A stretch of 64,000 nt of DNA, from IMG/VR virus record IMGVR_UViG_3300032280_000361; one strand, written 5' to 3'. Origin of the DNA: a virus (taxonomy: Duplodnaviria > Heunggongvirae > Uroviricota > Caudoviricetes). Below the pieces are notes generated by a model. It made no database searches. It was not told the DNA's origin and saw only the letters and a list, made by a program, of their open reading frames with translations. Of the stretch, positions 1 to 64,000 are shown one piece after another (the first letter of the stretch is position 1; every line of letters starts with the position of its first letter). Position numbers and translations under genes: made by a program.

Positions 1-60
1 TCCTCCGTCTCTAAAGTGAAATACATTTTACTTTTAGGAGTTTTTGGTTTTCTCGGCATC

Positions 61-309
61 TTATTCTATAATGTTTTTAAATTCTTCTATCTCATTTTTA
101 ATATCATCAAATGTAACACCAACTTCATCATCTTTTTCAAAGATTTCTTTGTAATCTATATCTCTGATTCTTTGTAAAAGAGATTCGTATGCCGCCTGTC
201 TATCTAATATAAAATTTTCATATGCATCAACTTTGTTTAATAGATTTAAAATACCTATCACACTTGCGATTGTTGTTAATATGAAAAATATCATTATTAT
301 TGTTATCAT
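61..309 (-). CDS. small membrane protein, hypothetical
   Basis: 82-aa ORF with hydrophobic N-terminal helix (IIMIFFILTTIASVIGILNLL) and acidic tail; co-directional with tightly spaced neighbours. Confidence 0.4.
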   Translation of the reverse strand: MITIIMIFFILTTIASVIGILNLLNKVDAYENFILDRQAAYESLLQRIRDIDYKEIFEKDDEVGVTFDDIKNEIEEFKNIIE

Positions 310-319
310 AAATTTTATT

Positions 320-583
320 TTAAGCTTCTCCTGGTTTACCGAAATGCATCATATATGAAGAATCATCTTTAGTATGAGTTTTTAACTCCGATGATATCCA
401 TTGTTCAACGATAGTTTTTTTACTTTCTATCATTTCCTCTAAATCTTCTTTTGAAACCAATTCTTTTTCTATAACTAAATCTACTAATGAATATAATAAG
501 ATTTGTATTGATATCAGCTGATTACTTTGTTCTACTATTTTATTAGTTAGAACATCGTTTAATTCTTTTTGATTCATTTTCAT
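320..583 (-). CDS. hypothetical protein
   Basis: 87-aa ORF, stop 1 nt before start of downstream ORF at 585-1136. Confidence 0.4.
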   Translation of the reverse strand: MKMNQKELNDVLTNKIVEQSNQLISIQILLYSLVDLVIEKELVSKEDLEEMIESKKTIVEQWISSELKTHTKDDSSYMMHFGKPGEA

Positions 584-584
584 A

Positions 585-1136
585 TTACATTAAAACGTAA
601 CCCTTTTCCATATACTTTGATATATGTTTATATTTTATTTGTTCAATATTACCATTAGGGTCTTTAGCCATAACTATTTGGTTTCTTTCATATTGAACGG
701 GTGCTTTAATAGGTTGATTTATATTTTTATCAGCAACAGTAATACCATCTAAAAGGTCAATCATTTGTTGAGCAAAAATACATTCATTCAATTCCTCTCT
801 TTCATTTTCCATATCACCTTTGAATACTACCAACCCTAAATTATCGGTCTGGACTTCAATTGAATATGCTCTAATTACAATTCTAAATTTACCATTAGTA
901 TCAAATTCAGAAGTTTCAGTAGATTGAAATGCTTCATTTGAGTATTTTGTAATAATTGGATTGATTAGGAGAAGTGGAGTTTCAGTATTAAGATAAAATG
1001 CTCTGAATGGTAAGTTTACACTTCTTGTACAAACTGCTGATAAATTATTTTGTTTAGCAAATCTCTTTAGTGTTTTTTCAATTAGTTCTTCATCTGATTT
1101 AGTGAATGGAACTGCTTCAATCTTAGTTAATTTCAT
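585..1136 (-). CDS. peptide deformylase-fold protein with degenerate (metal-ligand-less) motifs
   Basis: LLLINPIITKYSNE matches PDF LVLINPELLEKSGE; motif II EGC replaced by ETS; motif III QHEIDHLxG replaced by QQMIDLLDG (both His and the Glu lost). Confidence 0.5.
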   Translation of the reverse strand: MKLTKIEAVPFTKSDEELIEKTLKRFAKQNNLSAVCTRSVNLPFRAFYLNTETPLLLINPIITKYSNEAFQSTETSEFDTNGKFRIVIRAYSIEVQTDNLGLVVFKGDMENEREELNECIFAQQMIDLLDGITVADKNINQPIKAPVQYERNQIVMAKDPNGNIEQIKYKHISKYMEKGYVLM

Positions 1137-1457
1137 ATTTTTTATTTAATATTATACAAATATAATACAATTTTTTCAAATTTACAAATATTTCGTATAA
1201 AATTTAAATTTTTCTATGAGCAATCCAATAATTAACTGCATTTTGGTCATTAATCCATTTAGATTTATCATTCCAATCAAAATCTGGTTGTGCGTAGTAG
1301 GGAAGCCTACCTTCTTTTTGCAGTATAACACCCGAATAATTCCATCTATCAATTAATCCATCACCATCTAAATCATATCCATCTATCGAACCATCTCCAT
1401 CTAAATCAATACCCCTTTTGGATAAATCTCTAGTTAATAAGTTAAGTTCTTCATCTT

Positions 1458-2426
1458 CTACGACTTTTTTTTTAAATCTTCATCGGTTAGGATTGCCCCA
1501 TCTTCTTCCACATTTGTTGTAGTGGAATTAATTTCGTTTTTTTTTATATCCTCATTATATTGAGTAGCCGCATTAACTAATTGTTCGTTTGGTTCTGATG
1601 GATTCTCTATTTCGTTAAAAAATATTTCAGCATCTTTCTCTGATTTCAGTATTGGAGTTTCTCCGTAAACTTCATACATAGAAGGTACTTTTTCTTCCTC
1701 TCTTTTCATTACTAACCCGTTAAATGCGATAATAAGAGCAATTGCGAGTGGGTCAAAAACTATTACAATCAAAAATATGAAGAATTTTACTACATTTTTC
1801 AATTCTATACCAAATGCTTCAGCCACAAACCGAAATCCACCTATTTCTTTTTCTAAATCGATGTTAGCAATCTTAATTTTGTTGATTTCTTCAGTATTTT
1901 TAGCATTATCTTCCTGTAATTTACTGATTTTATCGTTTAATTTACCGATTTCTCTATCTCTGTTATCGACAGAACGAAGTAATCTACTATTTACCTTACC
2001 ACCATTCAAAATTTTACCTTGATTGGTGTTAGATTCAGTAATTTGAGTGGATAATTGGGTGATTTGAGTGGTATTTTGGTCTATTTTCGTTTGCCACACT
2101 GCAACTTCCCTATCCACTTGTTGTAATTGTAAGGATTGCTGTTGAAATGCATTAGAAAGGTAACCAAATATACCGGCAGAGGTTATTATCATCAGGATAC
2201 CCACCGAAAAGGTTAAATACCACTTATTAAACCCCTTAATCTCACCCCAACTCTGTTTAAGGTAGGTAGCAGCAACCAATTTAGCGAATTCCAAAGAACC
2301 CGCCATCACCATAACAGAAACGGATGCACCCGCAAAGAGTACACCTAATCCCGTTACAGAGAAATAAGCAGCACATCCGGCTATAATAACAGCGGATAAT
2401 CCAACTAATACCTTTAACCAATTCAT
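1458..2426 (-). CDS. membrane-anchored coiled-coil protein (possible frameshifted longer gene extending to 1205)
   Basis: N-terminal TM helix, Q/N-rich coiled-coil middle; ORF ends right after an A9 run (1467-1475); -1 frame continues 86 codons. Confidence 0.5.
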   Translation of the reverse strand: MNWLKVLVGLSAVIIAGCAAYFSVTGLGVLFAGASVSVMVMAGSLEFAKLVAATYLKQSWGEIKGFNKWYLTFSVGILMIITSAGIFGYLSNAFQQQSLQLQQVDREVAVWQTKIDQNTTQITQLSTQITESNTNQGKILNGGKVNSRLLRSVDNRDREIGKLNDKISKLQEDNAKNTEEINKIKIANIDLEKEIGGFRFVAEAFGIELKNVVKFFIFLIVIVFDPLAIALIIAFNGLVMKREEEKVPSMYEVYGETPILKSEKDAEIFFNEIENPSEPNEQLVNAATQYNEDIKKNEINSTTTNVEEDGAILTDEDLKKKS

Positions 2427-2642
2427 TTTATCCTAATGTAATTAAGTCGTTGTTTGTATCAATCATAAACTTAATTTCTTCTAATAATCTAATTGCCTCT
2501 ACATTATCAGCGGGTCTAGCCCCTTTCATCATATCTAATACAATACGAAGTCTTTGTTTAACTGCTTCGTTGTTATCTGTAATTCTTTGTTCAAATTTTG
2601 CCATAAAAGTTTTGTTTGTTATATTATAAATATATATTAAAT

Positions 2643-2675
2643 AAAAAAAGGAAGACTAGTATTTTAGTCTTCCTT
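2643..2675 (-). terminator. rho-independent terminator after Hsp20 gene
   Basis: minus-strand AGGAAGACTA-loop-TAGTCTTCCT hairpin followed by TTTTTTTAT. Confidence 0.6.
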
Positions 2676-2699
2676 ACAAAGATAAGTATAATTTTTCAA

Positions 2700-3107
2700 T
2701 TAACCAACTTTAATCGTAACCTTTTTTGGTTTTGCTTCTTCCTTCTTAGGAATCGTTAAATAAAGAATACCATTGGTGATTTTAGCTGAAGTTTTTTCTC
2801 CATCAAATTTATCTCCTACGGCAATTCTATCATTAATAGTATGAACTAATTCTTTTTCAACTTTCAACAATTCTCTTTCTACTGATTTTACAAATATCGC
2901 ATCCTCTTCTAATTCGATAGTAATATCATCCTTACTATGACCCAAAACTGATAAAGCAATAACTGCTTCCTCCTCTGTTACATCAATAGATAATCTTGAG
3001 TTTTGATATTTTACAGCTGGTGCAGGTGTAGGGAAAATTGCATCGTTGAAAAATGATTGAAACACTTCATCAAGTGTTGTGTAATTTTTTTTACTTGTGT
3101 TGTACAT
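2700..3107 (-). CDS. small heat shock protein (Hsp20/alpha-crystallin family)
   Basis: alpha-crystallin-like core (DVTEEEAVIALSVLG..DITIELEEDAIFV) and typical C-terminus ITNGILYLTIPKKEEAKPKKVTIKV. Confidence 0.75.
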   Translation of the reverse strand: MYNTSKKNYTTLDEVFQSFFNDAIFPTPAPAVKYQNSRLSIDVTEEEAVIALSVLGHSKDDITIELEEDAIFVKSVERELLKVEKELVHTINDRIAVGDKFDGEKTSAKITNGILYLTIPKKEEAKPKKVTIKVG

Positions 3108-3203
3108 AATTTTTTTTGTTTAGTTTATTATATAAAAACAATTTCCGTACCATTGATATAATACGGAAATTCTGTCAGTATAAAATGAATAATTGTCAGT
3201 TAA

Positions 3204-3863
3204 TTAAAACATATCTGAACCCAATGCTTCTTGTCTTTCAATAAATGAACTCATAGAATCTGCGAAATGTAGAATATGATACATAGGAGTCTTAATAGAA
3301 GCGCCAGATACATAAGTCTTTAAATACTTTTGATTATCTTCATCATACATACCATCTGTAAGTTTAATACCAAAGTATTCTTTTTCATTATACTGAATAC
3401 CATAAAGATTTAATAAAAAGAAAGTTCTATCAGTCAAAGTCATATAAGTATTTTCTTCATTTCTCTTAAAATACTCACCTCTGTTCTTAATGTGCCAATC
3501 TGAATCATTAGGAACGTAATGCATTATACCTTTCGTACCTAACTTACCTAAATCATGATGCAATGCTGCAAATAATAATTCATCATCTGTAAAATCTAGT
3601 TTAGTACCAGCTTCAACAAAAAGATTTTTCATCTTTAATGCATTTTTACACACATTAAAAATATGGTCAATGTAACCTCCCTCATAAGCATTGTGAAAGT
3701 TCTTATTACCACTTGCAGGTGATAACATAAGGTTAGGACCTAATTCATCCATAGAATACATTTTCAGCAACTTCTCTTGCCTTTCACCTGAGGTGTACTT
3801 TTGAATTACTGATAGAAACCTTTGGTAATTTTTTTCTAGTTCTTCGTTAGTGTAACTTTTCAT
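3204..3863 (-). CDS. HD-domain phosphohydrolase
   Basis: FAALHHDLGKLG HD motif plus upstream His (HIFNVCKNA). Confidence 0.65.
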   Translation of the reverse strand: MKSYTNEELEKNYQRFLSVIQKYTSGERQEKLLKMYSMDELGPNLMLSPASGNKNFHNAYEGGYIDHIFNVCKNALKMKNLFVEAGTKLDFTDDELLFAALHHDLGKLGTKGIMHYVPNDSDWHIKNRGEYFKRNEENTYMTLTDRTFFLLNLYGIQYNEKEYFGIKLTDGMYDEDNQKYLKTYVSGASIKTPMYHILHFADSMSSFIERQEALGSDMF

Positions 3864-4002
3864 TTCTTTTTTTTTCTTTGTTTTAAGTTTTATTTTTTTA
3901 AGCTTTCTTTTATTTGTCTATTCTAGTGATACTATAAAAAGATACCACAAATATACAAAAAATTTTCCAATTTTACAACATTTACCCAATTTATTTTTAA
4001 AA

Positions 4003-5217
4003 TTATTTTTCCCATATCCAAATTGGTTCTCCAAATGCTTGATTTTTAGCCTCTTCTACCTTATCCCTTAGTTCCTCTGAGAAATAATCCGATATGGCCC
4101 TCCCAGCTCCTCCGCTGTTGTGTCTTTTTGTCATTTCCATACCAATACACCCTTTATAAATTAACCCCTTAGAATGGAGGAAATCGTTCATAGAATTGGT
4201 TATATCTACATACCCCTTATCGGGAGCCGAAAATACATCCGCTATATTGATTGCCAGTATTCCACCCTTTTTAAGAGTAGGTATTACCTTTTCTAGGGTA
4301 TTTTGGAGAAATCCTTTGTTCCAATCATCAAACTTCTTATAACGTATCCAACTTTGGGTTTCATCGAAGCTATACCTCTCTGTGTTGAAATATGGAGGAG
4401 AAGTAAAGATAGTATCAAAGAAGTTTTCGTATTTGGAGTAATCTACATCTTCGGCTGCCATATCTAACATCTCAACTTCCTTATCACTCTCAAAGAAAGT
4501 CTTATGTTTGTTATAGAATTCAATCTGTTTTTGGTAGTTAAGATGGTTATTACTATTTGGGTCAATACCTAAATAAAATTTAGTAGTTTCACCCGCAAAG
4601 AATCCACACATCCTATCACCCCAACCTGCCGAAAAATCTAATACGTTTTCACTTTTAAACTTATCGTAAAATGCCTTTGCAATGACGGGTTTAAATTGAG
4701 ATGCTACATACTTTCGTAACGTAGTGGCAGTTCTAAGGGTTTCTTCTGTTACATCTAATAACATTTTATCCAAAGTAAAATATGCTCTTACAATCGTTTT
4801 AATACCATCTACCGTTTGCCATGTTTTCCAACCCGAAGGAGTTCGAACCCAATCCACCTTCCAACGATTTTCAATATGGAAAGGATTGGAGGCATTGTTA
4901 CCTACATTAGTACGTTTAAAATAGTAGTTACTACCATCATAAGTTAATGGGTAGGTAGATTGCCTTTCGTTACGAGGAAACCATTTACCCTCAACTAAGA
5001 TATCAGGCCACCAGGTACCTTTTAATTTCTTATAAGCATCAATTGTATCCTCTTCTGTAATTCTAGGTATCGGTGGTGGATACGAATGTAACACTTCGGA
5101 GAGTTCATCTACAATCTCTTCTTTTGTATATGTGTTTATGATATGTTTCCATTCATCTTTCTCTATTCGAAGATAGGGAGTCATTCCATAAAACTTTTTA
5201 AAATATTCTTTTATCAT
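4003..5217 (-). CDS. SAM-dependent methyltransferase, (S)PPY amino-MTase family (paralog of 12287-13867)
   Basis: motif I DFSAGWGDR ~75 aa before motif IV FTSPPYF; shared ERYSFDETQSW block with the 12287-13867 ORF. Confidence 0.55.
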   Translation of the reverse strand: MIKEYFKKFYGMTPYLRIEKDEWKHIINTYTKEEIVDELSEVLHSYPPPIPRITEEDTIDAYKKLKGTWWPDILVEGKWFPRNERQSTYPLTYDGSNYYFKRTNVGNNASNPFHIENRWKVDWVRTPSGWKTWQTVDGIKTIVRAYFTLDKMLLDVTEETLRTATTLRKYVASQFKPVIAKAFYDKFKSENVLDFSAGWGDRMCGFFAGETTKFYLGIDPNSNNHLNYQKQIEFYNKHKTFFESDKEVEMLDMAAEDVDYSKYENFFDTIFTSPPYFNTERYSFDETQSWIRYKKFDDWNKGFLQNTLEKVIPTLKKGGILAINIADVFSAPDKGYVDITNSMNDFLHSKGLIYKGCIGMEMTKRHNSGGAGRAISDYFSEELRDKVEEAKNQAFGEPIWIWEK

Positions 5218-5255
5218 AACAATAATAAAGGGAGGATTTCTCCTCCCTATTTAGT

Positions 5256-6944
5256 TTAAGCAATTGCCTCAGCATATTCTTCAACTTTAGATTTTCTAAT
5301 GTTGATACGTTCAATATCATCATCTGATAAACCTCTAATTTTCAATACAGCTAAAAACTCATCATGCGAAAAAGATGATTTCTCTCCATTACATTTCGTA
5401 CAGCATGCTGCTCCATTATGAATTGTAGTTTGACCTCCTTTTGAATGAGATACCGAACTATGGTCTCCCGCGATAGTATCATTGATACCATCAATATGAT
5501 TACCACAATATTCAAAGTACATACATTCAAAATCCTGAACTGATGCCATTATATCTTTTTCACTAAGATTGTAAACTCTTTTATCATCCTTCTTTTCTGA
5601 AAGAGTAAATCCAACTTCATTACCTTTTTCGGTAAATTGATTTATAAACTCTTCTGCAACCATTCCTCTCCATTCTCTAAATTCAGAAGGTTGGCCAGTT
5701 GCAATAGAAGAAACAGATTTTGCGAATGAAGTTGGATGACCGGATGAGTTTTTCCACATCCATTTTTTAATTGTAGGAGATTTTTTATCATCGCTTTTAA
5801 ATGCCTTAGCCATTTTTCTATATGTATCCAAAAATTGTTTGGAATTTGTAACTTTAAATTCATACGTTTGTTCTAATTCAAATTTAGTATGAAGTAACAT
5901 AAATAATTCATTAGGAGTTAAAGAACCCTTAACGGATGAATCTCCCATTAATAAATCATCTATCCATTTTAAAATAGGTAACACCTTTGATTTATAAGTT
6001 TCTAATTGTGTTTTTTGTCTCTTTACAACTCCCTTAGCATTATCAATTTCAATATCTCTTTCCATTTCATACATCTTAAGAAGAGCCTTATCGGATAGAG
6101 CTTCGGAATAATTTGATTTAATTAAGTAAAAAACTTTAGCCACAAACGCATCGAAACCTCTGTATATATAAGGTATTTTGTGATGTTTGGAATACCAATA
6201 TTTTTTTGTATCGGTATGTAAGTTTTTAATTTGAAAAACTTTAAGAGAATCTTTTGATTCGGTATTCGATTTTTCTCTGATAAACGCATTTAACATAGAA
6301 ATAATAGATGTTCTAAATTCCTGCGGATACATCTTATTACCATCATTCAATTTTTTAAATTGTCCCGCACATACTTCATCTTCTAAATTATCACCTTCCA
6401 TAAAGAATAATTTGTAATTAGTCTTCCAATATTCTGCGTAGTCTGGATAAGTATCTTGCAAAGATTTCCAATTGTGATTACTCAAATCTAATAATCTACC
6501 ATTAAAATTAAAATATGTATTTTTTGGTAAACGAATACAATTAGTAAACCATGCATTAATTGTTCTAGTTCGTTGTCCACCATCAATGATAGCACGCATA
6601 AGGGATGTTATATTTACCCAAATAAAAGGAAGTGCTTCAAATTTAATAATAGTTGCCATTAAATTTCTCTGCCATTTATCACCATTACCATCCTTCTCAT
6701 CGAAGAATCTATAAAGGCGTTGATACCAAACTTCTGCAGAGTAAATACCTAATGCATAATCAGTCCAATACTTAAAAATTGAAACTTGATTAGGTATCCA
6801 ATTGATAGAAACAATTTTTGAATCTTTTGGTGACGAGAGTGATTCAATGATTTCTCCCGTTTGCAAGTTCTTCATATCAGAACTCTGCAAAACTTTATTT
6901 GTTTTCATTAATTCAAATATACAACATATTTTCGGAACGACCAA
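5256..6944 (-). CDS. GmrSD-like DUF262 (ParB/NTP-pyrophosphatase-like) + C-terminal HNH nuclease protein
   Basis: DUF262 signature IIDGGQRTRTI near N-terminus; C-terminal HNH-type GDHSSVSHSKGG..HNGAACCTKCN. Confidence 0.6.
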   Translation of the reverse strand: MVVPKICCIFELMKTNKVLQSSDMKNLQTGEIIESLSSPKDSKIVSINWIPNQVSIFKYWTDYALGIYSAEVWYQRLYRFFDEKDGNGDKWQRNLMATIIKFEALPFIWVNITSLMRAIIDGGQRTRTINAWFTNCIRLPKNTYFNFNGRLLDLSNHNWKSLQDTYPDYAEYWKTNYKLFFMEGDNLEDEVCAGQFKKLNDGNKMYPQEFRTSIISMLNAFIREKSNTESKDSLKVFQIKNLHTDTKKYWYSKHHKIPYIYRGFDAFVAKVFYLIKSNYSEALSDKALLKMYEMERDIEIDNAKGVVKRQKTQLETYKSKVLPILKWIDDLLMGDSSVKGSLTPNELFMLLHTKFELEQTYEFKVTNSKQFLDTYRKMAKAFKSDDKKSPTIKKWMWKNSSGHPTSFAKSVSSIATGQPSEFREWRGMVAEEFINQFTEKGNEVGFTLSEKKDDKRVYNLSEKDIMASVQDFECMYFEYCGNHIDGINDTIAGDHSSVSHSKGGQTTIHNGAACCTKCNGEKSSFSHDEFLAVLKIRGLSDDDIERINIRKSKVEEYAEAIA

Positions 6945-6956
6945 AAAAATGTTTAA

Positions 6957-7280
6957 TTATTTTTCAGCGGGATATATAGTGAGTTTTGTAAGTACATAAT
7001 ACAACATATCTACCTCTTCTACTGATGTACAAAACCCTAGCCCACCACTATCGAATAATTCTACTATATATTCTCCCTCATCTAACCCAATCTCTTTCCA
7101 TTCATTATTATATGAAGAAATTAAGCACATACAATTTGGGTCTATCGAATTCTTTGGTAATCTAAGTAAATAATTGTAGAATCCACTACCATCATCTTCT
7201 AATACTTTTTCAAATCCTAATTCTTCTAATTTTGCCTCCGTAATAGGAGTTAAGTCTAATTCTATTTTAGATTGTTTCAT
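6957..7280 (-). CDS. hypothetical protein
   Basis: 107-aa ORF, 1-nt gap to downstream gene. Confidence 0.4.
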   Translation of the reverse strand: MKQSKIELDLTPITEAKLEELGFEKVLEDDGSGFYNYLLRLPKNSIDPNCMCLISSYNNEWKEIGLDEGEYIVELFDSGGLGFCTSVEEVDMLYYVLTKLTIYPAEK

Positions 7281-7823
7281 TTATTCTAATACAATTTTCT
7301 TTAATATAAATAACTTAGAGTTATAATTACTAGCTTTGATAATCATAGTATCTCCTTTCATATTATAAATAGGTGCAATCATAGTGTTTATCTCTCCATT
7401 AGTTCCACTATAAGAGGACGAATTTATTGTTGGTACTAATTCATCTTTGGAGGCAATTAAAGCCGGCAATCGAACGATTTGGTACTGACCTGTGAAGTAA
7501 TTGATATAACTCTTTGTGATTGTAGCAATGGTATCATTTCTTCTTAGTAACCAATATAAATTACTTTCCCATTCTATCTTTTCAGAAGGATAAGGTTCTT
7601 TGCCATTTACCAATATCCTTCCATTTACTCTATGTACGGTTTGGTTTTTAGTTCTATCTAACTTAAGATGATAATAACCATTGACATCTTTAGGAAGTGA
7701 ACCTATCCCATTTTGATTTACTACACCATTTATTTCCAACGTATATGTTTTCGTTGGTATAGGCATATCTATATCCTTTGTACATCCGAATAAAAATAAT
7801 ATCGGTATTAACTTTTTTATCAT
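7281..7823 (-). CDS. putative lipoprotein
   Basis: N-terminal signal peptide with lipobox (LFLFGC). Confidence 0.5.
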   Translation of the reverse strand: MIKKLIPILFLFGCTKDIDMPIPTKTYTLEINGVVNQNGIGSLPKDVNGYYHLKLDRTKNQTVHRVNGRILVNGKEPYPSEKIEWESNLYWLLRRNDTIATITKSYINYFTGQYQIVRLPALIASKDELVPTINSSSYSGTNGEINTMIAPIYNMKGDTMIIKASNYNSKLFILKKIVLE

Positions 7824-8203
7824 AAACCAACTTTAGCGAATCTTTCTGAACTAAACCCCTCATCTCTTTTAACATCAACTGCCAATGCTCTCGGTACTTC
7901 CGGAGTTCTTTTGGAGTTATTGTTGATTAAGATTCTCTCATCTCTTCCGATTCCCATTACCAACTGATGATAAAGAATACCCGCAGTTAACATTTGTTGT
8001 TTAGTAACCTCTCTCAACTCTTCTGGTCTCGCAGTAGTTAAAACAATGTAGTGTCCGGCGTTCATCCATTCGGTCATCTTCTCTTTAACACCCGGTAGAA
8101 CATTTACTACGTTGGGGTTTAAATCATCAAAGTTTATTTGTTCAATTAGTGTACCATCGATATCACTAAAAATTGTTTTAAATCCTTTTTCTCTTACACT
8201 CAT
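7820..8203 (-). CDS. HAD-superfamily phosphatase-like protein
   Basis: HAD motif I FSDIDGTL, motif II VLTTARPE. Confidence 0.5.
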   Translation of the reverse strand: MSVREKGFKTIFSDIDGTLIEQINFDDLNPNVVNVLPGVKEKMTEWMNAGHYIVLTTARPEELREVTKQQMLTAGILYHQLVMGIGRDERILINNNSKRTPEVPRALAVDVKRDEGFSSERFAKVGL

Positions 8204-8232
8204 CTTATCTTTGTTTATTTTATTATCTTATT

Positions 8233-8580
8233 TTATAAATATTGAGGTCCATATGCACTATAACGAGCAGTTCCATCCATAATGTTTCCCCTCGCATGCT
8301 TTGCTGGTGATTTCCAACTCGCTGGTTTTAACAAATCACCTTTCTTAATCGGTGCTCCTTTTAAATCACCATCAACTCTACTGATAAATCCCCAACACGA
8401 AGTTCCATCCCATAAACGAATGAACTTATTACCAATTTCAACAGTCAAATCGGTTTTACCCCACATATGACTCATATCTTTGTAACGTTCTTTACGAAGT
8501 TCATTTACCTTTGAAATGAAGTTTTTTACTATTGGATTTGTTTCCAAATAATTGATAGCCTTTTCGTTTGTTGTTCTCAT
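8233..8580 (-). CDS. hypothetical protein
   Basis: 115-aa ORF directly downstream of conserved promoter cassette. Confidence 0.4.
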   Translation of the reverse strand: MRTTNEKAINYLETNPIVKNFISKVNELRKERYKDMSHMWGKTDLTVEIGNKFIRLWDGTSCWGFISRVDGDLKGAPIKKGDLLKPASWKSPAKHARGNIMDGTARYSAYGPQYL

Positions 8581-8700
8581 AGTGTGTATCTCTTTAGTAC
8601 ATAGTAAAGGTACTAAATCGATACCATATATCCAAGCATTTAATCAATTATTTTTAGGAAAATTGAAATATTTTTCGTTGATTATCAATGAGTTATGTAA
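8581..8700 (-). promoter_or_regulatory. conserved terminator-operator-promoter cassette (type 1)
   Basis: Shares >100 bp with 35645-35769 and 54430-54560: palindrome TTGATTATCAATGAG, CCAATTATTTTT, ATCCAAGCATTT, GTACATAGTAAAGGTAC, AGAGATACAC just upstream of ATG. Confidence 0.55.
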
Positions 8701-8701
8701 T

Positions 8702-8733
8702 AAAAAACCCCTAATATGTAAAACATTAGAGGT
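8702..8733 (-). terminator. rho-independent terminator after metallophosphoesterase gene
   Basis: minus-strand CCUCUAAUG..CAUAUUAGGGG hairpin + UUUUUUAUU. Confidence 0.55.
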
Positions 8734-8740
8734 CAATTAG

Positions 8741-9520
8741 TTACATAAGGAACTCAATTTCCCTACTTACAAAATCATAGTTGAATTTGATAGGGTCTTG
8801 AATTGCCTCATACCTTAGATTACAGGTACTACCATTAAAGGTATAGATATCACCCCACTCATCTTTATATGGTATAGTTCCCCATCCATATCCTTCGTGA
8901 ATGTGTCCGGAAAAGTGTAAATGAGGTTTAACTTCGTGTAATCTATGATATAAATCAGCACATCCTACATTTTCGTTTGTATTAGATGTTCTATCATTAT
9001 ATCCGTAAATTGGAGAGTGAGTAATTACTATATCGGTATCCAATGGTATTTGATTCCATATTTGAGCCGCATCCCACCCTCTATCTACATTAAATCCCCA
9101 TCCATATCCGAATGTAGGTGAATAGGGTGAACCCCATATATTCAATCCTTCTATCTTAACTGAGGTATTTTCTAAATAGTAAACTCCGTTTGGTAGATTG
9201 TTTAGAGTATCCTCTAACCATTGAGGTTTACCTTCCGAACACGATGTATCATAATCGTTTCTATCCCTACCTTCGAAGTGTGCCAACTTATTCCTCAATA
9301 GTATTTCCCTATCAAATGACATGTCATGATTACCTGCTATGAATATTTTATGTGTATAATCTTGCTTACCAAACCATTTGATGAAATCAATTACCTCATG
9401 CTTCCTACCCAAAGATGTAATATCTCCACTATGAATAAGAATATGCCCACCTGGCAACTTACCATTAAGTTGATTGTGTTTATTATGGGTATCCGATATT
9501 GTAGTAATATTATATTTCAT
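8741..9520 (-). CDS. calcineurin-like metallophosphoesterase
   Basis: ISDTHNKH, HSGDIT, IAGNHDM, ITHSPIYG, FSGHIHEGYG motifs. Confidence 0.75.
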   Translation of the reverse strand: MKYNITTISDTHNKHNQLNGKLPGGHILIHSGDITSLGRKHEVIDFIKWFGKQDYTHKIFIAGNHDMSFDREILLRNKLAHFEGRDRNDYDTSCSEGKPQWLEDTLNNLPNGVYYLENTSVKIEGLNIWGSPYSPTFGYGWGFNVDRGWDAAQIWNQIPLDTDIVITHSPIYGYNDRTSNTNENVGCADLYHRLHEVKPHLHFSGHIHEGYGWGTIPYKDEWGDIYTFNGSTCNLRYEAIQDPIKFNYDFVSREIEFLM

Positions 9521-9556
9521 AACTCAAATATACGAAAAAAAGTTGGAATTACCAAA

Positions 9557-10213
9557 TTATTTATTATACTGAACATTGAAAAGTAATGCGAATCGATTAA
9601 CATCTTCTACCACTTCACTAACCATATGAAATGGGTCTGATTCTCCACTAAAATTAAGGAATACAATATCCGCAAAAGATGGTATCACTTTATCATCTTC
9701 AACAACGAATAATCCACCATATTCCTCTTTATAATCTTTATTGAGATAGATAAGTACATTAGAGGGTTTCTGTTGTCTGAATTCTTTATATCCATCAGGC
9801 TTACCATCTTTATGACCACCTAATTTACAACCTTTTGTATAAAGTGTTAGTAATGGTTTTCCTGCAAATAATGTATGTCTTTTTTGGCATTGCTCTTTGA
9901 ATAACTCAAATGATTTATCTATTATCCATTTATATGTGTTAGGGTAATCACTCCAATCTAATTCACCTCCATTTAAGCACAATTGACCTAATTTACGATT
10001 AGAATCATCCGAATACCATTCCGTAATCATATTCACATATGATTTAGCTTTTTGGTGTGATTCATGTATTTCCATTCCACCGAAATGACCAGCACCTCTA
10101 TGTATGGTTTTAGTATAGTTTTCTATCTGAGTTGATAAGTGGTATATCTCATCCAATTCTCCCTTTAAATGATTTATATCATATAAGTTCTCTTTATAGT
10201 ATGCACCTTCCAT
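9557..10213 (-). CDS. 2OG-Fe(II) oxygenase-like (cupin) protein
   Basis: HKDG (HxD) ..GGLFVV.. FHMVSEV..NRFALLF (distal His, Arg) pattern. Confidence 0.4.
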   Translation of the reverse strand: MEGAYYKENLYDINHLKGELDEIYHLSTQIENYTKTIHRGAGHFGGMEIHESHQKAKSYVNMITEWYSDDSNRKLGQLCLNGGELDWSDYPNTYKWIIDKSFELFKEQCQKRHTLFAGKPLLTLYTKGCKLGGHKDGKPDGYKEFRQQKPSNVLIYLNKDYKEEYGGLFVVEDDKVIPSFADIVFLNFSGESDPFHMVSEVVEDVNRFALLFNVQYNK

Positions 10214-10269
10214 AATTTTGTATTTACGTTATAATTATAGATATAATCGTTTTATTAAAATGTTTTGAT

Positions 10270-11232
10270 ATGAAAAAAACCTTTACTATAGATTTCGGCA
10301 AATTCGATGAGAATAGATTAGTTTCCGAATATTCATTAGATTTTGAAGTACAAGAAAATCCCATTGCGGAATTGTGGTATGATATGTTAAATGGTTTACT
10401 GAGAGATGAAACCTGGAAGTTAGAAACCCGTTGGGGAGCATTTAAACTACCAACTCGTCATCCTAAGATATTAGTAGATAAGTTAAAACGATGTGTTGAA
10501 ACAATTAACAACTCCGATTGGTTTGAATATCATATTATAGAATCTGATATGATTACAGAAGATTACCCAATGGAGGTTCATAATATAATCCACCATCATT
10601 TCGAAACCCTAATCGGACAAGTGTGGAGACCATCCGAATATTGGAATAGAATATGTGAAAGACAAGATTGGGCTCTTATAAATGCAGTTAGAGGATTAAA
10701 TGACCTATCACATGAAATCGAAGAGTGGAATATGAAGGGAGATGCTACAATTTATACCACCTTTATGAATGGGGTCTCTCCGATACAAAAAGTAGAACTA
10801 CCAAAAGAAGCGGATGATTGGTTTACATTAGATGGTGCGTTTGGCAGAGGATATCTTCACTACGCACAATTAGGAAAGACGTGGCAAGAAGTGTGTATTG
10901 ATGATGATGACCAAATAGAACCAGGTAATATTTCCGAACACCGATTACTTAGTGGAGAATTTGATTTACAATTCTCTTTATTCGATAGAACTCACGAAGG
11001 AATGATTGAGACATTTGGTATGAGAGATAAACTCGCTAAATTTGAAAAAACACCTGAAGATAAAAGTTTGAGATTAGGATATTGTCCTGTATTTGATGTA
11101 AAGGGACAAGATAAGTTTAGTACATTAGATAAAGAAAATATAATTGATGGGATTAGAAACCATCCACAAATTATACGAATGAAATTTAGTGATGTGGGTA
11201 GAGCATTTACTCCATACTACGACCCATACTAA
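10270..11232 (+). CDS. hypothetical protein (only large plus-strand gene in first 54 kb)
   Basis: 320-aa ORF in a gap between minus-strand genes, divergent AT-rich promoter region 10214-10269. Confidence 0.5.
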   Translation: MKKTFTIDFGKFDENRLVSEYSLDFEVQENPIAELWYDMLNGLLRDETWKLETRWGAFKLPTRHPKILVDKLKRCVETINNSDWFEYHIIESDMITEDYPMEVHNIIHHHFETLIGQVWRPSEYWNRICERQDWALINAVRGLNDLSHEIEEWNMKGDATIYTTFMNGVSPIQKVELPKEADDWFTLDGAFGRGYLHYAQLGKTWQEVCIDDDDQIEPGNISEHRLLSGEFDLQFSLFDRTHEGMIETFGMRDKLAKFEKTPEDKSLRLGYCPVFDVKGQDKFSTLDKENIIDGIRNHPQIIRMKFSDVGRAFTPYYDPY

Positions 11233-11896
11233 TTAACTTCTCTGCTAAAACTTTATTACCTTCCTCCGATAGATGTAAATCTTCTTTTGAGTAAGTTAAA
11301 TCGTTTTTCTTAGCCCAATTGAGACAAGATAGTTCATTTCCAAATCGGATAAAATTAATCTTATTGAACATAGGAGTTGATTTATACCAACTGTCAAAGT
11401 ATATGAATATAATTTTAGAACCTATCTTCTCAACACTACTCTGAATGTTATACAACGAATACAATAGTTTATTATATTCATAATCATCGTTATATAAATA
11501 TTTTTGATAATCTCTAAATAATTCTAACTTCTTTTCATAGAATTCAATTGATTCTCCATTACCATCTCCAAACATTGCCTGAAAATTAGAAACAATCTCA
11601 TCACCTTTATTGGGGTTAACCATATTTTGTAAAGATATTAAGCTTCTAAATTTAGAATCATAATAAGAATACCTAGTTAAGAATGTAGGCTGAAATAAAA
11701 TCAAAGAATCCTTTAATTCGTATTGGTGATATCGTTTATTGAATTCATTTATGATAGCCTCATTGGAATTTCCAGGTATAGAATGATTCTGATACTGAAC
11801 TCCATAATCATTAGCAACTAAATCAACAAATCCTTTGGTAAAATCCTGTCTCCAACAAGAGAAAGAACAACCAAAGGATATAATGCTATTTATCAT
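11207..11896 (-). CDS. SGNH/GDSL-like hydrolase family protein (paralog 1 of 4)
   Basis: N-terminal block SFGCSFS resembling GDS(L) motif; related N-termini in 25643-26521, 30637-31497, 57917-58555. Confidence 0.4.
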   Translation of the reverse strand: MINSIISFGCSFSCWRQDFTKGFVDLVANDYGVQYQNHSIPGNSNEAIINEFNKRYHQYELKDSLILFQPTFLTRYSYYDSKFRSLISLQNMVNPNKGDEIVSNFQAMFGDGNGESIEFYEKKLELFRDYQKYLYNDDYEYNKLLYSLYNIQSSVEKIGSKIIFIYFDSWYKSTPMFNKINFIRFGNELSCLNWAKKNDLTYSKEDLHLSEEGNKVLAEKLISMGRSME

Positions 11897-11906
11897 AAAT
11901 TAAATT

Positions 11907-12284
11907 GGTGGAGGTGGAGGGAGTCGAACCCTCGTCCAAATACGGATTTAATAAACCTCATTCACAAGCTTAGTTTGTTTTTCTTAACAAACAAAATATT
12001 CGGTTGGTTCTTCACCATCGGCAACCGATAAACAATAGGTGATTCGATTTCGGGTTCAATCACTTTTCCACCTTGGTACACATTCTATTTTATATCCCAC
12101 GATGTGTGCGGGAGAGATTAGGCTGCTACAGCGTAATCAGCACCAACGAATGCCATTGCATCTTCGAAGGTCATTGTAGATAATTCTACGTCGTTTATTG
12201 TTCGATAGGTATTTAAGGATTTCCATCTAACCCTGCTTGCATCAACGTACTAACTCATCGTACCTGTCAAAACCAGGCACCCCC
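11907..12284 (-). ncRNA. ssrA: tmRNA (ssrA)
   Basis: 5' GGGGGUG pairs 3' CACCUCC-ACCA; T-arm GAGGGUUCGACUCCCUC; internal tag frame ...AFVGADYAVAA-TAA; ~378 nt. Confidence 0.75.
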
Positions 12285-12286
12285 AA

Positions 12287-13867
12287 TTATTTTTTGTAGA
12301 ATATAAATATCGGTTCATATTTGTAGAACTGACCACCTATCTTCATACTATTTTTAACACCACTTAAATCAACTCCCGTCATTGGAGACATCGTCATTCG
12401 GATTTTACCTTGATACTCCATACCTAATTCGGTTAGTATATCAATTGAATCCTGTTCCAATGGATAGAAACTTTTTCCTATCTTAATATCAGCAATGTTC
12501 CATAATATATATCTATCATTTCTTAAATACTCAAATGCGGTTACTAAAGTAGGTCGTAAAAATCCATCTCTCCAACTCTCATAGTTTCCAAATTTCTTAA
12601 ATGATTGTGTTTCATCATCGGAATATCTTTCTCTATCAAAGTAAGGAGGTGAAGTAAAAATAAAATCTAAATTACCTTTATACTTTTGAAATCCTTCTTC
12701 CTCACTAATAATCTCTGAGCCTGTTCTATAAATCTCATATGTGTTTTTATGCCCCCAAAATGGATTACATGCTCCAGGTATTTTAGAGTTAAAGAATTCA
12801 GCTAAGTACTCATATCTACTCTTATCAATTTCAGGAATATAATTTTCTGTATTTGGGTCATTACCTATGTAGTGAATGTTTCTATCATCAACCGATAATG
12901 CACCTAATATTCTACCTCCCCAACCAGAAGATGGGTCATAGATATTAATTTGCTTTTGGTCTTTAATATGGTTTGTATATTTCTGATACAAATACTTTGC
13001 AGTTAGTGGAGGAAAGTTTACAGCTGCTTGTGTACCCATTCCAATTCTAAATGCCGCAGTTGCTTCAGGAAAAATAGTTTGACCTAAAGGATACCACTTT
13101 AATTGAATAGGTTGTTTTTCTAATTCAGTTAATGCATCAATATCTTCTCCCCAATTAGCAGTTTTAAGAGATGAAATATGTTTATACTCAATTACTCCTG
13201 CTTTATATAATTCCTTTACCTCTTCCGCAGTAATTGGTAAAGATTCAATTCTACTATCAGTTTGTGCTAAGCAAAAATCATGCCCTTCCCACACATTTCC
13301 ATTCATCCATTTTTCAATCCACTCTTTACCTGTAGTAAGATGTGAATTATGATGTTCTTTATTATCTTTAGCTAATGTTTTAGAGAAACGATACATAGCA
13401 TCTTGTCGTGTCAATCTTCTCATTTGTTTTGCAAATTCAGGAAGAAATTCATCGTTACAGAATATATCGTATATAGAGGGTTTTGGTTTATCATAAGAAG
13501 AACCACCAATCCCAGTCTTATACATCGCAGGAAAGAATTGGTTTACCGGAGTAGCAAATTTATTGAAGTTAAAAATAACATCATTTCCATCATCATCCTT
13601 CTCTTCAAATTTATCAACCTTATAGGTTTGTAATTTAGAAAATTGGTCAATAATTTCAGCCTCCGAAGAACCAATACGTGGAGGTGCTCCTGTTTTGTTC
13701 CACTCATCAACTACGGTCTTACGGAACATAGTAACCCACTCTTCGAATTCGGTAAGTGTCATTTTAAGTACATCTTCATATTTTAAGTTAATATGAGGTT
13801 CGTTAAAATAATCACACTTTTCGTAAAAATATTTCTTATCTGACATTATAATTTTATTAGTCTTCAA
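12287..13867 (-). CDS. SAM-dependent methyltransferase, (S)PPY family (paralog of 4003-5217)
   Basis: DPSSGWGGR motif I, FTSPPYFDRERYSDDETQSF motif IV block. Confidence 0.55.
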   Translation of the reverse strand: MKTNKIIMSDKKYFYEKCDYFNEPHINLKYEDVLKMTLTEFEEWVTMFRKTVVDEWNKTGAPPRIGSSEAEIIDQFSKLQTYKVDKFEEKDDDGNDVIFNFNKFATPVNQFFPAMYKTGIGGSSYDKPKPSIYDIFCNDEFLPEFAKQMRRLTRQDAMYRFSKTLAKDNKEHHNSHLTTGKEWIEKWMNGNVWEGHDFCLAQTDSRIESLPITAEEVKELYKAGVIEYKHISSLKTANWGEDIDALTELEKQPIQLKWYPLGQTIFPEATAAFRIGMGTQAAVNFPPLTAKYLYQKYTNHIKDQKQINIYDPSSGWGGRILGALSVDDRNIHYIGNDPNTENYIPEIDKSRYEYLAEFFNSKIPGACNPFWGHKNTYEIYRTGSEIISEEEGFQKYKGNLDFIFTSPPYFDRERYSDDETQSFKKFGNYESWRDGFLRPTLVTAFEYLRNDRYILWNIADIKIGKSFYPLEQDSIDILTELGMEYQGKIRMTMSPMTGVDLSGVKNSMKIGGQFYKYEPIFIFYKK

Positions 13868-13900
13868 AGATACGAAAAATAATCGATATATCCAAATAAA

Positions 13901-14929
13901 TTATTCTCTAATTGTATCTAAGGTTACACAATGAGGGCCACCACTAAACGTTCTAGCGTGCCTCATTTTAACGGGTATAGAATCTACCCCATACTTCTTT
14001 AATTCTTTCATAAGAGGGATTTGTCTTTCCTCTACTATCATTGTATTCTCATCGTAGGATAAGGTGTTCATTCCCAACCAGGGTGATGCTTCTGCCCAAT
14101 GTTCTAAACAATTTGTTTCCACCATCTCAGGAGAGTATATAACATCCCACGATTGAAAGATTTTAGGTAGGTTGGTACTATTTACCCTTTTAGGATTAAC
14201 TAAGACCAAACCCTCTCTAATGAGTACAAAAGTGGTATCAATATGAATGAACGCATACACATCTTCTATTGGATGTACATTATACGTTTCTTTCATATTA
14301 TCATCCAACCATTTTTGAAGATACTCTGCGCCGGCTCTATTACCGGTATTGGAAATTAGGAATAGTATATCGTTATTACACTTAAGGATATTAGCCGCAT
14401 CAAATACGGGTTCATCGTTCCTTAATGTTGGAGCAGGTAATAAACCCCTATCGTATATTGAATCTAATAATTTCGGTTTGGGAAAATCTACCCAATGTGT
14501 TTCATCGAATAGATGTTTAAATGCTCTCGTTTCATTTTGTCTTTGGCGGAGAGCCATAGGAGTAGCAATAACTTTATCTTCTATAACTAACATAGAATCT
14601 CTAGGGCAGTAACCATAGTATCCATCTACTTCCCAATTTTCAGTTGAATACTTCTCACTCCAATCTATCAGAGAAGGTCTATGTACTTTAACACCCAACC
14701 CTTCTAATGTAATCGATAGGTTATCTAAATCCTCTTTCGTTTCCTCAATCATCCAATTAGGATAAGTTCCATATGGTATCTTACGAAATTGGTCATCTGT
14801 ATAATTAGCATAATCAATTGTATGTAATGATTTATCTCTTATAGTAGGAATCTGAGCAAACTCCGGTCTACCAACTATTATCTCTTTTAGTTTCCCCCAC
14901 TCATTTCGTATGTAAGGTTTGATACTCAT
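13901..14929 (-). CDS. amidinotransferase / guanidino-group modifying enzyme superfamily protein
   Basis: C-terminal catalytic-Cys motif FSGGPHCVTLDTIRE, like GGxHC of amidinotransferases/deiminases. Confidence 0.55.
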   Translation of the reverse strand: MSIKPYIRNEWGKLKEIIVGRPEFAQIPTIRDKSLHTIDYANYTDDQFRKIPYGTYPNWMIEETKEDLDNLSITLEGLGVKVHRPSLIDWSEKYSTENWEVDGYYGYCPRDSMLVIEDKVIATPMALRQRQNETRAFKHLFDETHWVDFPKPKLLDSIYDRGLLPAPTLRNDEPVFDAANILKCNNDILFLISNTGNRAGAEYLQKWLDDNMKETYNVHPIEDVYAFIHIDTTFVLIREGLVLVNPKRVNSTNLPKIFQSWDVIYSPEMVETNCLEHWAEASPWLGMNTLSYDENTMIVEERQIPLMKELKKYGVDSIPVKMRHARTFSGGPHCVTLDTIRE

Positions 14930-14930
14930 A

Positions 14931-15500
14931 TTAATCTATAAATGCTGCATTAGCATCTCTTTTGGATAACGTAGGAGTTTTAGTAGGCCAATCTATCCCC
15001 AACTTAGGGTCATCCCATCTAGCCGTCTTTTGTTTCGTATCATCATTGTATTCACCTTCGTATGCCATTTTATATGTGAAAAGAGAATCATCTGTTAGAA
15101 CGTAATGTCCATTTGCAAACATCGGAGGGCAAAGTATCTGTATTTGAGTTTGAGGAGACATTATAAATGTTTCTGATTTTAGATATGTTTCTGATTCGGG
15201 TCTCATATCAACTAATACGGTGTACAATGAACCTAATGGACAACTTAATAATTTCCAAGTCTTATCATCATAATGTAATCCCCTTAATACGCCCTTATAT
15301 GATTGTGAATATCTATCGTGCTTAAATTGTAAATCAGGTGGTAATACCTTTGGGAAATAATCCGAATGAAATGTAGTCCATATAGAACCTCTAAATTCGT
15401 GATAAACTGAATTGGATATAATTTTTACATCCGTTAAAACCTTACCACTATTAACATGAAATTCATCCCAATTTTGGTTTTTGTAAAATAACTTTTCCAT
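14931..15500 (-). CDS. RmlC-like cupin (dTDP-sugar 3,5-epimerase family)
   Basis: HEFRGSIWTTF, GVLRGLHYD, KLLSCPLGSLYTVLVDMR, PPMFANGHYVLTDDSLFTYKMAYEGEY match RmlC blocks. Confidence 0.6.
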   Translation of the reverse strand: MEKLFYKNQNWDEFHVNSGKVLTDVKIISNSVYHEFRGSIWTTFHSDYFPKVLPPDLQFKHDRYSQSYKGVLRGLHYDDKTWKLLSCPLGSLYTVLVDMRPESETYLKSETFIMSPQTQIQILCPPMFANGHYVLTDDSLFTYKMAYEGEYNDDTKQKTARWDDPKLGIDWPTKTPTLSKRDANAAFID

Positions 15501-16159
15501 TATATTAAATTTTGTTTGTTTTTATCAATCCTAACTCTTCTATATGGCGATAATATCCATTCCATATAGTTAGATTCAACCATCTCCATATCTAGATATC
15601 TAAATAACTCTTCGATATGTTTTCTACTTTTTTCTAAAAATATATCTTCATAGTAGAATATAGGAAATTTTTGTTTAAATGATATAGTATGTAGAATTTC
15701 ACTTGATTTAGTATATCTATCAATCATTGTTTTGATATAAGATGGTTCTATTTTTTCAATATCATAAATCTTAGGTGTATGCCATCCAGTACCTTTTTCT
15801 CGCATAGATGTTTCATTTACTGCAAAACTTTCCGATTGAGCAAGTTTATCTTTTCTATCTAGTATAATTATTTTATCAAAATAAGAATAACACCAATTTA
15901 AGTATTCATATATGTCATTAAAAGATTTAATTGGATATTCTTCGTGCCCTAATAAAAATAAACTTTTAACCAATACATTATTATATTTGGTAACATATAA
16001 AATGGTATCTCTATCTTCATCATATTCTTTATTTGGATATAGGCTTTGATTAAATGGTTCTATAAACATTTGATAGTTTGATAATTTTATATGAGAATCA
16101 ATAAATTTTACTAATGAAGTTGAACCACTTCTAGGTGTACCTAATAATAATATTTTCAT
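15500..16159 (-). CDS. PAPS-dependent sulfotransferase
   Basis: 5'-PSB-like LLLGTPRSGSTSL; 3'-PB-like RKDKLAQSES. Confidence 0.55.
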   Translation of the reverse strand: MKILLLGTPRSGSTSLVKFIDSHIKLSNYQMFIEPFNQSLYPNKEYDEDRDTILYVTKYNNVLVKSLFLLGHEEYPIKSFNDIYEYLNWCYSYFDKIIILDRKDKLAQSESFAVNETSMREKGTGWHTPKIYDIEKIEPSYIKTMIDRYTKSSEILHTISFKQKFPIFYYEDIFLEKSRKHIEELFRYLDMEMVESNYMEWILSPYRRVRIDKNKQNLI

Positions 16160-16674
16160 AAAAGTGTAGAAGGATTCATTCTAAATTTATGTATGAACAT
16201 TGCTACCGCCCACCTCTCTCCCTTTGTTATCGGAGTAACTTGATGTGGTGTCTGAGATTGATATATACACACATTACCTATCTTTTTATCGATTACAATA
16301 GGTTCATCATTTTCATCGAATATTAAATAATCACCACCTTCAAAATCTTCGTTTAATATAATACCAACATTCCATTCCTTTATGGGAGTACCAGTATCGA
16401 TGTGTTTACCAAATTCATCACCCCCTGTATAATGATGTAAATTTAGTTTAGTAGGTTTTACAAAAATATTCAACCCTATTTGAGATTCAAAAAAATCACA
16501 CAATCTTTTAATCACCCAATCTATATCAGAGGCATACTCTAATGTATAAAATTTGTATCTAAAATCATCAAACTCTTCCCACCTACCATTTTCACCTAAT
16601 AGAGGATATTTGTTTTTTAACCCAATAATATAATCACACTCTTCTTTAGTGAATAAGATTGATTGAGATAACAT
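16156..16674 (-). CDS. 2OG-Fe(II) oxygenase, prolyl-4-hydroxylase-like
   Basis: KHIDTG (HxD) ... TPHQVTPITKGERWAVAMF (H..R.A..F). Confidence 0.65.
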   Translation of the reverse strand: MLSQSILFTKEECDYIIGLKNKYPLLGENGRWEEFDDFRYKFYTLEYASDIDWVIKRLCDFFESQIGLNIFVKPTKLNLHHYTGGDEFGKHIDTGTPIKEWNVGIILNEDFEGGDYLIFDENDEPIVIDKKIGNVCIYQSQTPHQVTPITKGERWAVAMFIHKFRMNPSTLL

Positions 16675-16829
16675 ATATTACGATAAGTGTTTAGCCTTAA
16701 TTCTGTTTACTACTTCTAAAACTGCTCCAGCAACTTTAGTTTTTACTTCAGTTGTTAGTGGAGCTATTAAGCTAGTAATTGTTTGATTAGGTCGTTCTAT
16801 TTTTATTTTTGTTGCCATATTTTTATAAT

Positions 16830-18320
16830 TTATCTTTTTGCTACTCTAAAATTATTACAGTTTGGACAATAATTTGAGTTACAATAGTATCCACAATATA
16901 TCCAAGGACACCAACAACTATTGTGCATTATACCAAAGAGCCCATCCCCCACATCAACTAAGAATAGGTCAGATGGTTCGAAATCTAATGCATATATTGT
17001 TTTGTGAGCGTACTCCATTTCTAATCCCGTAACTAATTCAGCAGTTAGTTCGTTAGTAGTAGGGTCAATTAAAACTAATTTATCACCTACCATCATTTTG
17101 TTTACTTTATCCCATCTAGTTGATATAGAACCCGATTCTTCAAAGTAATATGTACAAGATGGAGCATCTGACCAAGTTGTTCCGTTTTCTAATGTAATCC
17201 TAATATAAATTGTTTCAACCGATGCAGATAATATTGCATTTAAACTAGATGAAACATTCGTTAAACTTGCACTAGTGTGTTGAAGTGTACCATCCCAACC
17301 TAATAATGTTAGGTTTCTATCACCGGTTGGAGATGTTCCATTCAAATCGGTAAAATCAATTGATTTAATGTAATCGCCTAATTGAAGAGTATCAACATCT
17401 TTTAAAGAGCCGGTATAATCTAAAATCATAGAATCATCATCGGTGTGGTAATCTATAGATGTTTCCCTACCTACAGGTTTATTAATGTATTTAAATTTAG
17501 TTTTTACATTTAATTTTTTACTACCACTTACAAATTCATTTTCAAAAAAATCTAATGGAACTATACTAGAATTTTTATACCCACCCATATGAATAGTATC
17601 AAGTTCCGAACCGTAAATTATATCAACGCTTCTTATTACATTCCATCTACCATTTAATATATTTGCTTCATCATATACAAATTCTTGCATCAAATTATTA
17701 TCGGTTTCTAAAATTTCCGATTTTAATTGATTCAATTCTTCCTCATTTGATAGTGAATATAAAGCAGGTAATTCTTCCTGATTATATACTGGATATCTAT
17801 GTTTTACTAAAACATTTGGATGTAAACTATTACTGTAATCTACAGAACCCATTGTATCAAAATTTATTTCAGCAGTTTCAAAATATGTTTTTGGAATATA
17901 TTCTGAAGTATGCATTAAATTAAAAAATTCAAACTTATCCGCACAATATGATTCATCTACTAATGCAGTTGTATCATATGATTGTCTTAAAATAAATCGA
18001 GTTGGTCTATCTTCTATATATGGAACTGTAATTGAATTATTAGGTACTACATATTGAAAATATTCTATACCTATTGATTCACATCGTTCTTTTATAATAT
18101 CTTCAAATCTATATGATTCTCCTAATGGAACGTGCGTATCACCCTCAGTATAAATAAAGTGGAACTCTGTTATATTATTATCCACTAAAACATCAAATAA
18201 TACATCATAATCCAACATATCAGCGCCCGCGTTGTATATGGTGGTATTAGTGTTAATTTCTAAAATCTTAACTGAACCGCTTTGTTCTAGTAAATCAGTA
18301 CCTATAATCGTTCCTTTCAT
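16830..18320 (-). CDS. hypothetical protein with Cys/Trp/Tyr/Pro-rich C-terminal 35 aa
   Basis: 496 aa; C-terminus HNSCWCPWIYCGYYCNSNYCPNCNNFRVAKR (8 Cys, 2 Trp, 5 Tyr, 2 Pro). Confidence 0.5.
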   Translation of the reverse strand: MKGTIIGTDLLEQSGSVKILEINTNTTIYNAGADMLDYDVLFDVLVDNNITEFHFIYTEGDTHVPLGESYRFEDIIKERCESIGIEYFQYVVPNNSITVPYIEDRPTRFILRQSYDTTALVDESYCADKFEFFNLMHTSEYIPKTYFETAEINFDTMGSVDYSNSLHPNVLVKHRYPVYNQEELPALYSLSNEEELNQLKSEILETDNNLMQEFVYDEANILNGRWNVIRSVDIIYGSELDTIHMGGYKNSSIVPLDFFENEFVSGSKKLNVKTKFKYINKPVGRETSIDYHTDDDSMILDYTGSLKDVDTLQLGDYIKSIDFTDLNGTSPTGDRNLTLLGWDGTLQHTSASLTNVSSSLNAILSASVETIYIRITLENGTTWSDAPSCTYYFEESGSISTRWDKVNKMMVGDKLVLIDPTTNELTAELVTGLEMEYAHKTIYALDFEPSDLFLVDVGDGLFGIMHNSCWCPWIYCGYYCNSNYCPNCNNFRVAKR

Positions 18321-18347
18321 ACTTTGGTATTTATATATCTATATATA

Positions 18348-18653
18348 TTATAGAATGGTTTTTTTATGTTTAATTCCTATATAAGTATTGTATTTTTTAT
18401 CAATCTCGTCCCATTTTTCCAATGGACATGGGTTGATTTTTCCTGAGAATATCTTCTTATCTATTGGACAGCCACATCCATTACAATATGCAGACCATTT
18501 CTTTTTTTCAAATAGTTCAACATAATTTTCACATTTAGGTATATCACCATTCCCCCTACATACTAAAGCCCTGTCTTCAGATTGTTGCTTTTGTTCATAT
18601 GTAGGATTAGCCGATGTAACCCATGCATCAAATACTTCTCTAAAATTGAACAT
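18348..18653 (-). CDS. small Cys-rich protein
   Basis: 101 aa with CRGNGDIPKCENY...YCNGCGCPID...NPCPLEKW. Confidence 0.45.
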   Translation of the reverse strand: MFNFREVFDAWVTSANPTYEQKQQSEDRALVCRGNGDIPKCENYVELFEKKKWSAYCNGCGCPIDKKIFSGKINPCPLEKWDEIDKKYNTYIGIKHKKTIL

Positions 18654-18654
18654 C

Positions 18655-19380
18655 TTATAATAATGTTTTTATTGATTTTGGGAAATCATAGTAATCATAA
18701 ATAGAATCGTATAATTTTATAAAATCATCGTTTAACTCTAAATTACATTTAAAATGTTGACTACCATTTGTTCTTTCTAACTTAAAAGGTTTATTAATTT
18801 TATTAGATACCCAGTCTTCCATCTCATCCAATTTTTCAAAATCAAACCATATTATATCCGAATCATGCATATGCCAATATGATGTAGGTGTGTATAGTAT
18901 ATCAAAAATATTTAAACCATAAAAATGGTCAACCGGTAAATCTAATCTTTGTAAAAATTGTGATATCATTTTAAATCTTTTAGATTTAGATATTATATCA
19001 ACGGAATTAAAAAATAGTATTTCTTCTAATGTTAGGTTTATTAATTTGTTATAAATATCTATTTCACCTATCCTAAAAAACTCGTGAATAGTATGTTTAA
19101 ATAATGATATAAATCTTTCATGTCGATTTCTTTTTACGGATATCACATCATACCCATTTCCAAACTTTTTCTTTAATTTATGCAGTTCTTCATGTCCATG
19201 CATTATAACATCCATTAACCTATCATTTTCTACTTTACTTATATCAATATCTGCATTTAAAGTATTCCATTCAGATTCTCCATTTTCAACACCAATGCCA
19301 TTCTTTAAACAAGACCAATGAAATGAAGATGATGCACATCTTGGCAATGCAATGTATATGAATTTTTTATCAATTAGCAT
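18655..19380 (-). CDS. sulfotransferase-like protein
   Basis: YIALPRCASSSF (PKSGTT-like 5'-PSB), KRNRHERFISLF (3'-PB-like). Confidence 0.45.
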   Translation of the reverse strand: MLIDKKFIYIALPRCASSSFHWSCLKNGIGVENGESEWNTLNADIDISKVENDRLMDVIMHGHEELHKLKKKFGNGYDVISVKRNRHERFISLFKHTIHEFFRIGEIDIYNKLINLTLEEILFFNSVDIISKSKRFKMISQFLQRLDLPVDHFYGLNIFDILYTPTSYWHMHDSDIIWFDFEKLDEMEDWVSNKINKPFKLERTNGSQHFKCNLELNDDFIKLYDSIYDYYDFPKSIKTLL

Positions 19381-20021
19381 TATATTAAACTCTTTTCTTT
19401 TTTAATTAAATCAAACCCAACATTACCTGCAAATACGATTCTATCCTTAGTTGATTTGTAAGAGGAAGCGGGTACATGTGGTACTCCAGATTCCATAATT
19501 ATCACATCATTTTCTTGCGGAAGAATATGGTATATCTCTTTATTTCTTCCTTCTATATACAACACACCATCATTACCCTCTAAGTTATCAGGCATCTGTA
19601 TGTAATGAACGTATGTATATGTAGGAACGAACATTTTGTTTAATTCGTTTAAGTAAATGTGATTATGGAATTCTATCTCATTTGATTTTTTAAAATTATG
19701 CTGTTTTGGATTAATTGCCCTAACAACATTCACCCACGCATCTGTGTTGACCTTATTATATGGGATATCAGTAGTATCAAATAATTCAATACATCTATCT
19801 ACACCAAACTTAGCTATAAAATCTAATTTAGCCTTAGGTATAATTTCTCCAGTAAAATTTAAATCATTCCATTCTCTAAGGTATCCAAAATTATCACCTG
19901 GTACGTCTCCCAATGATTCCATTACCTGAAAGCATTCATCTAAGACACCATCTTTAAAGTCTGATATATCAAATTTAGTTCTCCATATATAAGTTTCATC
20001 ATCAAAGTATATCTTTTCCAT
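19380..20021 (-). CDS. cupin/2OG-oxygenase-like hypothetical protein
   Basis: FHNHIYLNE ... GVPHVPASS..DRIVFAGN; weak HxD/E...H...R pattern. Confidence 0.35.
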   Translation of the reverse strand: MEKIYFDDETYIWRTKFDISDFKDGVLDECFQVMESLGDVPGDNFGYLREWNDLNFTGEIIPKAKLDFIAKFGVDRCIELFDTTDIPYNKVNTDAWVNVVRAINPKQHNFKKSNEIEFHNHIYLNELNKMFVPTYTYVHYIQMPDNLEGNDGVLYIEGRNKEIYHILPQENDVIIMESGVPHVPASSYKSTKDRIVFAGNVGFDLIKKEKSLI

Positions 20022-20022
20022 A

Positions 20023-21267
20023 TTATATCAATTCTTTTTTTAATACCTTTTTATTTTTTCTAAAAATAGTAGAGTAGTTATTTACAAAAAATGTCAATTC
20101 ATTTGGGGAGACTTCTTCTAACTCCAATGCCTTAACTAATTCCACATTAGTTTTAGGTATTAGAAAATTATTCTCATCCAATATGTTTTTTAATTTAGTA
20201 GGAATCGGCATCTTTACACAATCTTTCCAAAATGGAGTATCATCTCTTTCGGCTAGATAGTGATATCGGATGAAACATAAATTTTGTTCATTTATCTCAT
20301 AACACCATTTATTATATCTTTCTTTCAACTCCTCATTAAATTCTAAATCAATTAATCTTTTTAACTGCATTATAGTTGACATCAAAGCAGTTGCTTCCAA
20401 TGGTTCAATAAATCCATATGATAAACCTATTGATATTGAATTACCTATCCAACTTCTCTTATGTGTTCCAGGTTTAAAATCAAACACCTTCTGTAGTGTT
20501 ATTTCTTTGCCTACATAATCCTCTATTTCCTTCTTAGCATCCTCTAGTGAAATATAATTATCGTTGAATGCATATCCACATCCCCATCTATGTTGAAGTG
20601 GTATTCTAAACATCCACCCACTATCCATCGATATAACTTCTGTGAAGGTTTTATCACCAAACTCAATCTCATCTTCCTGTGGCAGAAAATACCCAAATGC
20701 TTTATTTAATAAAAGATATTTTGAATAATCAACCCACTCTTCATTATGAACTTTATCTATTATAATTCTAGCAAAACCACTACAATCAAATACAAAATCC
20801 AAATCAATAATACCACCATCTTTTAATTCTAAATTAACTATAGTTTCACCATTATTATTAATATGGATAACTTCATCATCTATACATTTAACTCCTCTAT
20901 CTGTAGCAATTTCTTTGAAGTATTTAGCAACCAATCTCGCATCGAAATGATATGCGTATTGATTGGTAAACTGATTTGGTTCATCACCGGTAAATAGGTG
21001 TCGCATCAACTCATTTTTACCCGTCCAATTATATAAATCTAATCCACCTTTTAAAGTAGAACCTGTGTTCTCAAAGAATTCCTTTTGATTAATTCCCAAT
21101 AGAGCTAACATTCTACCGAAGTTAGGAGTACCACCTTCACCCGCCCCCAATATCCCTATTTTAGAACTTTCTATTAGGGTAACCTCTGTATCTTCCCAAA
21201 ATTTATTAACTACTAAAGCAGTTAACCACGCAGAAGCACCACCCCCAATTATAACAATTTTTTTCAT
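20023..21267 (-). CDS. flavin-dependent halogenase (tryptophan halogenase family)
   Basis: IIGGGASAW FAD motif, IESSKIGILGAGEGGTPNF, signature GWMFRIPLQHRWGCGYAF (GWxWxIP). Confidence 0.8.
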   Translation of the reverse strand: MKKIVIIGGGASAWLTALVVNKFWEDTEVTLIESSKIGILGAGEGGTPNFGRMLALLGINQKEFFENTGSTLKGGLDLYNWTGKNELMRHLFTGDEPNQFTNQYAYHFDARLVAKYFKEIATDRGVKCIDDEVIHINNNGETIVNLELKDGGIIDLDFVFDCSGFARIIIDKVHNEEWVDYSKYLLLNKAFGYFLPQEDEIEFGDKTFTEVISMDSGWMFRIPLQHRWGCGYAFNDNYISLEDAKKEIEDYVGKEITLQKVFDFKPGTHKRSWIGNSISIGLSYGFIEPLEATALMSTIMQLKRLIDLEFNEELKERYNKWCYEINEQNLCFIRYHYLAERDDTPFWKDCVKMPIPTKLKNILDENNFLIPKTNVELVKALELEEVSPNELTFFVNNYSTIFRKNKKVLKKELI

Positions 21268-21836
21268 AGTAATCCTTTTTTAATTTTAGAAGACGGCCAT
21301 GCATTCATAGAATATCTAATACCGGATTCTACTACGTTAACATTATGTTCTATATTAGAATCAAATATAAAAATACTACCTGCTTTTTTAGGAACGTTAT
21401 ATTCTATATCACTTACTTTGTACATAACTTCCCCACCTTCATAATTATTGTTTAGTTGAATTATTATAGTAGCAGTTGCACCATTCATTATTTCATGTGT
21501 ATCTGGATGCCAATTTAAAAAATCTCCCTCACTATATTGATTAAATGTATATTTTGGTATAGAGATATATTCTATACCATTAAAAATTTTAATAGAATTA
21601 ACCAATGATATTAATTTATGAGTTAGATTTACAAACATATTCTCTTTCATTTCATCTTCAAAGAAATAACTACCCCTTCGTTTATTATCATCTAATTTTA
21701 ATATATTATCATCTAGAATTTTACCATTAACTATTTTGCTAGAGTACATAACCTGTAAGTCGCTCTGTAATCCCCTTTGAATTAAAAGTTCACATTCATC
21801 TTTACTTAATACATCTTCTATTAATAGTGTAAACAT
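21264..21836 (-). CDS. 2OG-Fe(II) oxygenase
   Basis: WHPDTHE (HxD), HNVNVVESGIRYSMNAW (H...R.S). Confidence 0.6.
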   Translation of the reverse strand: MFTLLIEDVLSKDECELLIQRGLQSDLQVMYSSKIVNGKILDDNILKLDDNKRRGSYFFEDEMKENMFVNLTHKLISLVNSIKIFNGIEYISIPKYTFNQYSEGDFLNWHPDTHEIMNGATATIIIQLNNNYEGGEVMYKVSDIEYNVPKKAGSIFIFDSNIEHNVNVVESGIRYSMNAWPSSKIKKGLL

Positions 21837-21837
21837 A

Positions 21838-22305
21838 TTATATTAATGTTTTTTTAAAATCTTCTTCTTTAATAATATTAACACTACTTGCTATAGTGTA
21901 TTTCATTCCGTTTTCAACCGGTGTAGTTCTATTTTTTATGTTTGAAAAATATACAACTAAGTTACCTGCACCATGAGGTAATTGAAAATATTTATCACCA
22001 TCATCTATTAGAAATTGAAATCTACCTCTGAAATAATCTTCATTTAATTGTATTAAAAATGAAATATATGTTTCTTCATCTGACACCCATTCCGGATTAC
22101 TATTTTCACTAGTGTGTACGTTAAACTTAAAAGGAGATATATTTGATAGCCTATATCCTTTAAGAGTTATAAAATCGGTTACATATTTAGTTAACCTATC
22201 ATATACAATGCCACTATCTAAGACATCTCCTTTTATAATAAGAGGTAGAGTATCTTCACATTCTTTCTTTGTTAAAAAATTTTCTATAACTACGATTCTA
22301 TCCAT
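21838..22305 (-). CDS. hypothetical protein (possible cupin)
   Basis: 155-aa ORF, stop/start overlap TAATATG with next gene. Confidence 0.4.
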   Translation of the reverse strand: MDRIVVIENFLTKKECEDTLPLIIKGDVLDSGIVYDRLTKYVTDFITLKGYRLSNISPFKFNVHTSENSNPEWVSDEETYISFLIQLNEDYFRGRFQFLIDDGDKYFQLPHGAGNLVVYFSNIKNRTTPVENGMKYTIASSVNIIKEEDFKKTLI

Positions 22306-22515
22306 TTATTTCTTTAATCCGTATTTAATCCATTTATACCAAACTCTTTCGTGAATATAGTATTGTATGGGTTTGTAAATCAATTCTGCTACTCCAAATG
22401 CGGCTCCAACTTTAATTGAACCACTTATCAACCACATTAATAAGAATCCAATTACGGTACTTAAAATACGATATGAGATAGTTTTTGCAATGTGTCTCTT
22501 CCTTTCTACTATCAT
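22306..22515 (-). CDS. small membrane protein
   Basis: 69 aa, two hydrophobic helices. Confidence 0.4.
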   Translation of the reverse strand: MIVERKRHIAKTISYRILSTVIGFLLMWLISGSIKVGAAFGVAELIYKPIQYYIHERVWYKWIKYGLKK

Positions 22516-23120
22516 ATTAATGATTTTTTAATATTATCTTTTTGGAAATCAGTTCCATTGAATATTGTGTATTTTAATTCATATTCATTTCTCCATTTTC
22601 TGGTATTCGCGTATGGTAATATTTTCTTTTCTTCATCTGTTATAAGGTGTCGATAACCACTTATTCTCACATCTACTACATGTAAGGCAAACAACCCAAT
22701 AATAGTACCAACCTTAGAATTTGGTTTTGCTAACTCTAATAGTTTAGGTATATTATCATCCCAATGAGTATCATGCAATATCCCATCAAATTTTTGGTCT
22801 AATGTAGGTAATATATCAACCCAATCTCCTAATATTATCTTAGTGTTGGGTTTATTTTTAGCCCATAATAAAGCAATACGGTATATCTCAGGATGAACTT
22901 CTATGATTGTGTGAGATGTAACATTAGGATTAGATTGAATTGCATCCGCAGATATATGCATACCAAACCCTAATTCTAAAATATCTCCTCCATTTTTAGT
23001 AACTATTTCAGCTAGTTTATTCATTAAGGATGTCTCACCTCTGTGCATAACAGCCTCACCTTCTCTTCCTACTATTCTGATTTCATCCGATGAAAATATT
23101 AGTTTTTCTGTTCCATTCAT
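22512..23120 (-). CDS. class I SAM-methyltransferase-like protein
   Basis: GGDILELGFGMHIS (motif I-like), acidic residue after beta2 (TIIEVHPE). Confidence 0.45.
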   Translation of the reverse strand: MNGTEKLIFSSDEIRIVGREGEAVMHRGETSLMNKLAEIVTKNGGDILELGFGMHISADAIQSNPNVTSHTIIEVHPEIYRIALLWAKNKPNTKIILGDWVDILPTLDQKFDGILHDTHWDDNIPKLLELAKPNSKVGTIIGLFALHVVDVRISGYRHLITDEEKKILPYANTRKWRNEYELKYTIFNGTDFQKDNIKKSLI

Positions 23121-23497
23121 TATCCTTTAGTTTTATCATAAGTAATCGTTCCATCCGGTGTCATATGACCTGTTCTGATAGCAGTTCCGCTAATTACTGC
23201 TACATCGGTTGGTGGTTCGTGATAGATTACATCGTACCCTACTCCTCTACCATAGTTTACACTTTCAATATCTGGTATAATTGATAATAGAATCTTATCA
23301 AACTTATCTGTAAAGAATGGTTCGTTTGATAATTCTTTTAAAACTTGTTGTGCGGGTTTAGGATTGTTCTCATCTAATGGAACATCTCTAATTGCCACCC
23401 AAACATTTTTACCTTTTTCTAATTGTTGGTTTATTAACCATTCATGTCCTTTGTGCCAATTCTGCCATCTTCCGATGTACATTGCATACTTTTTCAT
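23120..23497 (-). CDS. cytidylyltransferase-family nucleotidyltransferase (minimal, 125 aa)
   Basis: YIGRWQNWHKGHEWLI (HxGH) and ISGTAIRTG (ISxTxxR) motifs. Confidence 0.65.
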   Translation of the reverse strand: MKKYAMYIGRWQNWHKGHEWLINQQLEKGKNVWVAIRDVPLDENNPKPAQQVLKELSNEPFFTDKFDKILLSIIPDIESVNYGRGVGYDVIYHEPPTDVAVISGTAIRTGHMTPDGTITYDKTKG

Positions 23498-24082
23498 TTA
23501 TAACAAATTTTTATTTTCTATAATAGCCTGTTTTGGTAAGGGTAATACAATCGACCACCTATCACCATTATGTATTTCTCTAATTTCATGTTCAATCTTA
23601 CAATTATATGCCAATGCAGTACCAATCTCCTTTGATATAATTATCTCCTTTCCCATATAATCCCAACACACATATTCACCACCTTCATAATTATCGTTTA
23701 ATTGTATCCCTAAATTATATCTTCTATCAGGATGTAGTGGTGATAAATCTATATGTTTATTAAATTTATCTCCCTTTATATAATGATGTAAACCCGTATC
23801 TATCATTTTTACATCTGTATTAATCTGAACTCCACTTTTAGATTCAAACCAATTTATTAATTTATCAAACATCCATTCAGTATCATCATTATTTGGTATG
23901 CTGTAAAAATTATAAGAAAAAGAAGTACGGTGTGTTAATCTATTTCCATCTATAGTTATATCACCGTTTTTAATGAACTTACCATCTCTGTTAAATTTAT
24001 CTTCTATTATAGGATATAAGTTTGAATATTCTATAATTTTATTACACTCATCTTTTGAGAAAATTCTTTCTTGCCAAATCAT
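23498..24082 (-). CDS. 2OG-Fe(II) oxygenase, P4H-like
   Basis: KHIDLSP (HxD), KIEHEIREIHNGDRWSIVLPL (H...R.S). Confidence 0.65.
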   Translation of the reverse strand: MIWQERIFSKDECNKIIEYSNLYPIIEDKFNRDGKFIKNGDITIDGNRLTHRTSFSYNFYSIPNNDDTEWMFDKLINWFESKSGVQINTDVKMIDTGLHHYIKGDKFNKHIDLSPLHPDRRYNLGIQLNDNYEGGEYVCWDYMGKEIIISKEIGTALAYNCKIEHEIREIHNGDRWSIVLPLPKQAIIENKNLL

Positions 24083-24522
24083 AAATCTAATTTTTGTAAT
24101 AATTTTCTATACGATTGAAATTCGTTATCAATTGTCGTATCACAATCTATAAAATTTTCAATCGGTGGTTGATATCCTTCTACAAAGAACTGCTCTCTTC
24201 CTCTCTCTTTGGTTGTATGAACGTATATTTCTTTTATATTATCATTACCTATCAATTCCTTAAATGAATCCCTTTGGTCTTTATATGGGGAAACTAATGA
24301 TACTAATGCAAACCCTCCTTTATTATGTATGAAGTGTGAAAGATGTTGAGCCAATTCTACATTCTTTCTACGACCCACCTCTGAGTAATCTTTGTTATTG
24401 AAGATTTGTCTTATATCATCTCCATCTACAATCATAGGATGTAAAGAATGAAGATGAGTATATAACATTTTTACTAAGGTTGTTTTACCTGCTCCTGGCT
24501 GACCCGTTAACCAATAAATCAT
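24079..24522 (-). CDS. cysC: adenylyl-sulfate (APS) kinase
   Basis: IYWLTGQPGAGKTTL P-loop, IVDGDDIRQIF, LVSLVSPYKDQRD match APS kinase blocks. Confidence 0.85.
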   Translation of the reverse strand: MIYWLTGQPGAGKTTLVKMLYTHLHSLHPMIVDGDDIRQIFNNKDYSEVGRRKNVELAQHLSHFIHNKGGFALVSLVSPYKDQRDSFKELIGNDNIKEIYVHTTKERGREQFFVEGYQPPIENFIDCDTTIDNEFQSYRKLLQKLDL

Positions 24523-25646
24523 TTGTATATGTATTTTACTATTTTCTTACTTTGATTATGCTGTACATTACTATATTCCATAACATTATGTATATACTCT
24601 TTCAAATACTTTCGTTGTACATCATTATACCATTCCATATCGTTATTCAGTATAGTTTCTAAATGGTTCATAAATTCCTCCCCTTCTCCAAAAAAATATA
24701 TAGGGGAATTAAATGTAAATCCCATTTTTTCTAATGCATATTTAACTTCTTTTTTTCCATAATATACAAAAGGATTTCCAGATTTTAGAGCCTTACATAT
24801 TTTCTCTGATGTGTATGCACCATTCATTTTTAATAAGTGTTGAGTCTCTGTTATTATTTCAAAAAAGGATTCAAAATATATTCTATAATTCATAGGAACT
24901 GTACCAATATGATTAATACCTAATATTTTCTTTTTCTGTTGTTCTACTTCACTAATCTTAGATAATCCCGGATAGGTATCATAGTACATAGGATATTTAA
25001 TACCACACTCTTCACATTGTTTTAAAAAAGATTCTTCTGATTCTATACCGAAATGTATATCATTAAAATCTATTAAATTAAAAGATATGTTACCTTCCGA
25101 TTGTTTATTATTCTTATGAATTAATTTAAGTATTTCAAATCTAATAGGAGAGAAGTGATTATTAAGAAACATAAATTTTTTCTTTATTGTCCCTAAATCT
25201 GCACGCTTAATTATATCCAATGCATGTACGAATTCCACTTCACAATTTTCGGTTACCCATTGATTAGGATTGTAAAAAATAAAACCATCTTTACCTAAAT
25301 AATTTATATCATTGGTTAAAAAAATTAAAGGTTTGTTATGAAGAAGGGTTTTGTAAAAATTTATAATACCATTTGTATTTTTGCTTTCTTCTATCGCAAA
25401 GTTTATTATAAATCGTATATCAGAATTAAAATCATATATAGATTCTATCTTATCTCTTAGCCTATTAACTAATATTTGATTATTATAATCAAACGAATCC
25501 ATAGATTTACTGATTTCTATTAATTTTACATTTTTATCAAATGGAGTATTCGTACTAAATCCTCTTGGTAAATAAAATACCAATCCACCATCTCTGATTT
25601 CAGTTTCACCATTATTGAATATGTATAAAGCTGTTAAACCAATCAT
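24519..25646 (-). CDS. hypothetical protein
   Basis: 375-aa ORF overlapping both neighbours by 4 nt (operon). Confidence 0.45.
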   Translation of the reverse strand: MIGLTALYIFNNGETEIRDGGLVFYLPRGFSTNTPFDKNVKLIEISKSMDSFDYNNQILVNRLRDKIESIYDFNSDIRFIINFAIEESKNTNGIINFYKTLLHNKPLIFLTNDINYLGKDGFIFYNPNQWVTENCEVEFVHALDIIKRADLGTIKKKFMFLNNHFSPIRFEILKLIHKNNKQSEGNISFNLIDFNDIHFGIESEESFLKQCEECGIKYPMYYDTYPGLSKISEVEQQKKKILGINHIGTVPMNYRIYFESFFEIITETQHLLKMNGAYTSEKICKALKSGNPFVYYGKKEVKYALEKMGFTFNSPIYFFGEGEEFMNHLETILNNDMEWYNDVQRKYLKEYIHNVMEYSNVQHNQSKKIVKYIYK

Positions 25647-26521
25647 ATTATATCTTTTTGTACCATATTAAAAATCGATTCACCAAAATATTCATGTCCC
25701 TCTAAACTATAATGTAAATTTTCTATACCAACATCTTTTAATGTGTAAGTGTTCTCTTCTATACGTTTGGTATCATTCATAGGTAATACATTATTAAGTA
25801 TCTTATCATATCCAAACTCCATTCCACTTGCCATTCTATGTGCAATTGAGTAAGATTCAAACCCATTCATTTGCATTAATTGATTGTATGCCATTAAGTT
25901 ATTTAAGTTCTCATATTGAACTAAATAATCAGTCATTACAAAATTAGTAAAGTATGAAAAGAATGTATGGAATTTTTCCGAATCAATTGGTATATCATTG
26001 TGTTTAAGCCAATCCTCTACTATGTTAACTTGATTCATACCAGGATTAAGAGAATGTACCAAACTCTTATAAGTCATATCTGCTCTAAACGAACCACTCC
26101 ATTGAGTTATACACAAAGGATTTTTATAATTTTTTAAAAGAGATTTATCATACTTCTTATAAATTCTTTTATTGGGTTCTAAAAATACCCAATTATCTTC
26201 TCCAACTTTATAATCATATATGAAATATGGATTAACTTTAGGCTCTATACCAGAAATATAATACCATCTACGCAGAATAGATTTATTAGATGAACCACTC
26301 TTAGATATGTTTAAAAGTGGAACACCCAATAATTCTGCTATTTTTAATCCCCAACTAAAAGACCTATCTAAAAATACTTCGTTATTGGAATGCTTTTTTA
26401 ATTCCAACCAATAATCGTAGTACTTACATTCTTCTTTGTATGTATCAAATTGTCTATATAACCCATTACCTTCGGAAAATGAATCTCCGTTGATAATTAC
26501 TAAATCATATTTCATGTTCAA
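25643..26521 (-). CDS. SGNH/GDSL-like hydrolase (paralog 2 of 4)
   Basis: N-terminal VIINGDSFSEGNG block. Confidence 0.45.
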   Translation of the reverse strand: MNMKYDLVIINGDSFSEGNGLYRQFDTYKEECKYYDYWLELKKHSNNEVFLDRSFSWGLKIAELLGVPLLNISKSGSSNKSILRRWYYISGIEPKVNPYFIYDYKVGEDNWVFLEPNKRIYKKYDKSLLKNYKNPLCITQWSGSFRADMTYKSLVHSLNPGMNQVNIVEDWLKHNDIPIDSEKFHTFFSYFTNFVMTDYLVQYENLNNLMAYNQLMQMNGFESYSIAHRMASGMEFGYDKILNNVLPMNDTKRIEENTYTLKDVGIENLHYSLEGHEYFGESIFNMVQKDII

Positions 26522-26933
26522 AATTTATCTTAACCCACTTCTCTCTACTATCTAATTCAAAAGAAGCTATATATTTTTGTTTCCAAGCATTTGGTGGAAT
26601 GAGAGAAAGAAAAACCGATTCATCATCTCTCATATAAAGATGATATGTTTCTCCCATTACAGGTTGAAAATTAAACTGGGCAGTATATACTAACTCATTC
26701 CAATTATATTCATCTATTAGTTTTTGTGCTTCCGCTTTTATCTCATCATAGCGTGATTTAAAGTGATGGTTAACTCTAACAACGCCTCTTAACTTCCAAC
26801 CGGAAACATCTTCTAATTTAATCGCGGGAGCTCCGTGATTACTACCATAAGTTAATTCCCTTTGATAGTAACCACGTTCTTCATCCCATACTACTAAATC
26901 TGGTTTATCCTTTTGTTTTCGTTTCTGTGTCAT
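26505..26933 (-). CDS. hypothetical protein
   Basis: 142-aa ORF. Confidence 0.4.
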   Translation of the reverse strand: MTQKRKQKDKPDLVVWDEERGYYQRELTYGSNHGAPAIKLEDVSGWKLRGVVRVNHHFKSRYDEIKAEAQKLIDEYNWNELVYTAQFNFQPVMGETYHLYMRDDESVFLSLIPPNAWKQKYIASFELDSREKWVKINFEHEI

Positions 26934-27342
26934 TTTTCAAAAGGCATGATAGGTGGTCTACTCCTACTAAATAATCAGATTCAACCTCAAAAGTATTTTC
27001 ACCACAATAAGAACAATTCCATCCATCAGTTTTTTTAACTTCAACTTCATAACTTCCACCCAAATCATGACGAGTTTCAGTTTTAAATTGTTTCTTAGTG
27101 ATTACTTCTCTTTGTTTTTCACCTATCTTTCTTCTGTATATCGTAGTGCCATTATCAGGTGATTCGTATATAAAAGTTTCCTTACCATCTAATAATAATT
27201 GTTTCTCTATAAAAGAAGCAACATCATCTTCCTTAGTAATCTTTCCAATTGCATCTATAATATCAAATAAAGATTTATCTGTTTTTAAATGTAATACAGA
27301 GAGTTCACCACTTTTTTCAATTGTAATCTTAATTTCTTCCAT
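26905..27342 (-). CDS. hypothetical protein with CxxC pair
   Basis: 145 aa, WNCSYCGEN. Confidence 0.4.
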   Translation of the reverse strand: MEEIKITIEKSGELSVLHLKTDKSLFDIIDAIGKITKEDDVASFIEKQLLLDGKETFIYESPDNGTTIYRRKIGEKQREVITKKQFKTETRHDLGGSYEVEVKKTDGWNCSYCGENTFEVESDYLVGVDHLSCLLKNDTETKTKG

Positions 27343-27346
27343 TTTT

Positions 27347-28198
27347 TTATTCGGTTTCTACAAAGGTATAAAAACTTTTTGAATTTTCCAAATCTGGTTG
27401 TGTTTTACTTTCACCTAATCTTATTTCCTCTTCCAAATCATATCTTTCTAACAATCTCTTTACGATACCACTTCTTACACAATCCTCCTTTGAGAACTCT
27501 ACTTGATATACACCCTCTACCCCCATAAAGCGATTCCATATATCATAGAACCCACTCTTTTGATATGCAGGTACTCCATTTGCTCTAAACTTATCACATT
27601 GAGAAAGGTCTCCGCATATTACCAACTTACTATCATCTGATATACGCGTTACGAGTGTTTTTAGCTGAGCAGGAGAGGCGTTCTGCGACTCATCCATAAA
27701 GATGTATGTATTATTAAAGTTCATCCCTCTAAGGAAGTTTAAAACCTTAAATTCTATCTTACCCGCTTCAATCAAACGGATGGTTTCTTTTTCTCCTATA
27801 ATTTTGTGAAGTATTCCTATTGAGGATTCATTGTGATAAGCTATCTTCTCCATCAAATCACCAGGAAGGTGACCTAACTTATCTTCGTTACCAACATCAA
27901 CCGTTGGGTTTATAATAACCATTTTATATATTCCACTATTCCTTTGGTATAACAACTCTATACCTTTTTGTATTCCGATGAATGTCTTACCTGCCCCTGC
28001 CAATGCATGAGCCATAACTATATTATTTTTTTGTGATTCGATTGCCTTATACAATCTCTTTTGATTTCTTGTTTTAAATTCTATTGGTGTTATTAATTTA
28101 GGTATCCCTCCTACTTTGTTTTCTACAATTTCTCCAATTGTGTTTGTAACTGTTTGCTCTGTAGCACTCTTTGTAATCCTTTTAGATACTTTACCCAT
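27347..28198 (-). CDS. phoH: PhoH-like ATPase
   Basis: AHALAGAGKTFIG Walker A, FMDESQNASP Walker B, VICGDLSQCD. Confidence 0.8.
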   Translation of the reverse strand: MGKVSKRITKSATEQTVTNTIGEIVENKVGGIPKLITPIEFKTRNQKRLYKAIESQKNNIVMAHALAGAGKTFIGIQKGIELLYQRNSGIYKMVIINPTVDVGNEDKLGHLPGDLMEKIAYHNESSIGILHKIIGEKETIRLIEAGKIEFKVLNFLRGMNFNNTYIFMDESQNASPAQLKTLVTRISDDSKLVICGDLSQCDKFRANGVPAYQKSGFYDIWNRFMGVEGVYQVEFSKEDCVRSGIVKRLLERYDLEEEIRLGESKTQPDLENSKSFYTFVETE

Positions 28199-28231
28199 AA
28201 ATTTAATGTTAGGTTATTCTTCTATCATAAC

Positions 28232-28603
28232 TTAACCAATCTTCATAAGAATCAATTTTTCTTTCTTACTAACTCTAGAAGATGGTTTTTTGGTTTTTAT
28301 CTTCTGTATTAGATTTCTAATTTCAACGCATTGTTCATATTCTTCTTTATTTTGAAAATACAACATACACATAGATAGAACTTCTGCATATTCATCTCTA
28401 GTAATTACAATCATAGTACGAGAGTAATCATCTATAGTGATACATAGTTCTTTTAAATTCCTGGCGGAAGCAGTCTTAATTTGTTTGAAAAAAGTTTGAT
28501 AAATAATATCGCCCTTATTTTTTAGATGGCCTGAGAATCCACCTTCACCCTCAACATCACTTAAATAGTTTTTCCAATTTAAACGATAATATATTCTCTT
28601 CAT
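28232..28603 (-). CDS. hypothetical protein
   Basis: 123-aa ORF. Confidence 0.4.
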   Translation of the reverse strand: MKRIYYRLNWKNYLSDVEGEGGFSGHLKNKGDIIYQTFFKQIKTASARNLKELCITIDDYSRTMIVITRDEYAEVLSMCMLYFQNKEEYEQCVEIRNLIQKIKTKKPSSRVSKKEKLILMKIG

Positions 28604-28653
28604 ATCGATTGGGTTTATATCAATAAGTATTAAAAACTTTTTTTAGATATCTA

Positions 28654-30594
28654 TTATCCTGCTTTTGTATCGGAAATTTGTAACCAACCTTCGGTAACCC
28701 TTCCGTTATATGTAAATCGTAAGAATCCGAAATTATTTTCAACTTTAGTAAATGTTCCTCCTTGCCCCTTAACAATATATGCAGTTCTTTTAGAAAGAGT
28801 ATTTGGGGTGGAATGAAAATATGCTCTATCGGTTGTAACGGTAATTAACCCTCCCGCATTAATAGGTGCAGGAGTTGCATTTCTAGAGATTGTTTGAACA
28901 ACCGTTGGTCTTGCAGGTAACGGAACTGATAATGGTATAGTTTTTAAATAGTTTTGTAAATCCGCCTTTGCCGTTGTTTGTAATTGTGATATTATTGCAT
29001 CTGATTTTGCTTGATTAATTGCACTTAGTTCTGCCTGTTTCTGAGAATTTGTTTTTAAATCTAAATCTAATACTCTTTCTCCCAAACTATTAATTCCGTT
29101 AATACCCGCAGTAATACCATCAATTGCAGCTAATGGGTCTGACCAATTTATATTACTAAAATTAGGTACAAAATTTTTAAGATTTACATTACTTAAATTA
29201 GGTAATCCAACTGATACTAATGAACCAATATCAAGTTTACCACCTCCGGCTAATTTTTGTGCAAGATTTAATGCAGCAGGTGGTATTTTTGGTATTTTAC
29301 TTACAACTTTATCTATTTTAGATGTTACTTTACTTAATTTACCCTCAACCTTATCTAATGCTCCTGTTACCGTTTTTAATCCAAACTTAGCTCTATTCTT
29401 TTTATCCTTTGGTACTCTTTTAATATCTACATTTTCAGGTTTAACTTCCGGCCCCAATACTGCTTCTTTTCGTTTAAAGAATGATTTAATAGAAGGTATC
29501 TTAGGAAGTTTTGTATTAACCAAATTCTTAAGGCCCTGAATCTTACCATTAATCATATCTTTACTTAATTCAAGTGCTTTAAAGTTTTTAAATTTCTCAT
29601 TTAAATCACTAGCAGTTTTAGATAAATTCTTTATAGCTCCAGTTGCATTATCTAATCTACTTTTTATACCCCCAACCGCTGCTATAGCTAAATTTGCATA
29701 AGCAACCCCAGCTCCGATACTACTAAGTATATTTGCTATTCTATCTCTTCTCTTCGGGTCTACGGGCACCGTCGCTTCAGTTCTAGGTGCGGTAGTTGCT
29801 TCTTTACTGTCTCCTTTTAAATCAAATACCGTTTTAACACCTGCAGGAATCTTATATGAGTATTCTAAAGGAAATGTTGAAGATAATCCTCCATCTAACC
29901 ATTGTAACATAAAAGATGGGGTTATAGACCAATATAATATACCACCATCATCACTCAGCCCCTTATTCTGAGAAAGATATTTATTTACAAAATCTTGCCA
30001 ATCGAAATTAATATAAACAAAGTTTCCATTATTTTTATCCAAATCATGTATTACTTTATCTAAATTATTTTGATGTGCAATAGAAAGAGTATTATATGTA
30101 AATTCTGAAATATATCTTTTATTATCCGAAGGAAGATGATTATCAATTACAGCAACATATGGAAAAAATGTTTCAGGTACAATTATTACATTTGTTAAAT
30201 CAGTATCAATTGGTATGGATATTCTGTTTATATCATAATAATAACCCGTTAGTGTTACCGTCTCTTTTTTACCTGTCGTCGCACCTACCCCAATAAAAGG
30301 TTCAATAGCTTCCAATGATGCAATAGAAGGAACAATAGGTGGAGGAGTTTTTACCGGAAACGTTTTTATAACAGGGTCAGGCTTTGAATTTTCCTCTTTT
30401 AATTTTTTTATAATTTCTTCCTCTTTGGATTGTCCAGGTCCTTTACTTTTACCCAAAATAAGGGGTAATGCTAACAAACTAAGTCCACCGGTAAAAGGAG
30501 CTGCGATAACCGAACCAATTCCAATTATTAGTTTACCTACGGTTGATTTTACAACCTTCTTAAACGCATTACCTATACTTTTGAAAAATCCCAT
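28654..30594 (-). CDS. large hypothetical protein, candidate virion-associated
   Basis: 646 aa, hydrophobic N-terminus, K-rich coiled regions, C-terminal SH3b-like stretch (YIVKGQGGTFTKVENNFGFLRFTYNGRVTEGW). Confidence 0.45.
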   Translation of the reverse strand: MGFFKSIGNAFKKVVKSTVGKLIIGIGSVIAAPFTGGLSLLALPLILGKSKGPGQSKEEEIIKKLKEENSKPDPVIKTFPVKTPPPIVPSIASLEAIEPFIGVGATTGKKETVTLTGYYYDINRISIPIDTDLTNVIIVPETFFPYVAVIDNHLPSDNKRYISEFTYNTLSIAHQNNLDKVIHDLDKNNGNFVYINFDWQDFVNKYLSQNKGLSDDGGILYWSITPSFMLQWLDGGLSSTFPLEYSYKIPAGVKTVFDLKGDSKEATTAPRTEATVPVDPKRRDRIANILSSIGAGVAYANLAIAAVGGIKSRLDNATGAIKNLSKTASDLNEKFKNFKALELSKDMINGKIQGLKNLVNTKLPKIPSIKSFFKRKEAVLGPEVKPENVDIKRVPKDKKNRAKFGLKTVTGALDKVEGKLSKVTSKIDKVVSKIPKIPPAALNLAQKLAGGGKLDIGSLVSVGLPNLSNVNLKNFVPNFSNINWSDPLAAIDGITAGINGINSLGERVLDLDLKTNSQKQAELSAINQAKSDAIISQLQTTAKADLQNYLKTIPLSVPLPARPTVVQTISRNATPAPINAGGLITVTTDRAYFHSTPNTLSKRTAYIVKGQGGTFTKVENNFGFLRFTYNGRVTEGWLQISDTKAG

Positions 30595-30636
30595 ACTGAA
30601 TAAACTATATTACGATAATAAATATCGAAAATAAGA

Positions 30637-31497
30637 TTATATGGGCTGTACGATGTGGGAGTAGCTTAAATCCACTTCTAAAAATTGAACAATCTCCTTT
30701 GCATACTTTTGGTGACCGAATACTCCAGGATGTACATCATCAATATCAATTTCATCCTTAATGCACCCATTAACCTTTTGAGCATATTCATAGGGTGCTC
30801 CAAAGGGAACTAAGTGTTCTGTAAACATCGGTTGAGGGAATTGAATCAAATTGTAATCCAAATCTCGTGTGATATAGAATCTAACCCCATTTAGCTTCAA
30901 AAAGGAGAGGAAATTAAGGAGTTTAAGGTTAAGTGATTGGATTATACTCTTAGGTTCTAAAATCGAATCTTTGATACCTTGAAACGAATTGCGGAAATAG
31001 TTATTATCATCATTATGTGTACGGAACGCATAATCCCTACATACGAACCAATCTTCTATATCATTATCATTACCTATAGTGTAGTTAAATAACAAATAAT
31101 CCTTATATTTCTTTGAGTAAAATTCTAAGCGAGAGTAATCGGGTACCTCTAAGAATACTATCATATCCTTTCGGTTATCCCAATTATCGGTAACGAATCT
31201 AAATGTCTTACGAATCAATCTCTCTATCCCACCACCACTCTTTGAATCGTTTACCGCCTTAATCCCTGTCATTTCGGAGAAGACCGCGGGGTAAGCCATA
31301 TCTAATCTTGTCTTCCAATAAGGAATCCCATACTTCTCTTTATACTTTTTAAGAACATCTCTCCTACCATCTGTGAGAGGAGGCTCAACTCCATTAGAAT
31401 CTCTTTCATTCCAATCTACATCATTTTCAGTTTCTAATCCACCACCTTGCGTAAACGAGCATCCATTGAAGTATGCTAACTTTATATCTCTTAACAT
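30637..31497 (-). CDS. SGNH/GDSL-like hydrolase (paralog 3 of 4)
   Basis: AYFNGCSFTQGGGLE block. Confidence 0.45.
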   Translation of the reverse strand: MLRDIKLAYFNGCSFTQGGGLETENDVDWNERDSNGVEPPLTDGRRDVLKKYKEKYGIPYWKTRLDMAYPAVFSEMTGIKAVNDSKSGGGIERLIRKTFRFVTDNWDNRKDMIVFLEVPDYSRLEFYSKKYKDYLLFNYTIGNDNDIEDWFVCRDYAFRTHNDDNNYFRNSFQGIKDSILEPKSIIQSLNLKLLNFLSFLKLNGVRFYITRDLDYNLIQFPQPMFTEHLVPFGAPYEYAQKVNGCIKDEIDIDDVHPGVFGHQKYAKEIVQFLEVDLSYSHIVQPI

Positions 31498-31499
31498 TA

Positions 31500-31904
31500 T
31501 TATTTTTTTGTTCTTCTACTTTTTTGCTTAGTGTTTCCGCCTATGTTAGTGAATAAACTAATTAATTCCATCTCTTTATGGTTTAATCCCTTTGTAATTC
31601 CATCGGATAAGGTATATACTAATTCACCTTTAGGATTAACTGCCATTCTTAGTAAATTTTTCTCACACATCTCATTAATGGTTTCCGCAATACCATCAGA
31701 TGATACTACCCTAACAAGTATAATAAATTCTTCTGAACTTAGATTCATATCATCTGTCTGTTCCCATTTTCTTTGCATTGCCACCTGTAATCTATATTTG
31801 AAAACATCTGCATCTACAAATGGGTAATCTCCAAAAAAATTAGTTTGATTTAGGATATCAACTATCTCATCGGATTTTTCTATAATCTCTGTTAGTATAT
31901 TCAT
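31500..31904 (-). CDS. hypothetical protein
   Basis: 134-aa ORF. Confidence 0.4.
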   Translation of the reverse strand: MNILTEIIEKSDEIVDILNQTNFFGDYPFVDADVFKYRLQVAMQRKWEQTDDMNLSSEEFIILVRVVSSDGIAETINEMCEKNLLRMAVNPKGELVYTLSDGITKGLNHKEMELISLFTNIGGNTKQKSRRTKK

Positions 31905-32101
31905 AAATTGATGTTTAGGTTCTCCATAGATTTCTCTAATTGGATAACATACGCTTCGAATTCAGGTGAGCGATAGTAACCTTCTACCATCTCCTCTACC
32001 TCTTTTAATTCTTGTTCTAGTGTTTCTATATCTTTTTCCATACCTATAAATATAAAAATAAAAATAGTGGTGATATTTCTACCACCACTACAAATATACA
32101 A
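31901..32101 (-). CDS. hypothetical small protein
   Basis: 66 aa, overlaps next start by 4 nt. Confidence 0.3.
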   Translation of the reverse strand: MYICSGGRNITTIFIFIFIGMEKDIETLEQELKEVEEMVEGYYRSPEFEAYVIQLEKSMENLNINL

Positions 32102-32124
32102 ATAATATTTTACTTTTACAAATC

Positions 32125-33036
32125 CTATTGGATATTCTTAAACATCTGAGGTACTGTACCATAAACCGGTAACTTACCATCCCATTTGTTAATGTATTCT
32201 AATTGTAATAACAATGGTGTTAGGGTTTGTTGTTTCATTCGGTTCGATTCAGCTTCAGCCTTTGCAGAGGTTAACATAGCCTGTGCATTACCTTCAGCAG
32301 TTGCCACCTTAATCTTTGCTTGTGCTTCGGCAGTTTTAACTTCGTTCTCTGCTCTCAATGCCGCCTGAACTGCATTGTTCTTAGCTTCGATTGAACGTTT
32401 GAATGTTTCGGGATAAATTAAATTAGAAGTAAATTGGTTGATTGTAAATCCTTCTTTCAATAACTGCCCATCCAATAATCTACGAACTTCAATTTCAAAC
32501 ACTGCTCTATTACTAATCAATTCATCGGCAGTATATTTGTTAGTTGCCAATCTGAATGCATCATATACAGCTGTCTTTAGGAATCCTTCTTCGATATCTT
32601 CCAAAGGTCTACGATACTTAGAAAATATTGCCGGAACTTTATCTCTCTGTACTGAATAGTTCATAATAGGTGATACATTAAATTCTGAACCATCCTTGCT
32701 ATTTACAATGAATGAATTCTCACCTTTGTATTCTTTATGTTGAATGTATGTAGGGAACTCATAAATGCGAGTTGTAATAGGATTGTAGAATACCATACCG
32801 GTAACTGCTACTACATCATCCACTCCTTTATTATCACCATAAAGATTTACTTTAACACCAACATGCCCTGCATCTACTCTTTCACATGAATTGAATAATA
32901 CTACTAATAGGATAAATCCTATGATACTTGCTCCGATTGTTTTAATCATTTTTTTAATTTTTAATTGTTGTTTTAATTTTTGTTCATCACGCTCCTTTTG
33001 TCTTAGAGCCTGATAATCCGTATCATACAATGCCAT
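32125..33036 (-). CDS. SPFH/band-7 (prohibitin/HflK-like) membrane protein
   Basis: N-terminal TM, VDAGHVGVKVNLYG SPFH start, C-terminal Ala/Glu-rich coiled coil. Confidence 0.7.
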   Translation of the reverse strand: MALYDTDYQALRQKERDEQKLKQQLKIKKMIKTIGASIIGFILLVVLFNSCERVDAGHVGVKVNLYGDNKGVDDVVAVTGMVFYNPITTRIYEFPTYIQHKEYKGENSFIVNSKDGSEFNVSPIMNYSVQRDKVPAIFSKYRRPLEDIEEGFLKTAVYDAFRLATNKYTADELISNRAVFEIEVRRLLDGQLLKEGFTINQFTSNLIYPETFKRSIEAKNNAVQAALRAENEVKTAEAQAKIKVATAEGNAQAMLTSAKAEAESNRMKQQTLTPLLLQLEYINKWDGKLPVYGTVPQMFKNIQ

Positions 33037-33037
33037 A

Positions 33038-33298
33038 TTACTTTGTTTTAGGTTTACGTTTTGGTTTTACATTGGTAGGTTCAATTGGTTTAACTTCTTC
33101 TACCGATTCATCCGAACTTCTAGCATATTCATATAATGCTAATCCACCCCAAACAATTAGTAACAATAATCCGATGCCAGCTAAGATGTTTAACAACGTA
33201 TTAGCGGTTGTTAGACCTGGGTAGATTACGAATGTTACAATTAAAAAAATTGTAATTGCATTGAAGATTTGAGTTTTGTACTTTTTTAATTTATCCAT
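33038..33298 (-). CDS. small membrane protein
   Basis: 86 aa, two TM helices, basic C-terminus. Confidence 0.4.
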   Translation of the reverse strand: MDKLKKYKTQIFNAITIFLIVTFVIYPGLTTANTLLNILAGIGLLLLIVWGGLALYEYARSSDESVEEVKPIEPTNVKPKRKPKTK

Positions 33299-33319
33299 TT
33301 TATTTTTATTTTGTTTTAT

Positions 33320-33772
33320 TTACCAAGATGAAGAATAATAATAAGAAGAATCACTTTCATCTGCTAATGCTTCTTTAAGAATTTCAATTGTATTATCGAT
33401 ATCTTTGAAATACCATTCATCGTATTCAGTACCTCCAAAGAAGAATCCACTCGCTGAAGGTAATAAAGAATCTGCTAACGAATGGTCAGCCTTTACCTTT
33501 TCACACGCGTCTAATAATTTTTCTAAATCATCAGTATCTACATAGTAATCACTACAATTATCTACACCCTTCTGTACATTCTCTACGAACCAATTGTGAA
33601 TCTGATTAGCCTTACGCCAATAACCTGCTTCCTCAATGATGTACTTAACCTTTTTAGGGTTAATGTTTGTAGGTTTTCCTGCTTTGGTTACCTTTACTTC
33701 ATAGTTGTTATCACCATTATGTTCCCAATGTTGAACATAAGTGTGCTTGTTTAGATACATGTCTAATCCCAT
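33320..33772 (-). CDS. hypothetical protein
   Basis: 150-aa ORF. Confidence 0.4.
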   Translation of the reverse strand: MGLDMYLNKHTYVQHWEHNGDNNYEVKVTKAGKPTNINPKKVKYIIEEAGYWRKANQIHNWFVENVQKGVDNCSDYYVDTDDLEKLLDACEKVKADHSLADSLLPSASGFFFGGTEYDEWYFKDIDNTIEILKEALADESDSSYYYSSSW

Positions 33773-33790
33773 AGTTTTATATTTTAAAGT

Positions 33791-34165
33791 TTAATAAATA
33801 ATATGAATTGGTTCTTTAATCTTTACACGCCCACCATTCTTTTTACCCCAACCTTGATTCGGGTCACTCTCACTTCGAGTCGTTGGAATAGTACCGGTGA
33901 AGTATTGTTCTAAGATAACGGCAATCCCATCACCTTCATTCTTAGTAAACATCAAATCACATACTTTACCCCACTCCAATGACCACTCAAACGAATCATC
34001 GTATGTTGAATCTTTAAACACTCTACCATAAGAATCATAATGCCCACGCATCTCTTCAATTACTTTACCATCTTTCAATAGGTACATTCTACACGCATCT
34101 CCATTGAACGAAGATGAAGCAACCGGTAAACCACTCTCTTTACAAATGAAACTGAAACATCCCAT
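33791..34165 (-). CDS. hypothetical protein
   Basis: 124-aa ORF. Confidence 0.4.
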   Translation of the reverse strand: MGCFSFICKESGLPVASSSFNGDACRMYLLKDGKVIEEMRGHYDSYGRVFKDSTYDDSFEWSLEWGKVCDLMFTKNEGDGIAVILEQYFTGTIPTTRSESDPNQGWGKKNGGRVKIKEPIHIIY

Positions 34166-34256
34166 AATTTTAAATTTTAAGTTTTATATTTAATTTTTAT
34201 TACATAGTAAATATACGAAATAATGACGAGACCACCAAATATTATTTCGTTTATTT

Positions 34257-34649
34257 TTAATCATATTCTTGTATATCATAGTAGTGAATCGTTGGATAAA
34301 CTTCTACAATCTGAGCCTTTCTATCCTTAAGTTGTTTAAGTTGGATATAGTACTCCTCTTCCGATTTAATAGGGTAATCGTGCCATCCACCATCTTTATT
34401 GGCAACTTTAATTCGAACTATCTTAAACTCATCGATATAACCGGTTCGTTCTGCCTTTTCATAATCATTAACGGTCTTAAAGGTAAAATCAAACACCTCT
34501 GTAGCCTTTGCAGCTTTTACATAACGATACATCTTATTAAACTCTTTCCACGCTTCATCTTCTGATTCAGCTGAAATAGTAACCCACTCCTGGTCGAAAT
34601 CACCATAGGAAGGGATAAACCCATAGAACTCAAACTCAAACTTTTTCAT
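34257..34649 (-). CDS. hypothetical protein
   Basis: 130-aa ORF; partial promoter motif TACATAGTAAATATACGAAA upstream. Confidence 0.4.
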   Translation of the reverse strand: MKKFEFEFYGFIPSYGDFDQEWVTISAESEDEAWKEFNKMYRYVKAAKATEVFDFTFKTVNDYEKAERTGYIDEFKIVRIKVANKDGGWHDYPIKSEEEYYIQLKQLKDRKAQIVEVYPTIHYYDIQEYD

Positions 34650-34671
34650 AACTTTATATTTTAAATTTTAA

Positions 34672-34884
34672 TTAATCAATTTCTCCAAATGCTCGAATCC
34701 ACTCCTCATTTGTAATACCTGTCATAAGGAACTCTCTATCTGCCATAGATAAATGAGGAACGATGTTCTGAATTAATTCATTTGATTGTGAACGATTTTG
34801 AATCCGTATCAGTTGATATTGGTCAACATCGATTTCCATCGTATGTTCCTTTCCTGTTAATTGACTAGTTTTTGTAACTTTCAT
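34672..34884 (-). CDS. hypothetical small protein
   Basis: 70 aa. Confidence 0.35.
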   Translation of the reverse strand: MKVTKTSQLTGKEHTMEIDVDQYQLIRIQNRSQSNELIQNIVPHLSMADREFLMTGITNEEWIRAFGEID

Positions 34885-34894
34885 ATTTTATATT

Positions 34895-35260
34895 TTAAGA
34901 TAAATCACTAAATAATACACCCCTAAATCCACCCTTCTCAGCCTCCTCAATACCTTCCCACTTAAAGAAAGATTCACGAGGTTTCTCATAAAGATACACA
35001 TTGAAGTTTCTACAAAACCCCAACAGCTTTTGTGTTTCCCACTCATAACTCATACTCCATGCTTCTTTGCCGAATGTGAAGTAAATCCAATCCATTACAT
35101 CACAAATATTCAACATCGGAAATTCATTTTCCAATTCAGCAATCGTTCGGTTTCTACCTTCTAATAACATATCCATATTGTTTGATTCTTTTATAAGTTC
35201 TTCGAGTTCTTCGATTTTCTCCGCCATCACTTCACAATCATAATAATCATAGTAGTTCAT
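34895..35260 (-). CDS. hypothetical protein
   Basis: 121 aa. Confidence 0.4.
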   Translation of the reverse strand: MNYYDYYDCEVMAEKIEELEELIKESNNMDMLLEGRNRTIAELENEFPMLNICDVMDWIYFTFGKEAWSMSYEWETQKLLGFCRNFNVYLYEKPRESFFKWEGIEEAEKGGFRGVLFSDLS

Positions 35261-35284
35261 ATACTTAATTTTTATAGGTTAGAA

Positions 35285-35644
35285 TTAAAGTCCCTGCTCT
35301 CTTCGTAAATCATATTCTTCTTTTTCAAACTCCGAATACTCCACCACCTTTAAATAAGGTTTGAAAGCAGTTTCGTAGTACCCTCTAAGGTTACCATAAT
35401 TAATCATCGAATCGATGAAGTTCTTACGAACGAAAGTCATATCTGAACTACCAAACCCCTGGTCTTCAGGCCAATCCGAATAATCAGAAGCAACATCTTC
35501 TAAGGAGTTAAATACTGCATCGGAATAGGTGATAACCCTTCCGGTAAATGTACCCACAACGGGGAAAGCGTTTCGAACAACTTCATACCCTTCTATTAGG
35601 GAAGAATGTTCGTGAACCTTAGATAGATTAAATGGTAAACTCAT
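35285..35644 (-). CDS. hypothetical protein
   Basis: 119 aa, immediately downstream of promoter cassette. Confidence 0.4.
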   Translation of the reverse strand: MSLPFNLSKVHEHSSLIEGYEVVRNAFPVVGTFTGRVITYSDAVFNSLEDVASDYSDWPEDQGFGSSDMTFVRKNFIDSMINYGNLRGYYETAFKPYLKVVEYSEFEKEEYDLRREQGL

Positions 35645-35769
35645 AGTGTATCTCTTTTAGTACATAGTAAAGGTACTAAATGAGTATGACATATCCAAGC
35701 AATTTACCAATTATTTTTGGAAATATTGAAAAATTTTTGATTGAGTATCAATGAGTTATAACTAATTGA
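35645..35769 (-). promoter_or_regulatory. conserved terminator-operator-promoter cassette (type 1)
   Basis: near-identical to 8581-8700 and 54430-54560 (TTGATTGAGTATCAATGAG ... CCAATTATTTTT ... ATCCAAGCA ... GTACATAGTAAAGGTAC ... AGAGATACAC-ATG). Confidence 0.55.
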
Positions 35770-36222
35770 TTATGAACGATTTACTTTACTCTTAATATCG
35801 TTCCAGCATTTAGAATTGTAGATTTTTTCTGATGCATAAGCCTCCACTTCAAACGGATGCTTCTTATATGAACCCTTAAACTTATTATATTTAGTACGAC
35901 AGGGTTGCAATTGATGAGTCCATTCGTGTATCATTGTATCTACTAACTCCCTAACATCTATTAGGTTTTTATAATATATACAAATTTCATTATCTATCTC
36001 ATCATAATCGCCACAAATTTGTCCATCATCTATCATAGCGGACAAATAGAACATAGGTTTATATCCTTTTCTATTGTTAACCCCCATATTTTGCTTACAC
36101 CATGTGAATACCATAGAAGCAATTCTACCCGTCTCCCTTCTACCAATATCCTTTATTAGTGTCTTAAGATAGATTTTCATCTTAGGTGATTTTGTATAAA
36201 TAGTCTGTATATCCGCTTCCAT
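35770..36222 (-). CDS. putative zinc metallopeptidase-like protein (HExxH)
   Basis: MIHEWTHQLQ motif in 150-aa protein. Confidence 0.35.
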   Translation of the reverse strand: MEADIQTIYTKSPKMKIYLKTLIKDIGRRETGRIASMVFTWCKQNMGVNNRKGYKPMFYLSAMIDDGQICGDYDEIDNEICIYYKNLIDVRELVDTMIHEWTHQLQPCRTKYNKFKGSYKKHPFEVEAYASEKIYNSKCWNDIKSKVNRS

Positions 36223-36235
36223 AAACGATTTCTTT

Positions 36236-36273
36236 AGAAAATAAAAAAGGATGGCCTCCTCGTTGCCATCCTT
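36236..36273 (-). terminator. rho-independent terminator
   Basis: minus-strand AAGGAUGGC-loop-GCCAUCCUU + UUUUUUAUUUU. Confidence 0.6.
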
Positions 36274-36360
36274 ACTATGTAGGGTACTTTTAGTTGTAAT
36301 AAAAGAGTAAAAGAGAGATTGAGGATGTAACCCTACTCGTAACCTTTATTATATAATGAT

Positions 36361-36522
36361 TACTTAGTTGCAGTAGTATCAGCTGCTACTGATGTAGAAT
36401 CAGTTGTAGTTGCAGTTGAATCTACAGCTACTGCAGTTGAATCTGTAGTTGCTTCTGTTGATGTACCTTTACCACCACATGCAGTCAAAGCTGCGATTGC
36501 GAAAATTGCGATTACTTTTTTC
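36361..36522 (-). CDS. small secreted lipoprotein (not in ORF track, <60 aa)
   Basis: MKKVIAIFAIAALTACGGKG lipobox signal then T/A/D/S-rich low-complexity tail. Confidence 0.45.
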
Positions 36523-36642
36523 ATTTGTTTTTGTTTTTTGTTTTAATTAAATTTATTATTTTTGATTGTAAATTTTGTAGTAAAAGAAGGGGAAACCAAA
36601 GGTAACCCCTTCTTAGTAATAAAGTAAGAACCCTTAATGGAT

Positions 36643-36821
36643 TAAGCCATTAATTCAGCTCTCACAGCTTTAGCCTTCTTTAAAGAACTAGCATACTGAG
36701 ATAATACTTCACCATTAGAACCTACTCTTACTCTGTAGTTTACAGTTCCAGATGGAGTTGTAATCTTTTGGATGTTAGAAGATACTGTCTCGTACATTGT
36801 TGCTTTTGACTTCTTAGCCAT
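36643..36821 (-). CDS. small basic protein (not in ORF track)
   Basis: MAKKSKATMYETVSSNIQKITTPSGTVNYRVRVGSNGEVLSQYASSLKKAKAVRAELMA, 59 aa. Confidence 0.4.
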
Positions 36822-36960
36822 AATAATTGTTTCAGTTTGATTATTCCTACTGATGGAGGTTTTTGTTTAAGAGAACTTTATAATAGGGGTCTCTCTGATT
36901 TAATCCCTTTCTTTTTACTTCGTAAAGATACGAAAATTATTTCAATCTACCAAGTCTTTT

Positions 36961-37275
36961 TTAATATATTTTCGAAAATCCTAATTTTTTTCGGAAAGAG
37001 TTTATCTCCTTCTGATAGGATGTGTTTTCTATTAATCGTTGACCCATATTACTACCATTAAATGCTCCTAAATAAGAGGATACTGAATTACGATTTGCTT
37101 TACCGAATATATCTTTCATTCGTTTAGTAAGATAATCTATATCATTCTTTAAGAATTTCTCACCTTTAGTTAAAGATGCATTGGATAGTGAGGCAGCTAA
37201 TGTCCATAATACTTTAGTTTTAGGTGTATATAACCCCTCTGCTGACCATTCTGCGTTTTCAATTGATGTTCTCAT
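36961..37275 (-). CDS. hypothetical protein
   Basis: 104 aa. Confidence 0.4.
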   Translation of the reverse strand: MRTSIENAEWSAEGLYTPKTKVLWTLAASLSNASLTKGEKFLKNDIDYLTKRMKDIFGKANRNSVSSYLGAFNGSNMGQRLIENTSYQKEINSFRKKLGFSKIY

Positions 37276-37296
37276 TTTGTTTTGTTTTATATTTTA

Positions 37297-37884
37297 TTAA
37301 ATTAATTCTAATGCTTTAGTAATATTACTTTCTGAATAACCATAACTCTTAGCTTTCTCAATTGATTTCTCAATTGAAAGAGGTCCGAATACATACTCAC
37401 CGGCAATCAAACCTTTCAAACACTTAACCGCTGAAGGCCAACTACCATGTGGAGCAGAGTTGTTACAATGTACATACTTAGCCCAACTCTCAATTTTCGT
37501 ACCATTTTCCGTTACGAATCCATCACCATATTCATAAATCTCTTCCCAACCATTGTACTTACCACCTGAAAGGGAATGAACAAATCCTGCAATCTCTTTC
37601 CACTCTTTAGATTCAATATCCAAATCTGAACCATTTGAGTTACAAACGTAAACCGAAACCGAGTTACCATTTGCGAAAGTCTCAGATGAACCCCATACCA
37701 AAAGGTTAGGATAGTTCTTTTTAACGAATGCCTTACTCATAGAGGCAACTTCCTTTCTACCGATGTTGATGTAAGGAGTTTCCAAAGGTTTACCCCAATA
37801 ATCAGTAGTTCTCAAACACTCAGCAGGAACTTCAAAGGTCATCCCCGCATAATTAAATTTCATTTTGTTTTTCATATCTCTCAT
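37297..37884 (-). CDS. hypothetical protein
   Basis: 195 aa; partial promoter motif TACATAGTAAAGATAGG..CCAATTATTTTTT upstream. Confidence 0.4.
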   Translation of the reverse strand: MRDMKNKMKFNYAGMTFEVPAECLRTTDYWGKPLETPYINIGRKEVASMSKAFVKKNYPNLLVWGSSETFANGNSVSVYVCNSNGSDLDIESKEWKEIAGFVHSLSGGKYNGWEEIYEYGDGFVTENGTKIESWAKYVHCNNSAPHGSWPSAVKCLKGLIAGEYVFGPLSIEKSIEKAKSYGYSESNITKALELI

Positions 37885-37941
37885 TTTTTATTACATAGTA
37901 AAGATAGGTAATTCCGTCCAAATGACAAAGTCTTTTCCCAA

Positions 37942-38049
37942 TTATTTTTTAAAATAATGTTCATAAACTGTCTTTCCGAAAACATATCCGATTAAGGATA
38001 CCCCACCAATGATGATGGCTTCTAAAACTGAAATTGATTCGTTGTACAT
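37942..38049 (-). CDS. very small TM protein (not in ORF track)
   Basis: MYNESISVLEAIIIGGVSLIGYVFGKTVYEHYFKK; start preceded by same TTGTTACATAGTAAAGATACGAAAAAG context as gene at 48518-48718. Confidence 0.35.
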   Translation of the reverse strand: MYNESISVLEAIIIGGVSLIGYVFGKTVYEHYFKK

Positions 38050-38160
38050 ATCTTATCTTTTGTTACATAGTAAAGATACGAAAAAGGCTGGAACTAGCAA
38101 GCTTTTATCCAATTATTTTTAAAAATTCTTGATTGAGTATCAACGAGTTACGCAAAACAA
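38050..38160 (-). promoter_or_regulatory. conserved operator-promoter cassette (type 2)
   Basis: near-identical to 48719-48835: TTGATTGAGTATCAACGAGTTA ... CCAATTATTTTTAAAAA ... GCAAGC ... GGAACT ... CTTTTTCGTATCTTTACTATGTAACAAAAGATA-ATG. Confidence 0.55.
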
Positions 38161-38161
38161 A

Positions 38162-38194
38162 AAACCCATTGAAAATCAATGGGTTATGTATTAT
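38162..38194 (-). terminator. rho-independent terminator after 541-aa repeat protein gene
   Basis: minus-strand AACCCAUUGA-UUUUC-AAUGGGUU + UUUUGUUUUG. Confidence 0.6.
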
Positions 38195-38220
38195 AATATT
38201 TTATATGTATTAATCCTCTA

Positions 38221-39846
38221 TTATTTTTTCTTTTTTAAATATTTTTCGAACTCTTTTTTCAAATCATTAAGAGCTTCTTTTTCATCTTTTCCAAAACCTT
38301 TTACTTGAGTATCATCATCAAAAGTAGGATTTGGTGATGGTATTTCTATATTAGCATAAACTCCCCTTGCAGTTTTAAAATAATCTACATCATATCCATT
38401 AATTGTTTTACCGTTTCCACCTACTTTAATTGTCACTTCTTTTATTGAAATTAAATTTTCTATCTTTAACTCAGCATCTCTATATAATCCACTAACCGCA
38501 CTCTCTAACTCCGCTTCCAATTTCTTTTTAATAGGATGTAGTTTTTTAAGATTATCTACGTGTTTCTTTTCTTGTGGTGTACCCTTTGTTTTTTTGTAGT
38601 GTAACAATTCGGTTTCTATTGCAGCTACGGTTTTATTAAAATCAGATTGGATAGCTTTAACTTCTCTACCTTCGTTTACTGATTCTTTAACACCATCTTT
38701 ACCATCCATTGCATCGTGTACTGAATTTAATTGGTCTACTGCTAATGTAATTTGAGAATACATCCAAGAACTCAATTCTTGTCCTTCTTTCATTCTATCG
38801 GAAATCATTTCAGCGTAATCTTCGATTCTTTCCAAATCGCCCATTGCCATTTCCTTCAAACCTCTTAGGATTTCTTCTGGTGATTTATTATCTTCTTCGT
38901 TTATTGATTCTTTTAATCCTGTTTTTGTAAAATCCGCACTAATAATACCTTTTCTTACATCAACATCTTTAACACCTGCTTTTTTCATTTCAGCCCCCAC
39001 CTTATCTATAATATCTTGTGTTACTCCATAAAAACCAAGAAAATAATTACCCTCATATCTATATCCTCCTCTTTGAATATTATGGAATCCTCTTACGGAA
39101 GTAGATGTAGTTTTCATTGGTACTATACCATGTTTTTTCAAAATAGCATTTACAACCTTTCTTACAGGTGGCAGTGTAGCTTCGTTTACCGATTCTCTTA
39201 CAAATTTTCCATCTTTATCGGCTACATAATAAGCAATTTGATTATACGAACCACCTCTTTGCTTTTCAATTTTCTCTACTTCTTTTTTAGCATCCTTATA
39301 TGTTGAAAAGACATCTTTAAATACTCCTGTCCCTTGCCCTCTTCCTTTGTTATACCCAATATAGTATTTATCTTCGTTCACCGATTCGTACTTAATCATA
39401 TCCGGACTAAACTTATCAAAATTCTGTCTTGCCCACTTTACAGCATCTTCGTAGGAATTGAATTTAATCCTATCCTGTTTGAATCCCTTTGCCTTATTTA
39501 GATAATCAATATAAACTTTTTCTTCGTTTACTGATTCACTAACTACTTTCTTACTTGCAAATGATACAGATGGTATGTTTCCAAATGTTTTATCTATTTT
39601 AGCATCAATTCCAAATTGTGATTTTAACATTTTTACAACACCACTACCAAATTTTATATCGGTAAGTTTAAGATAAATGTAATTTTTATTAGGTGCGTTT
39701 TTAATTTCACCACTTACAAACTTTGAACCTATTGATTTAACAATATCATCTACTACATCCGCTGCAAGATATCCTTTTAAATCAGATTCGTTTAATATAT
39801 TCTTTAATCTCATAGGTATAAATATTATTCTATTTTGGTTTCCCAT
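38221..39846 (-). CDS. leader-family protein 1 with internal ESVNE repeats (true start probably Met12, ~39813)
   Basis: MRLKNILNE leader at residue 12; five ESVNE/ESINE-containing repeats. Confidence 0.5.
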   Translation of the reverse strand: MGNQNRIIFIPMRLKNILNESDLKGYLAADVVDDIVKSIGSKFVSGEIKNAPNKNYIYLKLTDIKFGSGVVKMLKSQFGIDAKIDKTFGNIPSVSFASKKVVSESVNEEKVYIDYLNKAKGFKQDRIKFNSYEDAVKWARQNFDKFSPDMIKYESVNEDKYYIGYNKGRGQGTGVFKDVFSTYKDAKKEVEKIEKQRGGSYNQIAYYVADKDGKFVRESVNEATLPPVRKVVNAILKKHGIVPMKTTSTSVRGFHNIQRGGYRYEGNYFLGFYGVTQDIIDKVGAEMKKAGVKDVDVRKGIISADFTKTGLKESINEEDNKSPEEILRGLKEMAMGDLERIEDYAEMISDRMKEGQELSSWMYSQITLAVDQLNSVHDAMDGKDGVKESVNEGREVKAIQSDFNKTVAAIETELLHYKKTKGTPQEKKHVDNLKKLHPIKKKLEAELESAVSGLYRDAELKIENLISIKEVTIKVGGNGKTINGYDVDYFKTARGVYANIEIPSPNPTFDDDTQVKGFGKDEKEALNDLKKEFEKYLKKKK

Positions 39847-40378
39847 ATATCCTCTTTACAATTCTCTTATTAACCTTAGATAGTTTACGAGTATAATACC
39901 CATCTCCTATGAATTCGGGATTCTTATCACTTCCCAATATATCTATTATCTTCTTTTCATCCCTAACAACAGGTGCTCCTGATGATTTCATAATATCCTC
40001 CATCTTCAAACTAGCCTCAATGAACCACCCATTTGTATTACACAATTGGATAACCTTTTTAACTACATCTGATTTAGCGCTCTTCTTATTGTTAGTACCT
40101 AATAGGGCAATCTTATTACCGAATCTAGTTGGTTTGTATATGATGAAAGCATCTGGCTTCTTATCACTATCCACATCTTTCAATGCAGTTGCTTTGTATT
40201 TTGATTGAAGTTCGGAAGCAGAATTGGCTGATAAATCCATACCTGCATTTAAGTAGGTAGTTTTATACATATCCCATATCTCTTCTATACCTTCATCATC
40301 TATGGATTTTAAATCTAAGGTTACCCACTTATTAGGTGGTATCTCTAACTCATTTAATATTTCAGTTAATCTTATCAT
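39830..40378 (-). CDS. leader-family protein 2 (paralog of 40375-40923)
   Basis: MIRLTEILNE leader; shared EIPPNKW and C-terminal GYYTRKL..IYGKPK. Confidence 0.5.
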   Translation of the reverse strand: MIRLTEILNELEIPPNKWVTLDLKSIDDEGIEEIWDMYKTTYLNAGMDLSANSASELQSKYKATALKDVDSDKKPDAFIIYKPTRFGNKIALLGTNNKKSAKSDVVKKVIQLCNTNGWFIEASLKMEDIMKSSGAPVVRDEKKIIDILGSDKNPEFIGDGYYTRKLSKVNKRIVKRIYGKPK

Positions 40379-40923
40379 CGTGGTTTCCCAAACATCATTT
40401 TAGTGTGAATAGTTCCTGCAATTTTTCTATCATATGAACCATCACCATTCCATTTAAGTTCTTTACCCTTTAATGCTCTACGAACTGCATCCTCATCGTT
40501 AACAGGTACTAAACCCTTAGCCATAAATATATCTCTCATCTTACCGGAAACCTCTACATAATATCCACCCTTCTTTAACTTATCCACTTGATGATTCACC
40601 GCTGCCGATTTACCTGCCGAAGAACCATCATGCCCTAATGCAACAAACTTCTTACCAGCTGTTTTGTATTTAGCTATCGTAACCGCATCTATCTCATCAT
40701 CACCATCTACATCTATCACATCGAAGAAATCACCCTCATCAGGAAGGTCTTCTTTATCTTTCACATTAGAATGACCACCAATTGGAGCATAAGCAGTTGA
40801 AATCAAATCAAATATTATTCTCTTAAAACGAGATAGTTCGGAACGTAGAATTGGAGTCCACTTATTTTGTGGTATCTCAAATCGTTTGTCTGTTTCCTTA
40901 AGTAAATCTCTTAATCGTATCAC
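40375..40923 (-). CDS. leader-family protein 3
   Basis: MIRLRDLLKE leader; paralog of preceding gene (EIPQNKW ... FGKPR). Confidence 0.5.
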   Translation of the reverse strand: MIRLRDLLKETDKRFEIPQNKWTPILRSELSRFKRIIFDLISTAYAPIGGHSNVKDKEDLPDEGDFFDVIDVDGDDEIDAVTIAKYKTAGKKFVALGHDGSSAGKSAAVNHQVDKLKKGGYYVEVSGKMRDIFMAKGLVPVNDEDAVRRALKGKELKWNGDGSYDRKIAGTIHTKMMFGKPR

Positions 40924-41507
40924 AATGTAATTTTTTTATCTATATCGTATTTTTCATAAAAGTTATTAAGAATGTTTACTAAATCATCTATCATTCTTTT
41001 ATGTTTCTTTTGAGAATCAATATCTCCATCTGCGAAATCCGTCTTTGTTAATATAGTAGATATTATCTCTCTAGCACGCATACCTTGTACTGAAAACTTT
41101 TCATTCATTTCTTTATTTTCTTTCCATAATAAATTAGAAAATTTTGAATACATATATTTTTCAACCAATTTGTTTTCTAATTTTTTAAACTTAGCAGATT
41201 GGTCTCTTTTACCTATATAAGCATCCTTTTCAGTTTCTAATTTTATCTGATGTGTTATCTCATGTATAACGGCATATTCCGGGTCTTCCATTCTGTTTAC
41301 ATTAAATGAAATGTAAAGAGCTTTCATTGTTTTAGGATTGAACGTTATTGCAGCACCACCCTTACCAATATTATTAAATTTTACAGGCAGAGGTGTTATT
41401 TTTAAATCCTTGCACAATGCTTCATAATACGCTTTTATACTAGCAGGATTACGAACACCTTCCGTTAATATATCGTTTAACTTAATCATATTATTAAATA
41501 TTATCAA
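40920..41507 (-). CDS. leader-family protein 4 with HExxH motif (start likely Met7, ~41489)
   Basis: MIKLNDILTE leader; AVIHEITHQ zincin-like motif. Confidence 0.5.
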   Translation of the reverse strand: MIIFNNMIKLNDILTEGVRNPASIKAYYEALCKDLKITPLPVKFNNIGKGGAAITFNPKTMKALYISFNVNRMEDPEYAVIHEITHQIKLETEKDAYIGKRDQSAKFKKLENKLVEKYMYSKFSNLLWKENKEMNEKFSVQGMRAREIISTILTKTDFADGDIDSQKKHKRMIDDLVNILNNFYEKYDIDKKITL

Positions 41508-42120
41508 TTATATAATCTAACGTATCATCCTTACCTTTTAAATCCTTCCAATGTTTGGAGTTAATAAACATAGGATATAAACCTGTCATATTAGTATCAG
41601 CTTCCATTTCCCACGGTAGGTTTCTATATGCGGAAATATCTGATTTCATTAATTTACCATACTCCTTTGCATCGATATACTCCTTACCTTTCCATAGGAT
41701 AGAAGTATAATCTTTGTTTGGTAATAACTCACCTTTGGATACCTGCTTAACGTGAGTTAATTCGTGTATCATAGATTGGATAATTCTTTTATATGATTGG
41801 TTAGGATTAAAATGTAAATAGAATTTATTATTATCTACAGAGTTTGAGTTTAATGATATGTCTCCAATCATACCTGCTTTATCTTTTTTCTTTACTATAA
41901 TCTTAGCTTTAAACTTATACTTATCCATCATAAAAGAAACAACCGATTTAACCATTAAGGCTTCATATGGTTTCAATTTTAATGATGTCCCAAATAGGTC
42001 TTCCGATAGTATATCTCTTAACTTAATCATATTACCATTTTTTGCAACTCCAATATCTAGCTTTTGTTCTAGGTCCTGGTTCATCACAATTGTGTCTAGC
42101 TCTAAATGATTTCCTCGCAT
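41494..42120 (-). CDS. leader-family protein 5 with HExxH motif (start likely Met31, ~42030)
   Basis: MIKLRDILSE leader; SMIHELTHVKQ and downstream EMEAD. Confidence 0.5.
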   Translation of the reverse strand: MRGNHLELDTIVMNQDLEQKLDIGVAKNGNMIKLRDILSEDLFGTSLKLKPYEALMVKSVVSFMMDKYKFKAKIIVKKKDKAGMIGDISLNSNSVDNNKFYLHFNPNQSYKRIIQSMIHELTHVKQVSKGELLPNKDYTSILWKGKEYIDAKEYGKLMKSDISAYRNLPWEMEADTNMTGLYPMFINSKHWKDLKGKDDTLDYIIDNI

Positions 42121-42601
42121 CCGGATTCGATTTTCTTATTCTCATTGTTTCCTCACCTGCCGAAGCCGCTGAAGTGCCACCGTGTCCAAAGTTTACCTTA
42201 ACAACATTGCCGGCAGGATTCTTTACATATACTTTAAACTTCTTAACATCACCTTGCATTGGTTTACCCAACTTAACATCTCTACCCTGATATTCTGCTT
42301 CGTTTATCTCCGTAGTATATCCTTTTAAGAAATTAATAAAATCTTCTTCATCTTCATCCTCTACATCTAATTCATCGTAATCATCTGTATTATCATGTCC
42401 ACATTTATGACAAAGATATGGGTCTTTTCCACCATCGGATAAATCCCATTCCCATCCACACTCTGAACATTCTACTGATTGAGTTTCATTTTCATTAACT
42501 GGTACACAATTAGGAACTTGTCTATCTCCTTTCTTTTTCATACCAACTTGCTTATATCCCACCCAACAATCTTCGGATAATATATCTTTTAACTTAATCA
42601 T
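42032..42601 (-). CDS. leader-family protein 6 with zinc-ribbon-like Cys cluster
   Basis: MIKLKDILSE leader; CSECGWEWD..CHKCGHD; acidic DEDEEDF stretch. Confidence 0.5.
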   Translation of the reverse strand: MIKLKDILSEDCWVGYKQVGMKKKGDRQVPNCVPVNENETQSVECSECGWEWDLSDGGKDPYLCHKCGHDNTDDYDELDVEDEDEEDFINFLKGYTTEINEAEYQGRDVKLGKPMQGDVKKFKVYVKNPAGNVVKVNFGHGGTSAASAGEETMRIRKSNPDARKSFRARHNCDEPGPRTKARYWSCKKW

Positions 42602-42602
42602 A

Positions 42603-42935
42603 TTACAACTTTGCTATTAATGATTCATAGTCTAACTCAATTGTAAACTGATATGAACCCTGCTTATGTTTCGCATAGAAATCTAACCCTGTCTTCTTCT
42701 TAACGTATTTGATAATTTCATTATATACCTCATTCACACTATACTTTTCTACCTTAGCCAAATCACCTATAGTAGCGGGTAATAATAGTATTGTATCTGG
42801 TTTAGGCGAGGTTACTATAAAGTTCGCTTTGAAGAACTCTAATTTCTTAGCTTCCGTAATTGGAGCAACCTTAGATGGTTGTTTATTGATAACTGGTATA
42901 GAAACCACATTTGATACAATATCTTTTAATCTCAT
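42603..42935 (-). CDS. leader-family protein 7 (divergent leader)
   Basis: MRLKDIVSN N-terminus, 110 aa. Confidence 0.45.
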   Translation of the reverse strand: MRLKDIVSNVVSIPVINKQPSKVAPITEAKKLEFFKANFIVTSPKPDTILLLPATIGDLAKVEKYSVNEVYNEIIKYVKKKTGLDFYAKHKQGSYQFTIELDYESLIAKL

Positions 42936-42970
42936 AATATTTTTCTTATATACATAAATATTAAGTTTTA

Positions 42971-42999
42971 AATAAAAAAGGGAGTAATTAAACTCCCTC
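42971..42999 (-). terminator. rho-independent terminator
   Basis: minus-strand AGGGAGU-UUAAUU-ACUCCCU + UUUUUUAUUU. Confidence 0.6.
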
Positions 43000-43001
43000 T
43001 A

Positions 43002-43430
43002 TTATACAATCTTTTGTATTGTTTCTAAAAATTGCGGATTACCTATGGTATATAATTTACTATCAACCTCATATATTATATTCTTTCCATTACCCAAAGC
43101 CCATCTCAATACCCAATTTAATACAACCGAATCCATTTTTTTACTATGTTCCATTACATCATAATAGGAAAGTGTATCATCGGTTGGGTGCTTCTTATGT
43201 GAAATGACAACATTTGATAGAGTTGGTTTCATCCAATCTGGTATATCTTTATTCGTTAACCATTCACAATTGTAGGAACGACAAGGATGCTCTGGTCTAT
43301 CTTCATATATAGTACATCCACATTTAGTATCATAGTATGTACATTTGATACCATTACCCATTGGAACTCCTAAGATATCCGCTTTGAATCTACCATCGCA
43401 ACATTTGCCACATTCACCACACTCTCTCAT
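43002..43430 (-). CDS. YkgJ-family Cys-cluster (putative Zn/Fe-chelating) protein
   Basis: MRECGECGKCCDG (CxxCxxCC) and further Cys pairs. Confidence 0.45.
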   Translation of the reverse strand: MRECGECGKCCDGRFKADILGVPMGNGIKCTYYDTKCGCTIYEDRPEHPCRSYNCEWLTNKDIPDWMKPTLSNVVISHKKHPTDDTLSYYDVMEHSKKMDSVVLNWVLRWALGNGKNIIYEVDSKLYTIGNPQFLETIQKIV

Positions 43431-44716
43431 TATCTAAATCCTATTGTTGATTTGCCCTTCTCCTCACTCTTATACTCAGCCTCATTCACATTATAAATCT
43501 CTGTAAGTGTCATTGGTTTGGTTGCATCGTATGGAATCTTTAAGTGTTTCAATACGGCATTAGAATCCTCAATTGATAACTTACCAAACTCATGCTCCGC
43601 AATCAATCTACCCTTTCTCAATAACGCCTCATCAATCTTTCTCTTATCCATATTGAATGTTGCCACAATCTGAATGTTTAGGATATCGGAAAGGATACCA
43701 TCTGTTAAGTTAAGAATGTTTGATACACCAACTGAACCTCCTGTATTTCTATCTGTTATTACTCTCTCCGCATCTTCGATGAAAAGAATAGAGTTAGCAT
43801 TTTGAATTAAGAAAGGTGTCATCTCTGGTGAAGTAATGAAATCAGCTAAGTGAGGTGGAATGAATAACACTCTCTTACCTTTAATCTTAGAAGCCAAATA
43901 CTTTAGGTAGTGGGTCTTTCCTGTTCCAGGAGTTCCATGCAATAGAACCAATCCCTTTCCTTTCTTTTTGTTTAGTGTAGTTAGAATCTTTTCATGCACT
44001 TTAGTAAAATCTTTACCGTAGTTTAATTCAATATTCATTTGTTGTCTAGGTAATTCAAACGATTGAGTATCATAACCATTTCTACTCGCAATAACTAATG
44101 AAACATTATTAGATTCCTCTCTTTGTTTTCTTGCGATACTTTTTACCCTTTCAACAATTGTATTATAAATTGTTTCTACAACGTTTGAATAAATTCTAAT
44201 AGTTGCTATATCTCTAGCGTTACGAATTAGTTTCCCATTAAGTGGCATATATGTAACGTTCATTAACAATACACCACCATTATCTTTCATCTCATACCAT
44301 CTTGATGCACTATGTGAGCCGTTAACGTAATATTCACGCGAATGAATTTGTTTTAAGTTACAATCATCTATAAACGAAATGATATCTGAATTAGTAAATC
44401 TGTATTGGTCGGAAAGATTAAAGAAGTGAGTATAGTGTTTACCTGTTACTTCTAATCCATATGAACCAATTGGGAAATCGTCTGCATCAGTAGGTCTATA
44501 TGGTATCAACGATGGTATGGAATCCCCTCTATGAGAAGAATCTGCCATCATCTCTTTAATCATAGCAACTTCAGGCTCGGTCATATCCTGAACCTTCAAT
44601 ACTTTATCTCTTAATTGATTCTTAAATTTCCTAATGTTATCGCTCATATTATTTTGCTTTAGTTTTCTTTCTGTTTGCAATATCCCTTCTATGTTGTATA
44701 TGCTTTCGTTGGACAA
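43430..44716 (-). CDS. AAA+ ATPase
   Basis: LVLLHGTPGTGKTHYL Walker A, ILFIEDAERV Walker B. Confidence 0.75.
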   Translation of the reverse strand: MSNESIYNIEGILQTERKLKQNNMSDNIRKFKNQLRDKVLKVQDMTEPEVAMIKEMMADSSHRGDSIPSLIPYRPTDADDFPIGSYGLEVTGKHYTHFFNLSDQYRFTNSDIISFIDDCNLKQIHSREYYVNGSHSASRWYEMKDNGGVLLMNVTYMPLNGKLIRNARDIATIRIYSNVVETIYNTIVERVKSIARKQREESNNVSLVIASRNGYDTQSFELPRQQMNIELNYGKDFTKVHEKILTTLNKKKGKGLVLLHGTPGTGKTHYLKYLASKIKGKRVLFIPPHLADFITSPEMTPFLIQNANSILFIEDAERVITDRNTGGSVGVSNILNLTDGILSDILNIQIVATFNMDKRKIDEALLRKGRLIAEHEFGKLSIEDSNAVLKHLKIPYDATKPMTLTEIYNVNEAEYKSEEKGKSTIGFR

Positions 44717-44791
44717 AAATCATATAGTATAAATTTAATAATGTTAATATACCTGATATAATTCCAACTAAGTAAAACGGATGTGCCATAA

Positions 44792-45517
44792 TTAGATAAG
44801 AGTTTTCTGTTTATGTTTTAATATATGTTCTAATTTATATTTCTCATTTGGACCAGATAAATGTTCTAATGATACTAATTTATAATAAGAAGTAGAAGTT
44901 ATATTATTTATCATAGAATACATTGTAAAAAAATAAGTACATACACTCATCTCTACACATTCATCAACTCTATTAAAATAAACACCTTCTATATTTTCTT
45001 TATAGAACTGCTTTAGTTTATTATATTCGGAATAGAAATCTTTTACAAATCTATTATCGTTTATTGTTATTAATCCTAAGTTATAATATCCAAATTTAGA
45101 TTGCCAATATGGTATTATCTTTTCAACACCATTACTCTCCAATACTTTATTATACTTGTCGTAGAATATACCTCTATGATGTTTGGAAAATAATTCTACT
45201 CCTATATCCGTTTTAATCGTTGGTAAAGCCTGATATAAAAACAAATCTCCATCTATTAAAGTAAATGGTTCGGTTTCATTAATCATCACAAAGAACTTTA
45301 TATCATCTAAAAAATAATATTCAAAATTATCAGGCAATACTACAACCTCATCCACTAATCCTTCAAAGAAATCTTTAGAACTCTTATCTGTGTACGCACG
45401 AGTAAAATGATATTGTTTACCTAACTCTATTGAAGTTTTATATAAAGATAGGATATCCTCATCTTTAATTTGTTTACTCCTATTTAATTTAGAAGAGTAT
45501 GTCCAAATCAGTTTCAT
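44792..45517 (-). CDS. hypothetical protein
   Basis: 241 aa ending KQKTLI. Confidence 0.4.
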   Translation of the reverse strand: MKLIWTYSSKLNRSKQIKDEDILSLYKTSIELGKQYHFTRAYTDKSSKDFFEGLVDEVVVLPDNFEYYFLDDIKFFVMINETEPFTLIDGDLFLYQALPTIKTDIGVELFSKHHRGIFYDKYNKVLESNGVEKIIPYWQSKFGYYNLGLITINDNRFVKDFYSEYNKLKQFYKENIEGVYFNRVDECVEMSVCTYFFTMYSMINNITSTSYYKLVSLEHLSGPNEKYKLEHILKHKQKTLI

Positions 45518-45774
45518 TTTTGTTTAGGAGTTTCTTTGATTACATTTACAGTATCTCTACCTAATGTTGTAGTACCTAATCTATGTTCTATTATTCTTGT
45601 CTGGACTTCAACTCCTATATCCCTTACCCTACGATACTTATCCCACTCATATACGATACCCATAAAGAATATAATTGTAGTATATCCTAATATAAATAAT
45701 ATCAATACTATACCACTAATGATATCTGATTTTTTCATTTTAGTATCTGTTTCTCTTTCAGTAAATAATCCCAT
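45514..45774 (-). CDS. small membrane protein
   Basis: 86 aa, one TM (IISGIVLILFILGYTTIIFFMGIV). Confidence 0.4.
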   Translation of the reverse strand: MGLFTERETDTKMKKSDIISGIVLILFILGYTTIIFFMGIVYEWDKYRRVRDIGVEVQTRIIEHRLGTTTLGRDTVNVIKETPKQK

Positions 45775-45779
45775 ATCGT

Positions 45780-46019
45780 TTATTTTTTTGTTATTCGTAT
45801 TGTTATTCCTGCCTTTCCCGCTGATACATCGTAAGTGTTTCTCCTATTATCATTTATGAATCCATAATCTTTGAATCTAAAAATGATTACTTGTCTATCT
45901 TCAAATATTGCATAGATTGCATTATCCGCATAATCAATAGATGGTTGTGTTATAAATCCCATCTTCCAACTTTCTATAAACTCCGATTCTAATTCATCAG
46001 GTAAAATGTTTATTATCAT
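45780..46019 (-). CDS. hypothetical protein
   Basis: 79 aa. Confidence 0.35.
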   Translation of the reverse strand: MIINILPDELESEFIESWKMGFITQPSIDYADNAIYAIFEDRQVIIFRFKDYGFINDNRRNTYDVSAGKAGITIRITKK

Positions 46020-46020
46020 A

Positions 46021-46206
46021 TTAGTTTTCGATTTCAGCTTCAGGAATATGTCTACAAAACCATAACCACTCTTGTTGTTTTAATGTAATATCACATTGCC
46101 AAAATTCTTTTAAGATAGTTGGTTCTTTAACTTGGTCTGCTTTTATCTTACGATACACCCAATAAAGTTCTCCATTAAATTCAACTAATTGTTTATTTAG
46201 TACCAT
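46021..46206 (-). CDS. hypothetical small protein
   Basis: 61 aa. Confidence 0.3.
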   Translation of the reverse strand: MVLNKQLVEFNGELYWVYRKIKADQVKEPTILKEFWQCDITLKQQEWLWFCRHIPEAEIEN

Positions 46207-46723
46207 TTTGTTGTGATTTTAAATCTTCAATTTGTTGTTGTAGTGTTTTTATTGTATCTACTAAATCAAATGATGTTCCGGTTGATGAATCATATACAAC
46301 TATTGTTCCAGCGGTATTTACAATAGTTACAATACCAGGTGTTCCACCGTTTCCTTTTATTGTAGGTGTCACATTAGTGAATAAACTATTCTTTCTTCTC
46401 ACATCTAATACCTCATCAACTAAAACTTCAAATATTTGTCGGAAAGAAGATACAGATGAAATCATATCTTTACTAACTTCTTTACGGGCACTAAACTTAT
46501 CATCATCCCATAATAGTATATGAAAGTTAGTATCCGTAACTGCTTTCCATTTATGACCAGGTCCTAATACATTCAATTCCCACTTTGGTTTATGTGATTG
46601 GTTTAAATCTAATACATCTGCCATATATTTTGTTTCATATGAATTGTGTATTGGGTTAACAATTGAAAATCCTTTATAGGTAACCCCACTTATCTTTTCC
46701 CAACCTTTTATTTTGATATCCAT
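46193..46723 (-). CDS. hypothetical protein
   Basis: 176 aa. Confidence 0.4.
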   Translation of the reverse strand: MDIKIKGWEKISGVTYKGFSIVNPIHNSYETKYMADVLDLNQSHKPKWELNVLGPGHKWKAVTDTNFHILLWDDDKFSARKEVSKDMISSVSSFRQIFEVLVDEVLDVRRKNSLFTNVTPTIKGNGGTPGIVTIVNTAGTIVVYDSSTGTSFDLVDTIKTLQQQIEDLKSQQNGTK

Positions 46724-46850
46724 TTTCTTAATTTATTATTGAAATACCAAAATGGAAATCTTACACCAAAATAAATTCCCACACCTAATGTCGCGAGTAA
46801 CAAAATTGGGAGAAGAATTATAGATATCAGTATATCACCAATCCGTTTCA

Positions 46851-47117
46851 TTAGATAGAATTATATATTCCTATTGCTCCTACTATTAACCAAAATGTAT
46901 TCATTATGATGTATGGTTTGTTATCTCTTTCCCATGCACAATAAGTAAGTATAACCGCATCAATAGTATTCCATACCCACATCCAAAAGAATGGAGTATC
47001 CTTTCCCAATACGGATAACATACCAAATGCAGCAATTCTCATTACCACACCTACGCCTTCCATTAATTCTAATACTTTGTCTGATTTAATTAACTTACCC
47101 TTTGTTTGTTGTTTCAT
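46851..47117 (-). CDS. small membrane protein (holin-like candidate)
   Basis: 88 aa with 2-3 TM helices. Confidence 0.35.
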   Translation of the reverse strand: MKQQTKGKLIKSDKVLELMEGVGVVMRIAAFGMLSVLGKDTPFFWMWVWNTIDAVILTYCAWERDNKPYIIMNTFWLIVGAIGIYNSI

Positions 47118-47237
47118 TACTTATTCTTTTTCCATTTTTATAAACCCACAATTCATCTACCCCATCTTTGGTTACGATGATTGTAATTATTTCGTCTTTA
47201 ACAAAACGGGAACGTATCCATCCCCATATCTTTTTTA

Positions 47238-47576
47238 TTATTTCCATAAAATTTGAATTCCTAATATTGTTGCCGCTAATAATAAACAGATTAATGTTTT
47301 AGTAGTTAGTGGTTCTTTAAACATTAACATACTCAATGTTACAAATACAACTATACCAATCCCAAACCCAATCAATCGTGAAGGCCATAGTTGTCCATCG
47401 AAGTGATTAACAAACCCTTCAACCGATTTAATATAAAACCATCCGGCAGGAATAGAACTTAACAGAATTATAATTGGATATTTTTCATACCAACCAAATT
47501 TTACACTGCCCTGCAATTGTAGGAAAGAAAATATCTGACCTAACACTCCGAAGAAAAACCCTTTTAATAAATCCAT
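47238..47576 (-). CDS. membrane protein (3-4 TM)
   Basis: 112 aa, mostly hydrophobic. Confidence 0.4.
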   Translation of the reverse strand: MDLLKGFFFGVLGQIFSFLQLQGSVKFGWYEKYPIIILLSSIPAGWFYIKSVEGFVNHFDGQLWPSRLIGFGIGIVVFVTLSMLMFKEPLTTKTLICLLLAATILGIQILWK

Positions 47577-47615
47577 AGTTTGTAAAGATACGAAAAAAAA
47601 TTGATATTAACAAAT

Positions 47616-47870
47616 CTAATTCAAGCAGATTTCTCCGAACTTAGATTCAAATCCAATCTTTGTTACCATCGCAGTTGTCTGTTCCCATAGTGGTTCAACA
47701 TCATCGAACTCACCCATATCATGTCGTTGCATAGAATAGAATAGTGCAACTTTAAATGCATCATATTGGTTTAATCCTTTACTCATACACATCTTTACAA
47801 CCTCATCTAATTCTTCCTGCAATTGTTCTTTATCCATACCAATAAATATTAATATTCTTTTACCACCCAA
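47616..47870 (-). CDS. hypothetical protein
   Basis: 84 aa. Confidence 0.35.
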   Translation of the reverse strand: MGGKRILIFIGMDKEQLQEELDEVVKMCMSKGLNQYDAFKVALFYSMQRHDMGEFDDVEPLWEQTTAMVTKIGFESKFGEICLN

Positions 47871-48262
47871 TTAGATGGATTAGCCAATCTAACTTCGTAC
47901 TTACCATTATCATTCTTAATTAAATACCTTTTAGTATTACGATTCTTATAAGGTATCAATAAGTTTTTCAAACAATAAGCGAAAGTATTAGAACCATTAA
48001 GTGATTTATAATATTCTTGCATATCTTTGTGAGTTACTGAACCTCTACTTCCTACATAATCTAAAACTGATTGAGCAGTACCTTCACCTCTAAAGTTATT
48101 TTTATTGTGTGTTTCAATCATACTCAATAGGTACTGAGCCCTATCGGCTATCTTATCTATCTCAACCTCTGTACGGTTGGCAATCCATCTATCACTATTA
48201 AACAATTCATTCAATCCGATTTCAACGGTCTTAAGTTGTTCTGGTGTTAAATCTAATTTCAT
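47849..48262 (-). CDS. hypothetical protein
   Basis: 137 aa. Confidence 0.4.
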   Translation of the reverse strand: MKLDLTPEQLKTVEIGLNELFNSDRWIANRTEVEIDKIADRAQYLLSMIETHNKNNFRGEGTAQSVLDYVGSRGSVTHKDMQEYYKSLNGSNTFAYCLKNLLIPYKNRNTKRYLIKNDNGKYEVRLANPSNWVVKEY

Positions 48263-48272
48263 ATTTTATATT

Positions 48273-48506
48273 TTATTTATTAACAATTTCAATTTCTTCA
48301 ACAAACGAACCATCTTCAAATCGATACATTCTACTTAACTCAATGATTTCGATTACACATCTACCTTCATCGGAATCTAAAATGTTATCACACTCATCCC
48401 AAACCCAAGGGATATCTTTACCATCTAACATACCACAAAATTCACTTGCGGTTAAAGAATGGGCTTCATACTCTAAAAATTCTAATAACTCTTTTACCTT
48501 ACTCAT
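48273..48506 (-). CDS. hypothetical small acidic protein
   Basis: 77 aa. Confidence 0.35.
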   Translation of the reverse strand: MSKVKELLEFLEYEAHSLTASEFCGMLDGKDIPWVWDECDNILDSDEGRCVIEIIELSRMYRFEDGSFVEEIEIVNK

Positions 48507-48517
48507 AATTTTATATT

Positions 48518-48718
48518 TTATTCGTTTATAAATTTACCATCCACAAAACATATATTGGTATCATCTTCCAATAGGATGTTGTAGTACCCATCATTGAAAT
48601 CAGTTAGGGTAACATCCAACCATTCATAGTTGATGTTGTTCTCATCCAACCACTTATCAAATTTAACAGCATCCATTTCGATACTATTAGCTTTCTTAAG
48701 AATTTCTGAAGTTTTCAT
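48518..48718 (-). CDS. hypothetical small protein
   Basis: 66 aa; start preceded by type-2 promoter cassette. Confidence 0.4.
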   Translation of the reverse strand: MKTSEILKKANSIEMDAVKFDKWLDENNINYEWLDVTLTDFNDGYYNILLEDDTNICFVDGKFINE

Positions 48719-48835
48719 ATTGTTTATCTTTTGTTACATAGTAAAGATACGAAAAAGCGTGGAACTGGCAAGCATTTAACCAATTATTTTAAAAAGTTTT
48801 TCATTGAGAATCAATGAGTTATAAGTAGTTGATAA
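48719..48835 (-). promoter_or_regulatory. conserved operator-promoter cassette (type 2)
   Basis: near-identical to 38050-38160; palindrome TCATTGAGAATCAATGA. Confidence 0.55.
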
Positions 48836-48839
48836 CTAA

Positions 48840-49148
48840 CTACTTAAGAGTTAACATATCCTCAATCATTTGTACTATGTGGGATGGGCCTTTTTTCAAC
48901 TCCCAAATACCCAATAACCTTCTAATTGGTATTCCACCTCCTAAGTCATCACTCCAAAACCATAATTCATAAAGGGCAGTATCACCTTCACCGATTGGAG
49001 TTCGTTCTATATTAACCTGAATAGTTTTTCTTCTATTATATTTGTATAATTGTATTAAGTAAGCGGTATTCAATGTTTCCACTTTACCAACTCTCCACTC
49101 TCCCGCATCCATTTTGTAAAGTTTGGATATGTTCTTTATGGTTAACAT
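48840..49148 (-). CDS. MLTIKN-family paralog 1
   Basis: N-terminus MLTIKNISKL; TAATG stop/start overlap with next paralog. Confidence 0.5.
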   Translation of the reverse strand: MLTIKNISKLYKMDAGEWRVGKVETLNTAYLIQLYKYNRRKTIQVNIERTPIGEGDTALYELWFWSDDLGGGIPIRRLLGIWELKKGPSHIVQMIEDMLTLK

Positions 49149-49441
49149 TAGTATATTAGATTTTCAATGGCGGAACAAAATGAATCCATATCGGAAATTT
49201 GTGCTTTGTTTAATAGAACGTATGAAGAACCGTATTCCAATTTATACATCCCTACTTTGACACGATTAGGATAACGGTGCAACTTTACATCTCTTTTATG
49301 AGAACCCAACATATCATTTATAAAGATACGATAGACGGCACGGTCGGTAACCATATTGGCGATAATGAAATCCAACCCGATTGTACGGCCGGAAAGCTTA
49401 TCCATATTTTCTATTGTTAATAATCCATGCGTTCTATTCAT
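49148..49441 (-). CDS. MLTIKN-family paralog 2 (degenerate N-terminus)
   Basis: LLTIENMDKL after short extension. Confidence 0.45.
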   Translation of the reverse strand: MNRTHGLLTIENMDKLSGRTIGLDFIIANMVTDRAVYRIFINDMLGSHKRDVKLHRYPNRVKVGMYKLEYGSSYVLLNKAQISDMDSFCSAIENLIY

Positions 49442-49521
49442 ATATTCAGTTTTCTTTTATTATACTCTCCATCAGTCCCCCCCCACCGTCCGAAAATTTT
49501 TAGAGAGGGAATATTGATAGT

Positions 49522-49854
49522 TTAGATATCCCATACTTGCCTCCCATAGATACACACTAACTCACCAAATATCCTCATCAATTCCATTTCGGAAAACAAA
49601 ATCTGCAAAGGTTGATGACCTCCATGTGGATTATGAACGGGCTCTAACCTATACCACCGCCCATCTATACTATCCCTATGAGTTTCCTTCCACAACATAA
49701 GAGCAAGAAAATCCTTTGTCTCACCACTCTCCTTCAACTCCATCATAAAGTGGTAACCGTCTTCCCTCTCCGTTACATCATTGATATGGATATGAAACCC
49801 TCCGCTTTGAAGAGCAAACCCAACAAGCTTTTTATAGTTTTGAATCCTTAACAT
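49522..49854 (-). CDS. MLTIKN-family paralog 3
   Basis: MLRIQNYKKLVGF. Confidence 0.5.
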   Translation of the reverse strand: MLRIQNYKKLVGFALQSGGFHIHINDVTEREDGYHFMMELKESGETKDFLALMLWKETHRDSIDGRWYRLEPVHNPHGGHQPLQILFSEMELMRIFGELVCIYGRQVWDI

Positions 49855-50186
49855 TACGCTATACTATCTTTATGGTTTTCCAATGTACTCTCAACTAATT
49901 CGTAAAGTTGAACGGAATGGAGGATATCCTTCGGTTGTAACATATAAGTACACTTCCAACTCGCACCCACTTGAAACACTTCACATTTATAACCGGATGT
50001 GTATCCCCTATTTTGAGAAACGATACTCTCTTCCCTCTCTATTCGGCAAGTTACGGGTTGCCTATCTCCAATACGTTGCTCAAAGACGAATACATAATAA
50101 TCCGCACCTTCGAACGCCTTTGCCAAATCCCATCCCCATATAACGCCGGAAAGGAGGTCTTTATCGTATCGTTTAATTGTTAACAT
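49854..50186 (-). CDS. MLTIKN-family paralog 4
   Basis: MLTIKRYDKDLL. Confidence 0.5.
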   Translation of the reverse strand: MLTIKRYDKDLLSGVIWGWDLAKAFEGADYYVFVFEQRIGDRQPVTCRIEREESIVSQNRGYTSGYKCEVFQVGASWKCTYMLQPKDILHSVQLYELVESTLENHKDSIA

Positions 50187-50550
50187 ATACTTTGTCTAAT
50201 TGGCGGATAAGTGAATAAATGAATACGTTAGGCGAAACAAAATCATTGTAGTGAAAATAAAAAGAGTTCTCCTTCATAGATGGGCCATAGAGATTCATCC
50301 TATAATGGTCGTGTTCGTTATACATAGGTAGAGTATGTAGATAAGTAGAGTATTCAGTTCTCCCATAGTTAAACCCTATACGATACTGAGGTTCTGATAC
50401 ACTATCCTCTAAGTAAGTATCTACCCATAGGAACTCAATAGAAGAAGGGTACTGAGAGGAACGAACACCTAAGTCGTGTATCCCCATTAGTTTATCCTTT
50501 ATATTCTTTATCTGTAGTAACTTACCACTCTGTATATACTTTATACTCAT
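50173..50550 (-). CDS. MLTIKN-family paralog 5 (extended N-terminus)
   Basis: LLQIKNIKDKL at residue 11; C-terminal VYVNN shared with paralog 8. Confidence 0.45.
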   Translation of the reverse strand: MSIKYIQSGKLLQIKNIKDKLMGIHDLGVRSSQYPSSIEFLWVDTYLEDSVSEPQYRIGFNYGRTEYSTYLHTLPMYNEHDHYRMNLYGPSMKENSFYFHYNDFVSPNVFIYSLIRQLDKVYVNN

Positions 50551-50562
50551 AACATTGTTGAT

Positions 50563-50895
50563 TTACCCGCAACTATTTTCTATTACCTTTAACATCTCCC
50601 TTTCTATAAACCACTTATCCTTTATCTCATCCTTAGTAAGATGGCTATGAGAGAATCCACCACCCTCATTAGGAGATTTTAATTGTTGAGATTGTATTCG
50701 GTAGAGTATCGGTTCTTCGCTCCGCCTATCTCTACTTATGGCAACATCGAACATAGGATAGTTCCACCCGCTTATACTCTCAAATCGGAATGTGTACCAA
50801 TCTTCTAACTCCTCCGTATGTTTGCATTGATATAACTTCCCCTTAATAGAGAAAACAAAATCAATCCAAATGTTATGGTTCTTAATCGTTATCAT
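50563..50895 (-). CDS. MLTIKN-family paralog 6
   Basis: MITIKNHNIWIDF. Confidence 0.5.
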   Translation of the reverse strand: MITIKNHNIWIDFVFSIKGKLYQCKHTEELEDWYTFRFESISGWNYPMFDVAISRDRRSEEPILYRIQSQQLKSPNEGGGFSHSHLTKDEIKDKWFIEREMLKVIENSCG

Positions 50896-51200
50896 TTATA
50901 TGGCTTATATTGATTCATTACCCTAATACTCTTATCTAACCACTCCCAATGTAATTCTAATACGGAACGATTCACCACTCCACTCCAAAGAGGTTGTGTA
51001 CCTGGTGTAGTAGTGAACATCATCATCGGTAACTCCCCTTTAGCGTTCTCAAACCTCCTTCCTAAAAAGATTTGGTATTGGTGGCCAGTTCTACCCGTCC
51101 AAAGAAAAACATAACTATCATTCGTCTCCGTTACGGAATTCAACCTCCATGCTAAGAAAACCTTACCCTCCCCTAATGTATAGTTCTTAATTGTTAACAT
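50892..51200 (-). CDS. MLTIKN-family paralog 7
   Basis: MLTIKNYTLGEG. Confidence 0.5.
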   Translation of the reverse strand: MLTIKNYTLGEGKVFLAWRLNSVTETNDSYVFLWTGRTGHQYQIFLGRRFENAKGELPMMMFTTTPGTQPLWSGVVNRSVLELHWEWLDKSIRVMNQYKPYK

Positions 51201-51510
51201 ATATCATTTTGTGTTTACATACTATCGCTACCAATTCATTCCAATTAGGTATATCCTTTGTATCAATGTATGTATGGTAACCGCTCGTTGTCCATAATCT
51301 ATAACCTAATACCTCACTACCTATACGTTTTTTCTTCCTATCTAAAATGACCAACTGCATCTTTTGTGTATCATATCTACCCGCTTCCATTGGTATAAAC
51401 ATAAATCGGTATTCTATATTGGTTGCATACGCTCCGTACAATATCCATTCATCTCCACCAAAATTAAAATTTGCATTATTTAGATTCTTTATGTTCTTTA
51501 TTGTTAGCAT
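51187..51510 (-). CDS. MLTIKN-family paralog 8
   Basis: MLTIKNIKNLNN; ends MIYVNN. Confidence 0.5.
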   Translation of the reverse strand: MLTIKNIKNLNNANFNFGGDEWILYGAYATNIEYRFMFIPMEAGRYDTQKMQLVILDRKKKRIGSEVLGYRLWTTSGYHTYIDTKDIPNWNELVAIVCKHKMIYVNN

Positions 51511-51803
51511 GGGTAATCACTTAATATACCTTCCATTTGAATTAACATATTATCTTTATCCGCAATCCAATCCATAGTTACCTCATTACTTATATCCCTA
51601 CCATTATATAGTATCTCATAAGTCCGCTTTCCCTCATAAGAAGATAGTGAATCCCTACGAAGACCTATTATACATGTCTTAGCCGTTACATTGTTTGATA
51701 CGATGAAATCATAGAACCTATCATCTTCACTAACGTGTAATACGGAATAGTTAGGATGTAGTACCTTACCTACTAGCTTTTGGTATCCTTTAATCCTTAT
51801 CAT
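51504..51803 (-). CDS. MLTIKN-family paralog 9
   Basis: MIRIKGYQKLVGKVL. Confidence 0.5.
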   Translation of the reverse strand: MIRIKGYQKLVGKVLHPNYSVLHVSEDDRFYDFIVSNNVTAKTCIIGLRRDSLSSYEGKRTYEILYNGRDISNEVTMDWIADKDNMLIQMEGILSDYPC

Positions 51804-51943
51804 ACTCTATGTAGTTTAATCCATTCTAAAGAGAAAGATAATAAAGACCAGGGTGCAGGGTATCCTCTATACTCTTTGCCTTTGGCTATTATTGTTATCG
51901 ATGTGGGTTGCCACCTACCTAACTGATTTATTTCTTTTTCCAT
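51800..51943 (-). CDS. small ORF (47 aa, not in ORF track)
   Basis: MEKEINQLGRWQ...; ATG preceded by conserved GATAAACGATAAACTATG context; ATGA overlap with next gene. Confidence 0.3.
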   Translation of the reverse strand: MEKEINQLGRWQPTSITIIAKGKEYRGYPAPWSLLSFSLEWIKLHRV

Positions 51944-51946
51944 AGT

Positions 51947-52222
51947 TTATCGTTTATCATCGGTATAAGTTTCGTTATAGTATGCCTCAATATCTTCCCT
52001 ACCTACATTGTGTGTACATCCATAGGCAAAATCTATTGTCTGATTCTTTTCCATCTCTAAGTAGTTCCTCTTAAACATCTCCCAATGAATTGAATCGGTT
52101 TGTAAATCCTTCATCAACTCTATTCGTTGGAGGGCTAGGGTAAGTGCTGTTTTCATATTATAAATTAAATTTTTTAAATCTCCAATCTCCTGCCTCCCCA
52201 TCAAAACCACCTCTATCCGCAA
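51947..52222 (-). CDS. hypothetical protein (true start may be internal Met at ~52156)
   Basis: 91-aa ORF overlapping upstream gene by 65 nt unless internal start used. Confidence 0.35.
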   Translation of the reverse strand: MRIEVVLMGRQEIGDLKNLIYNMKTALTLALQRIELMKDLQTDSIHWEMFKRNYLEMEKNQTIDFAYGCTHNVGREDIEAYYNETYTDDKR

Positions 52223-52520
52223 TATCTAATATGTTCTCTAAGAATTGGGTAAAGTTATCCAATGAAATCAAATCTCTCGTAGTTACTCCCATAGGATATG
52301 ATTTTTTGTTAGTCCAATCGTATAACCACATCTGATATCTATAACCTATATCCCTATGTTCGGTAGCCTCTCTTATGATATCCATTCGGTATTGGTTAGT
52401 GGATGTATTTAACTTTATCACATATAGTTTGGTTAAGGTATCCATACCATCAATTCTGAATCTATCTGATACCACTTTGGTAGCCATTGAATAAAATCCC
52501 TTTATCTCTAATCGTTTCAT
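52158..52520 (-). CDS. hypothetical protein
   Basis: 120 aa; start preceded by GATAAACGATAAACTATATG context. Confidence 0.4.
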   Translation of the reverse strand: MKRLEIKGFYSMATKVVSDRFRIDGMDTLTKLYVIKLNTSTNQYRMDIIREATEHRDIGYRYQMWLYDWTNKKSYPMGVTTRDLISLDNFTQFLENILDIADRGGFDGEAGDWRFKKFNL

Positions 52521-52525
52521 ATAGT

Positions 52526-52849
52526 TTATCGTTTATCTTCGAAGTATCTTTTAATTACTGAGTATAATTGGTATCGGAACTCTTCAGCTCCTCTCTTTAA
52601 GTTACTATAACTGAGGTTATGTTGTACATATACTCCATCTACCTTTATCTGTAGTGAACCATTTTGATTAGGTTCTTTGATTAAGTGAACCTTTATAACC
52701 TCACTCCAACCTCCAATCACATATTCGAATTCGTAAGCCCCTTCCCAATTGATGGATGTTACACAATGTCCCAATACCTGTCCATTGGATTTAACTATAT
52801 CTCCCTTAATCTTATCGTGTCCGTCTATGTTAATTAGTTTCATGCTCAA
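52526..52849 (-). CDS. hypothetical protein
   Basis: 107 aa. Confidence 0.4.
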   Translation of the reverse strand: MSMKLINIDGHDKIKGDIVKSNGQVLGHCVTSINWEGAYEFEYVIGGWSEVIKVHLIKEPNQNGSLQIKVDGVYVQHNLSYSNLKRGAEEFRYQLYSVIKRYFEDKR

Positions 52850-53078
52850 AGATACAAAATTAGCCCCATATAACCAAATTTTTTTTAGTGAAATTTTACC
52901 CTTTGGGTATTAATATATATTTTTTCTCACGAGGGTAAAAACTAATCAAAATATGCTAGTGTACCCCTGCCCCCCTTTTAAAAAAAAAGTTATTCACATC
53001 TCCATAGAACCTAAGCCCTATGGATGTGGATAACTCGCCTATAGTGTGTGGCTACCCTATGGTGTTACATATTGTTAC

Positions 53079-53288
53079 TTACTTACCTATACCCCATTGC
53101 AGGATTTGTTCCATTGCTCTGTTTGTTGGGAGTGTGGGTACATAGGATGAAGATACTCCTAACTGAGCTGCCCATTCGTTAAAGGGTAGTTGTTCTGTTG
53201 GTACTACACTCTTACTTACTACTGCTCCATTGGGTAACCTATGCCCTACTTCATATACTATCTCTGTTATACTCATTTCTATACTCAT
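53079..53288 (-). CDS. hypothetical small protein
   Basis: 69 aa. Confidence 0.35.
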   Translation of the reverse strand: MSIEMSITEIVYEVGHRLPNGAVVSKSVVPTEQLPFNEWAAQLGVSSSYVPTLPTNRAMEQILQWGIGK

Positions 53289-53314
53289 ATACTATAGTGT
53301 TATTTGTTACTGAA

Positions 53315-53518
53315 TTATTTTTTGTTTCCGCCAACCACTTCCTTTATCCATAGGTAGTAGTAACGGGGTATTGCAAATGTTAAGGTTAGGTAAAGGAATA
53401 CTGTCTCCAAAAAGTTTAACCTCTTCCCCATCTTATTCAATTCCCTATTGGCGGACCGAAGTGGGAAAAAAAGTAAAATCCACCATACCCATATACAGAT
53501 TATTATCGTTGTACTCAT
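53315..53518 (-). CDS. small membrane protein
   Basis: 67 aa, Trp-rich TM (IIICIWVWWILLFF). Confidence 0.35.
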   Translation of the reverse strand: MSTTIIICIWVWWILLFFPLRSANRELNKMGKRLNFLETVFLYLTLTFAIPRYYYLWIKEVVGGNKK

Positions 53519-53521
53519 ATC

Positions 53522-53962
53522 TTATTTGTTATTAATGAAAGCTTTACAACTATGGAACTTAGTGTTCATCCTCTTCCATATGTTCCAATCAATCATCTTA
53601 GGGAACGCCCCATGCATATCTCCTACTGTCAAGCTCTCTAATAGGTTCTTATCTATACTACACCACTTACCACCTTTAGTAGTTAGGATGTGAAACCAAT
53701 AAGGCTTTCCATCAATCATCTTTTCCATCTCTACTACAGTGGTGTTCTTACTCATATAGTAACGTAAGTCTTCAATCTTACACTCTGCATCACCAATCAC
53801 TGGGAAACCTGCTCTAGCCTTAGTAGTATATCGGAATCTGTGTTCTTTCCCCAACTCCGTTAAGTTACTTACGTTGATAGTAGTACCATTTATAGCGATA
53901 GTACCATAGAATACGTTGCCGGCTAATGTGTTTTGATTTAAGACAATTAAAGGATTGTTCAT
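53522..53962 (-). CDS. hypothetical protein
   Basis: 146 aa. Confidence 0.4.
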   Translation of the reverse strand: MNNPLIVLNQNTLAGNVFYGTIAINGTTINVSNLTELGKEHRFRYTTKARAGFPVIGDAECKIEDLRYYMSKNTTVVEMEKMIDGKPYWFHILTTKGGKWCSIDKNLLESLTVGDMHGAFPKMIDWNIWKRMNTKFHSCKAFINNK

Positions 53963-54162
53963 ATTATGAAGGTTTATTTACGATTTCAGTACGAGGTAGG
54001 GGTTCGATTTCAATAGGGGATACCCTCATTCTACACTCGTGACCGGTGTACATAAGGAAGGTAATAAGGGAAACCAATTGTATCTTTCTCAATCTCATAT
54101 AGTAAAGGTAGGGCTTTCAGCTCATATATCCAAGCATTTCCCCAACTATTTTTAAACTATTT

Positions 54163-54429
54163 TTAGTGTTCAATCATCGAAAGCGGAACGTTATAAGAAC
54201 CGAATCCACCTACTATACCCAATGTGGCCTTAGTTCGGTTTATCTTATTTACTACTAACTCCTTACCAGCCAACTTAGGGTGGTTTACTTTAACTACCAT
54301 ACCTACTGATAGAGCCCTCTTCATATAGGAAGCCTCAGTAGCTCTTTTAAACTTAATCATATTAACTACAGCATCGTTTAGGGAACGTAGTTCTGAAATG
54401 GAAAGGGAGGATAATTGTGAAATGTTCAT
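54163..54429 (-). CDS. hypothetical small protein
   Basis: 88 aa, downstream of type-1 cassette. Confidence 0.4.
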   Translation of the reverse strand: MNISQLSSLSISELRSLNDAVVNMIKFKRATEASYMKRALSVGMVVKVNHPKLAGKELVVNKINRTKATLGIVGGFGSYNVPLSMIEH

Positions 54430-54735
54430 AGTGTATCTCTTTTAGTACATAGTAAAGGTACGGTGTAGACCTCATATATCCAAGCATTTACTGAATTATT
54501 TTCTGTTTCCGACAAAATAATCTGTCTGAGTATCAACGACTTATAACTTATTGATTGTCAGAGGGTTACGACCGGCTGTTACTCTCTCTATTCCCGCCCT
54601 ACCACCCTATAAAGGTACGACTTTCCGTCCACAAATCCAAGGGATGTGGATAAATAAAGTTAAAAAAAAAGATGGGAAAAGACTTTGTCATATGGTAGAA
54701 AGTCGTATCTTTACTATATAACAAAACAACAAACA
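54430..54735. promoter_or_regulatory. divergent promoter region (type-1 cassette for minus genes; inverted CGTATCTTTACTATATAACAAAA element for plus genes) containing a DnaA box
   Basis: cassette copy 54430-54560; TGTGGATAA at 54645-54653; plus-strand GTCGTATCTTTACTATATAACAAAACAACAAACA-ATG. Confidence 0.5.
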
Positions 54736-54909
54736 ATGAAATCAGTTAATGAAACCAAATCGAATCTAGACTACTTAAAGGGGTTAAACGGAGAGGAGTT
54801 CTTCTTTAGAGGGCAACATCCTGATAAGAGAACCGATATGGAGTGGGTTAAGTATATGAATACGAAGTACCCTCACCTTAAGTGGACCGGCAAAGATGAT
54901 AAAAAATAA
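54736..54909 (+). CDS. hypothetical small protein (start refined from track ORF 54685)
   Basis: MKSVNETKSNLDYLKG...; ATG 54736 lies 18 nt after the promoter-like element. Confidence 0.4.
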   Translation: MKSVNETKSNLDYLKGLNGEEFFFRGQHPDKRTDMEWVKYMNTKYPHLKWTGKDDKK

Positions 54910-54970
54910 TCATCAAATTGCTTGGATATACGGTATCTATACTGTACCTTTAATATATAAACGATAAACT

Positions 54971-55216
54971 ATGAATAGAAGTGATAGTAAGTTAATAGAA
55001 CTAAACGATGTGATAGGTGTGGAAGTATCAGAAAACTTCTCTCCTACCCTCAGAGCTAAACTTATCCATATAGATGAGTATCACGGAACGTGTCTTATGG
55101 AGGTAGTACCCTCTCCCTATGTATCTATGATGCAAGGTGGTTCACTAAACAATGATAGAGTTGGTGAAAGGTATCACGCTCCTATCTATCGTATCCACAA
55201 CGCTTATTTCTTTTAA
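54971..55216 (+). CDS. hypothetical protein
   Basis: 81 aa; start context ATAAACGATAAACTATG. Confidence 0.4.
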   Translation: MNRSDSKLIELNDVIGVEVSENFSPTLRAKLIHIDEYHGTCLMEVVPSPYVSMMQGGSLNNDRVGERYHAPIYRIHNAYFF

Positions 55217-55226
55217 AAAACAAAAA

Positions 55227-55457
55227 ATGAAAAAATACAGAAACTACAAAGTAGAACCTGCCCCTACACCTACCTATACAGAGATGGTCTCAGTTACCCT
55301 TAAGAATGGAGGAGTTAAAAAATTCGTAACACCTCAGAAAGCTGAGTTGTGGATAGAAGAACAAATAGCCCTCAGAGCAATCAATGGTGGTGCTAAAGAG
55401 GCTAAGGCACAATTAATGGATATGGGTTTGGTCCCATTTGAATTTAAAACTGCATAG
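55227..55457 (+). CDS. hypothetical protein (start refined to Met26 of track ORF 55152)
   Basis: MKKYRNYKVEPAP...; begins 10 nt after previous stop. Confidence 0.4.
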   Translation: MKKYRNYKVEPAPTPTYTEMVSVTLKNGGVKKFVTPQKAELWIEEQIALRAINGGAKEAKAQLMDMGLVPFEFKTA

Positions 55458-55460
55458 AGT

Positions 55461-55799
55461 ATGGACGGAAACAAAAAAGAATTTATAGAGTTATCCGAAG
55501 AGGAACTATTCCAACTGCCAGAGAATGAGTTTATGGAGTACTTAGACCGTAAGGCAGCATATCTAAAAGGATTCACTCGCCCATTAGGTACATACCACAC
55601 AAAACAATTTATGGCTCAGACAGTAGGTGGTGAGTTATCCACAGAACAATTAAAGAAAGCAAAAGAGATTGGAGCAGTAGGGGATGAAGCATGGACAGAA
55701 GGAATCCGTAAGGCGGCAGAGAAGATGGGAGGAGACCCTAAGTTATCAGACCCTGGCATTAAGAACATCAAAACCAATAGGAAACAATGGTTTGATTAA
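55461..55799 (+). CDS. hypothetical protein
   Basis: 112 aa. Confidence 0.4.
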   Translation: MDGNKKEFIELSEEELFQLPENEFMEYLDRKAAYLKGFTRPLGTYHTKQFMAQTVGGELSTEQLKKAKEIGAVGDEAWTEGIRKAAEKMGGDPKLSDPGIKNIKTNRKQWFD

Positions 55800-56660
55800 A
55801 AAAATAAAAAATAATTTATTAAAAGCTTGTTTATATGGGGTATTCTTCGTATCTTTATAACGGTGCCCTGTAGTTTCCTCTCCCTATACTATACAGAATA
55901 AGAACCCGCCCTCCACAACCCTAAAGTTACAAAATAATTCCCATAAAGTCAAGCATTGTGGATAACTTTTTCCTTTCCCTATATAGTACAATTCTGTCTT
56001 CGTTTCCTCTTTTCTATTTAACATAAGGCGCATTATATAACAGATGGTTTGTATTTCTCCTATACCCCATTGTACTCCTACGACATTGTTTAGGGTTGTC
56101 TAAAAAGTTTAGGTCTATCTAAATCACATATGTAAACCCTTATACAATTGTAAACAGAATTTTATTCCTCTCAGCCCGACGGGTCGCAGTATATTTTCCT
56201 CTCTATACCCCATTATGTAGAATAAAATTCTGTGTCTAAGGCTTTGTCATATGGATTTTTATTCGTACCTTTGTACACTCCTAACACGTAAAAAAAATTT
56301 GGTCGTTAGACATATACATCTATATCCACTTTTCCCCACTTCCTCCCACTTTTCACCTTCGTTATAGAGATAAGAAATAACTACTTAAGTGTATAATTCA
56401 GAATATTACACGCTTTACTCGCTTTGACACTCCACTTTTAGATATGGTGTAAATACTATCGATTCCATCTCCATCCCTTACTCTTACCCCTTAATAGAAG
56501 GTAGATAGACCCTAAAGTGAATACTCCTAAAAATAGTGGTACATTGTGTAATACCATAGCGAGTGTACATAACGATATCACCACTATAAAACTTAATCCT
56601 TGCTCCATATCCGTTGTTTGTTTTAACCTCCGTATATATATCGATTTAGGTTAAAAAAAG
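55800..56660. repeat. ORF-free convergent intergenic region with degenerate direct repeats and a DnaA box
   Basis: copies of TTTCCTCTC(C)CTATA(CCCC)ATTGTAC at ~55874, 55975, 56052, 56192; TGTGGATAA at 55957-55965; CCACTT x3 at ~56330. Confidence 0.45.
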
Positions 56661-56663
56661 AAT

Positions 56664-56867
56664 TTAGGGAGCTGTGGGTTGTAGTGGTGGATTGGTTGTC
56701 GGACCCTCACCACTCCCTATACTATCCCCCCTATTATCTATACTATCTATCTTATCTATACTATCAGTACTATCTATACCTATACTATTAAATCTATCTA
56801 TACTCTGAATATATGTAGTACCATCCTTATAAGGGAATCTTTTATTTAGTTCTTCTTCTCTATTCAC
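56664..56867 (-). CDS. low-complexity ORF over (CTATACTAT)n microsatellite-like tract
   Basis: IDKIDSID peptide repeats from degenerate TATCTATAC nucleotide repeats; may not be coding. Confidence 0.25.
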   Translation of the reverse strand: MNREEELNKRFPYKDGTTYIQSIDRFNSIGIDSTDSIDKIDSIDNRGDSIGSGEGPTTNPPLQPTAP

Positions 56868-56945
56868 TATACTGTCTATACTATACTCAGCTTTAACTGA
56901 ATTATTTTTAGTGTCCGTCGATGTGGTGTTTTGGGTTATCCCCTC

Positions 56946-57290
56946 TTATATCCATCCCCTTTCGGTTAGTACGTTCATAAACCTATCCAACAGCTCTGCG
57001 GGGTTTTGGAGTGTTTGAGACCCTACCCACACCTTACCATTCTCACTCTTATCCCCCTCATTGTTACTTACCTCCACTATAACACACTCTTCATCATCAA
57101 TCTCTCTATGTACTATAACTGCTCCTAAACTCCCAATACGGATGGCATAGAAACTCTCTCCCTCCATAGTGTTAGCTCTATCTACCCCCACCGCTATCTT
57201 ATCCCAATTCGCTATGGTTAACCTCCTACGGCTACCAATAGAGCCGCTAGGGTTATTAGTACCCATAGTGCTAAGTTTCGTTTTTCCCAT
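56946..57290 (-). CDS. hypothetical protein
   Basis: 114 aa. Confidence 0.4.
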   Translation of the reverse strand: MGKTKLSTMGTNNPSGSIGSRRRLTIANWDKIAVGVDRANTMEGESFYAIRIGSLGAVIVHREIDDEECVIVEVSNNEGDKSENGKVWVGSQTLQNPAELLDRFMNVLTERGWI

Positions 57291-57436
57291 TTGCTCATAT
57301 CTTTAATTATTATACTACTCAATGAAGGCAGCTATCAATAAATCTTATCTTCAAAATTTTTTCCGGCCGAAAGGACAAAGGGAAACGATATACCCCCAAC
57401 CCCCGCCCCTTCGATTTCTCTATATAGGGTTAGTTA

Positions 57437-57625
57437 TCATATACCCTCTATATTAAGGAACTCTTTTAGTTGATTATCATTCAATACTATCAATTCCTTA
57501 ATCACCTTTTTCTTCCACCCCTTTTGAGGAGGCCATTGTACACCTATTACTTTTAATTGAGATGCTTTCCAACCTCCCTTATTTGTTTTAGCCGCTTCTA
57601 TTAATTCCTTTGTTACTAATGGCAT
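57437..57625 (-). CDS. hypothetical small protein
   Basis: 62 aa. Confidence 0.3.
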   Translation of the reverse strand: MPLVTKELIEAAKTNKGGWKASQLKVIGVQWPPQKGWKKKVIKELIVLNDNQLKEFLNIEGI

Positions 57626-57639
57626 ATTCTATTATTTTA

Positions 57640-57909
57640 TTATATACCCTCATCCGGATACCAACCATACTCATCCTTATCTATACTCTTAGGTTTGGTT
57701 TTTCTTTTATGCTTAATGAACCAATAGGTATGAATACATAGTACACACGCATTTACTAATATCGTTGGATTAGCTCCTATCCCTATACCATACACTATCC
57801 ATACTATACTACCTATAGAGTTTACTACCCTTAGTTTGAACATATCCTCTATGGTGAACGATATGAGTATTAATGCTGTCCCAATGTATCCTACTATGTC
57901 TATTATCAT
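57640..57909 (-). CDS. small 3-TM membrane protein (SemiSWEET/PQ-loop-like size and topology, no PQ motif)
   Basis: 89 aa, three hydrophobic helices. Confidence 0.35.
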   Translation of the reverse strand: MIIDIVGYIGTALILISFTIEDMFKLRVVNSIGSIVWIVYGIGIGANPTILVNACVLCIHTYWFIKHKRKTKPKSIDKDEYGWYPDEGI

Positions 57910-57916
57910 TATAAAT

Positions 57917-58555
57917 TTATATTATATCACTACCTACTATCTCTTTATATAACCTCTCCGCTACTATACTATTGTTTCGTTCGGTTAGGTGATTAGAGTA
58001 ATGACCTTCTAACCCTTTCTCATTGTTATTATGGATATCAATATAGGATTGTATATTCTTTCTCTTAAAATACCATCTCTTATCCCCATATACCTCTCTA
58101 TCCTTATCTACGTTAAACATATAGATTTTAGTACCGAATTTCTCAAAGTGTGTCAGCAGATGTTTTATTACCCCACTTCTACTCTCCATTATCTGCTTAT
58201 CATATTTCAATCGGAATTCAATTACCTCCCGCATTATATCCGTCATCCCACTCTCTATCATATTAGGATACCACATTATACCATCTGATATAGAGAACCT
58301 CTCATTGTATGTTATACTCAGTATAAGATACTCAGGTGGGTTCGTAGGATACATTGGTAGAATTTCTTTTATCAGTTGTTCCTCTATTAGGTTATCTATA
58401 CTCGTCGCACCCTCACCGAAATTATGGTACTTAGAATGATACTCATCACCGTATAGTTTTCTAGCTAATATCCTATGCCATTGATTTCTTAATGGAATCG
58501 ATGTATTGAGTATCTTATGGTCTTCTATGTATGAATCTCCGCAAAAACAAATCAT
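57917..58555 (-). CDS. SGNH/GDSL-like hydrolase (paralog 4 of 4)
   Basis: MICFCGDSYIEDH N-terminal block. Confidence 0.4.
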   Translation of the reverse strand: MICFCGDSYIEDHKILNTSIPLRNQWHRILARKLYGDEYHSKYHNFGEGATSIDNLIEEQLIKEILPMYPTNPPEYLILSITYNERFSISDGIMWYPNMIESGMTDIMREVIEFRLKYDKQIMESRSGVIKHLLTHFEKFGTKIYMFNVDKDREVYGDKRWYFKRKNIQSYIDIHNNNEKGLEGHYSNHLTERNNSIVAERLYKEIVGSDII

Positions 58556-58556
58556 A

Positions 58557-59264
58557 CTATATCAATTCTTTGTTAGTATATCCAAAGGTATCCATATCTT
58601 CCTTTGTTATATCTCTTAGTTTTCCGATTATATCCCTACGCCCCTCTTTATGTAAAATGTTTAACATTCTATGTGATTCGTTATGGTGATGCCCTTCGTT
58701 TAACTTATTAAGAATGAATCCATATAGTGTAACCGCATACAATCTATCATTAATTTCCATTGGTATCCCTACCTCATCTAATATACCAAAATCCTCTATA
58801 TACTCTTCCACATTGAAAAAAGGCTTTGTAGTACTCAAGGATATGTTAGATGAAGGTCTGTACCGGTCTACTAACTTATCCCACCCTTCTCTTATATCCT
58901 CTATCTTATATATGGTTTCATTACCCCTTCTATCCAAATCCCAACTCTGCGGTTGTAGATGTGAATCGTTTGATTTAGCACACTTATCCTTATACCCATC
59001 TAAGAATTTATCTAATGCCCTTATCTTATCCGCAAATGGTATCTCCATCCCCTTTACTATCCCTAAGTGGTAGAATATACTAACCAATCTCTCCATTGGA
59101 TTTCTTACGAATAAAAGGGTTTCACCTTCGTGTCTATCTCCCGCAATCCGCATTCCCTTCCAATCTAATATACTCTTAAAGAATCCTGCCATTAGGGAGC
59201 TCCCTGACTTCTCAAAAAATATTAAATTCTTTCTTAACTCAGGTATGTATATTACTTTACTCAT
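58557..59264 (-). CDS. sulfotransferase-like protein
   Basis: IFFEKSGSSL (5'-PSB-like), LFVRNPMERLVSIFYH (3'-PB RNPxDRxVS). Confidence 0.55.
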   Translation of the reverse strand: MSKVIYIPELRKNLIFFEKSGSSLMAGFFKSILDWKGMRIAGDRHEGETLLFVRNPMERLVSIFYHLGIVKGMEIPFADKIRALDKFLDGYKDKCAKSNDSHLQPQSWDLDRRGNETIYKIEDIREGWDKLVDRYRPSSNISLSTTKPFFNVEEYIEDFGILDEVGIPMEINDRLYAVTLYGFILNKLNEGHHHNESHRMLNILHKEGRRDIIGKLRDITKEDMDTFGYTNKELI

Positions 59265-59349
59265 GCATTAAATTTTTATCCAACGATTGAATATAAGTAG
59301 TTCCATCTTCCAATGGAAAGGTTTTGATTAAATATTGCTCTCTGTTCAC

Positions 59350-59745
59350 TCAATCTTCGTTGTGTGACTTACCATCGGTATAACTAATTGTACTACCACT
59401 AGGATATCCATACGCAGTTGATGTTACTCCAAATCCAAATGGTGGATTAGCAATTGTAATTGAACCACCCACATTAGGTGTTGTTGCAATTGTTGTTCCG
59501 TTTGTATCAGGTGTACACGTTATCTTATATGGATTATAGGGGTCTACATAGTGTGGATGTTGCCACGTTGGAAATGGATGTGTATTTGGTGTAGTATTCG
59601 GAACTCCAACCGGAAATCCTATTGGTTCATCACTAACCTCCGCCAATTTATCTTTTAGTATATCCCATTGTTTGGGTGATATATTATACTCGTGTACTCC
59701 GTCTGTAAATCCTTTTAACCAAAGGACAAATTCTTTTGATGTCAT
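59350..59745 (-). CDS. Pro/Thr/Gly-rich low-complexity protein
   Basis: PNTTPNTHPFPTW...TTPNVGGSITIANPPFGFG. Confidence 0.4.
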   Translation of the reverse strand: MTSKEFVLWLKGFTDGVHEYNISPKQWDILKDKLAEVSDEPIGFPVGVPNTTPNTHPFPTWQHPHYVDPYNPYKITCTPDTNGTTIATTPNVGGSITIANPPFGFGVTSTAYGYPSGSTISYTDGKSHNED

Positions 59746-59751
59746 ATTGTT

Positions 59752-60111
59752 TTATTTAATTATTCCGTGTTGTATCGGTTTTCCATTTTCATCAACCGCT
59801 ACGAATACTATTTTATCTATTCTGATAATGGTTTTCTTTGTATCCTTATTTCTTACTTCACAGGCTATCGTTACTGATGTATTACCAAATTGGATTAATT
59901 CACACCCTATCTCTACCACATCTCCTAACTTAGCCGATGATACAAAATTTACCTCACTCATTGCTTTGGTAACTATACTTCGGGTGTTCAATTGACATAT
60001 ACAAAATATAGATGCTTCCTCATCAATCCATTTCAATACCTGTCCGCCAAATAGAGTTCCTCTCGCATTAAGGTCTTCGTATTTGATTAGTTTGCGTGTT
60101 TTGTAATTCAT
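59752..60111 (-). CDS. hotdog-fold acyl-CoA thioesterase-like protein
   Basis: GTLFGGQVLKWIDEEASIFC matches YciA/4HBT block. Confidence 0.55.
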   Translation of the reverse strand: MNYKTRKLIKYEDLNARGTLFGGQVLKWIDEEASIFCICQLNTRSIVTKAMSEVNFVSSAKLGDVVEIGCELIQFGNTSVTIACEVRNKDTKKTIIRIDKIVFVAVDENGKPIQHGIIK

Positions 60112-60112
60112 A

Positions 60113-60364
60113 CTATACTACTGAATACTCTTTTACCTTTGTGATATTAAAGCTCCTCCATCCACCTTTCTCCAAATCGAATACGGTGATGTTATCAGAT
60201 GTGTTACCACCTGCTGATTCTGTCTTAGGATGATTCTCTTCAGGAATTAAATCCATCCACTTAGTACATTTCATTACTCTATCTGTGCCATCCGCTTTTG
60301 TGAATGTTACACTTACAGGTCCGGCTACTAACAATTCAATTAGCTCTGTTTTATTGATTTCCAT
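60113..60364 (-). CDS. hypothetical protein
   Basis: 83 aa. Confidence 0.4.
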   Translation of the reverse strand: MEINKTELIELLVAGPVSVTFTKADGTDRVMKCTKWMDLIPEENHPKTESAGGNTSDNITVFDLEKGGWRSFNITKVKEYSVV

Positions 60365-60366
60365 AA

Positions 60367-60642
60367 TTATTTATTTTCTTTTTTATTAGTTACATTATTT
60401 TGTTCTCTCATTATATCCATCATTACTTCAAAAACTGGAATTTGGTAATGTTCCGCTGCCTTATCTATTTCCTCTTTCGGAAATGATTTAGCAAATATAT
60501 CTTCATCATTGTAGTCCACCAACCAATAATCATCAGCTTCCTCAGGATGTACATCTATATATGCCTCTATCTCTCTGATAACGCCTTCTGCATCTTCAGG
60601 TGATAATTCATGTGGTATAAACCATTTTTGTTGCTCTGCCAT
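60367..60642 (-). CDS. hypothetical acidic protein
   Basis: 91 aa. Confidence 0.4.
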   Translation of the reverse strand: MAEQQKWFIPHELSPEDAEGVIREIEAYIDVHPEEADDYWLVDYNDEDIFAKSFPKEEIDKAAEHYQIPVFEVMMDIMREQNNVTNKKENK

Positions 60643-60658
60643 ATTATTGTTTTTTATT

Positions 60659-60928
60659 TTATACTACTTCAACGGTCAGGTCATTATCTATTAACCTCTC
60701 CGCCATTTTAATCATTTCATCTAATCCACCACTCTTCACTTTACACTTACCACTATTATGTACTATCATAGCACATTGTTCTGCCTGATGTGATGAGTGT
60801 CCACATATTCCAACTAAACATGCTATCACATGCTCAAATGAATTAACATCATCATTGTATAATACTAATATAGAGATATCGATTTCTTTCTCTTTACTTT
60901 CTACCTTATCTTTTAAATCAGTCTGCAT
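60659..60928 (-). CDS. clpS: ClpS-like ATP-dependent Clp protease adaptor
   Basis: ISILVLYNDDVNSFEHVIACL ... QAEQCAMIVHNSGKCKV fits ClpS core. Confidence 0.55.
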   Translation of the reverse strand: MQTDLKDKVESKEKEIDISILVLYNDDVNSFEHVIACLVGICGHSSHQAEQCAMIVHNSGKCKVKSGGLDEMIKMAERLIDNDLTVEVV

Positions 60929-61130
60929 TTGTTCTGTTTATATGTTTTATATGCTCATCAGCCGCTTCACACTTTGCTCTATACATCTTTCGGATTATAC
61001 TACCTAATTGAGAATCTGTTATATTCGTATCTATTATAATCTCTTTACGAACTGTCAATGTTTCCTTTGATTCAGAAGCCATCTCTAACATTTGTTTCTG
61101 ATAGATTTTAGCGTAATCGATTTTAGTCAT
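60918..61130 (-). CDS. hypothetical small protein
   Basis: 70 aa. Confidence 0.35.
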   Translation of the reverse strand: MTKIDYAKIYQKQMLEMASESKETLTVRKEIIIDTNITDSQLGSIIRKMYRAKCEAADEHIKHINRTNAD

Positions 61131-61298
61131 TTACTATCCTTTAGTTGGTGATGAAAAATAATATTCTCTTGCAACCGTCAACCTTTCAATAAAATTTCTA
61201 TTTTCAATCTTAGTATCATCCCACATAGTAGATACTTTTAATTCTTTAGCCCATTCGTTAAATGTAATTCGACTTTTAGTTTTTTCCTTTTTCATATT

Positions 61299-62192
61299 CT
61301 ATTTGTTTATAAACGGTAATATTGCTAACTCCTTTCCTTTTGCTTCAACCATAATGTCCAAATCCAAGTCGTATGTATTGGGGAGGGCATTAATAAGATA
61401 GGAATGTGCTTGTGGTTTTTCTTTTGGGTTGTTTTCATGTAATGCTTTTGATTCAGAATAATGAACTTCTTGCTTTATCCCTTCAGGCCATGTTGTAGCT
61501 GCTAACTTAAGTGCTTGCTCCTCTGATAAATCACCTGTACAAAATTGATGGTGATGGTAATCAAACACAATAGGTATGTCTGTATTCTGATGGATATACA
61601 TAAGGTCTTTAACTGAATACATAGATGCTTTATCATCATTCTCTACCGTCAATCGTTTACTTACCGATGGCGATAGCCTTTTAAAGTTTTTGATAAATCT
61701 ATCCATAGCAGATTGCTTATCTCCATACACACCATTACAATGAATATTGATATTGTTAAATCGTGTCTTAGATAACCCCATCATATCGAATATCTTACCA
61801 TGCAGTTCTAAATCAGCAATTGCGTTTTTAACTACTTCCTCATTCGGAGAAGTTAATACAACAAATGGACCAGGATGTGAGTTGAGTCGCATATTCCAAA
61901 ACTTAGCGTAATCACCTGCTTTCTTTAACTCCGATTTAATCTCTTTATAATCTTTCAGTTGAGTTAAATCAATATGGTCTCCCCACGGAACAATAGTAGA
62001 TGATAATCTAAAAAGGGATATACCATTCATTCTATTCCACTCTAATATCTTTATAATATCTTTAGCGTTCAATAGAGCAAGTTCTGATACATAATCTAAA
62101 CCCTTTGATTCGAAAGTACGCTTAACCATTGCTCGGTTAGTAGTTACTTTCTTACCCATACTCATATTGATACAAGCGTAGCCTAAATTCAT
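61299..62192 (-). CDS. uvdE: UV damage endonuclease UvdE
   Basis: LGYACINMS, FRLSSTIVPW, HPGPFVVLTSPNEEVVKNAIADL, INIHCNGVYGDK, TVENDDKASMYS, IMVEAKGKELAIL align block-by-block with UvdE. Confidence 0.85.
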   Translation of the reverse strand: MNLGYACINMSMGKKVTTNRAMVKRTFESKGLDYVSELALLNAKDIIKILEWNRMNGISLFRLSSTIVPWGDHIDLTQLKDYKEIKSELKKAGDYAKFWNMRLNSHPGPFVVLTSPNEEVVKNAIADLELHGKIFDMMGLSKTRFNNINIHCNGVYGDKQSAMDRFIKNFKRLSPSVSKRLTVENDDKASMYSVKDLMYIHQNTDIPIVFDYHHHQFCTGDLSEEQALKLAATTWPEGIKQEVHYSESKALHENNPKEKPQAHSYLINALPNTYDLDLDIMVEAKGKELAILPFINK

Positions 62193-62554
62193 ATTAATTC
62201 TTTTACGTTTACTAATATACCCAATGAGGTATTGTTATCTCCACCCTTAACTCCCATTCTGGCCTTACCACTTCTAACTAATTCTTTTAGCTTCCGCTTA
62301 AGTTCCTCTTTCGCTATGATAATTGCTCTATGTTCGCTTACCTTATACACCCAATAATCTGCTTCCGATGTTCGGATGCCTGATTTCTTACCTCTACTCT
62401 CATACTCAATATAGACATTACCTGTCTGTTCGGTTAATCTATCTGTTTTAACCTCAACCTTAGAATTAGTAACTATATTGTGAAACCAGCTTTCGCCTTC
62501 CACAACACCAAACTCTAAATCATATCTGAAATCTGAATTGAATTCCATATACAA
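62189..62554 (-). CDS. hypothetical protein
   Basis: 121 aa, 4-nt overlap with uvdE start. Confidence 0.4.
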   Translation of the reverse strand: MYMEFNSDFRYDLEFGVVEGESWFHNIVTNSKVEVKTDRLTEQTGNVYIEYESRGKKSGIRTSEADYWVYKVSEHRAIIIAKEELKRKLKELVRSGKARMGVKGGDNNTSLGILVNVKELI

Positions 62555-62580
62555 ATATACGAAAATATACCCACATTTCC

Positions 62581-62613
62581 AAATAAAAAACCCTCAATTT
62601 TTAGGTTGAGGGT
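62581..62613 (-). terminator. rho-independent terminator after groEL
   Basis: minus-strand CCCUCAA-CCUAAAAAU-UGAGGG + UUUUUUAUUU. Confidence 0.6.
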
Positions 62614-62622
62614 CTTAATTTA

Positions 62623-64000
62623 TTACATTCCAAATCCACCTCCAGGAGGCATCATTGGTGTTTCTTTCTCTTCTTTCTTCACACCGATAACACATTCAGT
62701 TGTTAACAATAGGGAAGCAATACTTGCTGCATTCTCTAAAGCCAAACGAGTTACCTTTGTAGGGTCAATGATACCAGCTGCTACTAAATCCTCAAACTTC
62801 TCAGTTCTCGCATTATAACCATAGTTGCCTACACTACCTTTAACCTCATTGATTACTACTTCAGCAGAACCTCCACCATTTTGAACAATAGTTCTTAAAG
62901 GTGCTTCTAATGCTTTCTTAATAATCTGAACACCGGTGATATAATCAGTATCTTGTCCAACTAAGTTAATTTTAGTTGAATCTTCTAATGCAGTTAGTGC
63001 TCTGATTAAAGCAACTCCACCACCAGGAACAATACCTTCAGCTACCGCTGCTCTTGTTGCGTGTAATGCATCATCTACTCTATCTTTCTTTTCTTTCATC
63101 TCAACCTCTGTAGTTGCACCGATGTATAAGATAGCTACACCTCCACTTAATTTAGCTAATCTTTCCTGCAACTTCTCTCTATCATAATCAGATGTTGCCT
63201 TTTCGATTTGAGATTTAATTAAAGAAATTCTATTCTTAATTTCATCAGCATCTCCACCACCATTTATGATTGTAGTTGTATCCTTATCAATTGTAAGCTT
63301 TTCAGCAGTTCCTAACATATCGATAGTTGCCTTCTCTAATGTATAACCTTTCTCTTCTGAAATTACAGTACCACCTGTTAAGATTGCAATGTCTTCCAAC
63401 ATTTCTTTTCTTCTATCACCAAATGCAGGTGCTTTAACAGCTGCAACTTTCAATGAACCTCTTAACTTATTAACTACTAATGCAGCTAATGCTTCTCCAT
63501 CAACATCTTCAGCAATAATCACTAATGGTTTGTTAGTTTGTGCTGATGATTCTAATAATGGTAGGATTTCTTTTAATGTAGAAATCTTCTTATCATATAA
63601 TAAGATGTATGGTTTCTCCATTTCCGCTTCCATTGATTCTTGATTAGTTACAAAGAATGGAGATGAATAACCCTTATCAAATTGCATACCTTCTACAGTC
63701 TTTACTTCTGTTTCTGTACCCTTTGCTTCTTCAACGGTGATAACACCATCTTTACCAACCTTCTCCATAGCAGTTGCAATCATCGCACCAATCTCAGTAT
63801 CGTTGTTTGCAGATACAGTTGCTACTTGCTCAATCTCTTTTGAAGTTTGAATCTTCTTTGAGATATTAGATAATTCCGCTACTACAACACTAACCGCTTT
63901 GTCGATACCTCTCTTTAAATCCATAGGATTCGCTCCTGCTACTACGTTTTTGTAACCTAATGCGAAAATCTCTTGTGCCAATACGGTTGCAGTTGTTGTA
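62623..64000 (-). CDS. groEL: chaperonin GroEL (N-terminus truncated by window edge)
   Basis: [11 protein letters not shown] at window edge; Ile/Val-rich apical and equatorial blocks; C-terminus [11 protein letters not shown]. Confidence 0.95.

Follow-up and report, generated by a model that had tools for sequence, protein, structure and literature searches.

A minus-strand operon of eleven diverged paralogues that appear to share one fold in an uncultured jumbo phage

The 64,000-nt stretch of DNA analysed here (the window) comes from the AT-rich genome (32-36% GC) of an uncultured jumbo phage and carries a minus-strand operon of about 4 kb, running from ~52878 to 48800. It encodes 11 diverged paralogues, each a single-domain protein of ~100 aa. 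Nine ORFs fill 48840-51803, all on the minus strand and at exactly the coordinates given in an earlier note on this DNA. That note took the array to end there, but two further members, recognized by profile matches, lie upstream at 52158-52520 (MKRLEIKG...) and 52526-52843 (MKLINIDG...), and two small unrelated ORFs stand between this pair and the nine.

Read in the direction of transcription, the region begins with a hairpin and T-run at 52987-53036 that resembles an intrinsic terminator and would close the preceding transcription unit (RNA fold -26.8 kcal/mol, z = -3.98, none of 200 shuffles as stable; CTTTTTTTTT follows it). A Bacteroidota-type promoter match read from the sequence, TTTG-N20-TATCTTTG, occupies 52847-52878 and ends 3 nt ahead of the first family ATG. 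The gene that opens there, member A (MKLINIDGHDKIKG...; 52526-52843), matches the family HMM at E = 3.4e-4, ranks first at E = 0.022 without its N-terminus and is 92% identical to P0120. Translation probably begins at the ATG at 52843 rather than the TTG at 52849, and the gene call on a separately assembled contig, L005, gives member A 105 aa. Member B (MKRLEIKGFYSM..., 120 aa; 52158-52520; orthologue cluster P0127) matches more strongly, at E = 2.9e-13, or 4.4e-9 without the N-terminus. The two intervening ORFs, both in the ORF list and in the L005 gene call, encode 69 aa counted from the ATG (51947-52156; no family HMM match) and 47 aa (51800-51943; overlapping the next gene by 4 nt).

The nine follow on the same strand, and for each the HMM E-value is given here with the value after removal of the N-terminus. 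Member 1 (MIRIKGYQKLVG, 99 aa; 51504-51803) scores 1.3e-20 and 3.4e-11 and has orthologues that are 89-94% identical. Member 2 (MLTIKNIKNLNN, 107 aa; 51187-51510), at 1.4e-9 without its N-terminus, belongs to the most widespread subfamily, with ~100 orthologue clusters at 56-92% identity. Members 3 (MLTIKNYTLGEG, 102 aa; 50892-51200) and 4 (MITIKNHNIWID, 110 aa; 50563-50895) score 8e-14 and 1.2e-5, and 9.5e-20 and 1.6e-10, respectively. Member 5 (125 aa; 50173-50550) is the most divergent: it reads LLQIKNIKDKL from residue 11, matches in two pieces at E = 0.017, and ranks first at E = 0.0052 without its N-terminus. Member 6 (MLTIKRYDKDLL, 110 aa; 49854-50186) scores 3.4e-16 and 5.4e-6, with orthologues 77-96% identical, and member 7 (MLRIQNYKKLVG, 110 aa; 49522-49854) 9e-14 and 2.9e-4. 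An 80-nt gap precedes member 8 (MNRTHG-LLTIENMDKL, 97 aa; 49148-49441), which scores 3.3e-22 and 2.4e-13. The final gene of the operon is member 9 (MLTIKNISKLYK, 102 aa; 48840-49148), at 6.8e-7 without its N-terminus.

Two small hairpins at and after the last stop, followed by AAAAACTTTTT, form a weak terminator-like unit end at 48801-48845 (RNA fold -12.1 kcal/mol, z = -2.37). Beyond it, at 48719-48800, lies one copy of an intergenic, promoter-like repeat (...CTTG-N-TCGTATCTTTAC...), which would serve the next gene on the minus strand; an 88% identical copy is found at 38053-38150 and shorter copies elsewhere. The L005 contig ends at 48728, inside this copy of the repeat, and at 54450, beside a similar element at ~54446-54462.

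The array is non-random and consists of real genes. The start pattern ATGHTAASNATHMAR occurs seven times in the window, every time at a start of these ORFs; shuffles predict 0.18 occurrences, and none of 100 reaches seven. None of the other long ORFs in the 64 kb opens with the motif. Could the array nevertheless be a product of assembly? The metagenomic origin of the DNA and the repeated elements on its flanks, which can confuse assemblers, would lend some credit to spurious ORFs or mis-assembled population variants. Yet the sequence of L005 (Logan contig ERR2848488_218419, 5723 nt) matches 48728-54450 at 100% identity, with an equal gene layout, so an independent 5.7-kb assembly repeats the array base for base. 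Similar arrays are found on more than 25 other contigs, dN/dS lies below 1 in all 327 pairs compared and the AlphaFold models are confident, which leaves the probability of an artefact close to nil.

The members were described as sharing a conserved start, with the remaining ~90 residues almost unrelated. Both statements need qualification. Seven of the nine do begin M(L/I)xIx(N/G/R), but in two the motif is internal, starting at residue 11 in 50173-50550 (LLQIKN) and at residue 7 in 49148-49441 (LLTIEN). Pairwise, the impression of unrelated bodies holds, with identities of 13-23% and a best BLASTP E-value of 0.006, but at the level of profiles it does not. Pairwise BLAST and leave-one-out HMMs built from the members in the window alone are too weak to decide the matter, which the profile of the wider family settles: once the 12 N-terminal residues are cut away and relatives within reach of BLAST are left out, each of the 11 ranks first of ~192, with E from 2.4e-13 to 0.022. 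By this measure the bodies are homologous, and the multigene family of true paralogues that had been suspected is borne out. An alignment of the 11 paralogues has no conserved stretch.

Conservation is spread over ~20 family-wide positions, among them L2, I4, N6, W18, Y30, F/I32, L47, R49, Y60 and hydrophobic helix positions. In 138 aligned sequences Y30 and I4 are each kept in 137, R49 in 130 and Y60 in 122. Other positions and the net charge are free to vary, with pI spanning 5.3-9.6, a range that also disposed of the idea that these proteins are DNA mimics. AlphaFold models of members 2 (pLDDT 90.1, pTM 0.83) and 9 (pLDDT 93.8, pTM 0.85) have the same order of elements, a comparison made without superposition; both input alignments take in the whole family, so the two models are not independent tests. 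The predicted domain consists of an extended N-terminal M-L-T-I-x-N, a one-turn helix (residues 7-10), a conserved Gly12, an antiparallel sheet of 5-6 strands and a C-terminal helix, and neither model has a close neighbour in the PDB. Taken together, the profile tests and the two models are those of a family whose members appear to share one fold, the question that the alignments and structure prediction proposed earlier had been meant to address.

The place of the start block in this fold bears on the suggestion that it is a second type of leader. Residues 1-10 have pLDDT of 85 and 96 in the two models, which puts the block confidently within the modelled domain. Several clusters at 50% identity, as well as the gene at 5412-5885 of the related locus L001, carry it internally behind N-terminal extensions of 30-70 residues that look zinc-ribbon-like or helical. 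The first six residues would thus be part of the fold and not a detachable signal. Alternating hydrophobics, strand periodicity and pLDDT further suggest that MLTIxN packs against the conserved sheet face formed by W18, Y30, R49 and Y60.

A signal that sends differing cargo into the prohead, to be injected, or towards another shared machinery would still have a respectable precedent. Proteins of this kind in T4 are packaged in the capsid and injected, and their capsid targeting sequence (CTS), a short N-terminal peptide, is followed by a prohead-protease cleavage site with the consensus L/I-x-E. The T4 internal proteins (IPI-III, Alt) carry this CTS at their N-termini, and in T-even phages the hyperplastic IP locus encodes diverse defence-countering proteins that share nothing else (PMC3012670). 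The present array resembles that locus in its clustered small genes, in a short N-terminus far better conserved than the body in pairwise comparison, and in its variation between relatives. It differs in that the bodies are homologous, apparently with one fold, rather than unrelated cargo, and in that the block lies within the domain and can be internal. No cleavage motif or conserved acidic residue, and so no conserved Glu, follows the block in the 138 sequences, where positions 8, 11, 13 and 14 are variable, and the window holds no prohead protease or scaffold context. No match among 50,697 phage genomes supports a T4-like relationship of the phage. A detachable targeting signal is accordingly quite improbable. 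Hardly better placed is a reading in which the paralogues build one mixed assembly, in the virion or inside the cell, with the N-terminal strand docking in trans into a conserved groove on the neighbouring subunit and coupled translation providing equal stoichiometry. Copy number and subfamily content differ greatly among related phages, which is unexpected for a fixed structure, charge varies widely and no structural genes lie nearby, so we regard this too as unlikely.

If the block is a fold element, is it also conserved as nucleotide sequence? The eight junctions of the nine measure -7, -14, -4, +12, -14, -1, +80 and -1 nt. TAATG or ATGA overlaps had been claimed throughout; three of the eight junctions are of that type and five are not. 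Three upstream genes end at a TAA embedded out of frame in the block of the next gene, as with ...YVNN* inside ATGTTAACAATTAA. In the wider family 89 of 98 junctions fall within -23 to +15 nt, and about a quarter (26 of 98) use stops at -7, -13 or -14, within the block. Family genes are without Shine-Dalgarno sequences, and their tight packing is compatible with the translational coupling that the earlier note proposed.

The block itself is A-rich and its codons are skewed (ATG CTA ACA ATA): CTA is used at 76 of 122 sites against 17.6 expected, ACA at 92 of 103 against 52.5 and ATA at 109 of 129 against 81. Nucleotide conservation of the starts, reported for the nine as variants containing GTTAAC, thus stands as a family-wide codon skew; GTTAAC itself is present in only three of the nine, whose starts vary synonymously (TTA/CTA, ACA/ACG/ACC, ATT/ATA, AAG/AAA). 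Subfamily representatives whose bodies are only ~20% identical nevertheless have ATGCTAACAATA in common in 21 of 40 cases. Block codons also carry a signature of the genome: the related locus L014 has CTA and ATA in 11 of 11 genes, the window mostly TTA and ATT. Paralogues share 64.8% of block codons within a locus and 60.4% across genomes, a small effect that 3 of 300 permutations reach.

These observations are what would be expected if the block were kept chiefly as DNA or RNA, as a site of recombination or gene conversion or as a translational operator or initiation element, with the peptide a by-product. In the same direction, orthologues of subfamily 1 have synonymous differences at 47% in the block and 21% elsewhere, as expected if blocks are swapped, and the homology between loci L001 and L002 has two breaks, each located 12-22 nt inside the following gene, in the block or immediately beyond it. 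Outside subfamily 1, however, orthologues differ synonymously at the same rate in the block (21%) and in the gene body (19%), which places the main constraint on the peptide. Every synonym of Leu, Thr, Ile, Lys and Asn is found in the block, and amino-acid conservation extends past it, over positions 7-12 and into core residues far from the start. A primarily nucleotide-level cause is therefore a minority possibility, though one to be taken more seriously than a leader or a mixed assembly, and the earlier suggestion that recombination holds the block draws weak support from the codon skew and the slight sharing within genomes, against synonymous sites that are not frozen. MLTIxN would be kept mainly as a peptide, and the codon skew and embedded out-of-frame TAA stops likely contribute a weaker nucleotide-level layer.

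Related loci were retrieved by orthologue alignment and by a two-motif DNA pattern; a search of IMG/VR with member 2 alone returned none. Full-length matches place at least 143 clusters at 50% identity in the family; at 90% identity the clusters number 339. Its arrays, on related metagenomic phage contigs of up to 274 kb, number 2-16 members, and some stretches of 13-20 kb hold two or three arrays. Pfam-A, PHROGs, NCBIfam, PADLOC and the PDB contain no match, and 50,697 deposited phage genomes gave nothing by megablast with the region or by tblastn with member 2, the family consensus or a 646-aa neighbour. No annotated homologue, informative fusion or conserved partner gene was found, nor any literature on the motif or on comparable phage arrays. 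In 185,579 cellular genomes the two-motif pattern has four chance matches, none with family genes, and hence points to neither a prophage nor a host. The family is restricted to one uncultured clade of aquatic jumbo phages.

Within this clade turnover is extensive, as had been anticipated for sibling phages. The 139 genes of the related loci make up 44 subfamilies, a minimum for the family as a whole, and are arranged in a different order in every locus. At the level of sequence, comparison of these loci shows evolution by duplication, deep divergence and cassette-like reshuffling of order between related phages. Orthologues are nonetheless 56-96% identical across many samples, with a median dN/dS of 0.37 over the 327 pairs and none above 1, a pattern that shows purifying but relaxed selection on the aligned genes. 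Values for family genes (0.17-0.86) are about twice those of flanking control genes (0.08-0.19), so "diversifying" is apt insofar as the ratio exceeds that of the neighbours, but never in the sense of a ratio above 1. A strong arms-race model might predict gene-wide positive selection, which dN/dS does not detect. Hypermutation or a diversity-generating system (DGR) was rejected on the same two grounds, orthologue conservation and dN/dS below 1.

The operon is probably expressed early, to judge from its match to a promoter consensus. The coding strand has nine strict matches to TTTG-N19-21-TAHHTTTG, the Bacteroidota consensus (PMC6847099), where 0.43 would be expected, and most of them lie shortly before an ORF start; a sigma-70 promoter scan, by contrast, found no excess over shuffles. 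A host-type (Bacteroidota sigma-A-like) promoter of the operon's own makes early reading by the host RNA polymerase probable. Protein matches point indirectly to the same hosts: the best matches of an SPFH protein are in crAss-like Bacteroides phages, and matches of GroEL fall in Flavobacterium, Cellulophaga and Bacteroides phages. Genes for heme oxygenase and bilin reductase, common in cyanophages, are also present on sibling contigs and count against a Bacteroidota host. On balance, these uncultured aquatic phages probably infect Bacteroidota.

The model we somewhat favour combines these elements: an operon of diverged paralogues, a start block that forms the opening structural element of the fold, shuffled cassettes, and early binders diversified at their surface. 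MLTIxN, as a packed element, would be under the tightest constraint within a scaffold that can vary freely at its surface. In a weaker layer at the RNA or DNA level, the A-rich, skewed codons of the block contain out-of-frame TAA codons that stop the upstream gene in about a quarter of junctions; with such a stop built in, translation of any upstream cassette ends where the next gene begins, and coupling of the two would be favoured. The products may be early, soluble binding proteins, each directed against a different host or competitor target. From the early-type promoter, the surface divergence and the raised dN/dS we infer a role in host takeover or counter-defence.

How does this compare with known systems? 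Among large eukaryotic DNA viruses, the MGF110, MGF360 and MGF505 families of ASFV and the poxvirus expansions consist of tandem diverged paralogues in variable regions, with copy turnover and presumed host interaction. The phage family likewise has tandem paralogues of common descent, apparently with one fold, in a variable region where copy number and content differ between genomes, and a conserved scaffold with a variable surface. It differs in belonging to a bacteriophage, in its ~100-aa proteins, in its operon with overlapping stops and starts and in lacking any sequence or fold relationship to those families, to which it would be a bacteriophage counterpart. Phage anti-defence clusters such as anti-CRISPR loci usually combine unrelated families, often with an HTH regulator. 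Runs of small, fast-evolving soluble proteins with unassigned folds, restriction to narrow phage clades and early expression (here inferred from the promoter) are common to both; here, unlike there, a single family has undergone a 10-16-fold expansion, a regulator was not found and no defence library matches. The PeSLs (promoter-early stem-loops) of T4-type phages are mobile regulatory cassettes through which modules are shuffled (PMC2839356, PMC4122927). As with PeSLs, a short conserved sequence at gene boundaries coincides with breakpoints of insertion, deletion or replacement, but within the array this boundary repeat is coding (codons 1-6) and the promoter type is Bacteroidota-like, not sigma-70-like. 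Repeated promoter and hairpin elements flank the operon as a whole, with none between family genes.

A bolder variant would make the conserved N-terminal peptide and the sheet face (W18, Y30, R49, Y60) a common "handle", either a CTS-like signal for capsid targeting and injection or a docking strand acting in trans for combinatorial assembly, and the block with its stops a universal cassette junction. Though this seems a long shot, it would imply that Bacteroidota jumbo phages keep a library of early or injected effectors that can be shuffled without an integrase. On the favoured reading, a sizeable protein family without annotation or close structural neighbour is newly defined, and Bacteroidota phages, whose counter-defences are little known, may plausibly draw on it for binders used in host takeover or anti-defence. 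Its small scaffold with a hypervariable surface may interest protein engineers, and its starts illustrate how a conserved coding sequence can double as a stop/start junction in tightly packed operons that lack Shine-Dalgarno sequences.

Nine open reading frames of 97-125 aa occupy 48840-51803 of the window, all on the minus strand, as the earlier note placed them. The shared start it ascribed to all nine applies to seven, which begin M(L/I)xIx(N/G/R); in the other two the conserved N-terminal MLTIxN stretch (the block) is shifted by 6 (MNRTHG-LLTIEN) or 10 residues (MSIKYIQSGK-LLQIKN). A degenerate 15-nt block pattern matches seven times in the window, always at the start of an array ORF (0.18 expected from shuffles), and no further long ORF of the window has an MLTIxN-type start. 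Two additional members lie upstream, at 52158-52520 (MKRLEIKG...) and 52526-52843 (MKLINIDG...), with two small unrelated ORFs between them and the nine; the 'MK-L-x-I' start variant is frequent across the wider family. Junctions within the nine-ORF array measure -7, -14, -4, +12, -14, -1, +80 and -1 nt, and three upstream genes stop at an out-of-frame TAA inside the next gene's block, for example YVNN* within ATGTTAACAATTAA. Could the array be an assembly artefact? An independent 5723-nt Logan contig (ERR2848488) is 100% identical to the window over 48728-54450, with the same gene layout, and refutes this explanation. The eleven genes look like a single ~4 kb transcription unit, as read from the flanking signals: upstream, a strong hairpin with a T-run (52987-53036; -26.8 kcal/mol, z = -3.98) is followed by a promoter match, TTTG-N20-TATCTTTG (52878-52847), ending 3 nt before the first family ATG, and the last stop codon is followed by two small hairpins and, beyond these, by a copy of an intergenic promoter-like element that recurs in the window.

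Beyond the block, the proteins had been described as almost unrelated, which is true only of pairwise comparison (13-23% identity; best member-to-member BLASTP E = 0.006). With the first 12 residues cut from both profile and target, and every representative that BLASTP detects from the target left out, all eleven members still rank first among ~192 sequences (E 2.4e-13 to 0.022), nine of them at E 3e-4 or better. Columns conserved over 138 sequences run from M1, L2, T3, I4, N6, K9, I/L10, G12 and W18 through V/I20, V/I23, E25, Y30 (137/138), F/I32 and L/F34 to V/I45, L/I47, R49 (130/138), Y60 (122/138), L62 and, in the C-terminal helix, hydrophobic positions. Among 1.84 billion cluster representatives, a profile search finds 143 clusters at 50% identity (E <= 0.001), nearly all of 90-120 aa and most matched over nearly the whole profile, and a word-indexed search yields 339 family clusters at 90% identity. 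A 176-aa protein at 46193-46723 (-), starting MDIKIKGWEKISG... and carrying a C-terminal extension, looks like a distant relative of the family; its homologues in two related metagenomic phage loci (L001 2767-3408, L002 1182-1898) match the family HMM weakly over ~100 residues (E = 0.003-0.004) and have a Cys-rich, zinc-ribbon-like N-terminal extension. The 130-aa ORF at 34257-34649 (-), repeatedly the top decoy against the N-terminus-less profile (E = 0.03-0.29), could match by chance or be very remotely related.

Queried with member 2 (51187-51510, minus strand) and with the family consensus, a set of 50,697 deposited phage genomes gave no homologue. The family does occur on related metagenomic and IMG/VR contigs, which reach 247-274 kb and come from samples that are marine, estuarine and probably freshwater. 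On these, 2-16 members stand in tandem on the same strand, counted on stretches of 20 kb or less: L014 has 12 in 4.7 kb, L028 has 15 in 5 kb, and L001, L002 and L006 have 13-15 within 20 kb. The 139 non-redundant genes form 44 subfamilies (single linkage, >= 35% identity), and 8 of the 11 window members fall in subfamilies absent from the other sampled loci. Gene order differs in every locus, and copy number and content turn over between sibling phages. Among 327 orthologue pairs, which are not phylogenetically independent and are dominated by subfamily 1, median dN/dS is 0.37 (IQR 0.30-0.47) and none exceeds 1, so that gene-wide positive selection was not detected; between L001 and L002, family genes give 0.17-0.86 against 0.08-0.19 for flanking non-family genes. 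The members are genuine genes, kept by a purifying selection that is relaxed. They do not hypermutate, since orthologues are conserved. Some public records label member-2 orthologues (107 aa; P0267, P0270, cluster of P0005) 'lipopolysaccharide export LptBFGC system permease protein LptF', an annotation that has no support in the sequence and is almost certainly wrong.

What, then, holds the block? Every synonymous codon is found in it, and synonymous differences between orthologues are about as frequent there as in the gene body outside subfamily 1 (21% vs 19%) and more frequent within it (47 vs 21%). Because these codons are not frozen, the primary constraint is on the peptide. This agrees with the AlphaFold models of members 2 and 9, in which the block region is modelled confidently and a one-turn helix (residues 7-10) is bounded by Asn6 and Gly12, positions that would fit helix capping. 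It also agrees with several clusters in which the block follows zinc-ribbon-like or helical N-terminal extensions of 30-70 residues, evidence against a cleavable leader that must lie at the N-terminus. The second type of leader proposed earlier is thus disfavoured, as is one resembling the T4 capsid targeting sequence (CTS): CTS cargo bodies are mutually unrelated and a cleavage site follows the signal, whereas here the bodies are homologous and no such site follows the block. Other observations point to a nucleotide-level layer as well; conservation primarily at that level, through recombination or an operator, is a rival reading. Block codons are over-used relative to their own genes (CTA 76/122, 17.6 expected; ACA 92/103, 52.5; ATA 109/129, 81; AAG and AAC too), ATGCTAACAATA is common to 21/40 subfamily representatives, and non-orthologous paralogues share block codons slightly more within one locus than between loci (64.8% against 60.4%, a level that 3/300 permutations reach); the window's own preference is TTA and ATT. 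Between L001 and L002 each family gene acts as a cassette, and for two of the cassettes (subfamilies 6 and 5) nucleotide homology breaks off 12-22 nt inside the next gene, within or just past the block. Given the synonymous variation, the earlier suggestion of a start held by recombination survives as a probable contributing layer, and we read the block as doubly constrained, at peptide and nucleotide level. Among 98 tandem junctions, 89 fall between -23 and +15 nt and 26 place the stop inside the block at -7, -13 or -14; upstream regions of family genes are A-rich, without a Shine-Dalgarno sequence. The block would be a core peptide of the fold and part of an A-rich initiation/termination overlap zone that may also provide microhomology for exchanging cassettes.

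The strict Bacteroidota promoter consensus, TTTG-N19-21-TAHHTTTG (PMC6847099), occurs nine times on the window's coding strand against 0.43 expected (minus strand 62583, 52878, 32122, 27392, 16491, 13896, 9556, 6945 and 1188; plus-strand matches are at 11014 and 56243). Most copies lie directly 5' of ORF starts, that of the first family gene included, and many stop only 3-5 nt short of the start codon, a spacing that suggests leaderless or very short-leader mRNAs. These matches suggest a Bacteroidota host; Shine-Dalgarno sequences are absent, the best matches of an SPFH protein are in crAss-like Bacteroides phages, and GroEL-like matches include phages of Flavobacterium, Cellulophaga and Bacteroides. 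Sibling contigs with heme oxygenase and ferredoxin-dependent bilin reductase count against such a host. These genes, which are more typical of cyanophages and at odds with the promoters, lie with UvdE between family sub-arrays on 247-252-kb contigs (L001 6154-8138, L002 5845-8116). Since the promoter is of host type, host RNA polymerase probably reads the operon, which would make its expression early.

The repeated intergenic element, a hairpin plus promoter-like box (...AAAAGaCTTG-N17-19-TCGTATCTTTAC...), resembles PeSL-type regulatory cassettes. It occupies 48719-48840 and 38053-38150 (minus strand), with shorter copies near 35729-35770, 37886-37906, 36922-36936, 47582-47597 and 54446-54462 (minus) and 54703-54726 and 55846-55857 (plus); L001 and L002 contain similar pieces. 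The Logan contig ends within one copy (48728), and its other end (54450) adjoins the copy at 54446-54462. Promoter-like elements diverge at about 54.45-54.73 kb, and GC and AT skew reverse locally at 10001-12000 and 54001-56000, where plus-strand ORFs appear (10270-11232, 55152-55799); elsewhere the window is coded on the minus strand.

Identity and architecture are well supported. For function, which we infer, the reading with most support is an early operon encoding binders that share one small scaffold and have diversified surfaces, putatively serving host takeover or counter-defence and evolving through duplication, divergence and cassette shuffling; the members may possibly be subunits of a mixed assembly instead. 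Four known systems come closest by analogy: the T4 internal-protein locus and its CTS (PMC3012670), the modular shuffling that PeSLs mediate in T4-type phages (PMC2839356, PMC4122927), multigene families in large eukaryotic DNA viruses, and clusters of anti-defence genes. By homology the array belongs to none of them; it is a new family within a known kind, the viral multigene family.

A second tandem paralogue family at 39830-42935 (-), of 110-208 aa, has another conserved N-terminus, M(I)(R/K)L(K/T/R)(D/E)(I/L)L (MIRLTEILNEL, MIRLRDLLKET, ..MIKLNDILTEG, MIKLKDILSED, MRLKDIVSN), probably the earlier note's first type of leader. A GroEL/Cpn60-family chaperonin gene (62623-63981, minus; Pfam E = 2.5e-50) may lack part of its N-terminus or have a wrongly called start, since its match begins only at profile position 70. 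The modification-type enzyme cluster at 13901-27342 (minus) includes a tryptophan halogenase (20023-21267; Pfam E = 9e-87; best phage match pelagiphage HTVC008M, 35%), P-loop or sulfotransferase-like proteins and probable 2OG-oxygenase-like proteins, and a further sulfotransferase lies at 58557-59264. The phage also encodes a tmRNA (11906-12284, minus; Rfam RF00023, 101 bits, full-length model) with the ARAGORN tag peptide DVELSTMTFEDAMAFVGADYAVAA*.

Follow-up and report, generated by a model that had tools for sequence, protein, structure and literature searches.

We think it likely that the DNA described here belongs to a tailed phage of ~293 kb with a T4-type baseplate, which carries separately acquired and independently acting host-type quality-control genes (groES-groEL, ClpS, Hsp20 and tmRNA). 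This picture draws on gene identities, protein fold, conserved residues, phage context, transcription signals and distribution, all observed in the 64,000-nucleotide stretch that was analysed (hereafter the window) and in its surroundings (Table 1). An earlier, sequence-only reading had grouped GroEL, ClpS, Hsp20 and tmRNA into one co-directional proteostasis module. All four features are real, phage-encoded and on the minus strand, but they form no module that is transcribed together or widely kept in synteny.

Table 1 Features of the window and of the adjoining source-contig locus L001, which matches the window at 99.992% identity over 12.7 kb (window position = 72193 - L001 position)
Feature	Position	Strand	Size or content	Basis
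Divergent peptide-deformylase-like protein	585..1136	-	183 aa	PF01327, 26.0 bits (gathering score 22.8)
Hsp20 (alpha-crystallin family)	2700..3107	-	135 aa	PF00011, 41.6 bits (gathering score 20.8); PHROG 432 'Hsp20', 5.4e-6
One-piece tmRNA	11906..12284	-	full length, model positions 1-374	ARAGORN; Rfam RF00023, 101.2 bits (gathering score 47)
tmRNA tag reading frame	12118-12192	-	encodes DVELSTMTFEDAMAFVGADYAVAA*	
clpS, Bacteroidota-type N-degron adaptor homologue	60659..60928	-	89 aa	PF02617, 58.6 bits (gathering score 23)
ORF70, function unknown	60918..61130	-		ORF list
Bacteroidota-type promoter-like site	62552..62583	-	TTTG-N20-TAtaTTTG	motif search
Intrinsic terminator-like hairpin	62587..62616 (L001 9577-9606)	-	11 pairs, then T-run	terminator scan
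groEL, part in window	62623..64000	-	codons ~88-545 and stop	Pfam Cpn60_TCP1, 1.8e-53
groEL, part outside window	window-equivalent 64001-64260	-	first ~87 codons	source contig
groEL, complete	L001 7933-9570		545 aa	TIGR02348, 817.8 bits (equivalog cutoff 582.1); PHROG 5725 'chaperonin groEL', 3.7e-177
groES, outside window	window-equivalent 64281-64556 (L001 7637-7912)		91 aa, Cpn10	NF001531, 127.9 bits (cutoff 96); PHROG 3188
Similar promoter-like site upstream of groES	L001 7522-7553			read from sequence

Phage context and probable host

A metagenomic contig of 292,950 bp contains the window in its interior. Upstream of the window lie a T4-type RNA ligase (PHROG 562), a DNA ligase (PHROG 114), a Kyanoviridae gp96-like gene and groES, while the downstream side in close relatives, which are classed as viral genomes in IMG/VR, carries gp25- and gp6-like baseplate wedge genes (PHROGs 261, 219 and 43). 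A baseplate protein is 38.7-41.7% identical to those of Flavobacterium phage immuto, Microcystis phage Mel-JY01 and a 484-kb huge phage. Because T4-type baseplate genes, an RNA ligase and a DNA ligase stand in the flanks of this 292,950-bp contig, the window is phage DNA and not host DNA; the concern that the genes might belong to flanking host sequence is answered by the phage genes on both sides. These virion and replication hallmarks fit a tailed phage (Caudoviricetes) of the contractile-tail type.

The idea that the genes are nevertheless bacterial, derived from a host flank, a prophage border or a mis-binned contig, with the tmRNA as a remnant of an integration site, appears to us very improbable. 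Genes for GroEL, GroES, ClpS and tmRNA are typical of cells, the 3' end of a tmRNA often serves as a phage attachment site (PMC11590407), and some GroEL matches in the phage database are evident contamination. Against this, the window sits well inside a 293-kb contig between phage genes, both GC content (27-37%) and strand bias stay uniform along its whole 64 kb, and Pfam and PHROG scans returned no ribosomal, core-metabolic or integrase matches. Furthermore, GroEL is at most 61% identical to its counterparts within the phage records searched, no cellular sequence is more than 62% identical to ClpS, and the tmRNA is full length with both tRNA-like halves and an intact tag frame.

The host is most likely a member of the Bacteroidota, and probably of the Flavobacteriales, as judged indirectly from the relatives of ClpS described below and from an enriched promoter motif. 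The motif TTTG-N18-21-TAnnTTTG occurs at 14 sites against an expected 2.24 +/- 1.33 (~6-fold), a count reached in none of 100 shuffles, and the coding strand has 10 of these sites, mostly just upstream of ORF starts.

The chaperonin operon and the ClpS adaptor

GroEL had been described from the window as running off its edge with no co-chaperonin in sight. The window does cut the gene at position 64000, with the start codon ~260 nt farther on, and both Pfam and TIGR02348 recognize the product. The missing co-chaperonin holds true within the window and is an artefact of its edge: a search past position 64000 located groES ~280 nt beyond, 20 nt upstream of groEL. The translation of groEL has the GDGTTT nucleotide-binding motif and a Gly/Met-rich C-terminal tail. 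Like their bacterial counterparts, the phage GroEL and GroES score above HMM cutoffs at the equivalog or subfamily level; unlike bacterial groES, the phage gene has no CIRCE operator in the upstream sequence as read. Relatives of GroEL were found in 224 of 50,697 phage records and in 558 stretches of IMG/VR; within the phage records, bacterial contaminants included, no GroEL exceeds 61% identity to this protein. Some of those records are evidently bacterial (Salmonella and Acinetobacter). The canonical groES-groEL operon would supply a complete phage chaperonin, which may fold phage proteins such as capsid subunits, by analogy with T4, whose capsid subunits are folded by host GroEL together with T4 gp31.

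The ORF that had been called ClpS-like passed both HMM (PF02617) and structure matching. Its AlphaFold (AF2) model has a pLDDT of 86, with a core above 93 and 14 disordered residues at the N terminus, and the top 38 Foldseek matches in the PDB are all ClpS (best rmsd 0.7-0.8 A, target TM-score up to 0.92). All six NCBIfam ClpS equivalog models scored below cutoff, the best reaching 34 bits where the cutoff is 160. Bacteroidota supply almost all of the nearest cellular relatives, at 40-62% identity, and by these comparisons the phage protein is a divergent, Bacteroidota-type branch of ClpS. Aligned to E. coli ClpS, residues N25, D26, D27 and H57 fall on N34, D35, D36 and H66 of the N-degron pocket, and F31 and A53 stand at the specificity residues M40 and M62. 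N25 and D26 do not vary across 29 homologues, in which conservation of D27 and H57 is 90% or more; the Phe and Ala at the M40 and M62 positions are common to the whole Bacteroidota-type clade. The phage protein shares its fold and pocket residues with the bacterial ClpS-ClpAP N-degron pathway and differs from E. coli ClpS at the two specificity positions. This type of ClpS was detected by tblastn in three of the 50,697 phage records, and its relatives in IMG/VR amount to 205 stretches.

The stop of ORF70 overlaps the start of clpS by 11 nt, so the two are probably translationally coupled. ORF70 has no Pfam or PHROG match, and a 37.5%-identical copy also precedes ClpS in a relative, L261. Among cellular genomes, clpS comes after prmA in Flavobacterium defluvii, and no ClpA-sized ORF lies beside clpS in the two flavobacterial neighbourhoods inspected, those of F. 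defluvii and Aquimarina sp.

With its N-degron pocket residues kept and a flexible N-terminal extension, the phage ClpS would dock on the host ClpA/ClpC-ClpP protease and redirect it towards N-degron substrates and away from others. Alternatively, ClpS could act mainly as an inhibitor or decoy that occupies the N-domain of host ClpA/ClpC and shields phage proteins, or products tagged by the tmRNA, against ClpAP, in a way similar to the block of Lon by T4 PinA. Such a role would fit its fast evolution relative to its neighbours (in L261, ClpS is 44% and GroEL 85% identical) and its score well under the equivalog cutoffs, and in E. coli, ClpS inhibits the breakdown of ssrA-tagged and further substrates by ClpAP (Dougan et al. 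2002, as cited in PMC6102473). A pure decoy, however, would need none of N25, D26, D27 and H57, which are kept in phage and cellular members, and the disordered N-terminal extension used in substrate hand-off is present; we consider the decoy role unlikely. Delivery to the host protease agrees with an earlier prediction that phage ClpS feeds host ClpAP (PMC7824862).

Hsp20 and a long-tagged tmRNA

The small heat-shock protein proposed for the left part of the window was borne out by its PF00011 score, and all NCBIfam sHsp equivalogs remained below cutoff. Its C terminus (...KKVTIKVG) includes, read by eye, an I-x-V form of the I/V-x-I/V oligomerization motif. Homologues are 87-93% identical in close relatives and 61-63% identical in viral contigs of 221-237 kb, and tblastn gave no match in the 50,697 phage records. 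By these comparisons the phage Hsp20 is divergent; as an alpha-crystallin small heat-shock protein it would act as a holdase. Farther along the same strand, the deformylase-like protein has a weak precomputed match and none to PDB sequences. BLASTP against E. coli PDF gave no alignment that could be used, and the catalytic EGC and HExxH motifs, as read from the sequence, appear not to be kept in the protein.

The least ordinary element is the conserved one-piece tmRNA, whose 24-residue tag ends in YA(V/L/I)AA. ARAGORN and Rfam concur on it, and its coordinate of 11906 lies 1 nt from the 11907 given in the sequence-only reading. The acceptor stem and T-arm are intact, the ACCA end is present and both halves of the tRNA-like domain are retained, with G-U at columns 3-379 in eight of eight family members (the G3-U pair). 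The tag begins with Asp and carries a 16-residue extension before its GADYAVAA end, which resembles the GENNYALAA tags of Bacteroidota. The pattern DVELSTMTFED[AV]M[AS]FVGADYA[VLI]AA is found in 13 contigs, that of the window and 12 others from IMG/VR, with synonymous or conservative changes only, and 10 base pairs show compensatory changes across eight distinct family members. Together, the conserved tag and the compensatory pairs argue that the tmRNA is under selection. The other Bacteroidota-phage tmRNAs checked are two-piece and have different tags.

The tmRNA has its G3-U pair, T-arm and CCA end in common with bacterial SsrA/SmpB trans-translation, as well as the AA at which its tag stops, whereas the length of the tag, its Asp start and its extension are not shared. 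No SmpB gene was seen in the window or its 10-kb flanks. Charged with alanine through the G3-U pair, the tmRNA would use a presumed host SmpB to release stalled ribosomes and would add the tag ending in YAVAA, presumably a degron for host proteases.

Gene arrangement and comparison with known phages

Predicted signals indicate that groES-groEL and clpS are separate transcription units, since a promoter-like site is followed by groES-groEL, a terminator-like hairpin directly after the groEL stop codon, and a second promoter-like site. The latter would start a unit of ORF121, UvdE, ORF53, ORF70, ClpS, ORF91, WYL_2 and a thioesterase, in which ClpS is accompanied by a UV endonuclease (UvdE), the thioesterase, a WYL_2 protein and small unknown ORFs.

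These signals bear on whether the four genes were assembled and kept together as one programme for remodelling host folding and degradation. In keeping with such a programme, all four are co-directional, groESL and clpS are just 1.7 kb apart, the order groES-groEL-UvdE-ORF70-ClpS recurs in L261 (GroEL at 85%, ClpS at only 44% identity), two viral contigs of 229-238 kb combine a ClpS of 49% identity with the same long-tag tmRNA, and the deformylase-like gene and an SPFH/Band7 gene extend the theme. On the other hand, between groEL and the clpS unit stand a terminator and a fresh promoter-like site, the intervening and neighbouring genes code for the UV endonuclease, thioesterase and WYL_2 protein, and Hsp20 and tmRNA lie at a distance of 48-58 kb, surrounded by genes for modification and metabolism (oxygenases, a halogenase, methyltransferases and PhoH). 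Across viral loci, 77 of 80 that bear ClpS have no GroEL, GroES, Hsp20 or tmRNA within 10 kb, and ClpS is lacking within ~3 kb at 65 of the 68 GroEL loci with enough flank. Adjacency of GroEL and ClpS is confined to near relatives (3/80 ClpS loci and 3/68 GroEL loci). We regard a single coordinated programme as improbable and favour separate acquisition.

The claim that such genes are rare in phages stands for isolated phages, given the counts above for GroEL, ClpS and Hsp20 (224, three and none of 50,697 records), but not for uncultivated viral contigs, with 558 GroEL and 205 ClpS stretches in IMG/VR. Published phages whose gene sets overlap with this one (PMC6102473, PMC7824862, PMC11590407, PMC7162821) further reduce the novelty: each gene type, and partial combinations of them, are already known from Atu_ph07, Maribacter phage Panino, Flavobacterium phage immuto and huge phages, and Hsp20, Hsp60 and Hsp10 have been reported in jumbo phages (PMC7824862).

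The Agrobacterium jumbo phage Atu_ph07 likewise has its own ClpS and Hsp20, read as managing host protein quality control (PMC6102473; PMC7824862). It differs in an alphaproteobacterial host and in also having ClpA, ClpB, ClpX, ClpP and DnaJ; GroEL and tmRNA go unmentioned in its description (PMC6102473), and its ClpS is too divergent for a tblastn match from that of the window. Maribacter phage Panino shares a flavobacterial host, GroEL, GroES and a tmRNA (SsrA), the last discussed mainly as an integration-related element, but it is a podovirus, has 20 tRNAs as well as an integrase, and is not reported to encode ClpS or Hsp20 (PMC11590407). Flavobacterium phage vB_FspM_immuto (Immutovirus, 160 kb) is among the nearest cultured relatives, with a baseplate wedge protein 38.7% identical over 99% of its length and with groES and groEL annotated as neighbours. 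At roughly half the genome size, it has a GroEL of only 54% identity, and tblastn found in it neither a ClpS of the window type nor a related Hsp20. Huge phages described by Al-Shayeb et al. 2020 also have tmRNAs, reported with SmpB alongside, unlike the window and its flanks; ClpS and chaperonins are not discussed there (PMC7162821). Among huge phage genomes, three of 635-642 kb encode a ClpS 45-47% identical to that of the window, and two 735-kb records a GroEL 61% identical.

The biochemical activities, partners and timing that we propose for all four features are inferred. The window would form part of an accessory-gene arm of the phage, in which quality-control genes were acquired separately, were kept by the phage and may act independently on the translation and folding load of the infected cell.

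Phage origin and the accessory arm

The four features described by the sequence-only reading, GroEL, a ClpS-like adaptor, Hsp20 and tmRNA, reside on a phage and not in flanking host DNA. A 292,950-bp ENA metagenome scaffold, KRAE22-1_SAMEA4981781_METAG-scaffold_2 of ERZ28594979, encodes the window's UvdE protein, and the stretch fetched from it (L001) is 99.992% identical to the window across 12.7 kb. As the window corresponds to scaffold positions ~180,170-244,169, it is interior, with phage genes on both sides. Scaffold sequence upstream of the window supplies groEL codons 1-87 and encodes a GroES of 91 aa, along with two ligases (a T4-type RNA ligase and an ATP-dependent DNA ligase), a kinase-like ATPase, a phosphoesterase, and Kyanoviridae gp96-like and RNase H-like genes. 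Close relatives, 88-97% identical at the nucleotide level, carry a carbamoyltransferase and gp25-/gp6-like baseplate wedge genes past the window start, and a 677-aa baseplate protein shows 38.7-41.7% identity to those of Flavobacterium phage vB_FspM_immuto, Microcystis phage Mel-JY01 and a 484-kb uncultured phage. A megablast search with 24 kb against 50,697 phage records gave zero matches, and the phage is thus without a close cultured relative. The phage origin of the four features is established, and the window represents a novel jumbo phage lineage.

An AT-rich sequence of 27-37% GC, the window has nearly all its coding on the minus strand; GC and AT skew reverse locally at two short plus-strand islands. 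The 64 kb yielded no virion or replication core genes and constitutes an accessory arm (see table) that further encodes PhoH, UvdE and WYL_2 proteins, methyltransferase-like proteins and a hot-dog thioesterase. Its oxygenase-, halogenase-, epimerase-, amidinotransferase-, APS kinase- and sulfotransferase-like ORFs suggest phage-directed modification of glycans or small molecules. The SPFH/Band7 family includes HflK/C, modulators of FtsH, and the SPFH/Band7 protein and the AAA ATPase of the window could be relevant to membrane protein quality control.

Features of the accessory arm (window coordinates unless a fetched locus is named; strand in parentheses)
Feature	Position	Remarks
Peptide deformylase (PDF)-like ORF	585-1136 (-)	Pfam 26.0 bits, gathering score 22.8: weak but above threshold
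Promoter-like sites (examples)	1157-1188, 9525-9556, 13865-13896, 27361-27392, 52847-52878, 62552-62583 (-)
Hsp20	2700-3107	PF00011 41.6 bits, gathering score 20.8
DUF262/GmrSD_N-like protein	5256-6944 (-)	C-terminal HNH-like region; type IV restriction-like
Modification-enzyme island	9557-24082 (-)	dense
2OG-Fe(II) oxygenase-like ORFs	within 9557-24082 (-)	at least six; four mutual paralogues
dTDP-sugar 3,5-epimerase; amidinotransferase-like ORF	within 9557-24082 (-)
Plus-strand islands	10270-11232 (+), 54551-55799 (+)
tmRNA	11906-12284	ARAGORN call; Rfam 101.2 bits, whole model covered
Tryptophan halogenase	20023-21267 (-)
APS kinase-like ORF	24079-24522 (-)	after the modification-enzyme island
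SPFH/Band7 protein	32125-33036 (-)	79.5 bits
ORFs with HExxH metalloprotease-like motifs	35770-36222, 40920-41507, 41494-42120 (-)
Six consecutive ORFs	38221-42935 (-)	share (I/R)(R/K)L(x)(D/E/N)(I/L)L, at the N-terminus or within ~30 residues of it
Significant paralogues within the six	39830-40378, 40375-40923 (-)
AAA ATPase	43430-44716 (-)	428 aa, single-module; 240-aa N-terminal domain of no assigned function
Eleven tandem ORFs	48840-52849 (-)	97-125 aa, similar lengths; most start M(L/I)(T/R)IKN
Sulfotransferase-like ORFs	58557-59264 (-)	position of the Pfam-supported one
ClpS	60659-60928	PF02617 58.6 bits, gathering score 23
ORF70 (70 aa)	60918-61130 (-)	11-nt overlap with clpS start codon
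ORF70 counterpart	L261 6474-6662	directly upstream of L261 ClpS
Terminator-like hairpin	62587-62616	strong; after groEL
GroEL	62623 to past window end	Cpn60_TCP1 1.8e-53
Promoter-like site upstream of groES	L001 7522-7553	matches the window motif

Several other loci were observed in the arm. The eleven tandem ORFs look like a fast-evolving paralogue array; all-versus-all BLASTP and phmmer within the window did not unite them, and the N-terminal motif is their sole link. Neither the run of six ORFs nor the separate HExxH-bearing ORF matched Pfam. The DUF262/GmrSD_N-like gene is the sole stretch that does not align in DNA between the window and three fetched relatives (L003, L004 and L006), and is therefore a strain-variable locus. 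The PDF-like ORF, situated 1.5 kb from Hsp20 and kept exactly in 18 contigs, may be a non-catalytic PDF-fold protein, since the catalytic EGC and HExxH motifs are seemingly missing when its sequence is read by eye; a search of PDB sequences gave no match, and BLASTP gave no useful alignment with the E. coli PDF.

Chaperonin, ClpS and Hsp20

Profile searches bear out the GroEL and Hsp20 assignments. The full GroEL gene scores 817.8 bits against a TIGR02348 equivalog cutoff of 582, and Hsp20 lies above its gathering score; a tblastn search with Hsp20 against phage records gave no match. The earlier statement that no co-chaperonin gene is visible inside the window holds; on the scaffold, the proposed check of the sequence upstream of position 64000 found GroES (127.9 bits, NF001531 cutoff 96) 20 nt upstream of groEL. 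The apparent orphan GroEL was thus an artefact of the window edge, and the phage chaperonin is predicted to be complete on its own. No CIRCE heat-shock operator was found upstream of groES.

Complete GroES-GroEL pairs are common in viral contigs. Relatives of GroEL were found in 224 phage records, part of them contaminated with bacterial DNA, and in 558 IMG/VR stretches; GroES falls inside the fetched flanks at 29 of 78 GroEL loci with enough upstream sequence, and for several GroEL relatives (79-81% identity) groES does not precede groEL but lies ~1.9 kb downstream. The pair is annotated in Flavobacterium phage immuto, and Maribacter phage Panino encodes both proteins (PMC11590407). Among 224 jumbo phages surveyed by Iyer et al., Hsp60 and Hsp10 tend toward different phage sets (PMC7824862), so that the complete pair is less usual among cultured jumbo phages.

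The ClpS assignment, proposed from sequence features, withstands both profile and structural comparison. An AlphaFold model built with 29 homologues has a mean pLDDT of 86, with a confident core and disordered residues 1-14, and its first 38 Foldseek matches in the PDB are all ClpS (best rmsd 0.7-0.8 Å), from Mycolicibacterium, E. coli, Caulobacter, Arabidopsis, Plasmodium and Agrobacterium. Designer PPR repeat proteins, the top phmmer matches in the PDB, were rejected as a repeat artefact (~4 bits per domain). Residues N25, D26, D27 and H57 are invariant or almost so in the family. They align to E. coli N34, D35, D36 and H66, whose roles are reported from the 2009 structures of Schuenemann and Roman-Hernandez; at the positions of M40 and M62, the E. 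coli specificity residues, the phage protein has F31 and A53, which are common to the whole clade.

Because its score is far under every NCBIfam ClpS equivalog cutoff, the phage protein belongs to a divergent ClpS branch, which by its sequence affinities is of Bacteroidota type. At least 582 stretches of GTDB genomes encode relatives, and the best 80 are nearly all from Flavobacteriales, Chryseobacterium, Hymenobacter, Pontibacter and similar taxa (40-62% identity); no clpA was found adjacent to clpS in two flavobacterial genomes (Flavobacterium defluvii and Aquimarina sp.). Among isolated or deposited phages, this ClpS type occurs in only three huge phages of 635-642 kb, while IMG/VR holds at least 205 viral contigs with it. 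Two contigs of 94-110 kb, which encode ClpS relatives at 53-58% identity, likewise resemble phages. Phage ClpS was already noted by Iyer et al. (PMC7824862), and Atu_ph07 encodes ClpS, other Clp proteins and Hsp20 (PMC6102473). ORF70 has no family match, and its recurrence upstream of ClpS in L261, a diverged relative, makes it a possible partner that may be ClpS-associated.

Transcription units and gene linkage

Bacteroidota sigma-A promoters have -33 TTTG and -7 TAnnTTTG elements. The motif TTTG-N18-21-TAnnTTTG occurs at 14 sites in the window versus 2.24 +/- 1.33 in shuffles, an approximately 6-fold enrichment reached by 0 of 100 shuffles, with an extended consensus of TTTGG...TTTTCGTATaTTTG. 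Ten of the 14 sites are on the coding strand and the majority lie directly upstream of ORF starts; a sigma-70 consensus scan, with 40 sites versus 28.8 expected, was uninformative. Together with the affinity of ClpS, this enrichment points to a Bacteroidota host, and the motif supports transcription by host RNA polymerase.

These signals bear directly on whether the four features form one proteostasis module, as had been proposed. A promoter-like site lies immediately past the terminator-like hairpin after groEL, followed by the tightly packed ORF121, UvdE, ORF53, ORF70, ClpS, ORF91, WYL_2, thioesterase and ORF131. We therefore consider groES-groEL to be bicistronic and place clpS in the unit after it, where the other members that could be identified have no relation to proteostasis. 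Within 10 kb on either side of the best 80 of at least 205 ClpS-bearing viral loci, GroEL, GroES and UvdE are found only in three near-identical relatives, and Hsp20 and tmRNA at 0 of 80. Conversely, 80 GroEL loci were surveyed from the 558 IMG/VR stretches, 68 with enough flank for ClpS, and ClpS lies within ~3 kb downstream of GroEL at three of these: two near-identical relatives and L261, whose GroEL and UvdE are 85% and 81% identical to those of the window but whose ClpS is only 44% identical. Adjacency in so few, mostly near-identical loci makes the linkage a property of a narrow lineage and not a recurrent module. With separate transcription signals for groEL and clpS, the module idea has limited support, and the best-supported reading is that the four features are quality-control genes of host type, acquired and transcribed independently of one another, within the accessory arm of a Bacteroidota jumbo phage. 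Under this reading, the phage ClpS would probably work with host ClpA/C-ClpP, and the tmRNA probably with host SmpB and host proteases.

A long-tag tmRNA and its possible partner

The tmRNA is confirmed by ARAGORN and Rfam and is of the standard one-piece type, with the tag DVELSTMTFEDAMAFVGADYAVAA. Its 3' end retrieved 65 IMG/VR loci (L171-L235), 12 of which have a tmRNA with the shared 24-residue tag DVELSTMTFED[AV]M[AS]FVGADYA[VLI]AA. The family's eight distinct sequences are 88-97% identical; in them, changes in the tag frame are synonymous or conservative only (GCA/GCT, GTT/GTA, A to V, A to S, V to L or I) and the pseudoknot regions beside it are partly replaced. RNAalifold found compensatory changes at 10 pairs, and the G3-U pair is present in every member. 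In the Rfam alignment, the sequence ahead of the resume codon, AACAAUAAAC|GAC, falls at the consensus position, in support of the long tag.

Phage tmRNAs were previously known from crAss-like phages, Chryseobacterium phage MA9V-3 and Pelagibacter phage Mosig. The two Bacteroidota-phage tmRNAs that we examined are two-piece with unrelated tags, in contrast to the one-piece tmRNA of the window. Maribacter phage Panino has a tmRNA (PMC11590407), and huge phages carry tmRNA together with SmpB (PMC7162821); no SmpB was seen in the window or its 10-kb flanks. In most viral contigs that share this 3' end, the tmRNA is two-piece (permuted) and has one of a few recurrent tags (ANDNVAFALAA, ADAELVAA and ANAFKPEVTVPMSVFADQELVAA), and tmRNA genes therefore appear frequent in uncultivated phages.

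Two viral contigs of 229-238 kb encode a 49%-identical ClpS along with a long-tag tmRNA. It is conceivable, although we think it improbable, that the one-piece long-tag tmRNA and the fast-evolving Bacteroidota-type ClpS are a functional pair kept by a 230-290 kb phage clade. In such a pair, nascent chains that have stalled could receive from the tmRNA an extended degron specific to the phage, the tag's 16-residue extension might be an adaptor-binding site, and the phage ClpS could retarget or block host ClpA/C-ClpP; if true, the phage would control which proteins of the infected cell are degraded. The conserved long-tag tmRNA family, which occurs together with ClpS in two jumbo lineages that have diverged, is the sole thread that might repay experiment.

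Every component type has a precedent, and the current view, in which piecemeal carriage of such genes by large phages is already known, is unchanged. The contig adds a well-resolved, putatively Bacteroidota-infecting jumbo phage that has, besides a complete chaperonin, a Clp adaptor, an RNA for ribosome rescue and a small heat-shock protein. It offers experimental handles in the clade of phage ClpS proteins, which has at least 205 members on viral contigs, and in the phage tmRNA family with its conserved long tag, as well as a host-type promoter motif of use in host prediction and in the definition of transcription units.
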